Shown piece after piece: positions 1 to 64,000 of a DNA stretch of 64,000 nucleotides (positions are counted from its first letter, which is position 1; each line of letters starts with the position of its first letter). A program made the translations under genes and the position numbers. The stretch spans positions 1 through 64,000 of the forward strand of contig JAUCBJ010003608.1 of NCBI GenBank assembly GCA_032718475.1. Reading direction: 5' to 3'. This DNA comes from Nemertoderma westbladi (Eukaryota > Animalia > Xenacoelomorpha). Under the pieces are notes generated by a model. It had not been told where the DNA came from and searched no databases. It saw only the letters and a program-made list of their open reading frames with translations.

Positions 1-567
1 TCCATCTTCCTCGAGGCCGCCTCCAACCTGTCCGGACTGCTCCTCTGCTTCCCGGACAACCCGGACTCCGGGCCACTCGTGCTGCTCCGGGGTTTGCTCA
101 ACGCGATCCAGTCCCGACAGTGGGACGACCAATCACTCTCCGCCTCCCGTCTCCATCTTCGTGTCCTCGCCTTGCTATGCGGATACTCGCAACCTCGTTA
201 TCTCTACTCCGTCCCTCGGGTCGACGCCAACGACACTCTCTACGGCAGCGACCCTAAATTTATTCTAGAACTCGATAACCTGGCTACTGTATTACTTAAC
301 AACATATTAGCGGCTTTGAAAAGTATCCCGCCGTCTAAAGAAGATTCAATTCGTATTAAAGTCGATCTGTTGATCACGATCTTAGGTCACGGCGACATCA
401 GCAACTCGGAGATGGCCAATCTAGCCAAAGATCTTTGGGCGAGTCTAGATAAACATATGGGTGTATCTACGCGGAAGTCATTGTTACAACACTTAGGTAA
501 GAAACCTTCAGCTATGGGAGGGTCAACCGTTGATTGGTTACAAACTAATTTAAACGGAACTATTTAA
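1..567 (+). CDS. VPS35L: VPS35 endosomal sorting factor-like (Retriever subunit), C-terminal part; 5' end outside window
   Basis: Frame open from base 1 (SIFLEAASNLSGLLLCFPDNPDSGPLVLLRGLLNAIQ...YSQPRYLYSVPRVDANDTLYGSDPKF...HGDI...LW). Matches the VPS35L/C16orf62 C-terminal motifs PDxPxxG, SQxxYLYxxxxVDxNDxLYGxDxKF. TAA at 565-567, followed by AT-rich UTR with AATAAA. Confidence 0.88.
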   Translation, partial: SIFLEAASNLSGLLLCFPDNPDSGPLVLLRGLLNAIQSRQWDDQSLSASRLHLRVLALLCGYSQPRYLYSVPRVDANDTLYGSDPKFILELDNLATVLLNNILAALKSIPPSKEDSIRIKVDLLITILGHGDISNSEMANLAKDLWASLDKHMGVSTRKSLLQHLGKKPSAMGGSTVDWLQTNLNGTI

Positions 568-834
568 TTATTCCCTTAATTAATTCCATCATTTCTAATT
601 TATTGATATTAATTAATTTACGTAGTTAATTATGTTTTAGTATTTGTTTATCCACTATTGCCACTGCCAATAATTAGTCTTAAGAAATTCAGAAAATAAA
701 TGACATAAATAAAAGTATATAATAATAATTCGAACCCAGGAATCCAAATTACTATTTATTTTACAAGTTTATTTTACTTGAATGATTGTGTCGCATTTCT
801 TCTAATTACTAAAGTCATCCAAATCATACTTAGT

Positions 835-2580
835 GTGATTATCTAAGATTAATTATTTTTATTCTTAAATTGTTACTTTTTCGCTCGAATATACCCCAAA
901 ATCGGGAGAAAAAGTAATCAATAGGATTGCATTGATTTTACTTTTTTCCCGGCGAAAAAAGTAAAGTATAATATTTTTGGTGGAATTTCTTAAATTGTAT
1001 TACATGTGTTGAAAGAGCATCGACGTAGAAAAGTTACGTAACAAATATTCGAGAACACTAAATTATTTAACATTGAGTAAGGCAGCATCGAGAGTTGAAG
1101 AGTAAAGTAATTGGAATCGCAGTAACTTATGGAATCAATATAGTAAAATACTCAGTTCAATTTATTTGGTAACACTTTTACGTTCTGTGTTTTTTATTAA
1201 AGAATTGAGCAACAAAGAAGTACCAATTTAAGAATAAACTTACGTATTTAATTGGAAAAAACTAAAATATTTTTTCACTATTCTTGAGGAATTTTGGCCT
1301 ATTTTATTTACCGAGCGCTGCGCCCGGCGAGGTTAATAAAGAGTGCTATATTTTTCTCAACTAATTAAATAATTATATTACAAATATTACTATTACTTTG
1401 CAAACTTTATTTCCCACTGATCATGAGATGATGAATTTGCCGATAAAAGTCTATCAAAATATGCTATATTTTAATTTGTTTACAATCCCGTTGCCATCGT
1501 TACGAGAATAATGAAAAATTGTGTCTACTGCACAATAATGTCATTGACACATACTGAATGAAATAAACGTGATTTACGAATTACGATTTGAAAAAGAACC
1601 AAGTTAAAGAATTATACTTTTTATTAAAGTTGAGAAACCGAATGAAAGTGTTTTATACAATATTGTTAGCAATAAATTCCAAGTTAGTCAGTATTATCGT
1701 TACAACGAGATTGTAAAGTATATAATTAAAATGTTATCTTGATAGACTTTTATCGCCTTTATTCACACCCCAAATATTAAGAGCAGAAACCTCTACATTT
1801 GCATTGAATATTAGGCGCTCAAATCTTGATTTACTTTGCACCCGGTTACCATGACAACAGCATGATAAAAATTACTGAAACACAAAGTAATACATTTCTG
1901 TGATTCTTACCAAATCATATCATATCTAACCAATCAAATTAGCATATAAAAGTTCTATAATGCAATGTACGTGTTGATATATGGCCACTTTACTCTTTCC
2001 CGTTATTAAATCAGTTGCACGGATTCAACTCTTTCCCTTTTGATAATATGATGATAGAGATTTTACTGTTCTTATTTTATGCCGATATTGTTAGGTATCG
2101 TTAGTAATACCGGTACCGTTCTGTTGTAGTTGGTATTTATATTAATTAACAACTTACAATGTTAAAATATGTCTGCTTCATCCCAAATGTATTATCGAAG
2201 TATTTTAGTATTTTTAAGGGACAAGAGTAAAGTGTCCGGCCGTTAATCACCACCGTAAGTAATAATGGCCCTGCAGGCTGGCTTACCAAGTCGTACAATA
2301 GGTAATGGTGCGTAAACTATTCCCAACGATGACGATTTTATCTAAATTTGAGTGTATTGCCTTGCTACTACCTTCTATGCATGTTGGTGCAGTGCTTAAC
2401 CCATATTATTGCTATTATTATTATATGATAAAATATTAGACCTACAAAGTAATTGGTTTTTATTTTGCGCAGATACTTTTTTTCCCTCAGGAGAAAAGTA
2501 CTACTTTTTCTCCCAATATTGGAGTATTTTCGAGCGAAATAGTAACAGTTTAAGAATAAATTATTAATATCTCGCACAAT
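835..2580. mobile_element. Degenerate foldback/palindromic non-autonomous DNA element(s)
   Basis: ~850-960 (ttcttaaattgttactttttcgctcgaatatacccc...gggagaaaaagta) is an imperfect inverted copy of ~2470-2565. An inner inverted pair lies at ~1441-1503 (cgataaaagtctatcaa...tttacaatcccgttg) versus ~1692-1757. Confidence 0.5.
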
Positions 2581-2644
2581 ATTAGCGTAGTGGATAACGG
2601 GTTCGGTTATAAATGTTAGCAAAGGCTTTACAATTGCGACTTAG

Positions 2645-3135
2645 TTACTACTACTACTATCGGCATGCTGCATTGCAGCTGCATTATATATATTTCACAT
2701 ATATTAAGATTGGTGTTCCGGCTTGTAGACAAAATTACCCCGCCACAACTCCATGTCACCCAATAAATTTGCTAGATCATCCGCATCTTCAAGACCAGTG
2801 TTCTTTATGCGCCTCAAGAAAGTCATGGGATGTCCACCATGCTTATTCACTCCATGAGGCCGCCGATGCACAAGATTATGCACTGGCTGGTCCTCACGGC
2901 GAAAGCAATGTCCTGCAAAGCGGAGGCGGCTTTGTTCTAGTGTGAACACCTCCAATGTTGTATAGAGTCTGATTGGAGATATACTTGATCATTTGATGTT
3001 CATTGTACTTGACACATTGAACCCGGCGCAGCATTCTTGTGAAAGTGCCATTCAGAGATTTGGTATCCTCTGCAGTTAGAGCCCAGCATGGACTCCCATA
3101 TAAGAGTATTGGTACTGCTACTGCCCTAAATCATA
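2645..3135 (-). mobile_element. 3' fragment of an RTE-like non-LTR retrotransposon (copy 1)
   Basis: Minus-strand peptides VPILLYGSPCWALT...TRMLRR and LRFAGHCFR typical of the RT thumb/C-terminal region of RTE-type LINEs. (TAG)n tail at ~2645-2660. A homologous copy lies at ~12648-12895. Confidence 0.7.
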
Positions 3136-3556
3136 TTTTTTTTTGCCCTTATATTACCCTTATATTACATTTACAAATTACAATTTCAATTACAAATTTA
3201 ACAATTATGTATAACAATTAAGTATTTTAAATCTGAGTGATACCAACAAAGATCTGGCCAGGCGCTGGAAGCAAGCTTATAATGCACCTGGCAAATCTAG
3301 AAATTAATTCATTAATGAGATTCTATTTTATGTTGGATTTATTAAATTAAATATATTAAATAAGCTGTTTGTGCATTTCTGAATAATTACCTAGAACCTT
3401 TTAATGCTATTTTTTATTTAATAGAGTATTTTTCAAATTTCGTTTAAATTGGTAAATAGTAGGATGCCGGCGGAGTGACATTGGTAGTTGATTCCAGTGT
3501 AACGGACCTTGATAACTCACTATAGTCTGGGTTGACGATTTTCGATACAGAGGGAG

Positions 3557-3760
3557 ATGTGGGGCGAGCGACGAAAGTAAGCGAGCTTAGCATACAGGTA
3601 CCACTTACTCAATCGGTGTCTCGGTTGCTCTGTTGATCTGTTGTATCCAATTTTAAACGTTAATAACTCAGCCAAATCTCGATAAAATATATCCAAACTT
3701 GGTACATATGTAGACTGGTAAAAGGTTAGAAATTTTCCAAACTGCCCAATACTGCAATAC
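3557..3760. mobile_element. Non-autonomous element fragment (possibly Helentron/DINE-like); inverted homolog at ~7480-7818
   Basis: atgtggggcga...cttagcata...ccaaacttggtacatatgta...agaaatt recurs as the reverse complement at 7480-7818. The family call rests only on the taccaagtttgg and gacaga motifs. Confidence 0.35.
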
Positions 3761-4335
3761 CCAGCAATGTTTTGTAATTGTACCGGTACTCAAACAACTC
3801 GCCACCAAGGCCACCGCCTCTGTCTGTCTCAGTGTCGTTGGCGACCTCGGCTTTTGGTATCGCTATTGCGCTAGCGCTACGGGCAAACTGGACTAACCGA
3901 TGAGCGAGACCCGAGGACTGAAGAATGCATTGAATTTTTTGAGTAGTTTGAATGTGTCAAATGCCTTGGATAGGTCGAGGAACAAACCTACTGTAATATT
4001 ATTATCATCATTTTGAGTTGCAAGATCGTGAATTAAAGATGGTACAGCTAATTCTACAGATTTTTGGGTTGGAATCCAAACTGATCACAACATAACATTT
4101 TTTCTTTTTTAATAAATCCCAGCAGTTGAGTGCACATAACCTTTTCAATAATTTTAGAAAAATACGGCAAAACACTAACAGGCCGATAATTGACTATTAT
4201 GTTTTTATCCCCACATTTGAATACTGGTACAATTTTAGAACACATCAATGGGTCAGGCACTATTGGATCAATACCATCAAGCCCCACTGATTTTTTGTTG
4301 TTTATACACATTACTGTTCTAATTACGTCATTTTC

Positions 4336-4606
4336 AAAGTAAAAGTAAAGTAAATTTTCTTCGGCCGCTAGGCCAGGGATTACGCACAAAGTCTGTTCCA
4401 GTGCGGTCCCCCCAGAACTTTACTCCCCAGAGGAAACTCCAGTACTAATTTAGCTACCACTTAAGGATGCAAGGCAGAGATGCGCCCTGGCTGGTCCCTT
4501 TAAAGCATTCGTGCCGAAACGAAAACTGCCCTGGCCCATGTGAGGATCGAACCCACGACCTACGGGAGATGTGAATTCAATGCAACCACTACACCAAGGG
4601 GGAACC
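4336..4606 (-). mobile_element. tRNA-derived SINE inserted in the LINE
   Basis: Pol III A box TGGTGTAGTGG and B box GGTTCGATCC at the 5' end. Central gccttgcatccttaagtggtagctaaattagtac resembles conserved SINE cores. (TTTAC)n tail. Splits LINE peptide FLSTVS/ENDVIRT. Confidence 0.75.
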
Positions 4607-5311
4607 TTACTGTAGACCTTAGTGTCAGATACTGTTGATAAGAACATTGAATTTACAATGCGCTTTTTCAAATAAGATGATACAGTGGGACCTGCATTTG
4701 GAATTTTGCTTGCAAGTGTTTCACCAACCGAGGCGTAATCTTTATTAAATCCGTTGGCAATACATATTCATCGGTCTCCATTTTTGAGTTATTGAGAAAA
4801 GTAGATGGGTTGATGTGTATTTTGACGACTTTTTTTATATTGATTAAATTTTTGATTGAAGACCAAGTTTTACTAATATTATTTTTCGATTTTTCAAAAA
4901 GATTTGTGAAATGTAATTTCTTTCCATTTCGAATTAAAGTGACTAAAAAATTTTCGTATTAGGTATATGAAGTTTTATTTACTTCTGTTTTATTTTTAAT
5001 GTATACTGAGAACTTTTTCTGTTTCGTTTTGATGCAGGTTAGAATAGATTCTGTAATCCATGGTTTTTCTACATTTATTATTTTGTGTTGTATTAAAGGA
5101 AAACATTGCTCAAAAATACCTTGATTGTCAGTGACAAATTTGTTATACGCTTTCGTTGTGTCAGTCTCATCCATGACATTTTTCCAGCTGCCTTCTTTCA
5201 TTTTTACATCGAGTTGATGTAGAAAATGTTTGATATTTGTTGGTGATGAATCCCTTTTAAGATAAAATTTTGGTTTAGGTGGAATCGTGTTACATGGTAT
5301 TTCGTAAAGGG

Positions 5312-5817
5312 CAAATATTGGAAGATGATCCGATATGTCTGCAAAAATTATTGGAAGATGATCCGATATGTCTGCAAATATTGGAAGATGATCCGATATG
5401 TCTGCAAAAATTATTGGAAGATGATCCGATATGTCTGCAAATATTGGAAGATGATCCGATATGTCTGCAAAAATTATTGGAAGATGATCCGATATGTCTG
5501 CAAATATTGGAAGATGATCCGATATGTCTGCAAAAATTATTGGAAGATGATCCGATATGTCTGCAAATATTGGAAGATGATCCGATATGTCTGCAAAAAT
5601 TATTGGAAGATGATCCGATATGTCTGCAAATATTGGAAGATGATCCGATATGTCTGCAAATATTGGAAGATGATCCGATATGTCTGCAAATATTGGAAGA
5701 TGATCCGATATGTCTGCAAATATTGGAAGATGATCCGATATGTCTGCAAATATTGGAAGATGATCCGATATGTCTGCAAATATTGGAAGATGATCCGATA
5801 TGTCTGCAAAAATTATT
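5312..5817. repeat. 30/33-bp tandem repeat (16 copies) of the LINE endonuclease SDH motif
   Basis: Unit ttggaagatgatccgatatgtctgcaaa(aat)ta reads (I)IFADISDHLP on the minus strand in the LINE frame. Five 63-bp dimers are followed by six 30-bp monomers. Confidence 0.95.
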
Positions 5818-5871
5818 CCTGATTCTGTAATAGTGGAGTAGTCCTAGTCATTAGTTAAAATATTATCAATA

Positions 5872-5897
5872 GCGGCGGCGGTGGTGGTGGTGGTGGC

Positions 5898-5929
<32 letters not shown>

Positions 5930-5954
5930 TGGTGGTGGCGGTGGCGGTGGTGGT

Positions 5955-5986
<32 letters not shown>

Positions 5987-5990
5987 TGGC

Positions 5991-6022
<32 letters not shown>

Positions 6023-6080
6023 TGGTGGTGGCGGTGGCGGTGGTGGTGGCGGTGGCGGTGGCGGTGGCGGTGGCGGTGGC

Positions 6081-6112
<32 letters not shown>

Positions 6113-6140
6113 TGGTGGTGGCGGTGGTGGTGGTGGTGGT

Positions 6141-6172
<32 letters not shown>

Positions 6173-6188
6173 TGGCGGTGGTGGTGGT

Positions 6189-6220
<32 letters not shown>

Positions 6221-6320
6221 TGGCGGTGGCGGTGGCGGTGGTGGTGGTGGTGGCGGTGGCGGTGGTGGTGGCGGTGGTGGTGGCGGTGGTGGTGGTGGTG
6301 GCGGTGGCGGTGGCGGTGGC

Positions 6321-6352
<32 letters not shown>

Positions 6353-6488
6353 TGGCGGTGGCGGTGGCGGTGGTGGTGGCGGTGGTGGTGGCGGTGGTGG
6401 TGGCGGTGGTGGTGGTGGTGGCGGTGGCGGTGGCGGTGGCGGTGGCGGTGGCGGTGGCGGTGGCGGTGGCGGTGGCGGTGGCGGTGGC

Positions 6489-6520
<32 letters not shown>

Positions 6521-6716
6521 TGGTGGTGGCGGTGGCGGTGGTGGTGGCGGTGGTGGTGGCGGTGGTGGTGGTGGTGGCGGTGGCGGTGGCGGTGGTGGTG
6601 GCGGTGGTGGTGGCGGTGGTGGTGGCGGTGGTGGTGGTGGTGGCGGTGGCGGTGGCGGTGGTGTCTGTGGTGGCGGTGGCGGTGGCGGTGGTGTCTGTGG
6701 TGGCGGTGGCGGTGGC

Positions 6717-6747
<31 letters not shown>

Positions 6748-6839
6748 TCTGTGGTGGCGGTGGCGGCGGCGGCGGTGGTGGTGGCGGTGGCGGTGGCGGT
6801 GGTGTCTGTGGTGGCGGTGGCGGTGGCGGTGGTGTCTGT

Positions 6840-6870
<31 letters not shown>

Positions 6871-6962
6871 TCTGTGGTGGCGGTGGCGGCGGCGGCGGTG
6901 GTGGTGGCGGTGGCGGTGGCGGTGGTGTCTGTGGTGGCGGTGGCGGTGGCGGTGGTGTCTGT

Positions 6963-6993
<31 letters not shown>

Positions 6994-6998
6994 TCTGT
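5872..6998. repeat. (GTG/GCG)n cryptic microsatellite expansion inside the LINE endonuclease
   Basis: About 1.1 kb of GTG/GCG triplets with GTGTCTGTG variants, sitting between TRITDTT and AIDNILTN in frame. Confidence 0.95.
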
Positions 6999-9900
6999 TA
7001 TTCGAGTTGGTTTATTTATAATCGGAACAAAGCATTGTGTGGATATTGTTTCAAAAAATTGATGAGCTACTGTAGATTTATAAATATGTAATATATTGAC
7101 GTTAAAATCACCCATCAAATAAAGCACGTTTGTGTTGCTTCATCTTAAGAAACTGTAGTTTCATAATCTACTCCCTCAGAAACATCATGACGGCCAATTG
7201 ACCCATAAATTGTCCCATACTTTACCATTATAATGGCGATTACATTTTAGTGCACTGTATTAATGTAATATATGAAACCTGGAGGGCAGGAGTGTTGTAA
7301 TGCTTTAGGGTGATAGTAGTGGGAAGCATAGAAGTATGTATTTGAACTAAGAATCATTCCTCAGTTAACTAATCTTTGAGTTTATGCATGTGAAGTCCTG
7401 TACTTTACAACAAATTTCAAAAAATTTAGTTTTTTAGCAGATAAGAAGATCGGTAAGTACAGTAATTGATACATTTTTAGAAAAATGGAAAGAATTTCTA
7501 AACTTTTCACAGAATACATGTGTACCAAGTTTGGTTATATTTCATCAATGATTGACGGACTTATTTCGGTTTTTATCAAAATTTTGAAACTATCGGTACC
7601 AATAGACAGAATGTCTGATATGTGACCTTTGATTCCTTAAACTTCAGATTATTTCCAAACTTTTGACAGACTTCATACGTACCAAGTTTGGTTTAATTTC
7701 ATATATAAATGACCGAGATATACAGTATTAGCGATCAAAAATTAGACAGATGACAGACAACTCCTCAACGGCACCCATATGCTAAGACTTCGGGTCAATT
7801 TGTGGGTCGCCCCACATTTTGCATCCATATCTTGGTTGGAAATACTTAGTTGCACTTTATTATCACTAATTATCCAGAAATTACTGTTAGGTTAAGTGTA
7901 AGATACCATTTTTACCATAAAATTCGTACAGGTCCCGTACTTTACTTAGCAATGTCCCATACTATACCACACACACCACACTGTAAAAAATTCGCAATGT
8001 AGCAATTCGTCTGATATTTATATTTTTATTTAAGCTTAATAATACAGCTTTATCCTAAACATCAACTCAACACCGTACCTGCGCACAATTCGCTAAATTT
8101 TAGAATTGAAATCATAAAATAAAAAAAACCATTTCGTATGAATCCGTACTTTACCTTAATTGGACAAGCTGGTGTTTTCTCAAAAGTGACCGCCATAAGC
8201 TTCGCGAAATCAAAGCTGATATTCGAAAGTTCAATCCAAGCACAATTTTATGCACATATGTGCTGTGGATAACATTGTACAGGCAATCAAAGTTCAAAAT
8301 TGTGCACGTCCCGTACTTTACTTTGGAATGAGCCTATTATGACAACTTATCAGCGTTCTGGTGATATCTCCGCAACGATCGAAGTACCATTTACAGCGTT
8401 GCGGCCTATAGGACAGAACCCTGTAAAGTATTCATAACTTAATAGCAATAAATAAACTTCTCAACGACTTGAGTGTTCTCAGTTTATCGATGAGAGCCAT
8501 ATTGTACTGTAAGTGTAACATTATTTACGTTACATTTGTTACAATAACTGCAAGCAATTTCTTAAAAAGGATATCAATTTCACTTATATCACTAGAGAGT
8601 GAACATTTCAATATTAAATATAAATAATTTTAAAGCGTTGAAAACGAGACAAGTTTACATAATGTGACAAAATTACGCACCCAATACATCATTCAGCCAT
8701 GGTGTGAAAAGGGCACTGTTCTGTTAACAGCGTTCATATTTATGGAAACCTTACTCGCTCCACTCGCTCGTTACATAAATACACTCGGGTCATAACTCTG
8801 ATAAGTGCTAGTTTTCACACAATCATGTAAATAGTTTTGTATTTCAAGAATATTAGTTAAATAAATGGTTTGGCGCGTCTTCACCCGCGTCCAATCTTCG
8901 TCTGATCGGGGGAAATGAGCAGATTACAGAAACGGCAGGTTACATATGACTTTTTCTAACCAAAACAATAAACAATGTTGCTAATAATCATTTTGAGGGC
9001 GAAGCTTTCTCCGGCCGAAGTTTGCTGCGTACCAAATAAATGGCCACACAAAACATCAGAGGAAATGCAATTAATGCCATGCCAATATGCCACTCAAGTC
9101 AGCCTGCACTTTATATACATTACTCTTGTATTCTTGTATGCCGCCTTTCCGGCGGCAACAACAAAGCAGCAAAAGGATACCAATATTTCTTGATGTACAA
9201 AGGGTGCAATATTGAGGAGACACTTTTTGCAAACGCTTGCAAAGTAAGTAGTGAGAAAGTTAATTTCTCCCACCTACCGAAAAATTCGAGCGCATACTGC
9301 CTATCTATATATCAAAGTTTTCCTGATATCATTAAAGATTTGTAAAAAAAAATAGCGGAGAGGGAGAGAGTTGCCCAGTTAAGGGGCCGCATTCGTAATT
9401 ACGACTTATCGCTCAACTAGGATAAAAAATTTAGTGCTATATTTTTTCACAACTGTGGATAAGTGATAACCTTGAATACATACCAGAATAACTAGTCTTT
9501 GTATAGTATAGTAGCCTACATTGCGCTAAATTAAATGGAAAACTTAAAATTTTCTAGAATAATTGTAGGCCAATTTCATAATGTGCATGGGGAATCCATA
9601 CCTTAGTATAATTATGTAAAAATGCTGTAGCTAATATTCTAGAAAATGAATACAACTTGACGATTTCAAAAATGCTACAAATTTCCGTACAATATAACAT
9701 AATTTGCGTACTACAGTATATAACACAATTTGCGTAAAAAATAAATTACACTTTTAGTACGGAAATTTTGATGTATAGGAATTATTACGGGATTTAGGGG
9801 AGACAACATAGCTTACCCTCGTTATTAATTTTTGACATAATACAGTAGATACAATTATTTTTAGAAACTCTTCAATATCTGAATTTGGGGGACGATAAAT

Positions 9901-10729
9901 CCATCCAAAAATTACATTTTTAACAGACACTCGCTGCCACTCAATGAAAGTAGATTCAAATACTCCCGATTTAAATGTGGTTATAGTTAGTACATATCCA
10001 ATGGGAAAATGAAAGTAAGTAGTTTATATCTTTTTTAATAGTTGAGAAACAATTCACAGGGTATTTTGTTTGACAAATCCAACAGTGAATAAATTTGTTG
10101 TTAGTTGATTGAATTTTCTAAAACATTTTCCGCAATTTTGTGACATTAACAGTTGGTATCGGAGAAAGGTTTTAATATTATTCCAGACATTCGATCCTAT
10201 CTGATATTAAAAACTGATATCGCCGGTACGCCCTTAACAATCATTAATTAGTTAATTACCATTATTAATTAGTTAATTACCATTATTATTTATTTATTAT
10301 TACCGGTACTGGGAATTAATTATTATTATTTAATAAAAATAACATCGTAAAGATAAATTCATTATCATCCGTTATCATTATTTTATTTATTAGTAGAGAA
10401 ACAAATAGTTGACTAGGCCTATTTAAAACAAGGGGGTAAGATGATGTGGTAGGCTACGTGATTAGTTTCTCAATTAACTCCATAATTAATAATAATTAAC
10501 TATCCATAATTAACTCAATTAATTTCTCAAGTAGTTTCTTAATTATATGGTTAGTTACAAGATATAGGTACAACGAAAAATGTGGCAGGACTTTATCCAT
10601 AAGATTTAAAGGTTATTAGTGCAGATAATATAATTATGGTTGGGCCCGGAGAACCAATCACTTATGATTGATAGGATTGTTATGATTGTTAACTAGGATA
10701 TTTGGTCCACTTGCAGATTTCAAAATGTT

Positions 10730-12628
10730 TTGTTGATATTTCCTGAATTTTTTTACTTAGAAAATCAAAGAGTTCCACTTTGTTTCCATTAACTCTCAGG
10801 AATGTTTGCCAATTCTGGGGTAGAACTAGTGCTGCGAACTGAAACTGAAACTGAACTGGAACTGAAATCGAACTGAAATTGTTTTTGGCATTTTTTCTGA
10901 ACTGGAACTGGAACTGAAACTTTAATTTTTTTTAAACTGAAACTGAAACTAGAACTGAAACGTGATATATTGAAATACTGGAACTGGAACTAGAACTGAA
11001 TTCCTGAAAATTGAAAACTGGAAGTAATAAATTGAAAATAAATGTAAACATAAATTAAAATATTATAATACTACATACATATTATTATATTACAATATTA
11101 CAATATTATTATTTTATTTATGAACGCAAGGCGAAGGCAGCCAGAATAGTACATTCAGTAGGATGCCAATTTGCCAAACAAACAATTTCAGGGTGGAATA
11201 AAAACTTCTACATTAATTCTATGATGAAAATTGTGAACATGTATCGATGTATGTCAAAATTGACAGATAACCCAACCTAAACATTTCAGCTCAGAATTCA
11301 ACATACAACAAACTACTACTAACACTTAGTAATAATTAAGTAAAAAAAAAATTTGAAAGAACCAAGCTACTCTACTGCACTGGTACGTTGTTTTAGCTAG
11401 AACGATTCTTATAATGTCACCTCTCCCTATACAAAGTTACTGACAAGTAGACGGTGCACCAGAAGACTGAATTACCGTGCACAACCATCCCCGATATAGT
11501 CATTGTGTAGTGTGTAGTGTAGTGTGTATTGTGTAGTGTAAGCTATGCAGGGAGAAGCCTATGATAAAAGCAATAACCCTTGGCGATGGAGTTGGTCAGA
11601 GATTGGCTATAAAATAATTATATTCTGGAATATTATTCTGTAGTACTGGTAGGCCTCTGTTCAGCCTTTGATACTATACATACGGTTTCGGCATAAAAAA
11701 GTAAAGGCCTGTTTTCAGCTCCTCCCAGCGGAGTTTGTAATTATTAACTTTTGGGAAGGTATTGCGAATGTTAATATTACCTGCACTTCCTTGCGGTGGT
11801 TTATATAGGTATTATTCCTATATTCTGTCAATAAAATTACTACTACTATAATTATTATTCAGTTATTGTAGGATAATAATTAATATTCGTATAATTCTGG
11901 AATTCTCAACACTAGCCCATAAATATAAATATATACACTAATACAGGTAGTACTGAATATATATACAGTATTGTGGTTGCCATAGAATGACAGCGGTAGG
12001 CCTTCTTATTACATATTATTGTTATGAAACTTGAATTGAAACTGAAACTATTTTTTTTCCGGAACTGGAACTGGAACTTAAATAAACAGCCTCATTCAAA
12101 CTGAAACTAGAACTGAAACGGAAACTATTTTTTTTTGGAAACTGGAACTGAAATAAATAGGTTTATTCGAACTGAAACTGGAACTGAAACTAGTCAAATA
12201 TTGATTCAGTTCGCAGCACTAGGTAGAACAGTTCTTCCTTAAACACGTCTCCGTGTACCCAATCCTCTCTTCTCTCTACTAATCCGCTTTAAACTGTCAC
12301 CTCTGTATGCATCCCAAACAACATCAAGTTTTTCCACATTTTGTAGTCTGATGTTATGTACGGAATGAACTCTTTATCTGCGTAGTCATCAAATATGCGT
12401 GAGTTTAATGATGTTAACTATAACAGCACCATCAATGATTAACGAATCCATTCCTGGTACTTGAGTAACAGGTGAATCTTGTAACTTGTTCTCTAAACAG
12501 GGAACAATATCCGATTTTGATCCACTTCTCATCAATCCATCATGTGATAGACTTTGAGGAAAGGGCTGGTTTTCAAACTTAAAAAAATCATCAAGGCAAC
12601 CATCTCTCACTTGACAAGCTATATACAA
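10730..12628 (-). mobile_element. Fragment of a large XPG/PIN-nuclease-containing DNA transposon protein (Academ-like), split by the hAT element
   Basis: Peptides YIACQVRDGCLDDFFKFENQPFPQSLS...KSDIVPCLE...IIDG, LDVVWDAY, GTRRRV, and across the hAT insertion VLPQNWQTFLRVNGNKVELFDFL. The Academ assignment is from recalled family motifs. Confidence 0.6.
10827..12221. mobile_element. Non-autonomous hAT DNA transposon
   Basis: Perfect TIRs TAGTGCTGCGAACTGAA / TTCAGTTCGCAGCACTA. 8-bp TSD GGTAGAAC at 10819-10826 and 12222-12229. Subterminal AACTG(A/G) repeats at both ends; no transposase ORF. Confidence 0.9.
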
Positions 12629-12647
12629 CGTTGTCCTTCAACCTCAA

Positions 12648-12895
12648 CCTGCTTTCGCCGTGAGGACCACCCAGTGCATAATCTTGTGCTTTCGCAGCCT
12701 CATGGAGTGGATAAGCATGGTGGACAGCCCATGACTTTCTTGAGACGCATCTTAAAGGAACCTGGCCTTGAAGATGGGGATGATCTAGTAAATGTCATGG
12801 GTGATAGGGAGTTGTGGCGGCGCAATTTTGTCGACAAGCCGGCACAGCATTCTTCAAAAATGCAGCTGCAATGCAGCATTCCGATCCCAGTAGTA
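12648..12895 (+). mobile_element. 5'-truncated RTE-like LINE 3' end (copy 2)
   Basis: CFRREDHPVHNLV...GGQPMTFLRRI...ELWRRNFV is near-identical to copy 1 at 2704-2920, with the same atgcagctgcaatgcagcat 3' end. Confidence 0.75.
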
Positions 12896-13404
12896 CAACC
12901 TTGATTTTTTAATGACATAACAGCATAGCAGATAATACACAATACTATGTTATTTTATTTCACTGTTCTACTGTATGTTTCTTTCATCAGCACTACTGTT
13001 GACTGCTCTTTACTTGATTATTTAAATTACCATTTATATAATAGGTAATTTTTATTTTCCTGCTTTCTGTAGGCCATGTTTTTATCAGCTCTACACCGGT
13101 ATACTATTGATTTTTAAATCACCATTTGATATACTGTATATTTTAATTAGATGCATTGGTCACCTTTCTTTTAGATAATTCCGTTTTCTTTTCTCCGTCT
13201 TTCTGTATAATTCCATTTCCGTGTCTGTTTTTATCTTATTCTGTGTTCGCTTAGCAACTGTGAGTGTACCTGGGTTTTTACCGTAAGTGTACCTAGTTGT
13301 TTTTCTCCGGTGACAATTTTAATTAATTTTATAATATTTCACTGTGTTTAATAATAATAATAATATATTTTTATATTTATATTTATATTTTTTTTTTCAC
13401 CTAA

Positions 13405-13719
13405 AGCCCTGTTCACATCCAACGGTACGTGAGCTGTAAAGTAGTCTGGCGGTATTGAAGCGGTAAGCCAGCGGTACACTACCCGGAGCCCGTTCACACC
13501 CAACGGTACCGTTGCGGTAACTGATTGTCTATCTGTGGACTGTGAATTCAACAGGAAATTATTACATTAATTGTTTTAACATTGTTTAAATGGGCTGCGG
13601 TAAACCGCGCGGTTTAGCGCACAACTACAGTACCTGTTGGGTCGTTCACAGTCAGCGGTGTACAGCTGGCCCTGCGGTACACCGCGCGGTGTACCGTTCC
13701 GTTGGATGTGAACGGGCCT
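13405..13719. mobile_element. MITE, PIF/Harbinger-like
   Basis: TIRs agccctgttcacatccaacgg / ccgttggatgtgaacgggcct flanked by TAA / TTA. Internal copies of the gttcaca motif. Confidence 0.7.
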
Positions 13720-13985
13720 TTAGGGGTGTTGTTGTTGTAAGTTGTAGGCCTAGTCCTATATCGGCAGTTCGATATAGTTGAAAAATATTACAAAGCTCAG
13801 AAGGAAATTTTATAACTAGTTGGCACGATAAAGAAAAAGAAAAGCGTTTCTCAGGATGACGAAAACTACTTTCTGAACTTCTGAATGACATGTCGGAAAT
13901 GTACAGTATTGCTTGTATTTGCTTCCGCTGCAACCTAAATGATACAGGCTGTATAATTATGTAATAGTGTCCCTGTGACATCTTA

Positions 13986-14338
13986 CAGTGAAACCTGAAA
14001 AAGGTGGACAGTCCTATTAAGGTACTACAAAACAGCATTGTTTAATACGTTTCTGATTGGGCAGACTATTATCTATGTCTTGTCTTATGTGCCTGTCGGC
14101 TGTCGCCTGTGTCCAGTCCACCTTTTTCAAACACATACAGACATATCTGCATATCTTATTCACTTAGGCCTATTCCCAATTATGTAGGCCTAATTAAGAA
14201 AGCGAAAACTTGAAAAAGGTGGACATGGACACTTGAACAGAGCAATCGCTATAAACTGTATTGCTAAATAAATACGTTTCTTATTGGTCTCTATTGTCCA
14301 CGTTTCTGTGTCCAGTCCACTTTTTTCAAACACTCCTG
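13986..14338. mobile_element. MITE-like element with two internal inverted pairs, TA-flanked (Tc1/mariner-like)
   Basis: TA|CAG...CTG|TA ends. gaaaaaggtggaca and gtccac(c/t)tttttcaaa each occur twice in alternating orientation. Confidence 0.4.
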
Positions 14339-14807
14339 TAAGCCTGTAGTGCAGTAGTAGCCTACTGTAGTAATGCTGTAATCTGGTAATGTCTGAATGT
14401 AGTATTACAGTACAGTATTATGTTTATAAACAGTAAAGATACATTTGATCAATGTAAAATAATAAAACGAGATGGAAATTTTTTTGTGCGCATTGCACAT
14501 TGGATATTTGGATGAGGCGGATTGTGGCGGAGCTCATTTACCTACGCAGCTACGGGTATACCAGTCAGCCAGTATACACTACAACGACTACAGTCACCTC
14601 TAATTTAATTTAAATTGACACCAATATTGTCAGATTGTTGGCCTCTGGTCACTGGTACCGTACTGCCGTATGCTGTAGTAGTAGGGTAGGTAGGAAGGAC
14701 CTACTGCCGCTATCCTCTATCAGGCTGTTGCAGTATTGGTACCGGTACTGCTGTGCTGAAATCTAGTTGCGGCGTTACTCCATACGGTACTCAGTTACTA
14801 GATTACC

Positions 14808-15845
14808 ATGACTGTGGAGAAGTACGCGATATTGCATCGCCACGCCGGACTCGGTAACTTTGGCTTCTCCGTGATCGGGGGTTCAGGAACTCAGTTCCCT
14901 CCGATTATATGCGACACCCTGCAGGACAGTCCAGCTGCGATGTGCCCGCAACTGAACCCTGGCGACGTTATTATCGAGATAAACGGGACCTCAGTGGGAG
15001 AATTCACGACCAGTCGTGTCGTAAACCTCCTTAAAAACTCCCCGGATCAAATACTCTTGAAACTCCGCTCGGACCCCGAGATTAAGAAACAAGCGGCCGA
15101 ATTTCTGGACAACGAGACCGTGGATGAGGCGAAGTTACGTTGCGCGATATCGCAGTCTGATCTCAACGCCTCCGACAAACTCATCGTTAAATCATCTCAG
15201 TTCGACGTTCCCCAGTTCCAGTCTACGAGCAGTGAGGTGCTAGGGAGTCCATGCCATCGATCCCGTGACGACCTGCTCACATCCAAGGAGTCACTGCTCA
15301 GTACTCGCAGCATGCCATTGGGGGGCGGGACCCTTAGTCTGGTAAAGGTTAACGAGTTGCAGCCGTCGCTTGGGGGACACAGTCGTCAGCGTTCCCTAGG
15401 CGACACACCCGCGGGAGAGGTGCCCCCTCGCGGCAGCCTCGATATGGCCTGTATTTATAACGAGGTCCATTGTCGCTCCAGCGGTTCTAAGAAAGTCGAC
15501 ACCGCTGCCGACGGTCACATTAATATAACCCTAAATCCCGCCCCGTTCCCAAATCCCTCAGAATCAGCTAGAACCCTCAATCCCTCCGAATCAGCTACAA
15601 CCCTCAATCCCTCCGATATCTCTCAATCAATCAGTCAAGGGTCCCTTTTTCGGGAAGTCAATGATTCACTTGTAAGAATGGGGGCCGAAAGCCTATCTTC
15701 TCCCCCACCCCGCCCCCACACTCCCCTCCTCCCGTCCTGCCCCCGCTCCCACACTCCCCTCCTCCCGTCCAGACCCCGCTCCCACACTCCCCTCCCACCC
15801 CGCTCCTACACTCCCCTCCTCCCACCCCGCTCCCCTACTCCCTCC
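14808..15845 (+). CDS. EFA6/PSD-family Arf6 GEF, N-terminal part: PDZ domain plus Ser/Pro-rich linker (3' boundary uncertain)
   Basis: ATG in accATGa context. PDZ signature GNFGFSVIGG...DSPAA...LNPGDVIIEING...VVNLLK. An N-terminal PDZ is known in invertebrate Efa6. This frame stays open to 15971 and overlaps the Sec7 frame. Confidence 0.72.
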
Positions 15846-15846
15846 C

Positions 15847-17463
15847 CATTGTTACACAGACGACGAAGACGACCTCTCAGCTGGGGAGGACGTCCTCCTA
15901 GATTTAGAGGAGTTGTGCCGCCAGAGTCCCCGTGGCTACATCGACATTCCGTCCGCGGAACGCCTCGCTAAACGGCTCTACAACCTCGACGGCTTCCGTA
16001 AATCCGACGTGTCCGCCCATCTCTCCAAGAACAACGACTTCAGTGAGCTGGTCGCAGACTCCTACCTGCGCTACTTCCAGTTCCACAACGAGACCTTAGA
16101 TGTCTCGCTACGTAAGTTCCTCCAGCGGTTCTCCCTTGGGGGTGAGACACAGGAGCGTGAGCGCGTGCTACGACGGTTCGCTGGGCGCTACTTAGCGCAC
16201 AACGCCGCCACATACACCGACGTGGAGGCCGTTAACGCGCTCACCTGCGCGATAATGTTACTCAATACGGACCTGCACAGCGCGGGAAACTCAGGGAAAC
16301 GGATCAGTTTCCCGGAGTTCGTCGCCAACCTCGAGGGGGTGAGTTCCGGTTCCAACTTCCCGCGAGAGTCGCTGAAACTCCTTTACCGGAGTATCCGAAA
16401 GGAGCCGATACAATGGGCGCTGGACTCCCCTTCAGGGAGCTGCTCCCCTCCGGGTTCCAACCCCTTCCTCGATACCAACTCCCGGCGGGATTCCACGGTC
16501 TTCGCTCAGTCCTACTTACTGAGGAAACGGGTAACCCAGGGCGACGGGAAACCAGTGGCTGTGGGGAAGCGCGGCTGGAAGTTGTTCTATGTGACACTCC
16601 GAGGCCTCCAGCTCTACTTCCACAGGTCGGAAGAGGAAGCCACCGATCGGTTCTACGAGGTGTCCCAGATGGTGGGGGTCCATCACGCTCTGGCCTCCAT
16701 CGCCAAGGACTACCGGAAGAAGGAGTTCGTCTTCCGATTGCGGACTTCCGACTGGTCGCAGTTCCTCTTCCAATGCGGCGACGCTCGCGAACTCAACCAG
16801 TGGTGCAACTACATCAACCTCGGTAGCGCCACGCTCTCGGCTGCCCCCCTGCCGGCGGCGTGCGGCTCCCGGGACCCCCATCGGTTCCTTCGGCCGCTAC
16901 TCCCGAGCGGGACAACGCGACTTGGCTGCGGAGAGTCGCTGCGACTCTGGGAGGGGAAACTGGCGGAGATGGAGGACGAGTTGGCGGACCACAGGGACCA
17001 GACGCCCGCGGGAGGCAAGGTCAGTGGGTCCGGGGACCAGGGGGGCAAGGGGGCTGGCACCTCCAGGTATTTGTCCCACTACCAGGATAAACTCCAGTAC
17101 TTAGAGTTCGAAGTAGCTCGTTACGGTGTCTACGTTGAGTTGCTGCTCTCCTCGGCTCAGGGACAGCCCAACCCGCAACTAACCGACGTGCGATCGTTGC
17201 GTAAGTCCGACTCCTACGGGGTCAGCACGGAAGGTACGGCGGCCAGTAGCAGCGAGTTGGATGAGAACCCCGGCAGTCAGAGGTTGAGTTACATACAGGC
17301 GGTGTACCAGGTCGAGGATGAGCTGAGTGAGGCGGAGGAGGCTAGTGTGGAAGAGGGGTTGCTCGAGGGTGATTGCGGGGAGGAGGTTGATTCTAGGGTT
17401 GGCCGTGTACCGGGGTACGTAGGTGCCTGTTCCATTAACGAAGCTGGTATTTGTAAGTCCTAA
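15847..17463 (+). CDS. PSD: EFA6/PSD-family Arf6 GEF, Sec7 + PH + coiled-coil part (5' boundary uncertain)
   Basis: SAERLAKRLYNLDGFRKSDVSAHLSKNNDFS, FSLGGETQERERVL (glutamic finger), LTCAIMLLNTDLH, PH domain GKRGWKLFYVTLRGLQLYF...HHALA...DYRKKEFVFRLRTSDWSQFLFQ, SAAPLPAACGS...FLRPLLPS, YLEFEVARY. Frame open from 15676. Confidence 0.92.
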   Translation, partial: HCYTDDEDDLSAGEDVLLDLEELCRQSPRGYIDIPSAERLAKRLYNLDGFRKSDVSAHLSKNNDFSELVADSYLRYFQFHNETLDVSLRKFLQRFSLGGETQERERVLRRFAGRYLAHNAATYTDVEAVNALTCAIMLLNTDLHSAGNSGKRISFPEFVANLEGVSSGSNFPRESLKLLYRSIRKEPIQWALDSPSGSCSPPGSNPFLDTNSRRDSTVFAQSYLLRKRVTQGDGKPVAVGKRGWKLFYVTLRGLQLYFHRSEEEATDRFYEVSQMVGVHHALASIAKDYRKKEFVFRLRTSDWSQFLFQCGDARELNQWCNYINLGSATLSAAPLPAACGSRDPHRFLRPLLPSGTTRLGCGESLRLWEGKLAEMEDELADHRDQTPAGGKVSGSGDQGGKGAGTSRYLSHYQDKLQYLEFEVARYGVYVELLLSSAQGQPNPQLTDVRSLRKSDSYGVSTEGTAASSSELDENPGSQRLSYIQAVYQVEDELSEAEEASVEEGLLEGDCGEEVDSRVGRVPGYVGACSINEAGICKS

Positions 17464-18199
17464 CGGCCGCATATCAGTGATGTCACAGCATTGCAGGTAC
17501 ATAATAATAGTGAGTTTGTTGTACGAGTTGCCATACATGAATTAGGGTATTAATTTTAGTAATTGGATTGGTAGTAAGTAAAGTATGTATGTGATCACGA
17601 GGAAGAAAAAAGTATCATATGGAAAAGTGGTAACAAATTGAAATGGCAATTAGTTTAGTATTTTGGTTAGGGACACGAACTCTGTTCCCTAATAGCCCCT
17701 GGTGTATTAAATACACTAAAACACGATTTTTTAATACACTTTTTTGTTTCCATTGTCAACTAACTCACTTCTTACTCCTGAATTTAATAATAAGCACCAA
17801 AAACCCACTCACAAAGCGCGGTGTATCAGAGCATCTTGGTTTTGGCGGCTATTTTATTAAAATATTTAGTTTTTTTATTGATTGAAATATTCGGCTTCAA
17901 TTTGTCGCGCTTACCATGCCTAAAATTGTAGTAGCCTTTATGGGAAACTGTGAAGATAAATATTGAGTACTAAGTTTATGAAACGTATTTATAAAACAAA
18001 GTTGACTTATTTGGGATAAACGTTAACTAATTACTGTATAGAGTAGCTGGCCTGTCTGTAACTATATAGGGTTTGATTTTGTTTTGTTAAATTTATTCTT
18101 TTATCGCTTCAATTTCATTGTTTTATATGTTATTTTAAACTTTGTGCCTGCTGCCCTTATTATATATAGATTAATTATTTATGTTTTTTAGTTTAAAAT

Positions 18200-19222
18200 T
18201 ATCCAGGAGGCGCAGTGATCCGTTGTCCACAATGTTCCATGATGCGCAGTGATCCGTTGGCCACAGTGTTTCATGAAGCACAGTGATCCGTTGGCCACAG
18301 TGTTTCATGAAGCGCAGTGATCCGTTGGCCACAGTGATCCATGAAGCGCAGTGAACCATTGGCCACAGTGATCCATGAAGCGCAGTGATCCGTTGGCCAC
18401 AGTGATCCAGGAGACGCAGTGATCCGTTGGCCACAGTGATCCATGAGGCGCAGTCATCCGTTGGCCACAGTCACAGTGTTCCATGAGACGCAGTGATCCA
18501 TGAGGCGTAGCGAACCATTGGCCACAGTGATCCATGACGCCCAGTGAACCATTGGCCACATTGATCCATGAGGCGCAGTGATCCGTTGGACAGTGTTCCA
18601 TGAGGCGCAGTGATCCGTTGGTCACAGTGTTCCATGATGCGCAGTGATTCGTTGGGCACATTGTTCCATGAGGCGCAGTGATCCGTTGGCCACAGTGTAC
18701 CATGAGGCGCAGTGATCCGTTGGCGTTACGTTCCATGAGGCGCAGTCATCCGTTGGCCACAGTGATCCATGAGGCCCAGTAATCCGTTGGCCACAGTGTT
18801 CCATGAGGCGCAGTGATCCGTTGGGCGCAGTGTTCCATGTGAGGCCCAGTGATCCGTTGGCCACAGTGTCCCATGAGGCCCAGTGATCCGTTGGGCACAG
18901 TGTTCCATGTGAGGCCCATTGATCCGTTGGCCACTGTGTTCCATGAGGCGCAGTGATCCGTTGGTTACAGTGTTCCATGAGGCCCAGTGATCCGTTGGCC
19001 ACAGTGTTCCATGCGAGGCGCAGTGATCCGTTGGCCACAGTGTTCTATGAGGCCCAGTGATCCGTTGGCCACAGTGTTCCATGAGGCGCAGTGATCCGTT
19101 GGCCACAGTGTTCCATGAGGCCTAGTGATCCGTTGACCACATTGTTCCATGGAGCGCAGTGATCCGTTGGCTACAGTGTTCCATGAAGCGCAGCGATCCG
19201 TTGGCCACAGTGATCCATGAGC
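18200..19222. repeat. Degenerate 34-bp minisatellite (17+17 substructure), ~30 units
   Basis: Consensus gcagtgatccgttggccacagtgttccatgaggc with many point variants; ends next to an inverted copy of the unit at 19234-19252. Confidence 0.92.
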
Positions 19223-19629
19223 ACAGCGGTCCTTGCGCCATGGGGCACTGTGTGATACAGACAAGGGCCTTCGCAAACATTGGTATTTATTCTGTAAGAC
19301 TTCAAGTAATTTATACCCTTGGTCGGTGTGTTTGATCTATACAGTTATTGTATCGTATACCCCACATTAATTTGTTTATTTCCCGTATATTATTTCCCTT
19401 TAGTTTTTATTTACTCAGCACTGCTTCAACTTTATATAATTATTTGGATATTTCTAACGTAACGATTCTTATTTTTTGTCATTTAAATATATATATATAT
19501 ACACATTATATAACGGATGATAGGATCAGTTTATGTTTTTAAATTTGAAACTTTAAATTTGTTTATTTTTAGTCATTTGTTATTTTTTGGTACCGGTACT
19601 TAACCACCCATTTGATATTTCATGTTGAG

Positions 19630-19825
19630 ATGGGGGGGGGGGGGGGGGATTTCGACGCAATAATAATTCATCCCTCCATGGGAAATTTGCCGCAAATATC
19701 AGTTTGATTACTCCCAGAAATAAAATTGTTTAACGTGCCACTGTAACCTGCTCTTTTCCCAAAATTGAGGATTTAACATTGAGGTGAATTATAAATGGGG
19801 ATTTGCGTCCCCCCCCCCCTCCCCT
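19630..19825. mobile_element. Short MITE-like inverted structure with poly-G / poly-C ends
   Basis: G-run + gacgcaa + ataattcatccctccatg on the left pairs with cattgaggtgaattat + ttgcgtc + C-run on the right. Confidence 0.4.
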
Positions 19826-19993
19826 ATGTCTTTATCTTTATGTTAACTACAACAGTTCCAGTACATTCATCATTATTTATAATAGTTATTTGTGCTATTT
19901 GGTCTCAAATTCAACTGGTTCTTGAGGTTGATTTAATATTGTTTTATTGTTTGAGACATCAGTGAGCTGCACCAAACACCTCAAGAGTTGGAG

Positions 19994-20562
19994 GCTGAAA
20001 CACGTGAGATTGTTGCTGAAACATTGTTGCTGAAACACGTGAGATTGTTGCTGAAACACGTGAGATTGTTGCTGAAACACGTGAGATTGTTGCTGAAACA
20101 CGTGAGATTGTTGCTAAAACACGTGCGATTGTTGCTGAAACACGTGAGATTGTTGCTGAAACACGTGAGATTGTTGCTGAAACACGTGAGATTGTTGCTG
20201 AAACACGTGAGATTGTTGCTGAACTGAAACACGTGAGATTGTTGCTGAAACACTTGAGATTGTTGCTGAAACACGTGAGATTGTTGCTGAAACACGTGAG
20301 ATTGTTGCTGAAACATGTGAGATTGTTGCTGAACTGAAACACGTGAGATTGTTGCTGAAACACGTGCGATTGTTGCTGAAACACGTGAGATTGTTGCTGA
20401 AACACGTGAGATTGTTGCTGAAACACGTGAGATTGTTGCTGAAACACGTGAGATTGTTGCTGAAACACGTGAGATTGTTGCTGAAACACGTGAGATTGTT
20501 GCTGAAACACGTGAGATTGTTGCTGAAACACGTGAGATTGTTGCTGAAACACGTGAGATTGT
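19994..20562. repeat. 21-bp minisatellite, ~27 copies
   Basis: Unit gctgaaacacgtgagattgtt. Confidence 0.95.
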
Positions 20563-20918
20563 TTTGCCCACGGATTGGTTAGAATACACGCCAAACTTCG
20601 ATTTAAGTTCTTAAGTTGGTGAAAAAATTTATTTTGATAAATGTATATAGTCCTGAGACTGAGAGCGCCAATGATTATTGGTGAATCTTCTTGAAAACAT
20701 ACAGAGGTGTACGAAATTTGGCATGTTGTCTGTGATATTCCACACTAATGTTACAATTATGTGTGTCTGTTACAAGTGATTGCCGCACTATTGTCTTTTA
20801 TCAAGTTTGTTAACGATTCTAGCCATTATAAATATATTTCAATAAGTACGTGCGTGCCCTAAGTCACCGATGCATAGATGCCGGTAAGGTTACAGTTAGA
20901 CCGGTCAGTGACAAAAAA

Positions 20919-21112
20919 AGTCTAGGTTTGGCTTATATTTCGAACTACAGTTCTTATTCAAAAGCCTACTGACTCTGTTTAAGTAGCAAGAAATGAAGTA
21001 AATAATAAATAAATCTCTGTAATGAATGTGTTAATTTCTTGCTACTTAAACAGAGTCAGGGCGGGGCTTTTGAATAAGAATTGTAGTTCGAAATATAAGC
21101 CAAACCTACACT
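20919..21112. mobile_element. Foldback/MITE hairpin with ~75-bp arms
   Basis: taggtttggcttatatttcgaactacagttcttattcaaaagcc...ctgactctgtttaagtagcaagaaat pairs with its reverse complement ending at ~21108. Confidence 0.75.
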
Positions 21113-21718
21113 CTATAATAAATACTTCGAAATTTCGAAATATAAGCCAAATCATGTTCATTGCATTCTATTTATTTTGAACAGGGTTAACCTGTTGGTT
21201 CGTTTAAAGCCAGCTTGCCGCAGTTCTAGTTAAAGAAGAGTAGTTATTATAACTATAAGCTAGTAAGTCAGTTGTGAGTATTAATAAACAGGTAATTAAT
21301 TTATATTATTGCTATTTTATACCATAGATGACGTAGGCTGGTTTTATCATGATTATAATGGTGCAGTTTACTCTATTGTTTGATGTAATAGTCACCTTTT
21401 TTTAAATTATGTTTAAAGCCACAGTACATTATAAATCTATAATTAATTTTCAATTGCATTTTATTTTAAATATTATTCGAGCGTAACAATTATGTATATT
21501 AATCATTATATTTTTACATAGGGAGTGTAGCTATTCCATTATTGAATATTTAAATGTGAATGAAGACTTTAATAATATCTAACGGATATGTATAGTAAAA
21601 CAGCACAATATTTTTTAAAATAAATAAATATAAATAAGCAGACCTATAATAATCATTTTAATCAATTATTAAAATATTAAATAAATAAATGGATCTACGG
21701 GTCCAATTTGAGTGCCTA

Positions 21719-24700
21719 CAGATGGAACGCCAGGTGCAGGTCGGATCCATGCGAGGGGACACTGGCTGCAGATGGAACGCCAGGTGCAGGTCGGATCCAT
21801 GCGAGGGGACACTGGCTGCAGATGGAACGCCAGGTGCAGGTCGGATCCATGCGAGGGGACACTGGCTGCAGATGGAACGCCAGGTGCAGGTCGGATCCAT
21901 GCGAGGGGACACTGGCTGCAGATGGAACGCCAGGTGCAGGTCGGATCCATGCGAGGGGACACTGGCTGCAGATGGAACGCCAGGTGCAGGTCGGATCCAT
22001 GCGAGGGGACACTGGCTGCAGATGGAACGCCAGGTGCAGGTCGGATCCATGCGAGGGGACACTGGCTGCAGATGGAACGCCAGGTGCAGGTCGGATCCAT
22101 GCGAGGGGACACTGGCTGCAGATGGAACGCCAGGTGCAGGTCGGATCCATGCGAGGGGACACTGGCTGCAGATGGAACGCCAGGTGCAGGTCGGATCCAT
22201 GCGAGGGGACACTGGCTGCAGATGGAACGCCAGGTGCAGGTCGGATCCATGCGAGGGGACACTGGCTGCAGATGGAACGCCAGGTGCAGGTCGGATCCAT
22301 GCGAGGGGACACTGGCTGCAGATGGAACGCCAGGTGCAGGTCGGATCCATGCGAGGGGACACTGGCTGCAGATGGAACGCCAGGTGCAGGTCGGATCCAT
22401 GCGAGGGGACACTGGCTGCAGATGGAACGCCAGGTGCAGGTCGGATCCATGCGAGGGGACACTGGCTGCAGATGGAACGCCAGGTGCAGGTCGGATCCAT
22501 GCGAGGGGACACTGGCTGCAGATGGAACGCCAGGTGCAGGTCGGATCCATGCGAGGGGACACTGGCTGCAGATGGAACGCCAGGTGCAGGTCGGATCCAT
22601 GCGAGGGGACACTGGCTGCAGATGGAACGCCAGGTGCAGGTCGGATCCATGCGAGGGGACACTGGCTGCAGATGGAACGCCAGGTGCAGGTCGGATCCAT
22701 GCGAGGGGACACTGGCTGCAGATGGAACGCCAGGTGCAGGTCGGATCCATGCGAGGGGACACTGGCTGCAGATGGAACGCCAGGTGCAGGTCGGATCCAT
22801 GCGAGGGGACACTGGCTGCAGATGGAACGCCAGGTGCAGGTCGGATCCATGCGAGGGGACACTGGCTGCAGATGGAACGCCAGGTGCAGGTCGGATCCAT
22901 GCGAGGGGACACTGGCTGCAGATGGAACGCCAGGTGCAGGTCGGATCCATGCGAGGGGACACTGGCTGCAGATGGAACGCCAGGTGCAGGTCGGATCCAT
23001 GCGAGGGGACACTGGCTGCAGATGGAACGCCAGGTGCAGGTCGGATCCATGCGAGGGGACACTGGCTGCAGATGGAACGCCAGGTGCAGGTCGGATCCAT
23101 GCGAGGGGACACTGGCTGCAGATGGAACGCCAGGTGCAGGTCGGATCCATGCGAGGGGACACTGGCTGCAGATGGAACGCCAGGTGCAGGTCGGATCCAT
23201 GCGAGGGGACACTGGCTGCAGATGGAACGCCAGGTGCAGGTCGGATCCATGCGAGGGGACACTGGCTGCAGATGGAACGCCAGGTGCAGGTCGGATCCAT
23301 GCGAGGGGACACTGGCTGCAGATGGAACGCCAGGTGCAGGTCGGATCCATGCGAGGGGACACTGGCTGCAGATGGAACGCCAGGTGCAGGTCGGATCCAT
23401 GCGAGGGGACACTGGCTGCAGATGGAACGCCAGGTGCAGGTCGGATCCATGCGAGGGGACACTGGCTGCAGATGGAACGCCAGGTGCAGGTCGGATCCAT
23501 GCGAGGGGACACTGGCTGCAGATGGAACGCCAGGTGCAGGTCGGATCCATGCGAGGGGACACTGGCTGCAGATGGAACGCCAGGTGCAGGTCGGATCCAT
23601 GCGAGGGGACACTGGCTGCAGATGGAACGCCAGGTGCAGGTCGGATCCATGCGAGGGGACACTGGCTGCAGATGGAACGCCAGGTGCAGGTCGGATCCAT
23701 GCGAGGGGACACTGGCTGCAGATGGAACGCCAGGTGCAGGTCGGATCCATGCGAGGGGACACTGGCTGCAGATGGAACGCCAGGTGCAGGTCGGATCCAT
23801 GCGAGGGGACATTGGGTGCAGATGGAACGCCAGGTGCAGGTCGGATCCATGCGAGGGGACACTGGCTGCAGATGGAACGCCAGGTGCAGGTCGGATCCAT
23901 GCGAGGGGACACTGGCTGCAGATGGAACGCCAGGTGCAGGTCGGATCCATGCGAGGGGACACTGGCTGCAGATGGAACGCCAGGTGCAGGTCGGATCCAT
24001 GCGAGGGGACACTGGCTGCAGATGGAACGCCAGGTGCAGGTCGGATCCATGCGAGGGGACACTGGCTGCAGATGGAACGCCAGGTGCAGGTCGGATCCAT
24101 GCGAGGGGACACTGGCTGCAGATGGAACGCCAGGTGCAGGTCGGATCCATGCGAGGGGACACTGGCTGCAGATGGAACGCCAGGTGCAGGTCGGATCCAT
24201 GCGAGGGGACACTGGCTGCAGATGGAACGCCAGGTGCAGGTCGGATCCATGCGAGGGGACACTGGCTGCAGATGGAACGCCAGGTGCAGGTCGGATCCAT
24301 GCGAGGGGACACTGGCTGCAGATGGAACGCCAGGTGCAGGTCGGATCCATGCGAGGGGACACTGGCTGCAGATGGAACGCCAGGTGCAGGTCGGATCCAT
24401 GCGAGGGGACACTGGCTGCAGATGGAACGCCAGGTGCAGGTCGGATCCATGCGAGGGGACACTGGCTGCAGATGGAACGCCAGGTGCAGGTCGGATCCAT
24501 GCGAGGGGACACTGGCTGCAGATGGAACGCCAGGTGCAGGTCGGATCCATGCGAGGGGACACTGGCTGCAGATGGAACGCCAGGTGCAGGTCGGATCCAT
24601 GCGAGGGGACACTGGCTGCAGATGGAACGCCAGGTGCAGGTCGGATCCATGCGAGGGGACACTGGCTGCAGATGGAACGCCAGGTGCAGGTCGGATCCAT

Positions 24701-24950
24701 GCGAGGGGACACTGGCTGCAGATGGAACGCCAGGTGCAGGTCGGATCCATGCGAGGGGACACTGGCTGCAGATGGAACGCCAGGTGCAGGTCGGATCCAT
24801 GCGAGGGGACACTGGCTGCAGATGGAACGCCAGGTGCAGGTCGGATCCATGCGAGGGGACACTGGCTGCAGATGGAACGCCAGGTGCAGGTCGGATCCAT
24901 GCGAGGGGACACTGGCTGCAGATGGAACGCCAGGTGCAGGTCGGATCCAT
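21719..24950. repeat. 50-bp GC-rich satellite, ~65 near-identical copies
   Basis: Unit gatggaacgccaggtgcaggtcggatccatgcgaggggacactggctgca; only one variant unit seen (attgggtgca at 23811). Confidence 0.98.
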
Positions 24951-27900
24951 AAATATGGTAGAGATATAAATAAATAGGGTAGAGATAAATAAATATGGTA
25001 GAGATATAAATAAATAGGGTAGCGATATAAATAAATAGGGTAGAGATATAAATAAATAGGGTAGAGATATAAATAAATAGAGTAGAGATATAAATAAATA
25101 GGGTAGAGATATAAATAAATAGGGTAGCGATATAAATAAATAGGGTAGAGATATAAATAAATATGGTAGAGATATAAATAAATAGAGTAGAGATATAAAT
25201 AAATAGGGTAGAGATATAAATAAATAGAGTAGAGATATAAATAAATAGGGTAGAGATATAAATAAATAGGGTAGAGATATAAATAAATAGGGTAGAGATA
25301 TAAATAAATAGGGTACAGATATAAATAAATAGAGTAGAGATATAAATAAATAGGGTAGAGATATAAATAAATAGAGTAGAGATATAAATAAATAGGGTAG
25401 AGATATAAATAAATATGGTAGAGATATAAATAAATAGGGTAGAGATATAAATAAATAGGGTAGAGATATAAATAAATAGGGTAGAGATATAAATAAATAG
25501 GGTAGAGATATAAATAAATAGGGTAGAGATATAAATAAATAGGGTAGAGATATAAATAAATAGAGTAGAGATATAAATAAATAGGGTAGAGATATAAATA
25601 AATAGGGTAGAGATATAAATAATATTATATGGTAGAGATATAAATAAATAGGGTAGAGATATAAATAAATAGGGTAGAGATATAAATAAATAGGGTAGAG
25701 ATATAAATAAATAGGGTAGAGATATAAATAAATAGGGTAGAGATATAAATAAATAGGGTAGAGATATAAATAAATAGGGTAGAGATATAAATAAATAGGG
25801 TAGATATATAAATAAATAGGGTAGAGATATAAATAAATAGGGTAGAGATATAAATAAATAGGGTAGAGATATAAATAAATAGGGTAGAGATATAAATAAA
25901 TAGGGTAGAGATATAAATAATATTATATGGTAGATATATAAATAAATAGGGTAGAGATATAAATAAATAGGGTAGAGATATAAATAAATAGGGTAGAGAT
26001 ATAAATAAATAGGGTAGAGATATAAATAAATATGGTAGAGATATAAATAAATAGGGTAGAGATATAAATAAATAGGGTAGAGATATAAATAAATAGGGTA
26101 GCGATATAAATAAATAGGGTAGCGATATAAATAAATATGGTAGAGATATAAATAAATAGGGTAGAGATATAAATAAATAGGGTAGAGATATAAATAAATA
26201 GGGTAGAGATATAAATAAATAGGGTAGCGATATAAATAAATATGGTAGAGATATAAATAAATAGGGTAGAGATATAAATAAATATGGTAGAGATATAAAT
26301 AAATAGGGTAGAGATATAAATAAATAGGGTAGAGATATAAATAAATAGGGTAGAGATATAAATAAATATGGTAGAGATATAAATAAATAGGGTAGAGATA
26401 TAAATAAATAGGGTAGAGATATAAATAAATAGGGTAGAGATATAAATAAATAGGGTAGCGATATAAATAAATAGGGTAGCGATATAAATAAATATGGTAG
26501 AGATATAAATAAATAGGGTAGAGATATAAATAAATAGGGTAGAGATATAAATAAATAGGGTAGCGATATAAATAAATAGGGTAGCGATATAAATAAATAT
26601 GGTAGAGATATAAATAAATAGGGTAGAGATATAAATAAATAGGGTAGAGATATAAATAAATAGGGTAGAGATATAAATAAATAGGGTAGCGATATAAATA
26701 AATAGGGTAGCGATATAAATAAATATGGTAGAGATATAAATAAATAGGGTAGAGATATAAATAAATAGGGTAGAGATATAAATAAATAGGGTAGAGATAT
26801 AAATAAATAGGGTAGCGATATAAATAAATAGGGTAGCGATATAAATAAATAGGGTAGAGATATAAATAAATAGGGTAGCGATATAAATAAATAGGGTAGC
26901 GATATAAATAAATAGGGTAGAGATATAAATAAATAGGGTAGAGATATAAATAAATAGGGTAGAGATATAAATAAATAGGGTAGAGATATAAATAAATAGG
27001 GTAGAGATATAAATAAATAGGGTAGAGATATAAATAAATAGGGTAGCGATATAAATAAATAGGGTAGCGATATAAATAAATATGGTAGAGATATAAATAA
27101 ATAGGGTAGAGATATAAATAAATAGGGTAGAGATATAAATAAATAGGGTAGCGATATAAATAAATAGGGTAGCGATATAAATAAATATGGTAGAGATATA
27201 AATAAATAGGGTAGAGATATAAATAAATAGGGTAGAGATATAAATAAATAGGGTAGAGATATAAATAAATAGGGTAGCGATATAAATAAATAGGGTAGCG
27301 ATATAAATAAATATGGTAGAGATATAAATAAATAGGGTAGAGATATAAATAAATAGGGTAGAGATATAAATAAATAGGGTAGAGATATAAATAAATAGGG
27401 TAGCGATATAAATAAATAGGGTAGCGATATAAATAAATATGGTAGAGATATAAATAAATAGGGTAGAGATATAAATAAATAGGGTAGAGATATAAATAAA
27501 TAGGGTAGAGATATAAATAAATAGGGTAGCGATATAAATAAATATGGTAGAGATATAAATAAATAGGGTAGAGATATAAATAAATAGGGTAGAGATATAA
27601 ATAAATAGGGTAGAGATATAAATAAATAGGGTAGCGATATAAATAAATAGGGTAGCGATATAAATAAATATGGTAGAGATATAAATAAATAGGGTAGAGA
27701 TATAAATAAATAGGGTAGAGATATAAATAAATAGGGTAGAGATATAAATAAATAGGGTAGCGATATAAATAAATAGGGTAGCGATATAAATAAATATGGT
27801 AGAGATATAAATAAATAGGGTAGAGATATAAATAAATAGGGTAGAGATATAAATAAATAGGGTAGAGATATAAATAAATAGGGTAGAGATATAAATAAAT

Positions 27901-30275
27901 AGGGTAGAGATATAAATAAATAGGGTAGCGATATAAATAAATAGGGTAGCGATATAAATAAATAGGGTAGAGATATAAATAAATAGGGTAGAGATATAAA
28001 TAAATAGGGTAGAGATATAAATAAATAGGGTAGAGATATAAATAAATAGGGTAGAGATATAAATAATATTATATGGTAGATATATAAATAATATTATATG
28101 GTAGATATATAAATAAATAGGGTAGAGATATAAATAAATAGGGTAGAGATATAAATAAATAGGGTAGAGATATAAATAAATAGGGTAGAGATATAAATAA
28201 ATAGGGTAGAGATATAAATAAATAGGGTAGAGATATAAATAAATAGGGTAGAGATATAAATAAATAGGGTAGAGATATAAATAAATAGGGTAGAGATATA
28301 AATAAATAGGGTAGAGATATAAATAATATTATATGGTAGATATATAAATAATATTATATGGTAGATATATAAATAAATAGGGTAGAGATATAAATAAATA
28401 GGGTAGAGATATAAATAAATAGGGTAGAGATATAAATAAATAGGGTAGAGATATAAATAATATTATATGGTAGATATATAAATAAATAGGGTAGAGATAT
28501 AAATAAATAGGGTAGAGATATAAATAAATAGGGTAGAGATATAAATAATATTATATGGTAGATATATAAATAATATTATATGGTAGATATATAAATAAAT
28601 AGGGTAGAGATATAAATAAATAGGGTAGAGATATAAATAAATAGGGTAGAGATATAAATAAATAGGGTAGAGATATAAATAAATAGGGTAGAGATATAAA
28701 TAAATAGGGTAGAGATATAAATAAATAGGGTAGAGATATAAATAAATAGAGTAGAGATATAAATAATATTATATGGTAGATATATAAATAATATTATATG
28801 GTAGATATATAAATAAATAGGGTAGAGATATAAATAAATAGGGTAGAGATATAAATAAATAGGGTAGAGATATAAATAAATAGGGTAGAGATATAAATAA
28901 ATAGGGTAGAGATATAAATAAATAGGGTAGAGATATAAATAAATAGGGTAGAGATATAAATAAATATGGTAGTGATATAAATAAATAGGGTAGAGATATA
29001 AATAAATAGGGTAGAGATATAAATAAATAGGGTAGAGATATAAATAAATAGGGTAGAGATATAAATAAATAGGGTAGAGATATAAATAAATAGGGTAGAG
29101 ATATAAATAAATAGGGTAGAGATATAAATAAATAGGGTAGAGATATAAATAAATAGGGTAGAGATATAAATAAATAGGGTAGAGATATAAATAAATAGAG
29201 TAGAGATATAAATAAATAGGGTAGAGATATAAATAAATATGGTAGAGATATAAATAAATAGAGTAGAGATATAAATAAATAGGGTAGAGATATAAATAAT
29301 ATTATATGGTAGATATATAAATAAATAGGGTAGAGATATAAATAAATAGGGTAGAGATATAAATAAATAGGGTAGAGATATAAATAAATAGGGTAGAGAT
29401 ATAAATAAATAGGGTAGAGATATAAATAAATAGGGTAGAGATATAAATAATATTATATGGTAGATATATAAATAAATAGGGTAGAGATATAAATAAATAG
29501 GGTAGAGATATAAATAAATAGGGTAGAGATATAAATAAATAGGGTAGAGATATAAATAAATAGGGTAGAGATATAAATAAATAGGGTAGAGATATAAATA
29601 ATATTATATGGTAGAGATATAAATAAATAGGGTAGAGATATAAATAAATATGGTAGTGATATAAATAAATAGGGTAGAGATATAAATAAATAGGGTAGAG
29701 ATATAAATAAATAGGGTAGAGATATAAATAAATAGGGTAGTGATATAAATAAATAGGGTAGAGATATAAATAAATAGGGTAGAGATATAAATAAATAGGG
29801 TAGAGATATAAATAAATAGGGTAGAGATATAAATAAATAGAGTAGAGATATAAATAAATAGGGTAGAGATATAAATAAATAGGGTAGAGATATAAATAAA
29901 TAGGGTAGAGATATAAATAAATAGGGTAGAGATATAAATAAATAGGGTAGAGATATAAATAAATAGGGTAGAGATATAAATAAATAGGGTAGAGATATAA
30001 ATAAATAGGGTAGAGATATAAATAAATAGGGTAGAGATATAAATAAATAGGGTAGATATATAAATAAATATGGTAGTGATATAAATAAATAGGGTAGAGA
30101 TATAAATAAATAGGGTAGAGATATAAATAAATAGGGTAGAGATATAAATAAATAGGGTAGAGATATAAATAAATAGGGTAGATATATAAATAAATAGGGT
30201 AGAGATATAAATAAATAGGGTAGAGATATAAATAAATAGGGTAGATATATAAATAAATAGGGTAGAGATATAAAT
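24951..30275. repeat. 21-bp AT-rich satellite, ~250 copies
   Basis: Unit gagatataaataaatagggta with recurrent variants (tatggta, gcgata, aatattattatgg); directly abuts the 50-bp array. Confidence 0.98.
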
Positions 30276-30468
30276 TACCAAATCAGGGAAAGGAGCAGGT
30301 TACAGAGACGGGACTTTCTAACCAAAACAATAAACGGTAACTTTACCGAATCAGGGAAAGGAACAGGTTACAGAGGCGGGATTTTCTAACCAAAATAATA
30401 AACAGTCACTTTACTAAATGAAGGAAATACTAGGTACCGGCATGCTGTGTACGAAAGTAATAAGAGGG

Positions 30469-31821
30469 CATTTTTCTGACTGTTATCCAATAAGAGTTTC
30501 GTATTACATTTTCTGAATGTTATCCAATAAGAGTTTCGTATTACATTTTTCTGACTGTTATCCAATAAGTGTTTCTTATTACATTTTTCTGAATGTTATC
30601 CAATAAGAGTTTCGTATTACATTTTTCTGACTGTTATCCAATAAGAGTTTCGTATTACATTTTTCTGACTGTTATCCAATAAGAGTTTTGTATTACATTT
30701 TTCTGACTGTTATCCAATAAGAGTTTCGTATTACATTTTTCTGACTGTTATCCAATAAGAGTTTCGTATTACATTTTTCTGACTGTTATCCAATAAGAGT
30801 TTTGTATTACATTTTTCTGACTGTTATCCAATAAGAGTTTCGTATTACATTTTTCTGACTGTTATCCAATAAGAGTTTCGTATTACATTTTTCTGACTGT
30901 TATCCAATAAGTGTTTCTTATTACATTTTTCTGAATGTTATCCAATAAGAGTTTCGTATTACATTTTTCTGACTGTTATCCAATAAGAGTTTCGTATTAC
31001 ATTTTTCTGACTGTTATCCAATAAGAGTTTTGTATTACATTTTTCTGACTGTTATCCAATAAGAGTTTCGTATTACATTTTTCTGACTGTTATCCAATAA
31101 GAGTTTCGTATTACATTTTTCTGACTGTTATCCAATAAGTGTTTCTTATTACATTTTTCTGAATGTTATCCAATAAGAGTTTCGTATTACATTTTTCTGA
31201 CTGTTATCCAATAAGTGTTTCTTATTACATTTTTCTGAATGTTATCCAATAAGAGTTTCGTATTACATTTTTCTGACTGTTATCCAATAAGAGTTTCGTA
31301 TTACATTTTTCTGACTGTTATCCAATAAGAGTTTTGTATTACATTTTTCTGACTGTTATCCAATAAGAGTTTCGTATTACATTTTTCTGACTGTTATCCA
31401 ATAAGAGTTTCGTATTACATTTTTCTGACTGTTATCCAATAAGAGTTTCGTATTACATTTTTCTGACTGTTATCCAATAAGAGTTTCGTATTACATTTTT
31501 CTGACTGTTATCCAATAAGAGTTTCGTATTACATTTTTCTGACTGTTATCCTTCGTATTACATTTTTCTGACTGTTATCCAATAAGAGTTTCGTATTACA
31601 TTTTTCTGACTGTTATCCAATAAGAGTTTCGTATTACATTTTTCTGACTGTTATCCAATAAGAGTTTCGTATTACATTTTTCTGACTGTTATCCAATAAG
31701 AGTTTCGTATTACATTTTTCTGACTGTTATCCAATAAGAGTTTCGTATTACATTTTTCTGACTGTTATCCAATAAGAGTTTCGTATTACATTTTTCTGAC
31801 TGTTATCCAATAAGGGTTTCG
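30469..31821. repeat. 38-bp minisatellite, ~35 copies
   Basis: Unit ttacatttttctgactgttatccaataagagtttcgta. Confidence 0.97.
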
Positions 31822-32137
31822 AAAACGCTAAACTTATGTTCCGAATCATATTATTATTTATTGCAAAATAATCAAATTACGACGTATTATATTTATATAA
31901 CTGTAACATATTTATATACAATATAACTGTATATAATAATTTAATTAATATTAACTGTTGTTTTGCTGCACAATCGAAATAAAGAAAGGCAGCAGTGAGG
32001 ATAAAAGCGTACATATTAATAGAGTTTCGTTGAATTATTTAGAAATTCAATTGGAAAAAAAATTAAGAAAAAAATTAAGAGATATTATAAAGTAACAAAA
32101 TTCCTATTGATGTTTTATTTATTCCAACTGAATAAGT

Positions 32138-32863
32138 TTACGGTTTCCCTTTCATAGCTATCCCTTTCTTATTAAAGTCACTGAAAGCATTGATAGTCCG
32201 GGTTGGTTGGCTTCTGCTTGTTGATTGGCCGGCTGGTAGGATAGGTCTGCCCGTTGATTGGGCAGCTTTCGCGCGCCTCAGAGCTTCGTTCCGTGCGTTA
32301 GCACTAAGTTTATTAGCCAATCCAGCGAGGCCTTTACCCCCTCCCCCACTGGACAGTAAATCTTTACCGATACCCAGAACACTCTTAGGCGAAGGAGGCG
32401 GGGCAAACAGACTCGAACCGACAAATGTCGGTGAGTCGGCTTTGCATACCAAGTTGTCCGATTTACTAACAGAGGCAGTTTTATTAATCGAAGTGTCCGA
32501 TTTAACGGATGTACTTTCGGTTTTAGGTGGAATGTTTTTAGACTTAGTGGTCACTCCCGTATTACCTGTTGGGTCGTCAAACATCGATATCAGTTTGAGA
32601 CCACCGCGTTCTTTACTTTGTTTACTTTGCACCGGAGGACCACTGGTGGATTTAACTACGTGAGTGGTCTGTTTAGCACCGGTTGTAGCCAGAGTAGAGG
32701 TCGCGTTACTAGGTGACGATTTACTACGTGATTGTGTAACCCGGGGCAACAAGGTTTTCGAAGCGTGATTTAGTTGCGCCCCTCTGTGGTTCTTATTGGA
32801 ATAGGAAGAGGCCAGTCCAGCGAGACCCATCCCACTGCCATTGTTACCACTTTGCGTTGTAAA
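32138..32863 (-). CDS. INTS12: Integrator complex subunit 12, last coding exon (Ser/Gly/Lys-rich tail)
   Basis: Acceptor ttttatttcag| at 32864-32865, phase 0. FTTQSGNNGSGMGLAGLA...GLAGLA...EALRRAKAAQ...stop at 32138; resembles the low-complexity INTS12 C-terminus. Confidence 0.75.
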   Translation of the reverse strand, partial: FTTQSGNNGSGMGLAGLASSYSNKNHRGAQLNHASKTLLPRVTQSRSKSSPSNATSTLATTGAKQTTHVVKSTSGPPVQSKQSKERGGLKLISMFDDPTGNTGVTTKSKNIPPKTESTSVKSDTSINKTASVSKSDNLVCKADSPTFVGSSLFAPPPSPKSVLGIGKDLLSSGGGGKGLAGLANKLSANARNEALRRAKAAQSTGRPILPAGQSTSRSQPTRTINAFSDFNKKGIAMKGKP

Positions 32864-33074
32864 CTGAAATAAAATAAATGATTAATGTGTAAATAGCGAT
32901 GTGTACACTTACAGTAAGTAATATGTGACGTAATTCTGTATAAAACTACTTTACAGTAAGGCGACTTATGGTTGGCCAAATAATCGTCGTAGCGTGTGAG
33001 AACTCGAATTGATCGCGATCTATAAAGCCGAACCCTGGAAGTGAAATTTTCTGTGGAATTTTCGAAACATTTCG

Positions 33075-36000
33075 CCACAACTACAGTACTACTACACACA
33101 CAGCTACCGTTGTACTACTACACACACAGCTACCGTTGTACTACTACACACACAGCTACCGTTGTACTACTACACACACAGCTACCGTTGTACTACTACA
33201 CACACAGCTACCGTTGTACTACTACACACACAACTACCGTTGTACTACTACACACACAGCTACCGTTGTACTACTACACACACAACTACCATTGTACTAC
33301 TACACACACAGCTACCGTTGTACTACTACACACACAGCTACCGTTGTACTACTACACACACAACTACCGTTGTACTACTACACATACAACTACAGTTGTA
33401 CTACTACACACACAACTACCGTTGTACTACTACACACACAGATACCGTTGTACTACTACACACACAGCTATCGTTGTACTACTACACACACAGCTACCGT
33501 TGTACTACTACACACACAGCTACCGTTGTACTACTACACACACAGCTACCGTTGTACTACTACACACACAACTACAGTACTACTACACACACAACTACCG
33601 TTGTACTACTACACACACAGCTACCGTTGTACTACTACACACACAACTACAGTACTACTACACACACAACTACCGTTGTACTACTACACACACAGCTATC
33701 GTTGTACTACTACACACACAGCTACCGTTGTACTACTACACACACAGCTACCGTTGTACTACTACACACACAGCTACCGTTGTACTACTACACACACAAC
33801 TACAGTACTACTACACATACAACTACCGTTGTACTACTACACACACAGCTACCGTTGTACTACTACACACACAGCTATCGTTGTACTACTACACACACAG
33901 CTACCGTTGTACTACTACACACACAGCTACCGTTGTACTACTACACACACAGCTACCGTTGTACTACTACACACACAACTACAGTACTACTACACACACA
34001 ACTACCGTTGTACTACTACACACACAGCTACCGTTGTACTACTACACACACAACTACCATTGTACTACTACACACACAGCTACCGTTGTACTACTACACA
34101 CACAGCTACCGTTGTACTACTACACACACAACTACAGTACTACTACACACACAACTACCGTTGTACTACTACACACACAGCTACCGTTGTACTACTACAC
34201 ACACAACTACCGTTGTACTACTACACACACAACTACCGTTGTACTACTACACACACAACTACCGTTGTACTACTACACACACAGCTACCGTTGTACTACT
34301 ACACACACAACTACAGTACTACTACACAAACAACTACCGTTGTACTACTACACACACAGCTACCGTTGTACTACTACACACACAGCTACCGTTGTACTAC
34401 TACACACACAACTACAGTACTACTACACACACAACTACCGTTGTACTACTACACACACAGCTACCGTTGTACTACTACACACACAACTACCGTTGTACTA
34501 CTACACATACAACTACAGTTGTACTACTACACACACAACTACCGTTGTACTACTACACACACAGCTACCGTTGTACTACTACACACACAGCTACCGTTGT
34601 ACTACTACACACACAGATACCGTTGTACTACTACACACACAGCTACCGTTGTACTACTACACACACAGCTACCGTTGTACTACTACACACACAACTACCG
34701 TTGTACTACTACACACACAACTACCGTTGTACTACTACACACACAACTACCGTTATACTACTACACACACAACTACCGTTGTACTACTACACATACAACT
34801 ACCGTTGTACTACTACACACACAGCTACCGTTGTACTACTACACACACAGCTACCGTTGTACTACTACACACACAACTACCGTTGTACTACTACACACAC
34901 AACTACCGTTGTACTACTACACACACAACTACCGTTGTACTACTACACATACAACTACAGTTGTACTACTACACACACAACTACCGTTGTACTACTACAC
35001 ATACAACTACAGTTGTACTACTACACACACAACTACAGTACTACTACACACACAACTACCGTTGTACTACTACACATACAACACACAACTATAGTACTAC
35101 TACACACACAACTACCGTTGTACTACTACACACACAGCTACCGTTGTACTACTACACACACAGCTACCGTTGTACTACTACACACACAACTACCGTTGTA
35201 CTACTACACACACAACTACAGTACTACTACACACACAGCTACCGTTGTACTACTACACACACAACTACCGTTGTACTACTACACACACAACTACCGTTGT
35301 ACTACTACACACACAACTACCGTTGTACTACTACACACACAACTACAGTTGTACTACTACACACACAACTACCGTTGTACTACTACACACACAACTACCG
35401 TTGTACTACTACACACACAACTACAGTTGTACTACTACACACACAACTACCGTTGTACTACTACACACACAACTACAGTACTACTACACACACAACTACC
35501 GTTGTACTACTACACACACAACTACAGTACTACTACACACACAGCTACAGTTCTACTACTACACACACAGCTACCGTTGTACTACTACACACACAACTAC
35601 AGTTGTACTACTACACACACAACTACCGTTGTACTACTACACACACAACTACCGTTGTACTACTACACACACAACTACCGTTGTACTACTACACACACAA
35701 CAACAGTTGTACTACTACACACACAACTACCGTTGTACTACTACACACACAACTACCGTTGTACTACTACACACACAACTACAGTTGTACTACTACACAC
35801 ACAACTACAGTTGCACTACTACACACACAACTACCGTTGTACTACTACACACACAACTACCGTTGTACTACTACACACACAACTACCGTTGTACTACTAC
35901 ACACACAGTTACCGTTGTACTACTACACACACAGCTACCGTTGTACTACTACACACACAACTACCGTTGTACTACTACACATACAACTACCGTTGTACTA

Positions 36001-39000
36001 CTACACATACAACTACAGTTGTACTACTACACACACAACTACCGTTGTACTACTACACACACAGCTACCGTTGTACTACTACACACACAACTACCGTTGT
36101 ACTACTACACACACAACTACAGTACTACTACACACACAGCTACCGTTGTACTACTACACACACAACTACCGTTGTACTACTACACACACAACTACCGTTG
36201 TACTACTACACACACAACTACCGTTGTACTACTACACACACAACTACCGTTGTACTACTACACACACAACTACCGTTGTACTACTACACACACAGCTACC
36301 GTTGTACTACTACACACACAGCTACCGTTGTACTACTACACACACAGCTACCGTTGTACTACTACACACACAGCTACCGTTGTACTACTACACACACAAC
36401 TACCGTTGTACTACTACACACACAGCTACCGTTGTACTACTACACACACAACTACCGTTGTACTACTACACACACAACTACCGTTGTACTACTACACACA
36501 CAGCTACCGTTGTACTACTACACACACAGCTACCGTTGTACTACTACACACACAGCTACCGTTGTACTACTACACACACAGCTACCGTTGTACTACTACA
36601 CACACAGCTACCGTTGTACTACTACACACACAACTACCGTTGTACTACTACACACACAGCTACCGTTGTACTACTACACACACAGCTACCGTTGTACTAC
36701 TACACACACAACTACCGTTGTACTACTACACACACAGCTACCGTTGTACTACTACACACACAGCTACCGTTGTACTACTACACACACAACTACCGTTGTA
36801 CTACTACACACACACAGCTACCGTTGTACTACTACACACACAACTACCGTTGTACTACAACACACACAACTACCGTTGTACTACTACACACACAACTACC
36901 GTTGTACTACTACACACACAACTACCGTTGTACTACTACACAAACAGCTACCGTTGTACTACTACACACACAGCTACCGTTGTACTACTACACACACAAC
37001 TACCGTTGTACTACTACACACACAACTACGGTTGTACTACTACACACACAACTACCGTTGTACTACTACACACACAACTACAGTACTACTACACACACAA
37101 CTACCGTTGTACTACTACACACACAACTACAGTACTACTACACACACAGCTACAGTTCTACTACTACACACACAGCTACCGTTGTACTACTACACACACA
37201 ACTACCGTTGTACTACTACACACACAACTACCGTTGTACTACTACACACACAACTACCGTTGTACTACTACACACACAACTACCGTTGTACTACTACACA
37301 CACAACTACCGTTGTACTACTACACACACAGCTACCGTTGTACTACTACACACACAGCTACCGTTGTACTACTACACACACAACTACCGTTGTACTACTA
37401 CACACACAACTACCGTTGTACTACTACACACACAACTACCGTTGTACTACTACACACACAACTACCGTTGTACTACTACACACACAACTACCGTTGTACT
37501 ACTACACACACAACTACCGTTGTACTACTACACACACAACTACCGTTGTACTACTACACACACAACTACCGTTGTACTACTACACAGACACACACAGCTA
37601 CCGTTGTACTACTACACACACAACTACAGTTGTACTACTACACACACAACTACCGTTGTACTACTACACACACAACTACCGTTGTACTACTACACACACA
37701 ACTACAGTACTACTACAAACACAGCTACCGTTGTACTACTACACACACAGCTACCGGTGTACTACTACACACACAACTACCGTTGTACTACTACACACAC
37801 AACTACCGTTGTACTACTACACAGACACACACAGCTACCGTTGTACTACTACACACACAACTACAGTTGTACTACTACACACACAACTACCGTTGTACTA
37901 CTACACACACAACTACCGTTGTACTACTACACACACAACTACAGTACTACTACACACACAGCTACCGTTGTACTACTACACACACAGCTACCGGTGTACT
38001 ACTACACACACAACTACCGTTGTACTACTACACACACAACTACCGTTGTACTACTACACACACAACTACCGTTGTACTACTACACACACAGCTACCGTTG
38101 TACTACTACACACACAGTTACCGTTGTACTACTACACACACAGCTACCGTTGTACTACTACACACACAACTACCGTTGTACTACTACACATACAACTACC
38201 GTTGTACTACTACACATACAACTACAGTTGTACTACTACACACACAACTACCGTTGTACTACTACACACACAGCTACCGTTGTACTACTACACACACAAC
38301 TACCGTTGTACTACTACACACACAGCTACCGTTGTACTACTACACACACAGCTACCGTTGTACTACTACACACACAACTACCGTTGTACTACTACACACA
38401 CAGCTACCGTTGTACTACTACACACACAACTACCGTTGTACTACTACACACACAACTACCGTTGTACTACTACACACACAGCTACCGTTGTACTACTACA
38501 CACACAGCTACCGTTGTACTACTACACACACAGCTACCGTTGTACTACTACACACACAGCTACCGTTGTACTACTACACACACAGCTACCGTTGTACTAC
38601 TACACACACAACTACCGTTGTACTACTACACACACAGCTACCGATGTACTACTACACACACAGCTACCGTTGTACTACTACACACACAACTACCGTTGTA
38701 CTACTACACACACAGCTACCGTTGTACTACTACACACACAACTACCGTTGTACTACTACACACACAACTACCGTTGTACTACTACACACACAACTACAGT
38801 ACTACTACACACACAACTACCGTTGTACTACTACACACACAACTACCGTTGTACTACTACACACACAACTACAGTTGTACTACTACACACACAACTACCG
38901 TTGTACTACTACACACACAACTACCGTTGTACTACTACACACACAACTACAGTACTACTACACACACAACTACCGTTGTACTACTACACACACAACTACC

Positions 39001-39480
39001 GTTGTACTACTACACACACAACTACCGTTGTACTACTACACACACAACTACAGTACTACTACACACACAACTACCGTTGTACTACTACACACACAACTAC
39101 CGTTGTACTACTACACACACAACTACCGTTGTACTACTACACACACAACTACCGTTGTACTACTACACACACAACTACAGTTGTACTACTACACACACAA
39201 CTACCGTTGTACTACTACACACACAACTACCGTTGTACTACTACACACACAACTACAGTACTACTACACACACAACTACCGTTGTACTACTACACACACA
39301 ACTACCGTTGTACTACTACACACACAACTACCGTTGTACTACTACACACACAACTACAGTACTACTACACACACAGCTACCGTTGTACTACTACACACAC
39401 AGCTATCGTTGTACTACTACACACACAACTACCGTTGTACTACTACACACACAACTACCGTTGTACTACTACACACACAG
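33075..39480. repeat. 26-bp satellite (23-bp variant), ~250 copies, intronic in INTS12
   Basis: Unit ctaccgttgtactactacacacaca(g/a). Confidence 0.98.
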
Positions 39481-40696
39481 GACACACACAAATAAAAATT
39501 TAACAAATTGTACATTCAGACATTGAGCGGGACAGCGGAATGAAAATGCGTTTCGACCTGAACAACTAAACTGAAAGGCTCACTCTACATTGGTAATAGG
39601 CGAATCAATCTAGCCGAAAAAGGGGGTCAACCCATAACAAATTCGCAATTCATCCAAACCAATTTTTTTTTATTCTACATTGCCTTGTTAATACCTCCAA
39701 AAAAGTCTATAAAAATATATTATGCGGATCACTTTCAATTTCCTGGTTCTTTCCTTAGCAACATGGATTTTACATAGCAACAAGGGGTCTATTGGTGGGA
39801 TTTTCTCCAAATTTTGAAAAGACGAACTTTACTCTTGACTATCGATTGACTGAACTATGCACTGCTGCATAGTTACCCATTTAGTTTCCAGAGCAACGGA
39901 AATTTGTCTAATAATTTAACCATTTTTAATACCAATTTTGCTGGTACAATATAAGGACCTTATTTACACAACTTCTCTACTAAACGGGTGGATGTAACCT
40001 CGCCCATCGGATTTATCGACCTCAAAAACCCTTATCCCAAAAAAATTTATTTGTTATATGATAAACTATTGTGGTTTTTAAACTAAAACAAATAGATAAA
40101 TTACACCTAAAATAATAAATCAATCACAATTTTATTATGTGAAAAGTCTTCGCTAACATTAATGGAAATTATGAGACTTCTAGTTTCCGAGATATAACAA
40201 TTAATGTGTAACACGCCAGTATAAATATTACTAATTTCCCATTGAATCACAGCTTATTGTGAAATTAATTAAATTATTCTGGAACATTACTAATTTGCTA
40301 CTTACTTTTCCCTACTGTTCCTTTTGTTTGGCTTGTGTTATGCAAATTTAGGTAGAATTTCCATGAATAAACATATGATCCACAAAATAAAATTTTACGG
40401 ACTTTTTGTGGTCATTAATAAGGTAATATAAAATCCAAAATGTGTGGTTCGGATTGATTGCGAAATACTTATGGTTTTTTTGCTAGATTGATTTGACTAT
40501 TAATTAATTGTTAGGAAGTGTAAACCATGGAAACGAGACAACGAAGTTACATCGCTCTCAACATTATTATACACATGCTTGGTAAAGATTTCGACATATT
40601 ATTTTCCTAACAAGTCGTATCTCTGAGTGGGAAATGGAGGGGAAGGAAGACCGTATGGATGGGATAGGCGATGTATTTATAAACTTTATAAATTAC

Positions 40697-40819
40697 CTTA
40701 TGCTCCGAGCGTTTGAACGGTTCTATGGTTTGTTTATCTCCACCTGAGTTCCCTGTATTCTTTGACGAGACTTTCGCGTTGCTAATATTTGCGTCTAACC
40801 GAACTGCCATCTTCTCAAC
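40697..40819 (-). CDS. INTS12: INTS12 internal exon (123 nt)
   Basis: atccag|GTT...AAG|gtaatt, phase 0/0. Ends EPFKRSEHK, matching the INTS12 FKRxExK motif. Confidence 0.8.
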
Positions 40820-40871
40820 CTGGATAAATGAATAATAAATCAATTTGCAGAAAAGATACAATAACCCAAGC

Positions 40872-41195
40872 ATTGACCTATGCGATGACCTATTGACCTA
40901 TGCGATGACCTATTGACCTATGCGATGACCTATTGACCTATGCGATGACCTATTGACCTATGCGATGACCTATTGACTTATGCGATGACCTATTGACCTA
41001 TGCGATGACCTATTGACCTATGCGATGACCTATTGACCTATGCGATGACCTATTGACCTATGCGATGACCTATTGACCTATGCGATGACCTATTGACCTA
41101 TGCGATGACCTATTGACCTATGCGACGACCTATTGACATATGCGACGACCTATTGACATATGCGACGACCTATTGACCTATGCGATAACCTATTA
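40872..41195. repeat. 20-bp minisatellite, ~16 copies, filling most of an INTS12 intron
   Basis: Unit tattgacctatgcgatgacc inside intron 40820-41228. Confidence 0.95.
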
Positions 41196-41228
41196 CGTTC
41201 ACCTAAACTCACTTAACTACTTTCTTAC

Positions 41229-41391
41229 CTTTGATGATTTCAATTTAGCGATGCATTTATAACAATACCAAACGAAGCGCGGGTCTGATACATCTTTGTC
41301 TGCGATCTCTGGCTGGTGGCACTTCTGGTGGTACAGTCTGTGGCAGTCCTGGCACTCAACTATACGTCGCCCAACTCTCTGGTCCAATGAT
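41229..41391 (-). CDS. INTS12: INTS12 PHD-finger exon
   Basis: ttttccag|A TCA...AAG|gtaaga. (G)SLDQRVGRRIVECQDCHRLYHQKCHQPEIADKDVSDPRFVWYCYKC matches the INTS12 PHD signature ECxxCHxLYHxxCHxP...DPRxVWYCxxC. Confidence 0.9.
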
Positions 41392-41782
41392 CTGGAAAAA
41401 AAACCCAAAATATATAAAACAAGAAAAACTCGCCTGTAAAACACAAATAAATACAATAAAAATTTTCGACAATTTATTATCTAAATCTATTCAGTCAGTA
41501 TTGTGAATGTTTACCGTCCGTACCAATATATAGTTTAAAGATTAAGCCTCTCCATAACTCCTGTAGAACAATGACATTATATTATGCATAACTTTATATA
41601 TATACCAATGACGTGACTTTTTGCAACAGTTGAGATTTTAGAATTCAATATGCGTCAGATGAGATTGCAGTGCTGTGAGTGTTGCTACAGTGGATGGATG
41701 GATACGGCAGGATACGGCATGTTCTACGTTCCTTTTACCGAATTTAGACAATTTTTTTCATATAACATAATAATTGGCTTAC

Positions 41783-41916
41783 CCGCACACTACACACGTG
41801 AGTGACGTCACCATTTCATCCAAACTCGATGGAGTGGCTGGAATATCCTCATCTGATTCGATGTAGCTCCCCCTAGCGGTGTCGTCCAACTCAATAATGT
41901 CGTCACTTTCCGAGTT
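41783..41916 (-). CDS. INTS12: INTS12 exon preceding the PHD exon (not in ORF track); upstream exons lie beyond the window
   Basis: ttattatag|AAC...TGC GG|gtaagc, 134 nt, phase 0 to 2. NSESDDIIELDD...EMVTSLTCVVCG supplies the first CxxC of the PHD finger and joins the next exon in frame. Confidence 0.85.
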
Positions 41917-42012
41917 CTATAATAACAATTTTTTATGAATTTATATAAAATCGAAAAATGAAAGGGGCTCATTAAAACACCAAAGAATAACCATAATATA
42001 ATCGGTCGGTAT

Positions 42013-45000
42013 AGTCGGTCTAATAGAACCCAATCGAACTAATAGAACCTAATCGAACTAATAGAACCCAATCTAACTAACCTGTATTTGTGTCTGTCGG
42101 TCTAATATAACCCAATCTAACTAATAGAACCCAATCTAACTAATAGAACCCAATCTAACTAATAGAACCCAATCTAACTAATAGAACCCAATCTAACTAA
42201 TAGAACCCAATCTAACTAATAGAACCCAATCTAACTAATAGAACCCAATCTAACTAACCTGTATTTGTGTCTATCGGTCTAATAGAACCCAATCTAACAA
42301 ATAGAACCCAAATCTAACTAATCTGTATTTGTGTCTGTCAGTCTAAGAGAACCCAATCTAACTACCCGGTATTTGTGTCTGTCGGTCTAATAGAACCCAA
42401 TCTAACTAATAGAAACCAATCTAACTAACCTGTATTTGTGTCTCTCTGTCTAATAGAACCCAATCTAACTAACCTGTATTTGTTTCTGTCTGTCGGTCTA
42501 ATAGAACCCAATCTAACTAATAAAATCCAATCTAACTACTAGAACCCAATCTAACTAATAGAACCCAATCTAAGTAATAGAACCCAATCTAACTAACCTG
42601 TATTTGTGTCTGTCGGTCTTATAGAACCCAATCTAACTAATAGAACCCAATCTAACTAATAGAACCCAATCTAATTAATAGAACCCAATCTAACTAACCT
42701 GTATTTGTGTCTGTCTGTCTAATATAACCCAATCTAACTAACATGTATTTGTGTCCGCCGGTCTAATAGAACCCAATCTAACTAATATAACCCAATCTAA
42801 CTAATAGAACCCAATCGAACTAACCTGTATTTGTGTCTGTATGTCTAATAGAACCCAATCTAACTAATAAAACCCAATCTAACTAACCTGTATTTGTGTC
42901 CGTCGGTCTAATAGAACCCAATCTAACTAACCTGTATAGTGTATTTGTTTCTGTCGGTCTAATAAAACCCAATCTAACTAACCTGTATTTGTGTCCGTTG
43001 GTCTAATAGAACCCAATCTAACTAATAGAACCCAATCAAACTAACCTGTATTTGTGTCTGTCGGTCTAATAGAACCCAATCTAACTAATAGAACCCAATC
43101 TAACTAATAGAACCCAATCAAACTAACTTGAATTTGTGTCTGTCTGTCGGTCTAATAGAACCCAATCTAACTAACCTGTATTTGTGTCTGTCGGTCTAAT
43201 AGAACCCAATCTAACTAATAGAACCAAATCTAACTAATAGAACCCCATCTAACTAATACAACCCAATCTAACTAATACAACCCAATCTAACTAATAGAAC
43301 CCAATCTAACTAATAGAACCCAATCTAACTAATAGAACCCAATCTAACTAATAAAACCCAATCTAACTAATAGAACCCAATCAAACTAACCTGTATTTGT
43401 GTCCGTCGGTCTAATATAACCCAATCTAACTAATAGAACCCAATCTAACTAATAGAACCCAATCTAACTAACCTGTATTTGTGTCTGTCGGTCTAATAGA
43501 ACCCAATCTAACTAATAGAACCCAATCTAACTAACCTGTATTTGTGTCTGTCGGTCTAATAGAACCCAATCTAACTAATAGAATCCAATCAAACTAATAG
43601 AACCCAATCTAACTAATAGAACCAAATCTAACTAATAGAACCCATTCTAACTAATAGAACCCAATCTAACTAATAGAACCCAATCTAACTAATATAACCC
43701 AATCTAACTAATACAACCCAATCTAACTAATATAACCCAATCTAACTAATAGAACCCAATCTAACTAATAGAACCCAATCTAACTAATAGAACCCAATCT
43801 AACTAATAGAACCCAATCTAACTAATAGAACCCAATCTAACTAATAGAACCCAATCTAACTAATAGAACCCAATCTAACTAATAAAACCCAATCTAACTA
43901 ATAGAACCCAATCAAACTAACCTGTATTTGTGTCTGTCGGTCTAATAGAACTCAATCTAACTAATAGAACCCAATCTAACTAACCTGTATTTGTGTCTGT
44001 CGGTCTAATAGTAATAGAACCCAATCTAACTAATAGAACCCAATCTAACTAACCTGTATTTGTGCTGTCGGTCTAATAGAACCCAATCTAACTAATAGAA
44101 CCCAATCAAACTAATATAACCCAATCTAACTAATAGAACCAAATCTAACTAATAGAACCCATTATAACTAATAGAACCCAATCTAACTAATAGAACCCAA
44201 TCTAACTAATAGAACCCAATCTAACTAATAGAACCCAATCTAACTAATAAAACCCAATCTAACTAATAGAACCCAATCAAACTAACCTGTATTTGTGTCT
44301 GTCGGTCTAATAGAACTCAATCTAACTAATAGAACCAAATCAAACTAATAGAACCCAATCTAACTAATAGAACCCAATCTAACTAATTGAACACATATCT
44401 AACTATCCTGTATTTGTGTCTGTCGGTCTAATAGAACCCAATCTAACTAATAGAACCCAATCTAACTAACCTGTATTTGTGTCTGTCGGTCTAATAGAAC
44501 CCAATCTAACTAATAGAACCCAATCAAACTAATAGAACCCAATCTAACTAATAGAACCAAATCTAACTAATAGAACCCATTCTAACTAATAGAACCCAAT
44601 CTAACTAATAGAACCCAATCTAACTAATAGAACCCAATCTAACTAATAGAACCCAATCTAACTAATAAAACCCAATCTAACTAATAGAACCCAATCAAAC
44701 TAACCTGTATTTGTGTCTGTCGGTCTAATAGAACTCAATCTAACTAATAGAACCCAATCTAACTAATAGAACCCAATCTAACTAACAGAACCCAATCTAA
44801 CTAATATAACCCAATCTAACTAATAGAACCCAATCTAACTAACCTGTATTTGTTTCTGTCGGTCTAATAGAACCCAATCTAACTAATAGAACCCAATCTA
44901 ACTAATAGAACCCAATCTAACTAATAGAACCCAATCTAACTGTGTCTGTCGGTCTAATATAACCCAATCTAACTAATAGAACCCAATCTAACTAACCTGT

Positions 45001-48000
45001 ATTTGTTTCTGTCGGTCCAATAGAACCCAAAGTAACTAATAGAACCCAATCTAACTAATAGAACCCAATCTAACTAATATAACCCAATCTAACTAATATA
45101 ACCCAATCTAACTAACCTGTATTTGTCTCTGTTGGTCTAATAGAACCCAATCTAACTAACCTGTATTTGTGTCTGTCAGTCTAATATAACCCAATCTAAC
45201 TAATAGAACCCAATCGAACTAACCTGTATTTGTTTCTGTCGGTCTATTAGAACCCAATCTAACTAACCTGTATTTGTCTCTGTTGGTCTAATAGAACCCA
45301 ATCTAACTAACCTGTATTTGTGTCTGTCGGTCTAATAGAACCCAATCTAACTAATAGAACCCAATCTAACTAATAGAACCCAATCTAACTAACCTGTATT
45401 TGTGTCTGTCGGTCTAATAGAACCCAATCTAACTAATAGAACCCAATCTAACTAACCTGTATTTGTGTCTGTCGGTCTAATAGAACCCAATCTAACTAAC
45501 CTGTATTTGTGTCTGTCGGTCTAATAGAACCCAATCTAACTAATAGAACCCAATCTAACTAATAGAACCCAATCAAACTAACCTGTATTTGTGTCTGTCG
45601 CTCTAATAGAACCCAATCTAACTAATAGAACCCAATCTAACTAATAGAACCCAATCTAACTAATAGAACCCAATCTAACTAATAGAACCCAATCTAACTA
45701 ATAGAACCCAATCTAACTAATAGAACCCAATCTAACTAATAGAACCCAATCTAACTAATAGAACCTAATCTAACTAATAGAACCCAATCTAACTAATAGA
45801 ACCTAATCTAACTAATAGAACCCAATCTAACTAATAGAACCCAATCTAACTAATAGAACCCAATCTAACTAATAGAACCCAATCTAACTAACCTGTATTT
45901 GTTTCTGTCGGTCTAATAGAACCCAATCTAACTAACCTGTATTTGTGTCTGTCGGTCTAATAGAACCCAATCTAACTAATAGAACCCAATCTAACTAATA
46001 GAACCCAATCTAACTAATAGAACCCAATCTAACTAACCTGTATTTGTGTCTATCGGTCTAATAGAACCCAATCTAACTAATAGAACCCAATCTAACTAAT
46101 AGAACCCAATCTAACTAATAGAACCCAATCTAACTAATAGAACCCAATCTAACTAATAGAACCCAATCTAACTAATAGAACCCAATCTAACTAATAGAAC
46201 CCAATCTAACTAATAGAACCCAATCTAACTAATATAACCCAATCTAACTAACCTGTATTTGTGTCTGTCGGTCTAATAGAACCCAATCTAACTAATAGAA
46301 CCCAATCTAACTAATAGAACCCAATCTAACTAATAGAACCCAATCTAACTAATAGAACCCAATCTAACTAATAGAACCCAATCTAACTAATAGAACCCAA
46401 TCTAACTAATAGAACCCAATCTAACTAATAGAACCCAATCTAACTAATAGAACCCAATCTAACTAATAGAACCCAATCTAACTAATAGAACCCAATCTAA
46501 CTAATAGAACCCAATCTAACTAATAGAACCCAATCTAACTAATAGAACCCAATCTAACTAATAGAACCCAATCTAACTAATAGAACCCAATCTAACTAAT
46601 AGAACCCAATCTAACTAATAGAACCCAATCTAACTCACCTGTATTTGTGTCTGTCGGTCTAATATAACCCAATCTAACTAATAGAACCCAATCTAACTCA
46701 CCTGTATTTGTGTCTGTCGGTCTAATATAACCCAATCTAACTAATAGAACCCAATCTAACTAATAGAACCCAATCTAACTAATAGAACCCAATCTAACTA
46801 ATAGAACCCAATCTAACTAATAGAACCCAATCTAACTAATAGAACCCAATCTAACTAATAGAACCCAATCTAACTCACCTGTATTTGTGTCTGTCGGTCT
46901 AATATAACCCAATCTAACTAATAGAACCCAATCTAACTAATAGAACCCAATCTAACTAATAGAACCCAATCTAACTAATAGAACCCAATCTAACTCACCT
47001 GTATTTGTGTCTGTCGGTCTAATATAACCCAATCTAACTAATAGAACCCAATCTAACTAATAGAACCCAATCTAACTAATAGAACCCAATCTAACTAATA
47101 GAACCCAATCTAACTAATAGAACCCAATCTAACTAATAGAACCCAATCTAACTAATAGAACCCAATCTAACTAATAGAACCCAATCTAACTAATAGAACC
47201 CAATCTAACTAATAGAACCCAATCTAACTAATAGAACCCAATCTAACTAATAGAACCCAATCTAACTAATAGAACCCAATCTAACTAATAGAACCCAATC
47301 TAACTAATAGAACCCAATCTAACTAATAGAACCCAATCTAACTAATAGAACCCAATCTAACTAATAGAACCCAATCTAACTAATAGAACCCAATCTAACT
47401 AATAGAACCCAATCTAACTAATAGAACCCAATCTAACTAATAGAACCCAATCTAACTAATAGAACCCAATCTAACTAATAGAACCCAATCTAACTAATAG
47501 AACCCAATCTAACTAATAGAACCCAATCTAACTAATAGAACCCAATCTAACTAATATAACCCAATCTAACTAACCTGTATTTGTGTCTGTCGGTCTAATA
47601 GAACCCAATCTAACTAATAGAACCCAATCTAACTAATAGAACCCAATCTAACTAATAGAACCCAATCTAACTAATAGAACCCAATCTAACTAATAGAACC
47701 CAATCTAACTAATAGAACCCAATCTAACTAATAGAACCCAATCTAACTAATAGAACCCAATCTAACTAATAGAACCCAATCTAACTAATAGAACCCAATC
47801 TAACTAATAGAACCCAATCTAACTAATAGAACCCAATCTAACTAATAGAACCCAATCTAACTAATATAACCCAATCTAACTAACCTGTATTTGTGTCTGT
47901 CGGTCTAATAGAACCCAATCTAACTAATAGAACCCAATCTAACTAATAGAACCCAATCTAACTAATAGAACCCAATCTAACTAATAGAACCCAATCTAAC

Positions 48001-51000
48001 TAATAGAACCCAATCTAACTAATAGAACCCAATCTAACTAATAGAACCCAATCTAACTAATAGAACCCAATCTAACTAATAGAACCCAATCTAACTAATA
48101 GAACCCAATCTAACTAATAGAACCCAATCTAACTAATAGAACCCAATCTAACTAATAGAACCCAATCTAACTAATAGAACCCAATCTAACTAATAGAACC
48201 CAATCTAACTAATAGAACCCAATCTAACTAATAGAACCCAATCTAACTAATAGAACCCAATCTAACTCACCTGTATTTGTGTCTGTCGGTCTAATATAAC
48301 CCAATCTAACTAATAGAACCCAATGTCTGTCGGTCTAATATAACCCAATCTAACTAATAGAACCCAATCTAACTCACCTGTATTTGTGTCTGTCGGTCTA
48401 ATATAACCCAATCTAACTAATAGAACCCAATCTAACTAATAGAACCCAATCTAACTAATAGAACCCAATCTAACTAATAGAACCCAATCTAACTAATAGA
48501 ACCCAATCTAACTAATAGAACCCAATCTAACTAATAGAACCCAATCTAACTCACCTGTATTTGTGTCTGTCGGTCTAATATAACCCAATCTAACTAATAG
48601 AACCCAATCTAACTAATAGAACCCAATCTAACTAATAGAACCCAATCTAACTAATAGAACCCAATCTAACTCACCTGTATTTGTGTCTGTCGGTCTAATA
48701 TAACCCAATCTAACTAATAGAACCCAATCTAACTAATAGAACCCAATCTAACTAATAGAACCCAATCTAACTAATAGAACCCAATCTAACTAATAGAACC
48801 CAATCTAACTAATAGAACCCAATCTAACTAATAGAACCCAATCTAACTAATAGAACCCAATCTAACTAATAGAACCCAATCTAACTAATAGAACCCAATC
48901 TAACTAATAGAACCCAATCTAACTAATAGAACCCAATCTAACTAATAGAACCCAATCTAACTAATAGAACCCAATCTAACTAATAGAACCCAATCTAACT
49001 AATAGAACCCAATCTAACTAATAGAACCCAATCTAACTAATAGAACCCAATCTAACTAATAGAACCCAATCTAACTAATAGAACCCAATCTAACTAATAG
49101 AACCCAATCTAACTAATAGAACCCAATCTAACTAATAGAACCCAATCTAACTAATAGAACCCAATCTAACTAATAGAACCCAATCTAACTAATATAACCC
49201 AATCTAACTAACCTGTATTTGTGTCTGTCGGTCTAATAGAACCCAATCTAACTAATAGAACCCAATCTAACTAATAGAACCCAATCTAACTAATAGAACC
49301 CAATCTAACTAATAGAACCCAATCTAACTAATAGAACCCAATCTAACTAATAGAACCCAATCTAACTAATAGAACCCAATCTAACTAATAGAACCCAATC
49401 TAACTAATAGAACCCAATCTAACTAATAGAACCCAATCTAACTAATAGAACCCAATCTAACTAATAGAACCCAATCTAACTAATAGAACCCAATCTAACT
49501 AATAGAACCCAATCTAACTAATAGAACCCAATCTAACTAATAGAACCCAATCTAACTAATAGAACCCAATCTAACTCACCTGTATTTGTGTCTGTCGGTC
49601 TAATATAACCCAATCTAACTAATAGAACCCAATTTAACTAACCTGTATTTGTGTCTGTCGGTCTAATAGAACCCAACCTAACTAATAGAACCCAATCTAA
49701 CTAATAGAACCCAATCTAACTAATAGAACCCAATCTAACTAATAGAACCCAATCTAACTAATAGAACCCAACCTAACTAATAGAACCCAATCTAACTAAT
49801 AGAACCCAATCTAACTAATAAAACCCAATCTAACTAATAGAACCAAATCTAACTAATAGAACCCAATCTAAATAATAAAACCCAATCTAACTAATAGAAC
49901 CAAATCTAACTAATAGAACCCAATCTAACTAATAGAACCCAATCTAACTAATAGAACCCAATCTAACTAATAAAACCCAATCTAACTAATAGAACCCAAT
50001 CTAACTAATAGAACCCAATCTAACTAATAGAACCCAATCTAACTAATAGAACCCAATCTAACTAATAGAACCCAATCTAACTAATAGAACCCAATCTAAC
50101 TAATAGAACCCAATCTAACTAATAGAACCCAACCTAACTAATAGAACCCAATCTAACTAATAGAACCCAATCTAACTAATAAAACCCAATCTAACTAATA
50201 GAACCAAATCTAACTAATAGAACCCAATCTAACTAATAGAACCCAATCTAACTAATAGAACCCAATCTAACTAATAGAACCCAATCTAACTAATAGAACC
50301 CAATCTAACTAATAGAACCCAATCTAACTAATAAAACCCAATCTAACTAATAGAACCCAATCTAACTAATAGAACCCAATCTAACTAATAGAACCCAATC
50401 TAACTAATAGAACCCAATCTAACTAATAGAACCCAATCTAACTAATAAAACCCAATCTAACTAATAGAACCCAATCTAACTAATAGAACCCAATCTAACT
50501 AATATAACCCAATCTAACTAACCTGTATTTGTGTCTGTCGGTCTAATAGAACCCAATCTAACTAATAGAACCCAATCTAACTAATAGAACCCAATCTAAC
50601 TAATAGAACCCAATCTAACTAATAGAACCCAATCTAACTAATAAAACCCAATCTAACTAATAGAACCAAATCTAACTAATAGAACCCAATCTAACTAATA
50701 GAACCCAATCTAACTAATAGAACCCAATCTAACTAATAGAACCCAATCTAACTAATAAAACCCAATCTAACTAATAGAACCCAATCTAACTAATAGAACC
50801 CAATCTAACTAATATAACCCAATCTAACTAACCTGTATTTGTGTCTGTCGGTCTAATAGAACCCAATCTAACTAATAGAACCCAATCTAACTAATAGAAC
50901 CCAATCTAACTAATAGAACCCAATCTAACTAATAGAACCCAATCTAACTAATAGAACCCAATCTAACTAATAGAACCCAATCTAACTAATAGAACCCAAT

Positions 51001-54000
51001 CTAACTAATAGAACCCAATCTAACTAATAGAACCCAATCTAACTAATAGAACCCAATCTAACTAATAGAACCCAATCTAACTAATAGAACCCAATCTAAC
51101 TAATAGAACCCAATCTAACTAATAGAACCCAATCTAACTAATAGAACCCAATCTAACTAATAGAACCCAATCTAACTCACCTGTATTTGTGTCTGTCGGT
51201 CTAATATAACCCAATCTAACTAATAGAACCCAATCTAACTAATAGAACCCAATTTAACTAACCTGTATTTGTGTCTGTCGGTCTAATAGAACCCAATCTA
51301 ACTAATAGAACCCAATCTAACTAATAGAACCCAATCTAACTAATAGAACCCAATCTAACTAATAGAACCCAATCTAACTAATAGAACCCAACCTAACTAA
51401 TAGAACCCAATCTAACTAATAGAACCCAATCTAACTAATAAAACCCAATCTAACTAATAGAACCAAATCTAACTAATAGAACCCAATCTAACTAATAAAA
51501 CCCAATCTAACTAATAGAACCAAATCTAACTAATAGAACCCAATCTAACTAATAGAACCCAATCTAACTAATAGAACCCAATCTAACTAATAAAACCCAA
51601 TCTAACTAATAGAACCCAATCTAACTAATAGAACCCAATCTAACTAATAGAACCCAATCTAACTAATAGAACCCAATCTAACTAATAGAACCCAATCTAA
51701 CTAATAGAACCCAATCTAACTAATAGAACCCAATCTAACTAATAGAACCCAATCTAACTAATAGAACCCAATCTAACTAATAGAACCCAACCTAACTAAT
51801 AGAACCCAATCTAACTAATAGAACCCAATCTAACTAATAAAACCCAATCTAACTAATAGAACCAAATCTAACTAATAGAACCCAATCTAACTAATAGAAC
51901 CCAATCTAACTAATAGAACCCAATCTAACTAATAGAACCCAATCTAACTAATAGAACCCAATCTAACTAATAGAACCCAATCTAACTAATAAAACCCAAT
52001 CTAACTAATAGAACCCAATCTAACTAATAGAACCCAATCTAACTAATAGAACCCAATCTAACTAATAGAACCCAATCTAACTAATAGAACCCAATCTAAC
52101 TAATAAAACCCAATCTAACTAATAGAACCCAATCTAACTAATAGAACCCAATCTAACTAATAGAACCCAATCTAACTAATAGAACCCAATCTAACTAATA
52201 GAACCCAATCTAACTAATAGAACCCAATCTAACTAATAGAACCCAATCTAACTAATAGAACCCAATCTAACTAATAGAACCCAATCTAACTAATAGAACC
52301 CAATCTAACTAATAGAACCCAATCTAACTAATAGAACCCAATCTAACTAATAGAACCCAACCTAACTAATAGAACCCAATCTAACTAATAGAACCCAATC
52401 TAACTAATAAAACCCAATCTAACTAATAGAACCAAATCTAACTAATAGAACCCAATCTAACTAATAAAACCCAATCTAACTAATAGAACCAAATCTAACT
52501 AATAGAACCCAATCTAACTAATAGAACCCAATCTAACTAATAGAACCCAATCTAACTAATAAAACCCAATCTAACTAATAGAACCCAATCTAACTAATAG
52601 AACCCAATCTAACTAATAGAACCCAATCTAACTAATAGAACCCAATCTAACTAATAGAACCCAATCTAACTAATAGAACCCAATCTAACTAATAGAACCC
52701 AATCTAACTAATAGAACCCAACCTAACTAATAGAACCCAATCTAACTAATAGAACCCAATCTAACTAATAAAACCCAATCTAACTAATAGAACCAAATCT
52801 AACTAATAGAACCCAATCTAACTAATAGAACCCAATCTAACTAATAGAACCCAATCTAACTAATAGAACCCAATCTAACTAATAGAACCCAATCTAACTA
52901 ATAGAACCCAATCTAACTAATAAAACCCAATCTAACTAATAGAACCCAATCTAACTAATAGAACCCAATCTAACTAATAGAACCCAATCTAACTAATAGA
53001 ACCCAATCTAACTAATAGAACCCAATCTAACTAATAAAACCCAATCTAACTAATAGAACCCAATCTAACTAATAGAACCCAATCTAACTAATATAACCCA
53101 ATCTAACTAACCTGTATTTGTGTCTGTCGGTCTAATAGAACCCAATCTAACTAATAGAACCCAATCTAACTAATAGAACCCAATCTAACTAATAGAACCC
53201 AATCTAACTAATAGAACCCAATCTAACTAATAGAACCCAATCTAACTAATAGAACCCAATCTAACTAATAGAACCCTATCTAACTAATAGAACCCAATCT
53301 AACTAATAGAACCCAATCTAACTAATAGAACCCAATCTAACTAATAGAACCCAATCTAACTAATAGAACCCAATCTAACTAATAAAACCCAATCTAACTA
53401 ATAGAACCCAATCTAACTAATAGAACCCAATCTAACTAATAGAACCCAATCTAACTAATAGAACCCAATCTAACTAATAGAACCCAATCTAACTAATAGA
53501 ACCCAATCTAACTAATAGAACCCAATCTAACTAATAGAACCCAATCTAACTAATATAACCCAATCTAACTAATAGAACCCAATCTAACTAATAGAACCCA
53601 ATCTAACTAATAGAACCCAATCTAACTAATAGAACCCAATCTAACTAATAGAACCCAATCTAACTAATAGAACCCAATCTAACTCACCTGTATTTGTGTC
53701 TGTCGGTCTAATATAACCCAATCTAACTAATAGAACCCAATCTAACTAATAGAACCCAATCTAACTAATAGAACCCAATCTAACTAATAGAACCCAATCT
53801 AACTAATAGAACCCAATCTAACTCACCTGTATTTGTGTCTGTCGGTCTAATATAACCCAATCTAACTAATAGAACCCAATCTAACTAATAGAACCCAATC
53901 TAACTAATAGAACCCAATCTAACTAATAGAACCCAATCTAACTAATAGAACCCAATCTAACTAATAGAACCCAATCTAACTAATAGAACCCAATCTAACT

Positions 54001-55661
54001 AATAGAACCCAATCTAACTAATAGAACCCAATCTAACTAATAGAACCCAATCTAACTAATAGAACCCAATCTAACTAATAGAACCCAATCTAACTAATAG
54101 AACCCAATCTAACTAATAGAACCCAATCTAACTAATAGAACCCAATCTAACTAATAGAACCCAATCTAACTAATAGAACCCAATCTAACTAATAGAACCC
54201 AATCTAACTAATAGAACCCAATCTAACTAATAGAACCCAATCTAACTAATATAACCCAATCTAACTAACCTGTATTTGTGTCTGTCGGTCTAATAGAACC
54301 CAATCTAACTAATAGAACCCAATCTAACTAATAGAACCCAATCTAACTAATAGAACCCAATCTAACTAATAGAACCCAATCTAACTAATAGAACCCAATC
54401 TAACTAATAGAACCCAATCTAACTAATAGAACCCAATCTAACTAATAGAACCCAATCTAACTAATAGAACCCAATCTAACTAATAGAACCCAATCTAACT
54501 AATAGAACCCAATCTAACTAATAGAACCCAATCTAACTAATAGAACCCAATCTAACTAATAGAACCCAATCTAACTAATAGAACCCAATCTAACTAATAG
54601 AACCAAATCTAACTAATAGAACCCAATCTAACTCACCTGTATTTGTGTCTGTCGGTCTAATATAACCCAATCTAACTAATAGAACCCAATCTAACTAATA
54701 GAACCCAATTTAACTAACCTGTATTTGTGTCTGTCGGTCTAATAGAACCCAATCTAACTAATAGAACCCAATCTAACTAATAGAACCCAATCTAACTAAT
54801 AGAACCCAATCTAACTAATAGAACCCAATCTAACTAATAGAACCCAACCTAACTAATAGAACCCAATCTAACTAATAGAACCCAATCTAACTAATAGAAC
54901 CCAACCTAACTAATAGAACCCAATCTAACTAATAGAACCCAATCTAACTAATAAAACCCAATCTAACTAATAGAACCAAATCTAACTAATAGAACCCAAT
55001 CTAACTAATAGAACCCAATCTAACTAATAGAACCCAATCTAACTAATAGAACCCAATCTAACTAATAGAACCCAATCTAACTAATAGAACCCAATCTAAC
55101 TAATAAAACCCAATCTAACTAATAGAACCCAATCTAACTAATAGAACCCAATCTAACTAATAGAACCCAATCTAACTAATAGAACCCAATCTAACTAATA
55201 GAACCCAATCTAACTAATAAAACCCAATCTAACTAATAGAACCCAATCTAACTAATAGAACCCAATCTAACTAATATAACCCAATCTAACTAACCTGTAT
55301 TTGTGTCTGTCGGTCTAATAGAACCCAATCTAACTAATAGAACCCAATCTAACTAATAGAACCCAATCTAACTAATAGAACCCAATCTAACTAATAGAAC
55401 CCAATCTAACTAATAGAACCCAATCTAACTAATAGAACCCAATCTAACTAATAGAACCCAATCTAACTAATAGAACCCAATCTAACTAATAGAACCCAAT
55501 CTAACTAATAGAACCCAATCTAACTAATAGAACCCAATCTAACTCACCTGTATTTGTGTCTGTCGGTCTAATATAACCCAATATAACTAATAGAACCCAA
55601 TCTAACTAATAGAACCCAATTTAACTAACCTGTATTTGTGTCTGTCGGTCTAATAGAACCC
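42013..55661. repeat. 19-bp satellite with interspersed 25-bp unit, intronic in INTS12 (left block)
   Basis: Unit aatagaacccaatctaact; interspersed (a/c)acctgtatttgtgtctgtcggtct. Confidence 0.98.
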
Positions 55662-55864
55662 TGTAACATAACTTCCAATGTATCGGTATATATTTGAGGA
55701 TATCAAATACTGATATATAACATAACACATAAAGGCCGGCAAACCACAAACCGGTACAATATACCTAAATGTACTAGGCCTACTGCTAACTACGAAAGTA
55801 GGTAAATCCTAGGCCTATGTGTTATATCCAATATGTCAGACACATGACTGACCCATATCACACA
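55662..55864 (-). repeat. 3' LTR
   Basis: tgtaacataac...catatcacaca, identical by eye to 61109-61311. Polypurine tract gggaagggggaa (minus) at 55865-55876. Confidence 0.95.
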
Positions 55865-56044
55865 TTCCCCCTTCCCTGTTGGGAGAGTTGTCCGGGAAGA
55901 TAGATGGTGTCATGCTTGGCATTATGTATATATCACTTGGGACCTAGAGGAGTCTATTGGTGGGGCATGCAATATAATAGTTTGTGGAGTCCTCAGTTTT
56001 ATATAAGTCCTTATCAAAGTCATGTATACAAGTCCTTATCAAAC

Positions 56045-56986
56045 TCATCTGTTTTCTCCTCTCCACCCAGGCATTCTCAACGACCCAGACCAATCCTGAC
56101 TGATAAATTTGCGGTTGGGTGTGCGGTTCCTGGTAGATATCCTGGTCATAGGTATCGGTGTTGGTAGTTCCTTGGTTGGCATTCTTGTTGTACGCGGTAC
56201 ATGAGATGGTTCTACATCGTCACGCTCTCTCATGTCACCTTTGTCAGTTTGTTTGTTTCCTGTGTTATCGTCAGTGGCCTCCCGGATGCGAATAAGAGTA
56301 CGATTGCGGCGCCAAACTCGTCCACTTGTCTTTTTAATAAGATACTCATGTTTGTCCATGGCTTCCACGATGGTGCCTGGAATGGTCCATTTACCAGTTA
56401 CATGGTCTTGCATCACCACATGTGTCCCCACGGCGATTTCTTTAAGAGGTGCTGTTTTTGTCTGATAGCGAGCATGTGAGATGGCTTTTCGTGACTCTGT
56501 GGTCTCATCCATCTCCTTGAGGGTTCTACTCCACCTTGGGTCATATGCACGTCTGTGTGTAGGGAGAGTATCGCGCAGATTGTGACCATAAATAGCCTGG
56601 GATGGTGAGCGACCTCCATACCGGGGAGTATTCCGGTAGGCAATTATGCCAGCCGCCAGTTTGTCTGGGTTTGGCTTTCCGCCATTGGGAGGTGTGGCCC
56701 CTTTGACAATCTTTTTCATCGCTTTTACCAGAGCCTCGGCACGTCCATTGGTCTGCGGTTTGTGTGGTGAAGCAGGTTCTATTGCCACGCCCCACCACGT
56801 GAGGAAAGTTTTAACTTCACGGGATACCAGGTTGGTGCCGTTGTCTGGATGGTACACAGTTGGGACAGCATGGGTAAGAAAGAATGATCGTAATGCATTT
56901 ACAATTTTGATTGAAGTCATACCTTCTCCAAGTGTGGCGACTGCAGGCCACCCGGAGAACTCATCAACGATAATGAGGTAGTGGCA
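56045..56986 (-). CDS. Integrase catalytic core and C-terminus (out of frame with upstream pol)
   Basis: CHYLIIVDEFSGWP...HPDNGTNL...SPHKPQTNGRAEALVK...YRNTP...SPSQ...RRNR. Confidence 0.88.
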   Translation of the reverse strand, partial: CHYLIIVDEFSGWPAVATLGEGMTSIKIVNALRSFFLTHAVPTVYHPDNGTNLVSREVKTFLTWWGVAIEPASPHKPQTNGRAEALVKAMKKIVKGATPPNGGKPNPDKLAAGIIAYRNTPRYGGRSPSQAIYGHNLRDTLPTHRRAYDPRWSRTLKEMDETTESRKAISHARYQTKTAPLKEIAVGTHVVMQDHVTGKWTIPGTIVEAMDKHEYLIKKTSGRVWRRNRTLIRIREATDDNTGNKQTDKGDMRERDDVEPSHVPRTTRMPTKELPTPIPMTRISTRNRTPNRKFISQDWSGSLRMPGWRGENR

Positions 56987-59900
56987 ACATAACCATCTAC
57001 AATGAAAGTGTCAACATCTATCTTCTGAAAAGGTCGGGTAGCCTGTGGGTTGTGCTGTTGGGGCTCAGCTCTGTGAGAAGGTAGAGATGAGGCGCATGTG
57101 GTACAGCTGGACACTGTCTGCTTGACGTCATTAATAACTTCAGGCCACCACACGGATTGGCGTGCTCGGGCCAAGGTTTTGTCTATTCCTTGATGTGCGG
57201 CATGGAGTTGTGTGAGGACTGATTTACGCATACCAGATGGAATGACAATCCGGGATCCAAACATAATGAGTCCATCAACTGCAGAGATTTGATCACGGTG
57301 CCTGAAGTAAGGGAGGAGGGCATCATAGCCATTGGTCTGCAGTTCCTGTTTACTGGCTGGCCAGCCATGGGTAACGATATCATTAAGCTTAATATGTGTC
57401 TGGTCGTCACTGGATGCCTCCCGCAACTGTTTGAGCAGTACATCATCATCATCAATGGAAGAGGCCTGCCAATAATTGATAATTGCTGCGCATGGTTGTG
57501 GTCCACTATGCCAACATTTGTCCTCTGCATCACATGCCCCACAAAGCAAAGAGAACAAAGTTGCTACTACAAATTCTCGGTCAGCTTCTTCTTCAGGCGT
57601 GAGCATGTAGTCTTCATCAGTTGGTGCATTGATTTCTGCACGGGAGAAGGCATCTGCCATTATGTGTTTGGCCCCTGCTTGCCATCGTGCGGTGAAGGTG
57701 TGGCGCGATAGGGCAGTCTTCATTTTTAGAAGTCTATCATTGGAGATTTGATCAAGACGACGCTGGTTGAGAATGGGAACCAGAGGATTCGAGTCAGTGA
57801 CCACAGTAAAATGTGTCATACCATCCAAGAAGAATCGGCATTTAGATGCAGCCCAGGCGACAGAGAGGGCCTCCAACTCTGCCATGCCACTCCACTTGGC
57901 CTCATGTGGGGCCAATGTACGACTGCCACACTGAACAGTTTTCCATACTGCATTCTTATCTCGTTGACGCAAAACGAATCCAAGGCCATGTAATCTAGAT
58001 GCATCACAATACATTTCGGTCTCATGGTTGGGGTCATAGTAAGCAAGGCATAAGGGACTTGTCAGTGCCTTTATTGTGGATACGAATGCAATTTCATGAG
58101 CCCTAGTCCATACCCAAGCCATGTTATTCTTGTTAAGGGAGCGAAGGGGTTCAACTAGGCGTGTTATCTCATTAGTAAAATTTCCCAACTGTTGGGCCAG
58201 CCCAAGGAATGATCGCAGCGTGGTGCGGTTGTGAGGTTTAGGGAACTCTCTCAGATCCTGGACTAGTTTAGGGTCTATCTCATACTTGCCCTTGGAGATT
58301 TTGAATCCCCCAAAAATGACTGTCTCCTGGCAATATTGTATCTTGCGTGTGTTCAATGAAATGTCATTGGCATCACACGCATAGAGGAGCTGTCGCACTG
58401 CCTCTTTGTGTTCTGCCTCCGTTTCTGTAAATATCAGGATGTCCTCAACAATTCGACGAGATTTTGGGACATCTTTTAATGCTGTGTCCATGCGAGAGTT
58501 GTATACATCAGATGCACCACACCATCCCATAGGCATCCTAATATACCGCATTCGGCCATATGGAGTCAAGAATGTGGTAAGTCCCCTGCTTCCCTCTGCG
58601 AGCTCCAGCTGGTGGAATCCTTTCAAACCATCTACTACAGTAAAGAATGTTGCAGATGCAGGCAGGGTGGCAACAATCTGGTGAGGTGATGGGGACGGGA
58701 AGGTGGGACGGATTGTAGCATCATTTATAGCGCGCATATCTATAGTGACCCGGCATGCGGAAGGGTCCTTCTTCTTTGTTACAACCATAGGACTACACCA
58801 TTCTGAAGGATTGGCATCATCTGTAGCCTTCTCGATGATGCCCATATCAATTTGTGCTTGTATTTCACGCTTAAATGGTTCAACCAGGTTAATGGGGATC
58901 TGACGTGTGTGGTGCACTGCAACGGGTACTGCATCTGTGTGAATTCTAATCACCACTGGTGGACCCTTCATTATGCGGCAAATTCCAGACAATACATTGG
59001 GAAATTCTTCTATGAGGTCAACTGGTAGAGCACCATTTGATGTACTACTATTGCATTGGTGCGGATTGGTGAATGGTGGTGTCATCATATGGCAATTAGC
59101 TTGATTGAAGTTTCCAATTTGTGTATGGAATTTGTCAGCATTATCACTATATCCTGAGAGTCCCCCATTAATATGTTCACTGGCTAGGATAGTGAGGGCA
59201 AAGCATGCAGTCCGAGACAGTAGTGGCTTAGCTAGGCCATGCACCACATATGCATCTACATCGGTACTGAGGCCCTTAAATGATACACGTGCCCTGAATG
59301 TACCAAGGAGCTTGAGTCCTTTATTTGACCCATCAGCGCATTTTGGGGCTGGGGGTGGGTTGGTTGTGTTGCTCAATTGGTGCCATTTAATACCCATGGC
59401 CTTGGGTACATCAGGACTCACTGCCATAAGATTGGCCCCGCCATCAGCTAAAATTGAGACATTTGTCTTGAACCGTAATGGGTGATCGGCACTTGCCACA
59501 AGCACTTGAGTGAGTTCTAGTGGCTGCAGTTCATCCAGCTGTCGTGCTGTGCCATCTGCAGCAGCAATACGGGCCAGAGCTTTAGTAGAATCAGGACTGG
59601 GTACTAGGGCCAAACACGTGAGTAGTGTTGGGTCCCCCCGGAGACTAGATAGATTTGGTGCGTTGTCACTGTTAGATGGATACTGGCCCTCGTATAGATA
59701 TTGACCTTCGTTATTTATATTGGTGTTATTAGGGGACCATACGGTGTTGTAGGCCTGCGGTTGTCTTTGGCCCCTATTGTACCGATCATTGCCGCCAGTA
59801 TATGTGCCGCGGCCCATGTATCCACCACGGCCAATTTGTCTACTACGTGTATTGTTCCTAGCACCATTGGTGTGGGATGGGCAGCATCGATTATAGTGGC

Positions 59901-60738
59901 CAGATTTGCTGCAATGTGTACATATCTCACCAATTGCAGGGCAGGTGCGAAATTTCTGGCCCGGGCCATGTGGGAGTTCATGGCCACAATAAAAGCATTT
60001 CTTTGTCTTGGACTTGGCCACAAGTCTGTTTGTATCACCACTTCCACTAGTCATACTAGTTGACCTTGCAGTGCTAATGTCTGAGCGTGTCTTACGGGCA
60101 GCCTCCATTGACTCAGCTACCTTTAGTGCTTCAGTGAAAGTGACTGTTTCAGGAAGTTCCAGGAGGCGGTCTGCAATCTCTTTATCATTACCCGGCATGA
60201 GAATAAGTTGCTTAAGAAGGTTGTCATTCATTGCATCTGTGGCATTTCTGGCAGTAAATGGAAAGTCACACTTGGTTCCAATTTTACGTAGGGCCACAAC
60301 AAACTCTGCAAAAGTCTCATTGTCCTGTTTCCCTCTTATACCGAATTCATTTCGGTATTTCCAAACATTCCGCCCACCTAGAATAAATTTATCCAATGCA
60401 GCAATAATGGCATCTGGGGAGTTCCAGTCAGCATCTGTCATACCTAGCCCATCTAGAGTCTCTACTGTGTTCCTGGAGAGTGATGCAAGGAGCTCATTCC
60501 TTGTAATTTTCTGCTTTGCAGCCCTTAGTGTTGCTGTCATTTCATCGCTGGGAAAATGTTCACCAGTACGTGGATCGACTTCAAGTAGTCGATCGATACC
60601 GGATGTCCCGAGGAAGTTTTCCCATTGCCGTTTCCATGTCCGCCATTGGTCAGCCTCTGTTTCAATATCGAATTTCTCACATGGGCGTTTAACCATGAAC
60701 ATGCGTGGGTCAAACTTGGATGGGATTGTCTCTTCCAT
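56917..60738 (-). CDS. Gag-Pol polyprotein (gag, protease, RT, RNase H, integrase Zn finger)
   Basis: First ATG gccATGg at 60738 (frame open upstream to 60975). CFYCG..H..CPA..CTHCSKSGHYNRCC; ILADGGAN; VVDGLKGFHQ, TPYGR, MPMG, IVEDILI; CDAS, ELEAL, TDSNPL, ADAFSR; HAAHQG...CTTC. Confidence 0.93.
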   Translation of the reverse strand: MEETIPSKFDPRMFMVKRPCEKFDIETEADQWRTWKRQWENFLGTSGIDRLLEVDPRTGEHFPSDEMTATLRAAKQKITRNELLASLSRNTVETLDGLGMTDADWNSPDAIIAALDKFILGGRNVWKYRNEFGIRGKQDNETFAEFVVALRKIGTKCDFPFTARNATDAMNDNLLKQLILMPGNDKEIADRLLELPETVTFTEALKVAESMEAARKTRSDISTARSTSMTSGSGDTNRLVAKSKTKKCFYCGHELPHGPGQKFRTCPAIGEICTHCSKSGHYNRCCPSHTNGARNNTRSRQIGRGGYMGRGTYTGGNDRYNRGQRQPQAYNTVWSPNNTNINNEGQYLYEGQYPSNSDNAPNLSSLRGDPTLLTCLALVPSPDSTKALARIAAADGTARQLDELQPLELTQVLVASADHPLRFKTNVSILADGGANLMAVSPDVPKAMGIKWHQLSNTTNPPPAPKCADGSNKGLKLLGTFRARVSFKGLSTDVDAYVVHGLAKPLLSRTACFALTILASEHINGGLSGYSDNADKFHTQIGNFNQANCHMMTPPFTNPHQCNSSTSNGALPVDLIEEFPNVLSGICRIMKGPPVVIRIHTDAVPVAVHHTRQIPINLVEPFKREIQAQIDMGIIEKATDDANPSEWCSPMVVTKKKDPSACRVTIDMRAINDATIRPTFPSPSPHQIVATLPASATFFTVVDGLKGFHQLELAEGSRGLTTFLTPYGRMRYIRMPMGWCGASDVYNSRMDTALKDVPKSRRIVEDILIFTETEAEHKEAVRQLLYACDANDISLNTRKIQYCQETVIFGGFKISKGKYEIDPKLVQDLREFPKPHNRTTLRSFLGLAQQLGNFTNEITRLVEPLRSLNKNNMAWVWTRAHEIAFVSTIKALTSPLCLAYYDPNHETEMYCDASRLHGLGFVLRQRDKNAVWKTVQCGSRTLAPHEAKWSGMAELEALSVAWAASKCRFFLDGMTHFTVVTDSNPLVPILNQRRLDQISNDRLLKMKTALSRHTFTARWQAGAKHIMADAFSRAEINAPTDEDYMLTPEEEADREFVVATLFSLLCGACDAEDKCWHSGPQPCAAIINYWQASSIDDDDVLLKQLREASSDDQTHIKLNDIVTHGWPASKQELQTNGYDALLPYFRHRDQISAVDGLIMFGSRIVIPSGMRKSVLTQLHAAHQGIDKTLARARQSVWWPEVINDVKQTVSSCTTCASSLPSHRAEPQQHNPQATRPFQKIDVDTFIVDGYVATTSLSLMSSPGGLQSPHLEKV

Positions 60739-61090
60739 GGCAATGGTGTTACCTTCCTCTTCGCTGTTTTCTCCTTCAATGGTTGGGTCGTCGTGCAAAA
60801 CCTGTAGGCTGCAGTAGTTGGGCGAATGGAGGAATGGTGCGATGCGTGTAATGGGGTGCCGGGGCGGAAGACGTCCAGATTGCAGCGGCGTAGGCGGAGG
60901 GGATGGCGTCCTGCCAGCGAGGCGGGAAGACGACCGCGTGGTTACTGTTTGTGGTTGCCGGCCTGAGAATATATACTAGAATCCGGCCAGCCAGGATTCT
61001 ACAGAGCCACCCTGCCCGAGTTGCCAGGCTACTGGGGGCTGTGGCCGTTAATAATCAATAGTGTATCCATTAGGAGAGTTCTGTAGTAAA

Positions 61091-61108
61091 ATCCTACTCG
61101 CAGCGCCA
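61091..61108 (-). promoter_or_regulatory. Primer-binding site, probably tRNA-Ser
   Basis: TGGCGCTGCGAGTAGGAT directly after the 5' LTR; complementary to ...ATCCTACTCGCAGCG-CCA, which resembles animal tRNA-Ser 3' ends. Confidence 0.78.
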
Positions 61109-61311
61109 TGTAACATAACTTCCAATGTATCGGTATATATTTGAGGATATCAAATACTGATATATAACATAACACATAAAGGCCGGCAAACCACAAACCG
61201 GTACAATATACCTAAATGTACTAGGCCTACTGCTAACTACGAAAGTAGGTAAATCCTAGGCCTATGTGTTATATCCAATATGTCAGACACATGACTGACC
61301 CATATCACACA
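61109..61311 (-). repeat. 5' LTR
   Basis: Identical by eye to 55662-55864. Confidence 0.95.
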
Positions 61312-64000
61312 AACCCAATCTAACTAATAGAACCCAATCTAACTAATAGAACCCAATCTAACTAATAGAACCCAATCTAACTAATAGAACCCAATCTAAC
61401 TAATAGAACCCAACCTAACTAATAGAACCCAATCTAACTAATAGAACCCAATCTAACTAATAAAACCCAATCTAACTAATAGAACCAAATCTAACTAATA
61501 GAACCCAATCTAACTAATAAAACCCAATCTAACTAATAGAACCAAATCTAACTAATAGAACCCAATCTAACTAATAGAACCCAATCTAACTAATAGAATC
61601 CAATCTAACTAATAAAACCCAATCTAACCAATAGAACCCAATCTAACTAATAGAACCCAATCTAACTAATAGAACCCAATCTAACTAATAGAACCCAATC
61701 TAACTAATAGAACCCAATCTAACTAATAGAACCCAATCTAACTAATAGAACCCAATCTAACTAATAGAACCCAATCTAACTAATAGAACCCAATCTAACT
61801 AATAGAACCCAATCTAACTAATAGAACCCAACCTAACTAATAGAACCCAATCTAACTAATAGAACCCAATCTAACTAATAAAACCCAATCTAACTAATAG
61901 AACCAAATCTAACTAATAGAACCCAATCTAACTAATAGAACCCAATCTAACTAATAGAACCCAATCTAACTAATAGAACCCAATCTAACTAATAGAACCC
62001 AATCTAACTAATAGAACCCAATCTAACTAATAAAACCCAATCTAACTAATAGAACCCAATCTAACTAATAGAACCCAATCTAACTAATAGAACCCAATCT
62101 AACTAATAGAACCCAATCTAACTAATAGAACCCAATCTAACTAATAAAACCTAATCTAACTAATAGAACCCAATCTAACTAATAGAACCCAATCTAACTA
62201 ATAGAACCCAATCTAACTAATAGAACCCAATCTAACTAATAGAACCCAATCTAACTAATAGAACCCAATCTAACTAATAGAACCCAATCTAACTAATAGA
62301 ACCCAATCTAACTAATAGAACCCAATCTAACTAATAGAACCCAATCTAACTAATAGAACCCAATCTAACTAATAGAACCCAATCTAACTAATAGAACCCA
62401 ATCTAACTCACCTGTATTTGTGTCTGTCGGTCTAATATAACCCAATCTAACTAATAGAACCCAATCTAACTAATAGAACCCAATCTAACTAATAGAACCC
62501 AATCTAACTAATAGAACCCAATCTAACTAATAGAACCCAATCTAACTAATAGAACCCAATCTAACTAATAGAACCCAATCTAACTAATAGAACCCAATCT
62601 AACTAATAGAACCCAATCTAACTAATAGAACCCAATCTAACTAATAGAACCCAATCTAACTAATAGAACCCAATCTAACTAATAGAACCCAATCTAACTA
62701 ATATAACCCAATCTAACTAACCTGTATTTGTGTCTGTCGGTCTAATAGAACCCAATCTAACTAATAGAACCCAATCTAACTAATAGAACCCAATCTAACT
62801 AATAGAACCCAATCTAACTAATAGAACCCAATCTAACTAATAGAACCCAATCTAACTAATAGAACCCAATCTAACTAATAGAACCCAATCTAACTAATAG
62901 AACCCAATCTAACTAATAGAACCCAATCTAACTAATAGAACCCAATCTAACTAATAGAACCCAATCTAACTAATAGAACCCAATCTAACTAATAGAACCC
63001 AATCTAACTAATAGAACCCAATCTAACTCACCTGTATTTGTGTCTGTCGGTCTAATATAACCCAATCTAACTAATAGAACCCAATCTAACTAATAGAACC
63101 CAATTTAACTAACCTGTATTTGTGTCTGTCGGTCTAATAGAACCCAATCTAACTAATAGAACCCAATCTAACTAATAGAACCCAATCTAACTAATAGAAC
63201 CCAATCTAACTAATAGAACCCAATCTAACTAATAGAACCCAACCTAACTAATAGAACCCAATCTAACTAATAGAACCCAATCTAACTAATAAAACCCAAT
63301 CTAACTAATAGAACCAAATCTAACTAATAGAACCCAATCTAACTAATAAAACCCAATCTAACTAATAGAACCAAATCTAACTAATAGAACCCAATCTAAC
63401 TAATAGAACCCAATCTAACTAATAGAACCCAATCTAACTAATAAAACCCAATCTAACTAATAGAACCCAATCTAACTAATAGAACCCAATCTAACTAATA
63501 GAACCCAATCTAACTAATAGAACCCAATCTAACTAATAGAACCCAATCTAACTAATAGAACCCAATCTAACTAATAGAACCCAATCTAACTAATAGAACC
63601 CAACCTAACTAATAGAACCCAATCTAACTAATAGAACCCAATCTAACTAATAAAACCCAATCTAACTAATAGAACCAAATCTAACTAATAGAACCCAATC
63701 TAACTAATAGAACCCAATCTAACTAATAGAACCCAATCTAACTAATAGAACCCAATCTAACTAATAGAACCCAATCTAACTAATAGAACCCAATCTAACT
63801 AATAAAACCCAATCTAACTAATAGAACCCAATCTAACTAATAGAACCCAATCTAACTAATAGAACCCAATCTAACTAATAGAACCCAATCTAACTAATAA
63901 AACCCAATCTAACTAATAGAACCCAATCTAACTAATAGAACCCAATCTAACTAATAGAACCCAATCTAACTAATAGAACCCAATCTAACTAATAGAACCC
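61312..64000. repeat. 19-bp satellite, right block (continues beyond window)
   Basis: Same units as 42013-55661, resuming in register after the TSD. Confidence 0.98.

What the first reader, a model, noticed from the sequence alone, without database searches (positions are those of the whole stretch)
42013..64000. Giant INTS12 intron is a satellite carrying ~70 copies of a splice-site cassette (AG|20 nt|GT(T/G)AGT) on the transcribed strand
Seen: on the INTS12 (minus) strand the interspersed 25-bp unit reads gggtt(c/a)tattAG|ACCGACAGACACAAATACAG|GTTAGT. About 16 copies (e.g. ~46637, 48269, 53686, 62410) carry CAG|GTGAGT, the perfect U1 consensus donor; about 70 copies in all by eye. The 20 nt read xAC CGA CAG ACA CAA ATA CAG (-RQTQIQ) and end in phase 0, the phase in which the next real exon (41916) begins. 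Known: YAG|GTRAGT is the recursive-splicing ratchet motif of very long introns. Inference: the array may be an amplified exon end plus donor, or an amplified microexon. That would give dozens of competing donors, ratchet points or microexons in a conserved snRNA-processing gene. Against this, the CAG lacks a pyrimidine tract.
Basis: partly seen in the sequence, partly recalled or inferred. Interest (0 to 1): 0.8.

Follow-up and report, generated by a model that had tools for sequence, protein, structure and literature searches.

The report
Diluted splice-donor satellite in INTS12 intron
An intron of an animal's INTS12 gene holds a repeat array of over 16 kb with about 70 copies of a splice-donor-like signal diluted among about 690 shorter units and split by a young retrotransposon; it is likely an amplified exon-intron border of a known, likely tolerated kind, but the exon it would come from lies outside the window and no RNA was seen.

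Summary
The copies are real: 70 matches to the 20-nt core on the INTS12 strand and none on the other; 16 read CAG|GTGAGT and 50 read CAG|GTTAGT. The region is not one 22-kb satellite. A 5.65-kb Ty3/gypsy-type element with identical LTRs splits it.

The array mixes 687 19-bp units with 70 long units, 64 of them 44 bp; the 19-mer is the 44-mer minus 25 bp between two TTAG repeats. Long units are densest and most diverged at the visible edge, where the array ends inside a 44-mer. The 44-mer is therefore likely ancestral: about 14 nt of exon end plus 30 nt of intron start, a 'mirage' minisatellite (odds about 0.75). All 16 perfect donors likely descend from one mutation.

Recursive splicing and microexons are unsupported: no pyrimidine tract, a 20-nt frameshift, and an in-frame stop after every intact internal donor of both types. 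The upstream exon is outside the window and no RNA run was listed, so the defining test is open. The scan already noted 13 junction arrays elsewhere in this genome (unreviewed notes).

The parts
61312..64000 (-). 5' visible part of the compound 19/44-bp array (131 short units, 4 long units, 2 with CAG|GTGAGT); runs off the window
42014..55661 (-). 3' part of the array; long units rise from about 4% of units inside to 32% at the edge
46631..63067 (-). Span holding all 16 perfect-donor (GTGAGT) units; all 16 also carry the C-to-A variant at unit position 10
   Evidence: 44 C/T, 16 A/G, 4 A/T, 0 C/G of 64 44-mers
42014..42019 (-). Array end: ACCGAC, the first 6 nt of the 'core', followed by unique sequence; likely end of the ancestral duplicated unit
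   Evidence: role inferred
41917..42013 (-). 97-nt unique AT-rich intron tail with the acceptor AG
55662..61311 (-). Ty3/gypsy-type LTR retrotransposon, same orientation as INTS12, inserted into a long unit with a 5-bp GGGTT target duplication
61109..61311 (-). 5' LTR, 203 bp, followed by a primer-binding-site-like TGG motif
55662..55864 (-). 3' LTR, 203 of 203 identical to the 5' LTR, preceded by a purine tract
56917..60975 (-). 1352-codon frame with reverse transcriptase, RNase H and integrase zinc finger
56045..57010 (-). Integrase core in a second, overlapping frame
41783..41916 (-). Predicted INTS12 exon (134 nt, phase 0 start): acidic linker and start of the PHD finger
41229..41391 (-). 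Predicted INTS12 PHD-finger exon (163 nt)
40697..40819 (-). Predicted INTS12 exon (123 nt)
32138..32863 (-). Predicted last INTS12 coding exon (726 nt with stop)

Best explanation
The array is likely a giant 'mirage' minisatellite: a 44-bp piece that would have covered the last ~14 nt of the unseen upstream INTS12 exon and the first ~30 nt of a once short intron, copied head to tail and then likely diluted by a donor-less 19-bp deletion derivative. Shown: unit structure, the 25-bp difference bounded by TTAG repeats, the edge-to-interior gradient, linkage of the GTGAGT variant, 0.7-0.8-kb higher-order blocks and the retrotransposon insertion. Inferred: (1) the 44-mer came first and the ancestral intron was about 127 nt (30 + 97); (2) slippage between the TTAG repeats made the 19-mer, which now makes up 90% of units; (3) one T-to-G change made the perfect donor, and block duplication spread it to 16 copies; (4) the retrotransposon jumped in last; (5) splicing uses the first, authentic donor and removes the whole array, and any transcript cut at an internal donor would meet a stop two codons after the true exon end. 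The array is most likely a tolerated by-product of repeat turnover, not a control device.
For: Donor strength: the commonest unit scores 8 of 9 against MAG|GTRAGT on the sense strand. 2.1% of mononucleotide and 2.4% of dinucleotide shuffles (20,000 each), 6 of 698 background windows and 0 of 9 other satellite units in the window reach that on the strands tested; 2 of the gene's 3 real donors score 8. Ancestry of the 44-mer: long units are 41 of 179 units at the edge against 29 of 583 inside (Fisher p 3e-11, units not independent). Edge 44-mers carry 45 substitutions in 35 copies against 2 in 29 inside. All 11 adjacent long-long pairs lie at or below 45972, and the array ends inside a 44-mer. 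Cluster borders escape homogenisation in amphioxus mirages (PMC3087553, passages). The 14-nt tail is open in phase 0, matching the next exon (weak, as all three frames are open). Single origin of the G variant: 16 of 16 linked to the position-10 variant. First-donor use in such arrays: PMC1557585 (abstract, Introduction, Discussion). Thirteen unreviewed scan notes describe such arrays in this genome; they raise the prior but are not evidence for this locus.
Against: The upstream exon and the 5' end of the array are not in the window, and no genome is held, so the defining feature is unseen. Any rotation of a unit that contains a donor fits this model, so the end register alone does not separate it from an ordinary satellite. 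About 2% of random units of this make-up carry such a donor, and the locus was picked for having one. The other two satellites in INTS12 introns (20 bp, 26 bp) are not junction-derived. Only one edge is visible, so the direction 44 to 19 is inferred. None of 150 INTS12-like proteins has the peptide near the expected place (one QTQI hit at residue 9 of P0174), but this linker is not conserved.
Confidence: 0.74

Rival explanations
1. Ordinary intronic compound minisatellite whose unit contains a donor-like 9-mer by chance; no exon sequence is involved and the sites are silent.
For: The window is full of satellites, including two in other INTS12 introns that have no junction sequence. The GTTAGT is partly made of the monomer's own TTAG. 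The chance level is about 2% per unit.
Against: The donor is on the sense strand at 8 of 9; the array abuts a short unique tail and nothing else fills the visible intron apart from the insertion; junction arrays are reported often in this genome (unreviewed notes).
Confidence: 0.15
2. Same origin as the best explanation, but the perfect CAG|GTGAGT copies are used at a measurable rate as competing or nested donors and give stop-containing INTS12 transcripts, which lowers INTS12 output in proportion to copy number.
For: In F7 constructs only pseudo-sites that perfectly match the consensus drew splicing away from the first site (PMC1557585 Discussion). 16 such sites exist here. One unreviewed note (e1-10614089) reports use of an internal variant donor in another array of this genome.
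Against: The F7 sites were a few repeats from the exon; here the nearest perfect copy is about 950 nt or more from it and no acceptor is shown that would define an exon for them. The 16 copies are explained by one mutation and block duplication. No RNA data.
Confidence: 0.08
3. The cassettes act as recursive-splicing ratchet points or as 20-nt microexons.
For: CAG|GT is present in 66 copies in an intron of at least 22 kb. The real acceptor at 41916 is itself pyrimidine-poor (7 of 17), and many published recursive sites lack the tract (Table 1 of PMC10156609), so the test is not absolute.
Against: 0 of 83 YAGGT sites have a Y5 tract; 1 T in the 17 nt upstream; another AG lies 14 nt upstream. 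A 20-nt exon shifts the frame, and its acceptor context is shared with about 690 plain units.
Confidence: 0.03

Closest known systems
Human F7 intron 7 37-bp VNTR, with the 6-16 (IFI6), CBS, LMNB2 and PDGF minisatellites it cites (PMC1557585; abstract, Introduction, Discussion read)
   Same: Tandem unit carrying a donor site on the sense strand of an intron; first donor likely used.
   Different: 5-25 copies there, about 70 donor units in more than 16 kb here; here 90% of units have lost the donor, 16 have a perfect one, a retrotransposon splits the array, and overlap with the real exon is unverified.
Amphioxus 'mirage' minisatellites: Adh3, globins BflGb6 and BflGb9 (PMC3087553; passages read)
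   Same: Unit length in the reported 10-160 bp range, homogenised interior with diverged borders, many but not all units with splice signals.
   Different: Scale (762 units against 3-6 in BflGb6), two unit lengths, and no RT-PCR or exon check here.
Recursive splice sites / ratchet points (PMC10156609; passages read)
   Same: YAG|GT in a long intron.
   Different: No polypyrimidine tract, sites are repeat copies, no saw-tooth or lariat data.
Ty3/gypsy LTR retrotransposons (for the insert)
   Same: LTRs with TG...CA ends, 5-bp target duplication, RT, RNase H, integrase order, purine tract.
   Different: Integrase is split over two frames; clade not tested (the double zinc knuckle recalls the Mag clade, from memory).

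Membership tests
Mirage / junction-spanning minisatellite | Head-to-tail repeat inside an intron of a host gene | tested here: met
   intron status rests on the missing conserved N-terminus.
Mirage / junction-spanning minisatellite | Units carry a splice signal on the sense strand | tested here: met
   66 sites at 8 or 9 of 9; best antisense score 5. Only about 9% of units carry it.
Mirage / junction-spanning minisatellite | First unit overlaps the authentic exon-intron border | not testable with these tools
   Exon beyond 64000; no genome, no run listed, no contig, no near-identical protein.
Mirage / junction-spanning minisatellite | mRNA is spliced at the first donor | not testable with these tools
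   No RNA holder listed.
Mirage / junction-spanning minisatellite | Concerted evolution with diverged cluster borders | tested here: met
   one border only.
Recursive splice site | Polypyrimidine tract plus YAG joined to GT (Y5+N0-4YAGGT) | tested here: not met
   0 of 83 YAGGT sites in the array.
Recursive splice site | Saw-tooth coverage or lariat reads | not testable with these tools
   No reads.
Microexon | Frame-preserving length and a distinct acceptor | tested here: not met
   20 nt; the AG context is that of the plain monomer.
INTS12 | INTS12-type PHD finger | tested here: met
   Pfam PHD; best solved-structure hit 1WEV at E 6e-19, next at 4e-6; 59-61% to proteins named INTS12.
INTS12 | Conserved N-terminal domain | tested here: inconclusive
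   Not in the window; expected beyond 64000.
Ty3/gypsy LTR retrotransposon | Paired LTRs, target-site duplication, RT-RNase H-integrase order | tested here: met

The most novel reading that the evidence does not exclude
A mirage array caught in a splice-site tug of war inside a conserved gene: a donor-less deletion unit has taken over 90% of the array because it purges decoy donors, while a newly perfected donor has spread to 16 copies and diverts part of INTS12 splicing into stop-containing transcripts, so repeat composition sets INTS12 dose.
Probability: 0.08. Interest if true: 0.6.

Novelty: new member of a known kind. Interest (0 to 1): 0.25.

Why it matters
If the origin holds, this shows a later stage in the life of a junction satellite: most units have lost the donor, a few have gained a perfect one, and a retrotransposon has moved in, so its exonic origin is almost erased. 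It would also be a natural test of first-donor selection against 16 perfect decoys over more than 22 kb. The kind is known from human and amphioxus genes and was noted repeatedly in this genome, so this locus adds a variation and no new mechanism.

Tried and rejected
No whole genome is held. The RNA run search on 40600-42010 listed no RNA holder; this is no evidence either way, and no reads were laid. An exact 27-nt exon-start pattern found 0 metagenome contigs. The PHD exon searched against longer proteins gave 3 candidates and no hit; the best identity among 150 listed representatives was 64%, so no same-species protein showed the upstream exon. The neighbouring PSD/EFA6 gene gave only 40-49% matches across bilaterians, so the organism was not identified by my calls. 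Scan look-ups near this place and by sequence returned nothing, and no note on INTS12 came up. A source for the 14-nt tail elsewhere in the window: only 2-mismatch plus-strand hits, 30 in the unrelated 26-bp satellite and one at 11933. An invariant 8-column stretch in the presumed exon tail is not significant (shuffle p 0.07). The rank correlation used a wrong column index; the corrected value is rho -0.62, n 64. Exon borders were off by a base and were corrected. Paper searches for a description of such giant arrays: 4 papers; 9 papers, listing only; 0 papers; 0 papers; passages on introns and satellites in one acoelomorph genome paper (PMC10565955) do not mention them. Supplements were not read.

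Full report
Observation. The 20-nt core occurs 48 times exactly and 70 times with up to 3 substitutions on the minus strand, and never on the plus strand. Sixteen copies read CAG|GTGAGT and 50 read CAG|GTTAGT.

Host gene. Four predicted exons (41916-41783, 41391-41229, 40819-40697, 32863-32138) have AG/GT borders and give 381 codons and one final stop. The second carries a PHD finger. Its best solved-structure match is 1WEV at E 6e-19, far ahead of other PHD fingers (that this entry is mouse INTS12 is recalled). Two of five looked-up top relatives are named integrator complex subunit 12 and the other three carry no name. In 31 of 32 relatives with an intact start and a PHD match, 112-251 residues precede the PHD cysteines, against about 55 in the window. 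A profile of 34 N-termini finds nothing in six frames of the window. That N-terminal domain is needed for Integrator binding (bioRxiv 10.64898/2026.06.30.735463, passages). So an upstream exon is expected beyond 64000 and the intron is at least 22,084 nt. This is inferred.

Bases 55662-61311 are an LTR retrotransposon: 203-bp LTRs identical at 203 of 203 positions, a GGGTT target duplication, and RT, RNase H and integrase domains in Ty3/gypsy order, with the integrase split over two frames. It lies in the same orientation as INTS12 and has no AATAAA or ATTAAA in its LTR. The array pattern continues across it, and 0.7-0.8-kb blocks recur on both sides, so it arrived late. The satellite in view is 16,337 bp.

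Anatomy of the array. Of 762 units, 687 are 19 bp, 70 are long (64 of exactly 44 bp) and 5 are other. The 44-mer is the 19-mer plus 25 bp, and the difference is bounded by two TTAG repeats. Long units make up 41 of 179 units at or below 46500 and 29 of 583 above. Edge 44-mers carry 45 substitutions in 35 copies and inner ones 2 in 29 (rho -0.62). All 11 runs of adjacent long units are near the edge. The array ends after ACCGAC, six bases into the 'core', and 97 unique bases then lead to the acceptor. Borders of tandem arrays escape homogenisation (PMC3087553, passages), so the 44-mer is likely the older unit and the 19-mer its deletion product. All 16 GTGAGT units carry a second variant at unit position 10 that also occurs in 4 edge GTTAGT units, and none lies below about 46630. 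One mutation followed by block duplication explains them.

Origin. Rotated to end at ACCGAC, the 44-mer reads 14 nt (AGACACAAATACAG), then GT and 28 more bases. That is the layout of a duplicated exon end plus intron start, and it implies an ancestral intron of about 127 nt. For comparison, the gene's third visible intron would be 86 nt without its 323-bp satellite. The commonest donor scores 8 of 9 against MAG|GTRAGT (consensus as in PMC1557585). This is reached by 2.1-2.4% of shuffled units, 6 of 698 background windows and 0 of 9 other satellite units in the window, while 2 of 3 real donors of the gene reach it. That is a likelihood ratio near 25-30. With a guessed prior of 0.1-0.2 it gives about 0.75-0.85. 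Before looking at scan notes I put this reading at 40%. Thirteen unreviewed notes on junction arrays in the same genome raised my prior and supplied the name and the two key papers. The end register by itself does not discriminate, since any rotation of a donor-bearing unit fits.

How it likely works. In human F7 and related arrays the most upstream donor is selected and the copies stay mostly silent; only perfect-consensus copies drew some splicing (PMC1557585, abstract, Introduction, Discussion). Here, use of an internal donor would retain the start of the intron, which reads Val-Ser-stop in the exon's phase for both donor types. Only the first donor could give protein. The array is therefore likely tolerated. 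Whether the 16 perfect copies leak is open.

Rejected readings. Recursive sites: 0 of 83 YAGGT in the array match the Y5+N0-4YAGGT motif of PMC10156609 (passages), and the 17 nt before the CAG hold 1 T against 7-12 at real acceptors. The caveat is that the real acceptor at 41916 is weak too and many published sites lack the tract. Microexons: 20 nt shifts the frame and the AG belongs to the plain monomer.

Limits. No genome, no RNA holder listed, no contig and no same-species protein. The feature that defines the family, overlap with the true exon border, could not be tested. It works like a mirage minisatellite and is likely one. The organism is a bilaterian animal from a poorly sampled lineage; scan notes suggest an acoelomorph worm, which I did not test. 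My paper searches and passages of one acoelomorph genome paper found no description of arrays of this size; other papers seen as passages only were PMC2812944. Supplements were not read.

Verdict. Observation partly confirmed, with the retrotransposon and unit structure corrected. Likely a new member of a known kind, with an unusual degree of donor loss. Interest 0.25.

Noticed in passing
window 55662-61311: Young Ty3/gypsy-type element in sense orientation inside the INTS12 intron; identical LTRs suggest it may still be polymorphic.
   Followed up: partly
window 14808-17463 (+): PDZ-Sec7-PH (PSD/EFA6) gene with no obvious intron; the PDZ and Sec7-PH parts lie in different frames that overlap at a C-rich repeat near 15700-15850, so an assembly slip or a tiny intron is possible.
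   Followed up: partly
window 40872-41194 and 33086-39479: Two more satellites (20 bp and 26 bp units) in INTS12 introns, neither carrying a good donor; three of the four visible introns hold satellites.
   Followed up: partly
window 21719-31821: Abutting satellites (50 bp x 65 at 99% identity, 21 bp x 251, then 38 bp x 36) between the PSD and INTS12 3' ends.
   Followed up: no
window 4054-7139 (-): Frames resembling a LINE endonuclease/RT remnant (by recall), interrupted by a 30/33-bp repeat and a GCGGTG microsatellite that keep the frame open.
   Followed up: no
window 1-567 (+): End of an open frame resembling the C-terminus of VPS35L (recalled; no Pfam hit).
   Followed up: no
44-mer columns 27-34: No substitution in 64 copies in part of the presumed exon tail; shuffle p 0.07, so only a hint of homogenisation with the real exon.
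   Followed up: partly
window 20878-21122: Two inverted copies of about 110 bp (near 20920-21030 and 21035-21110), by eye; possibly a small foldback element.
   Followed up: no
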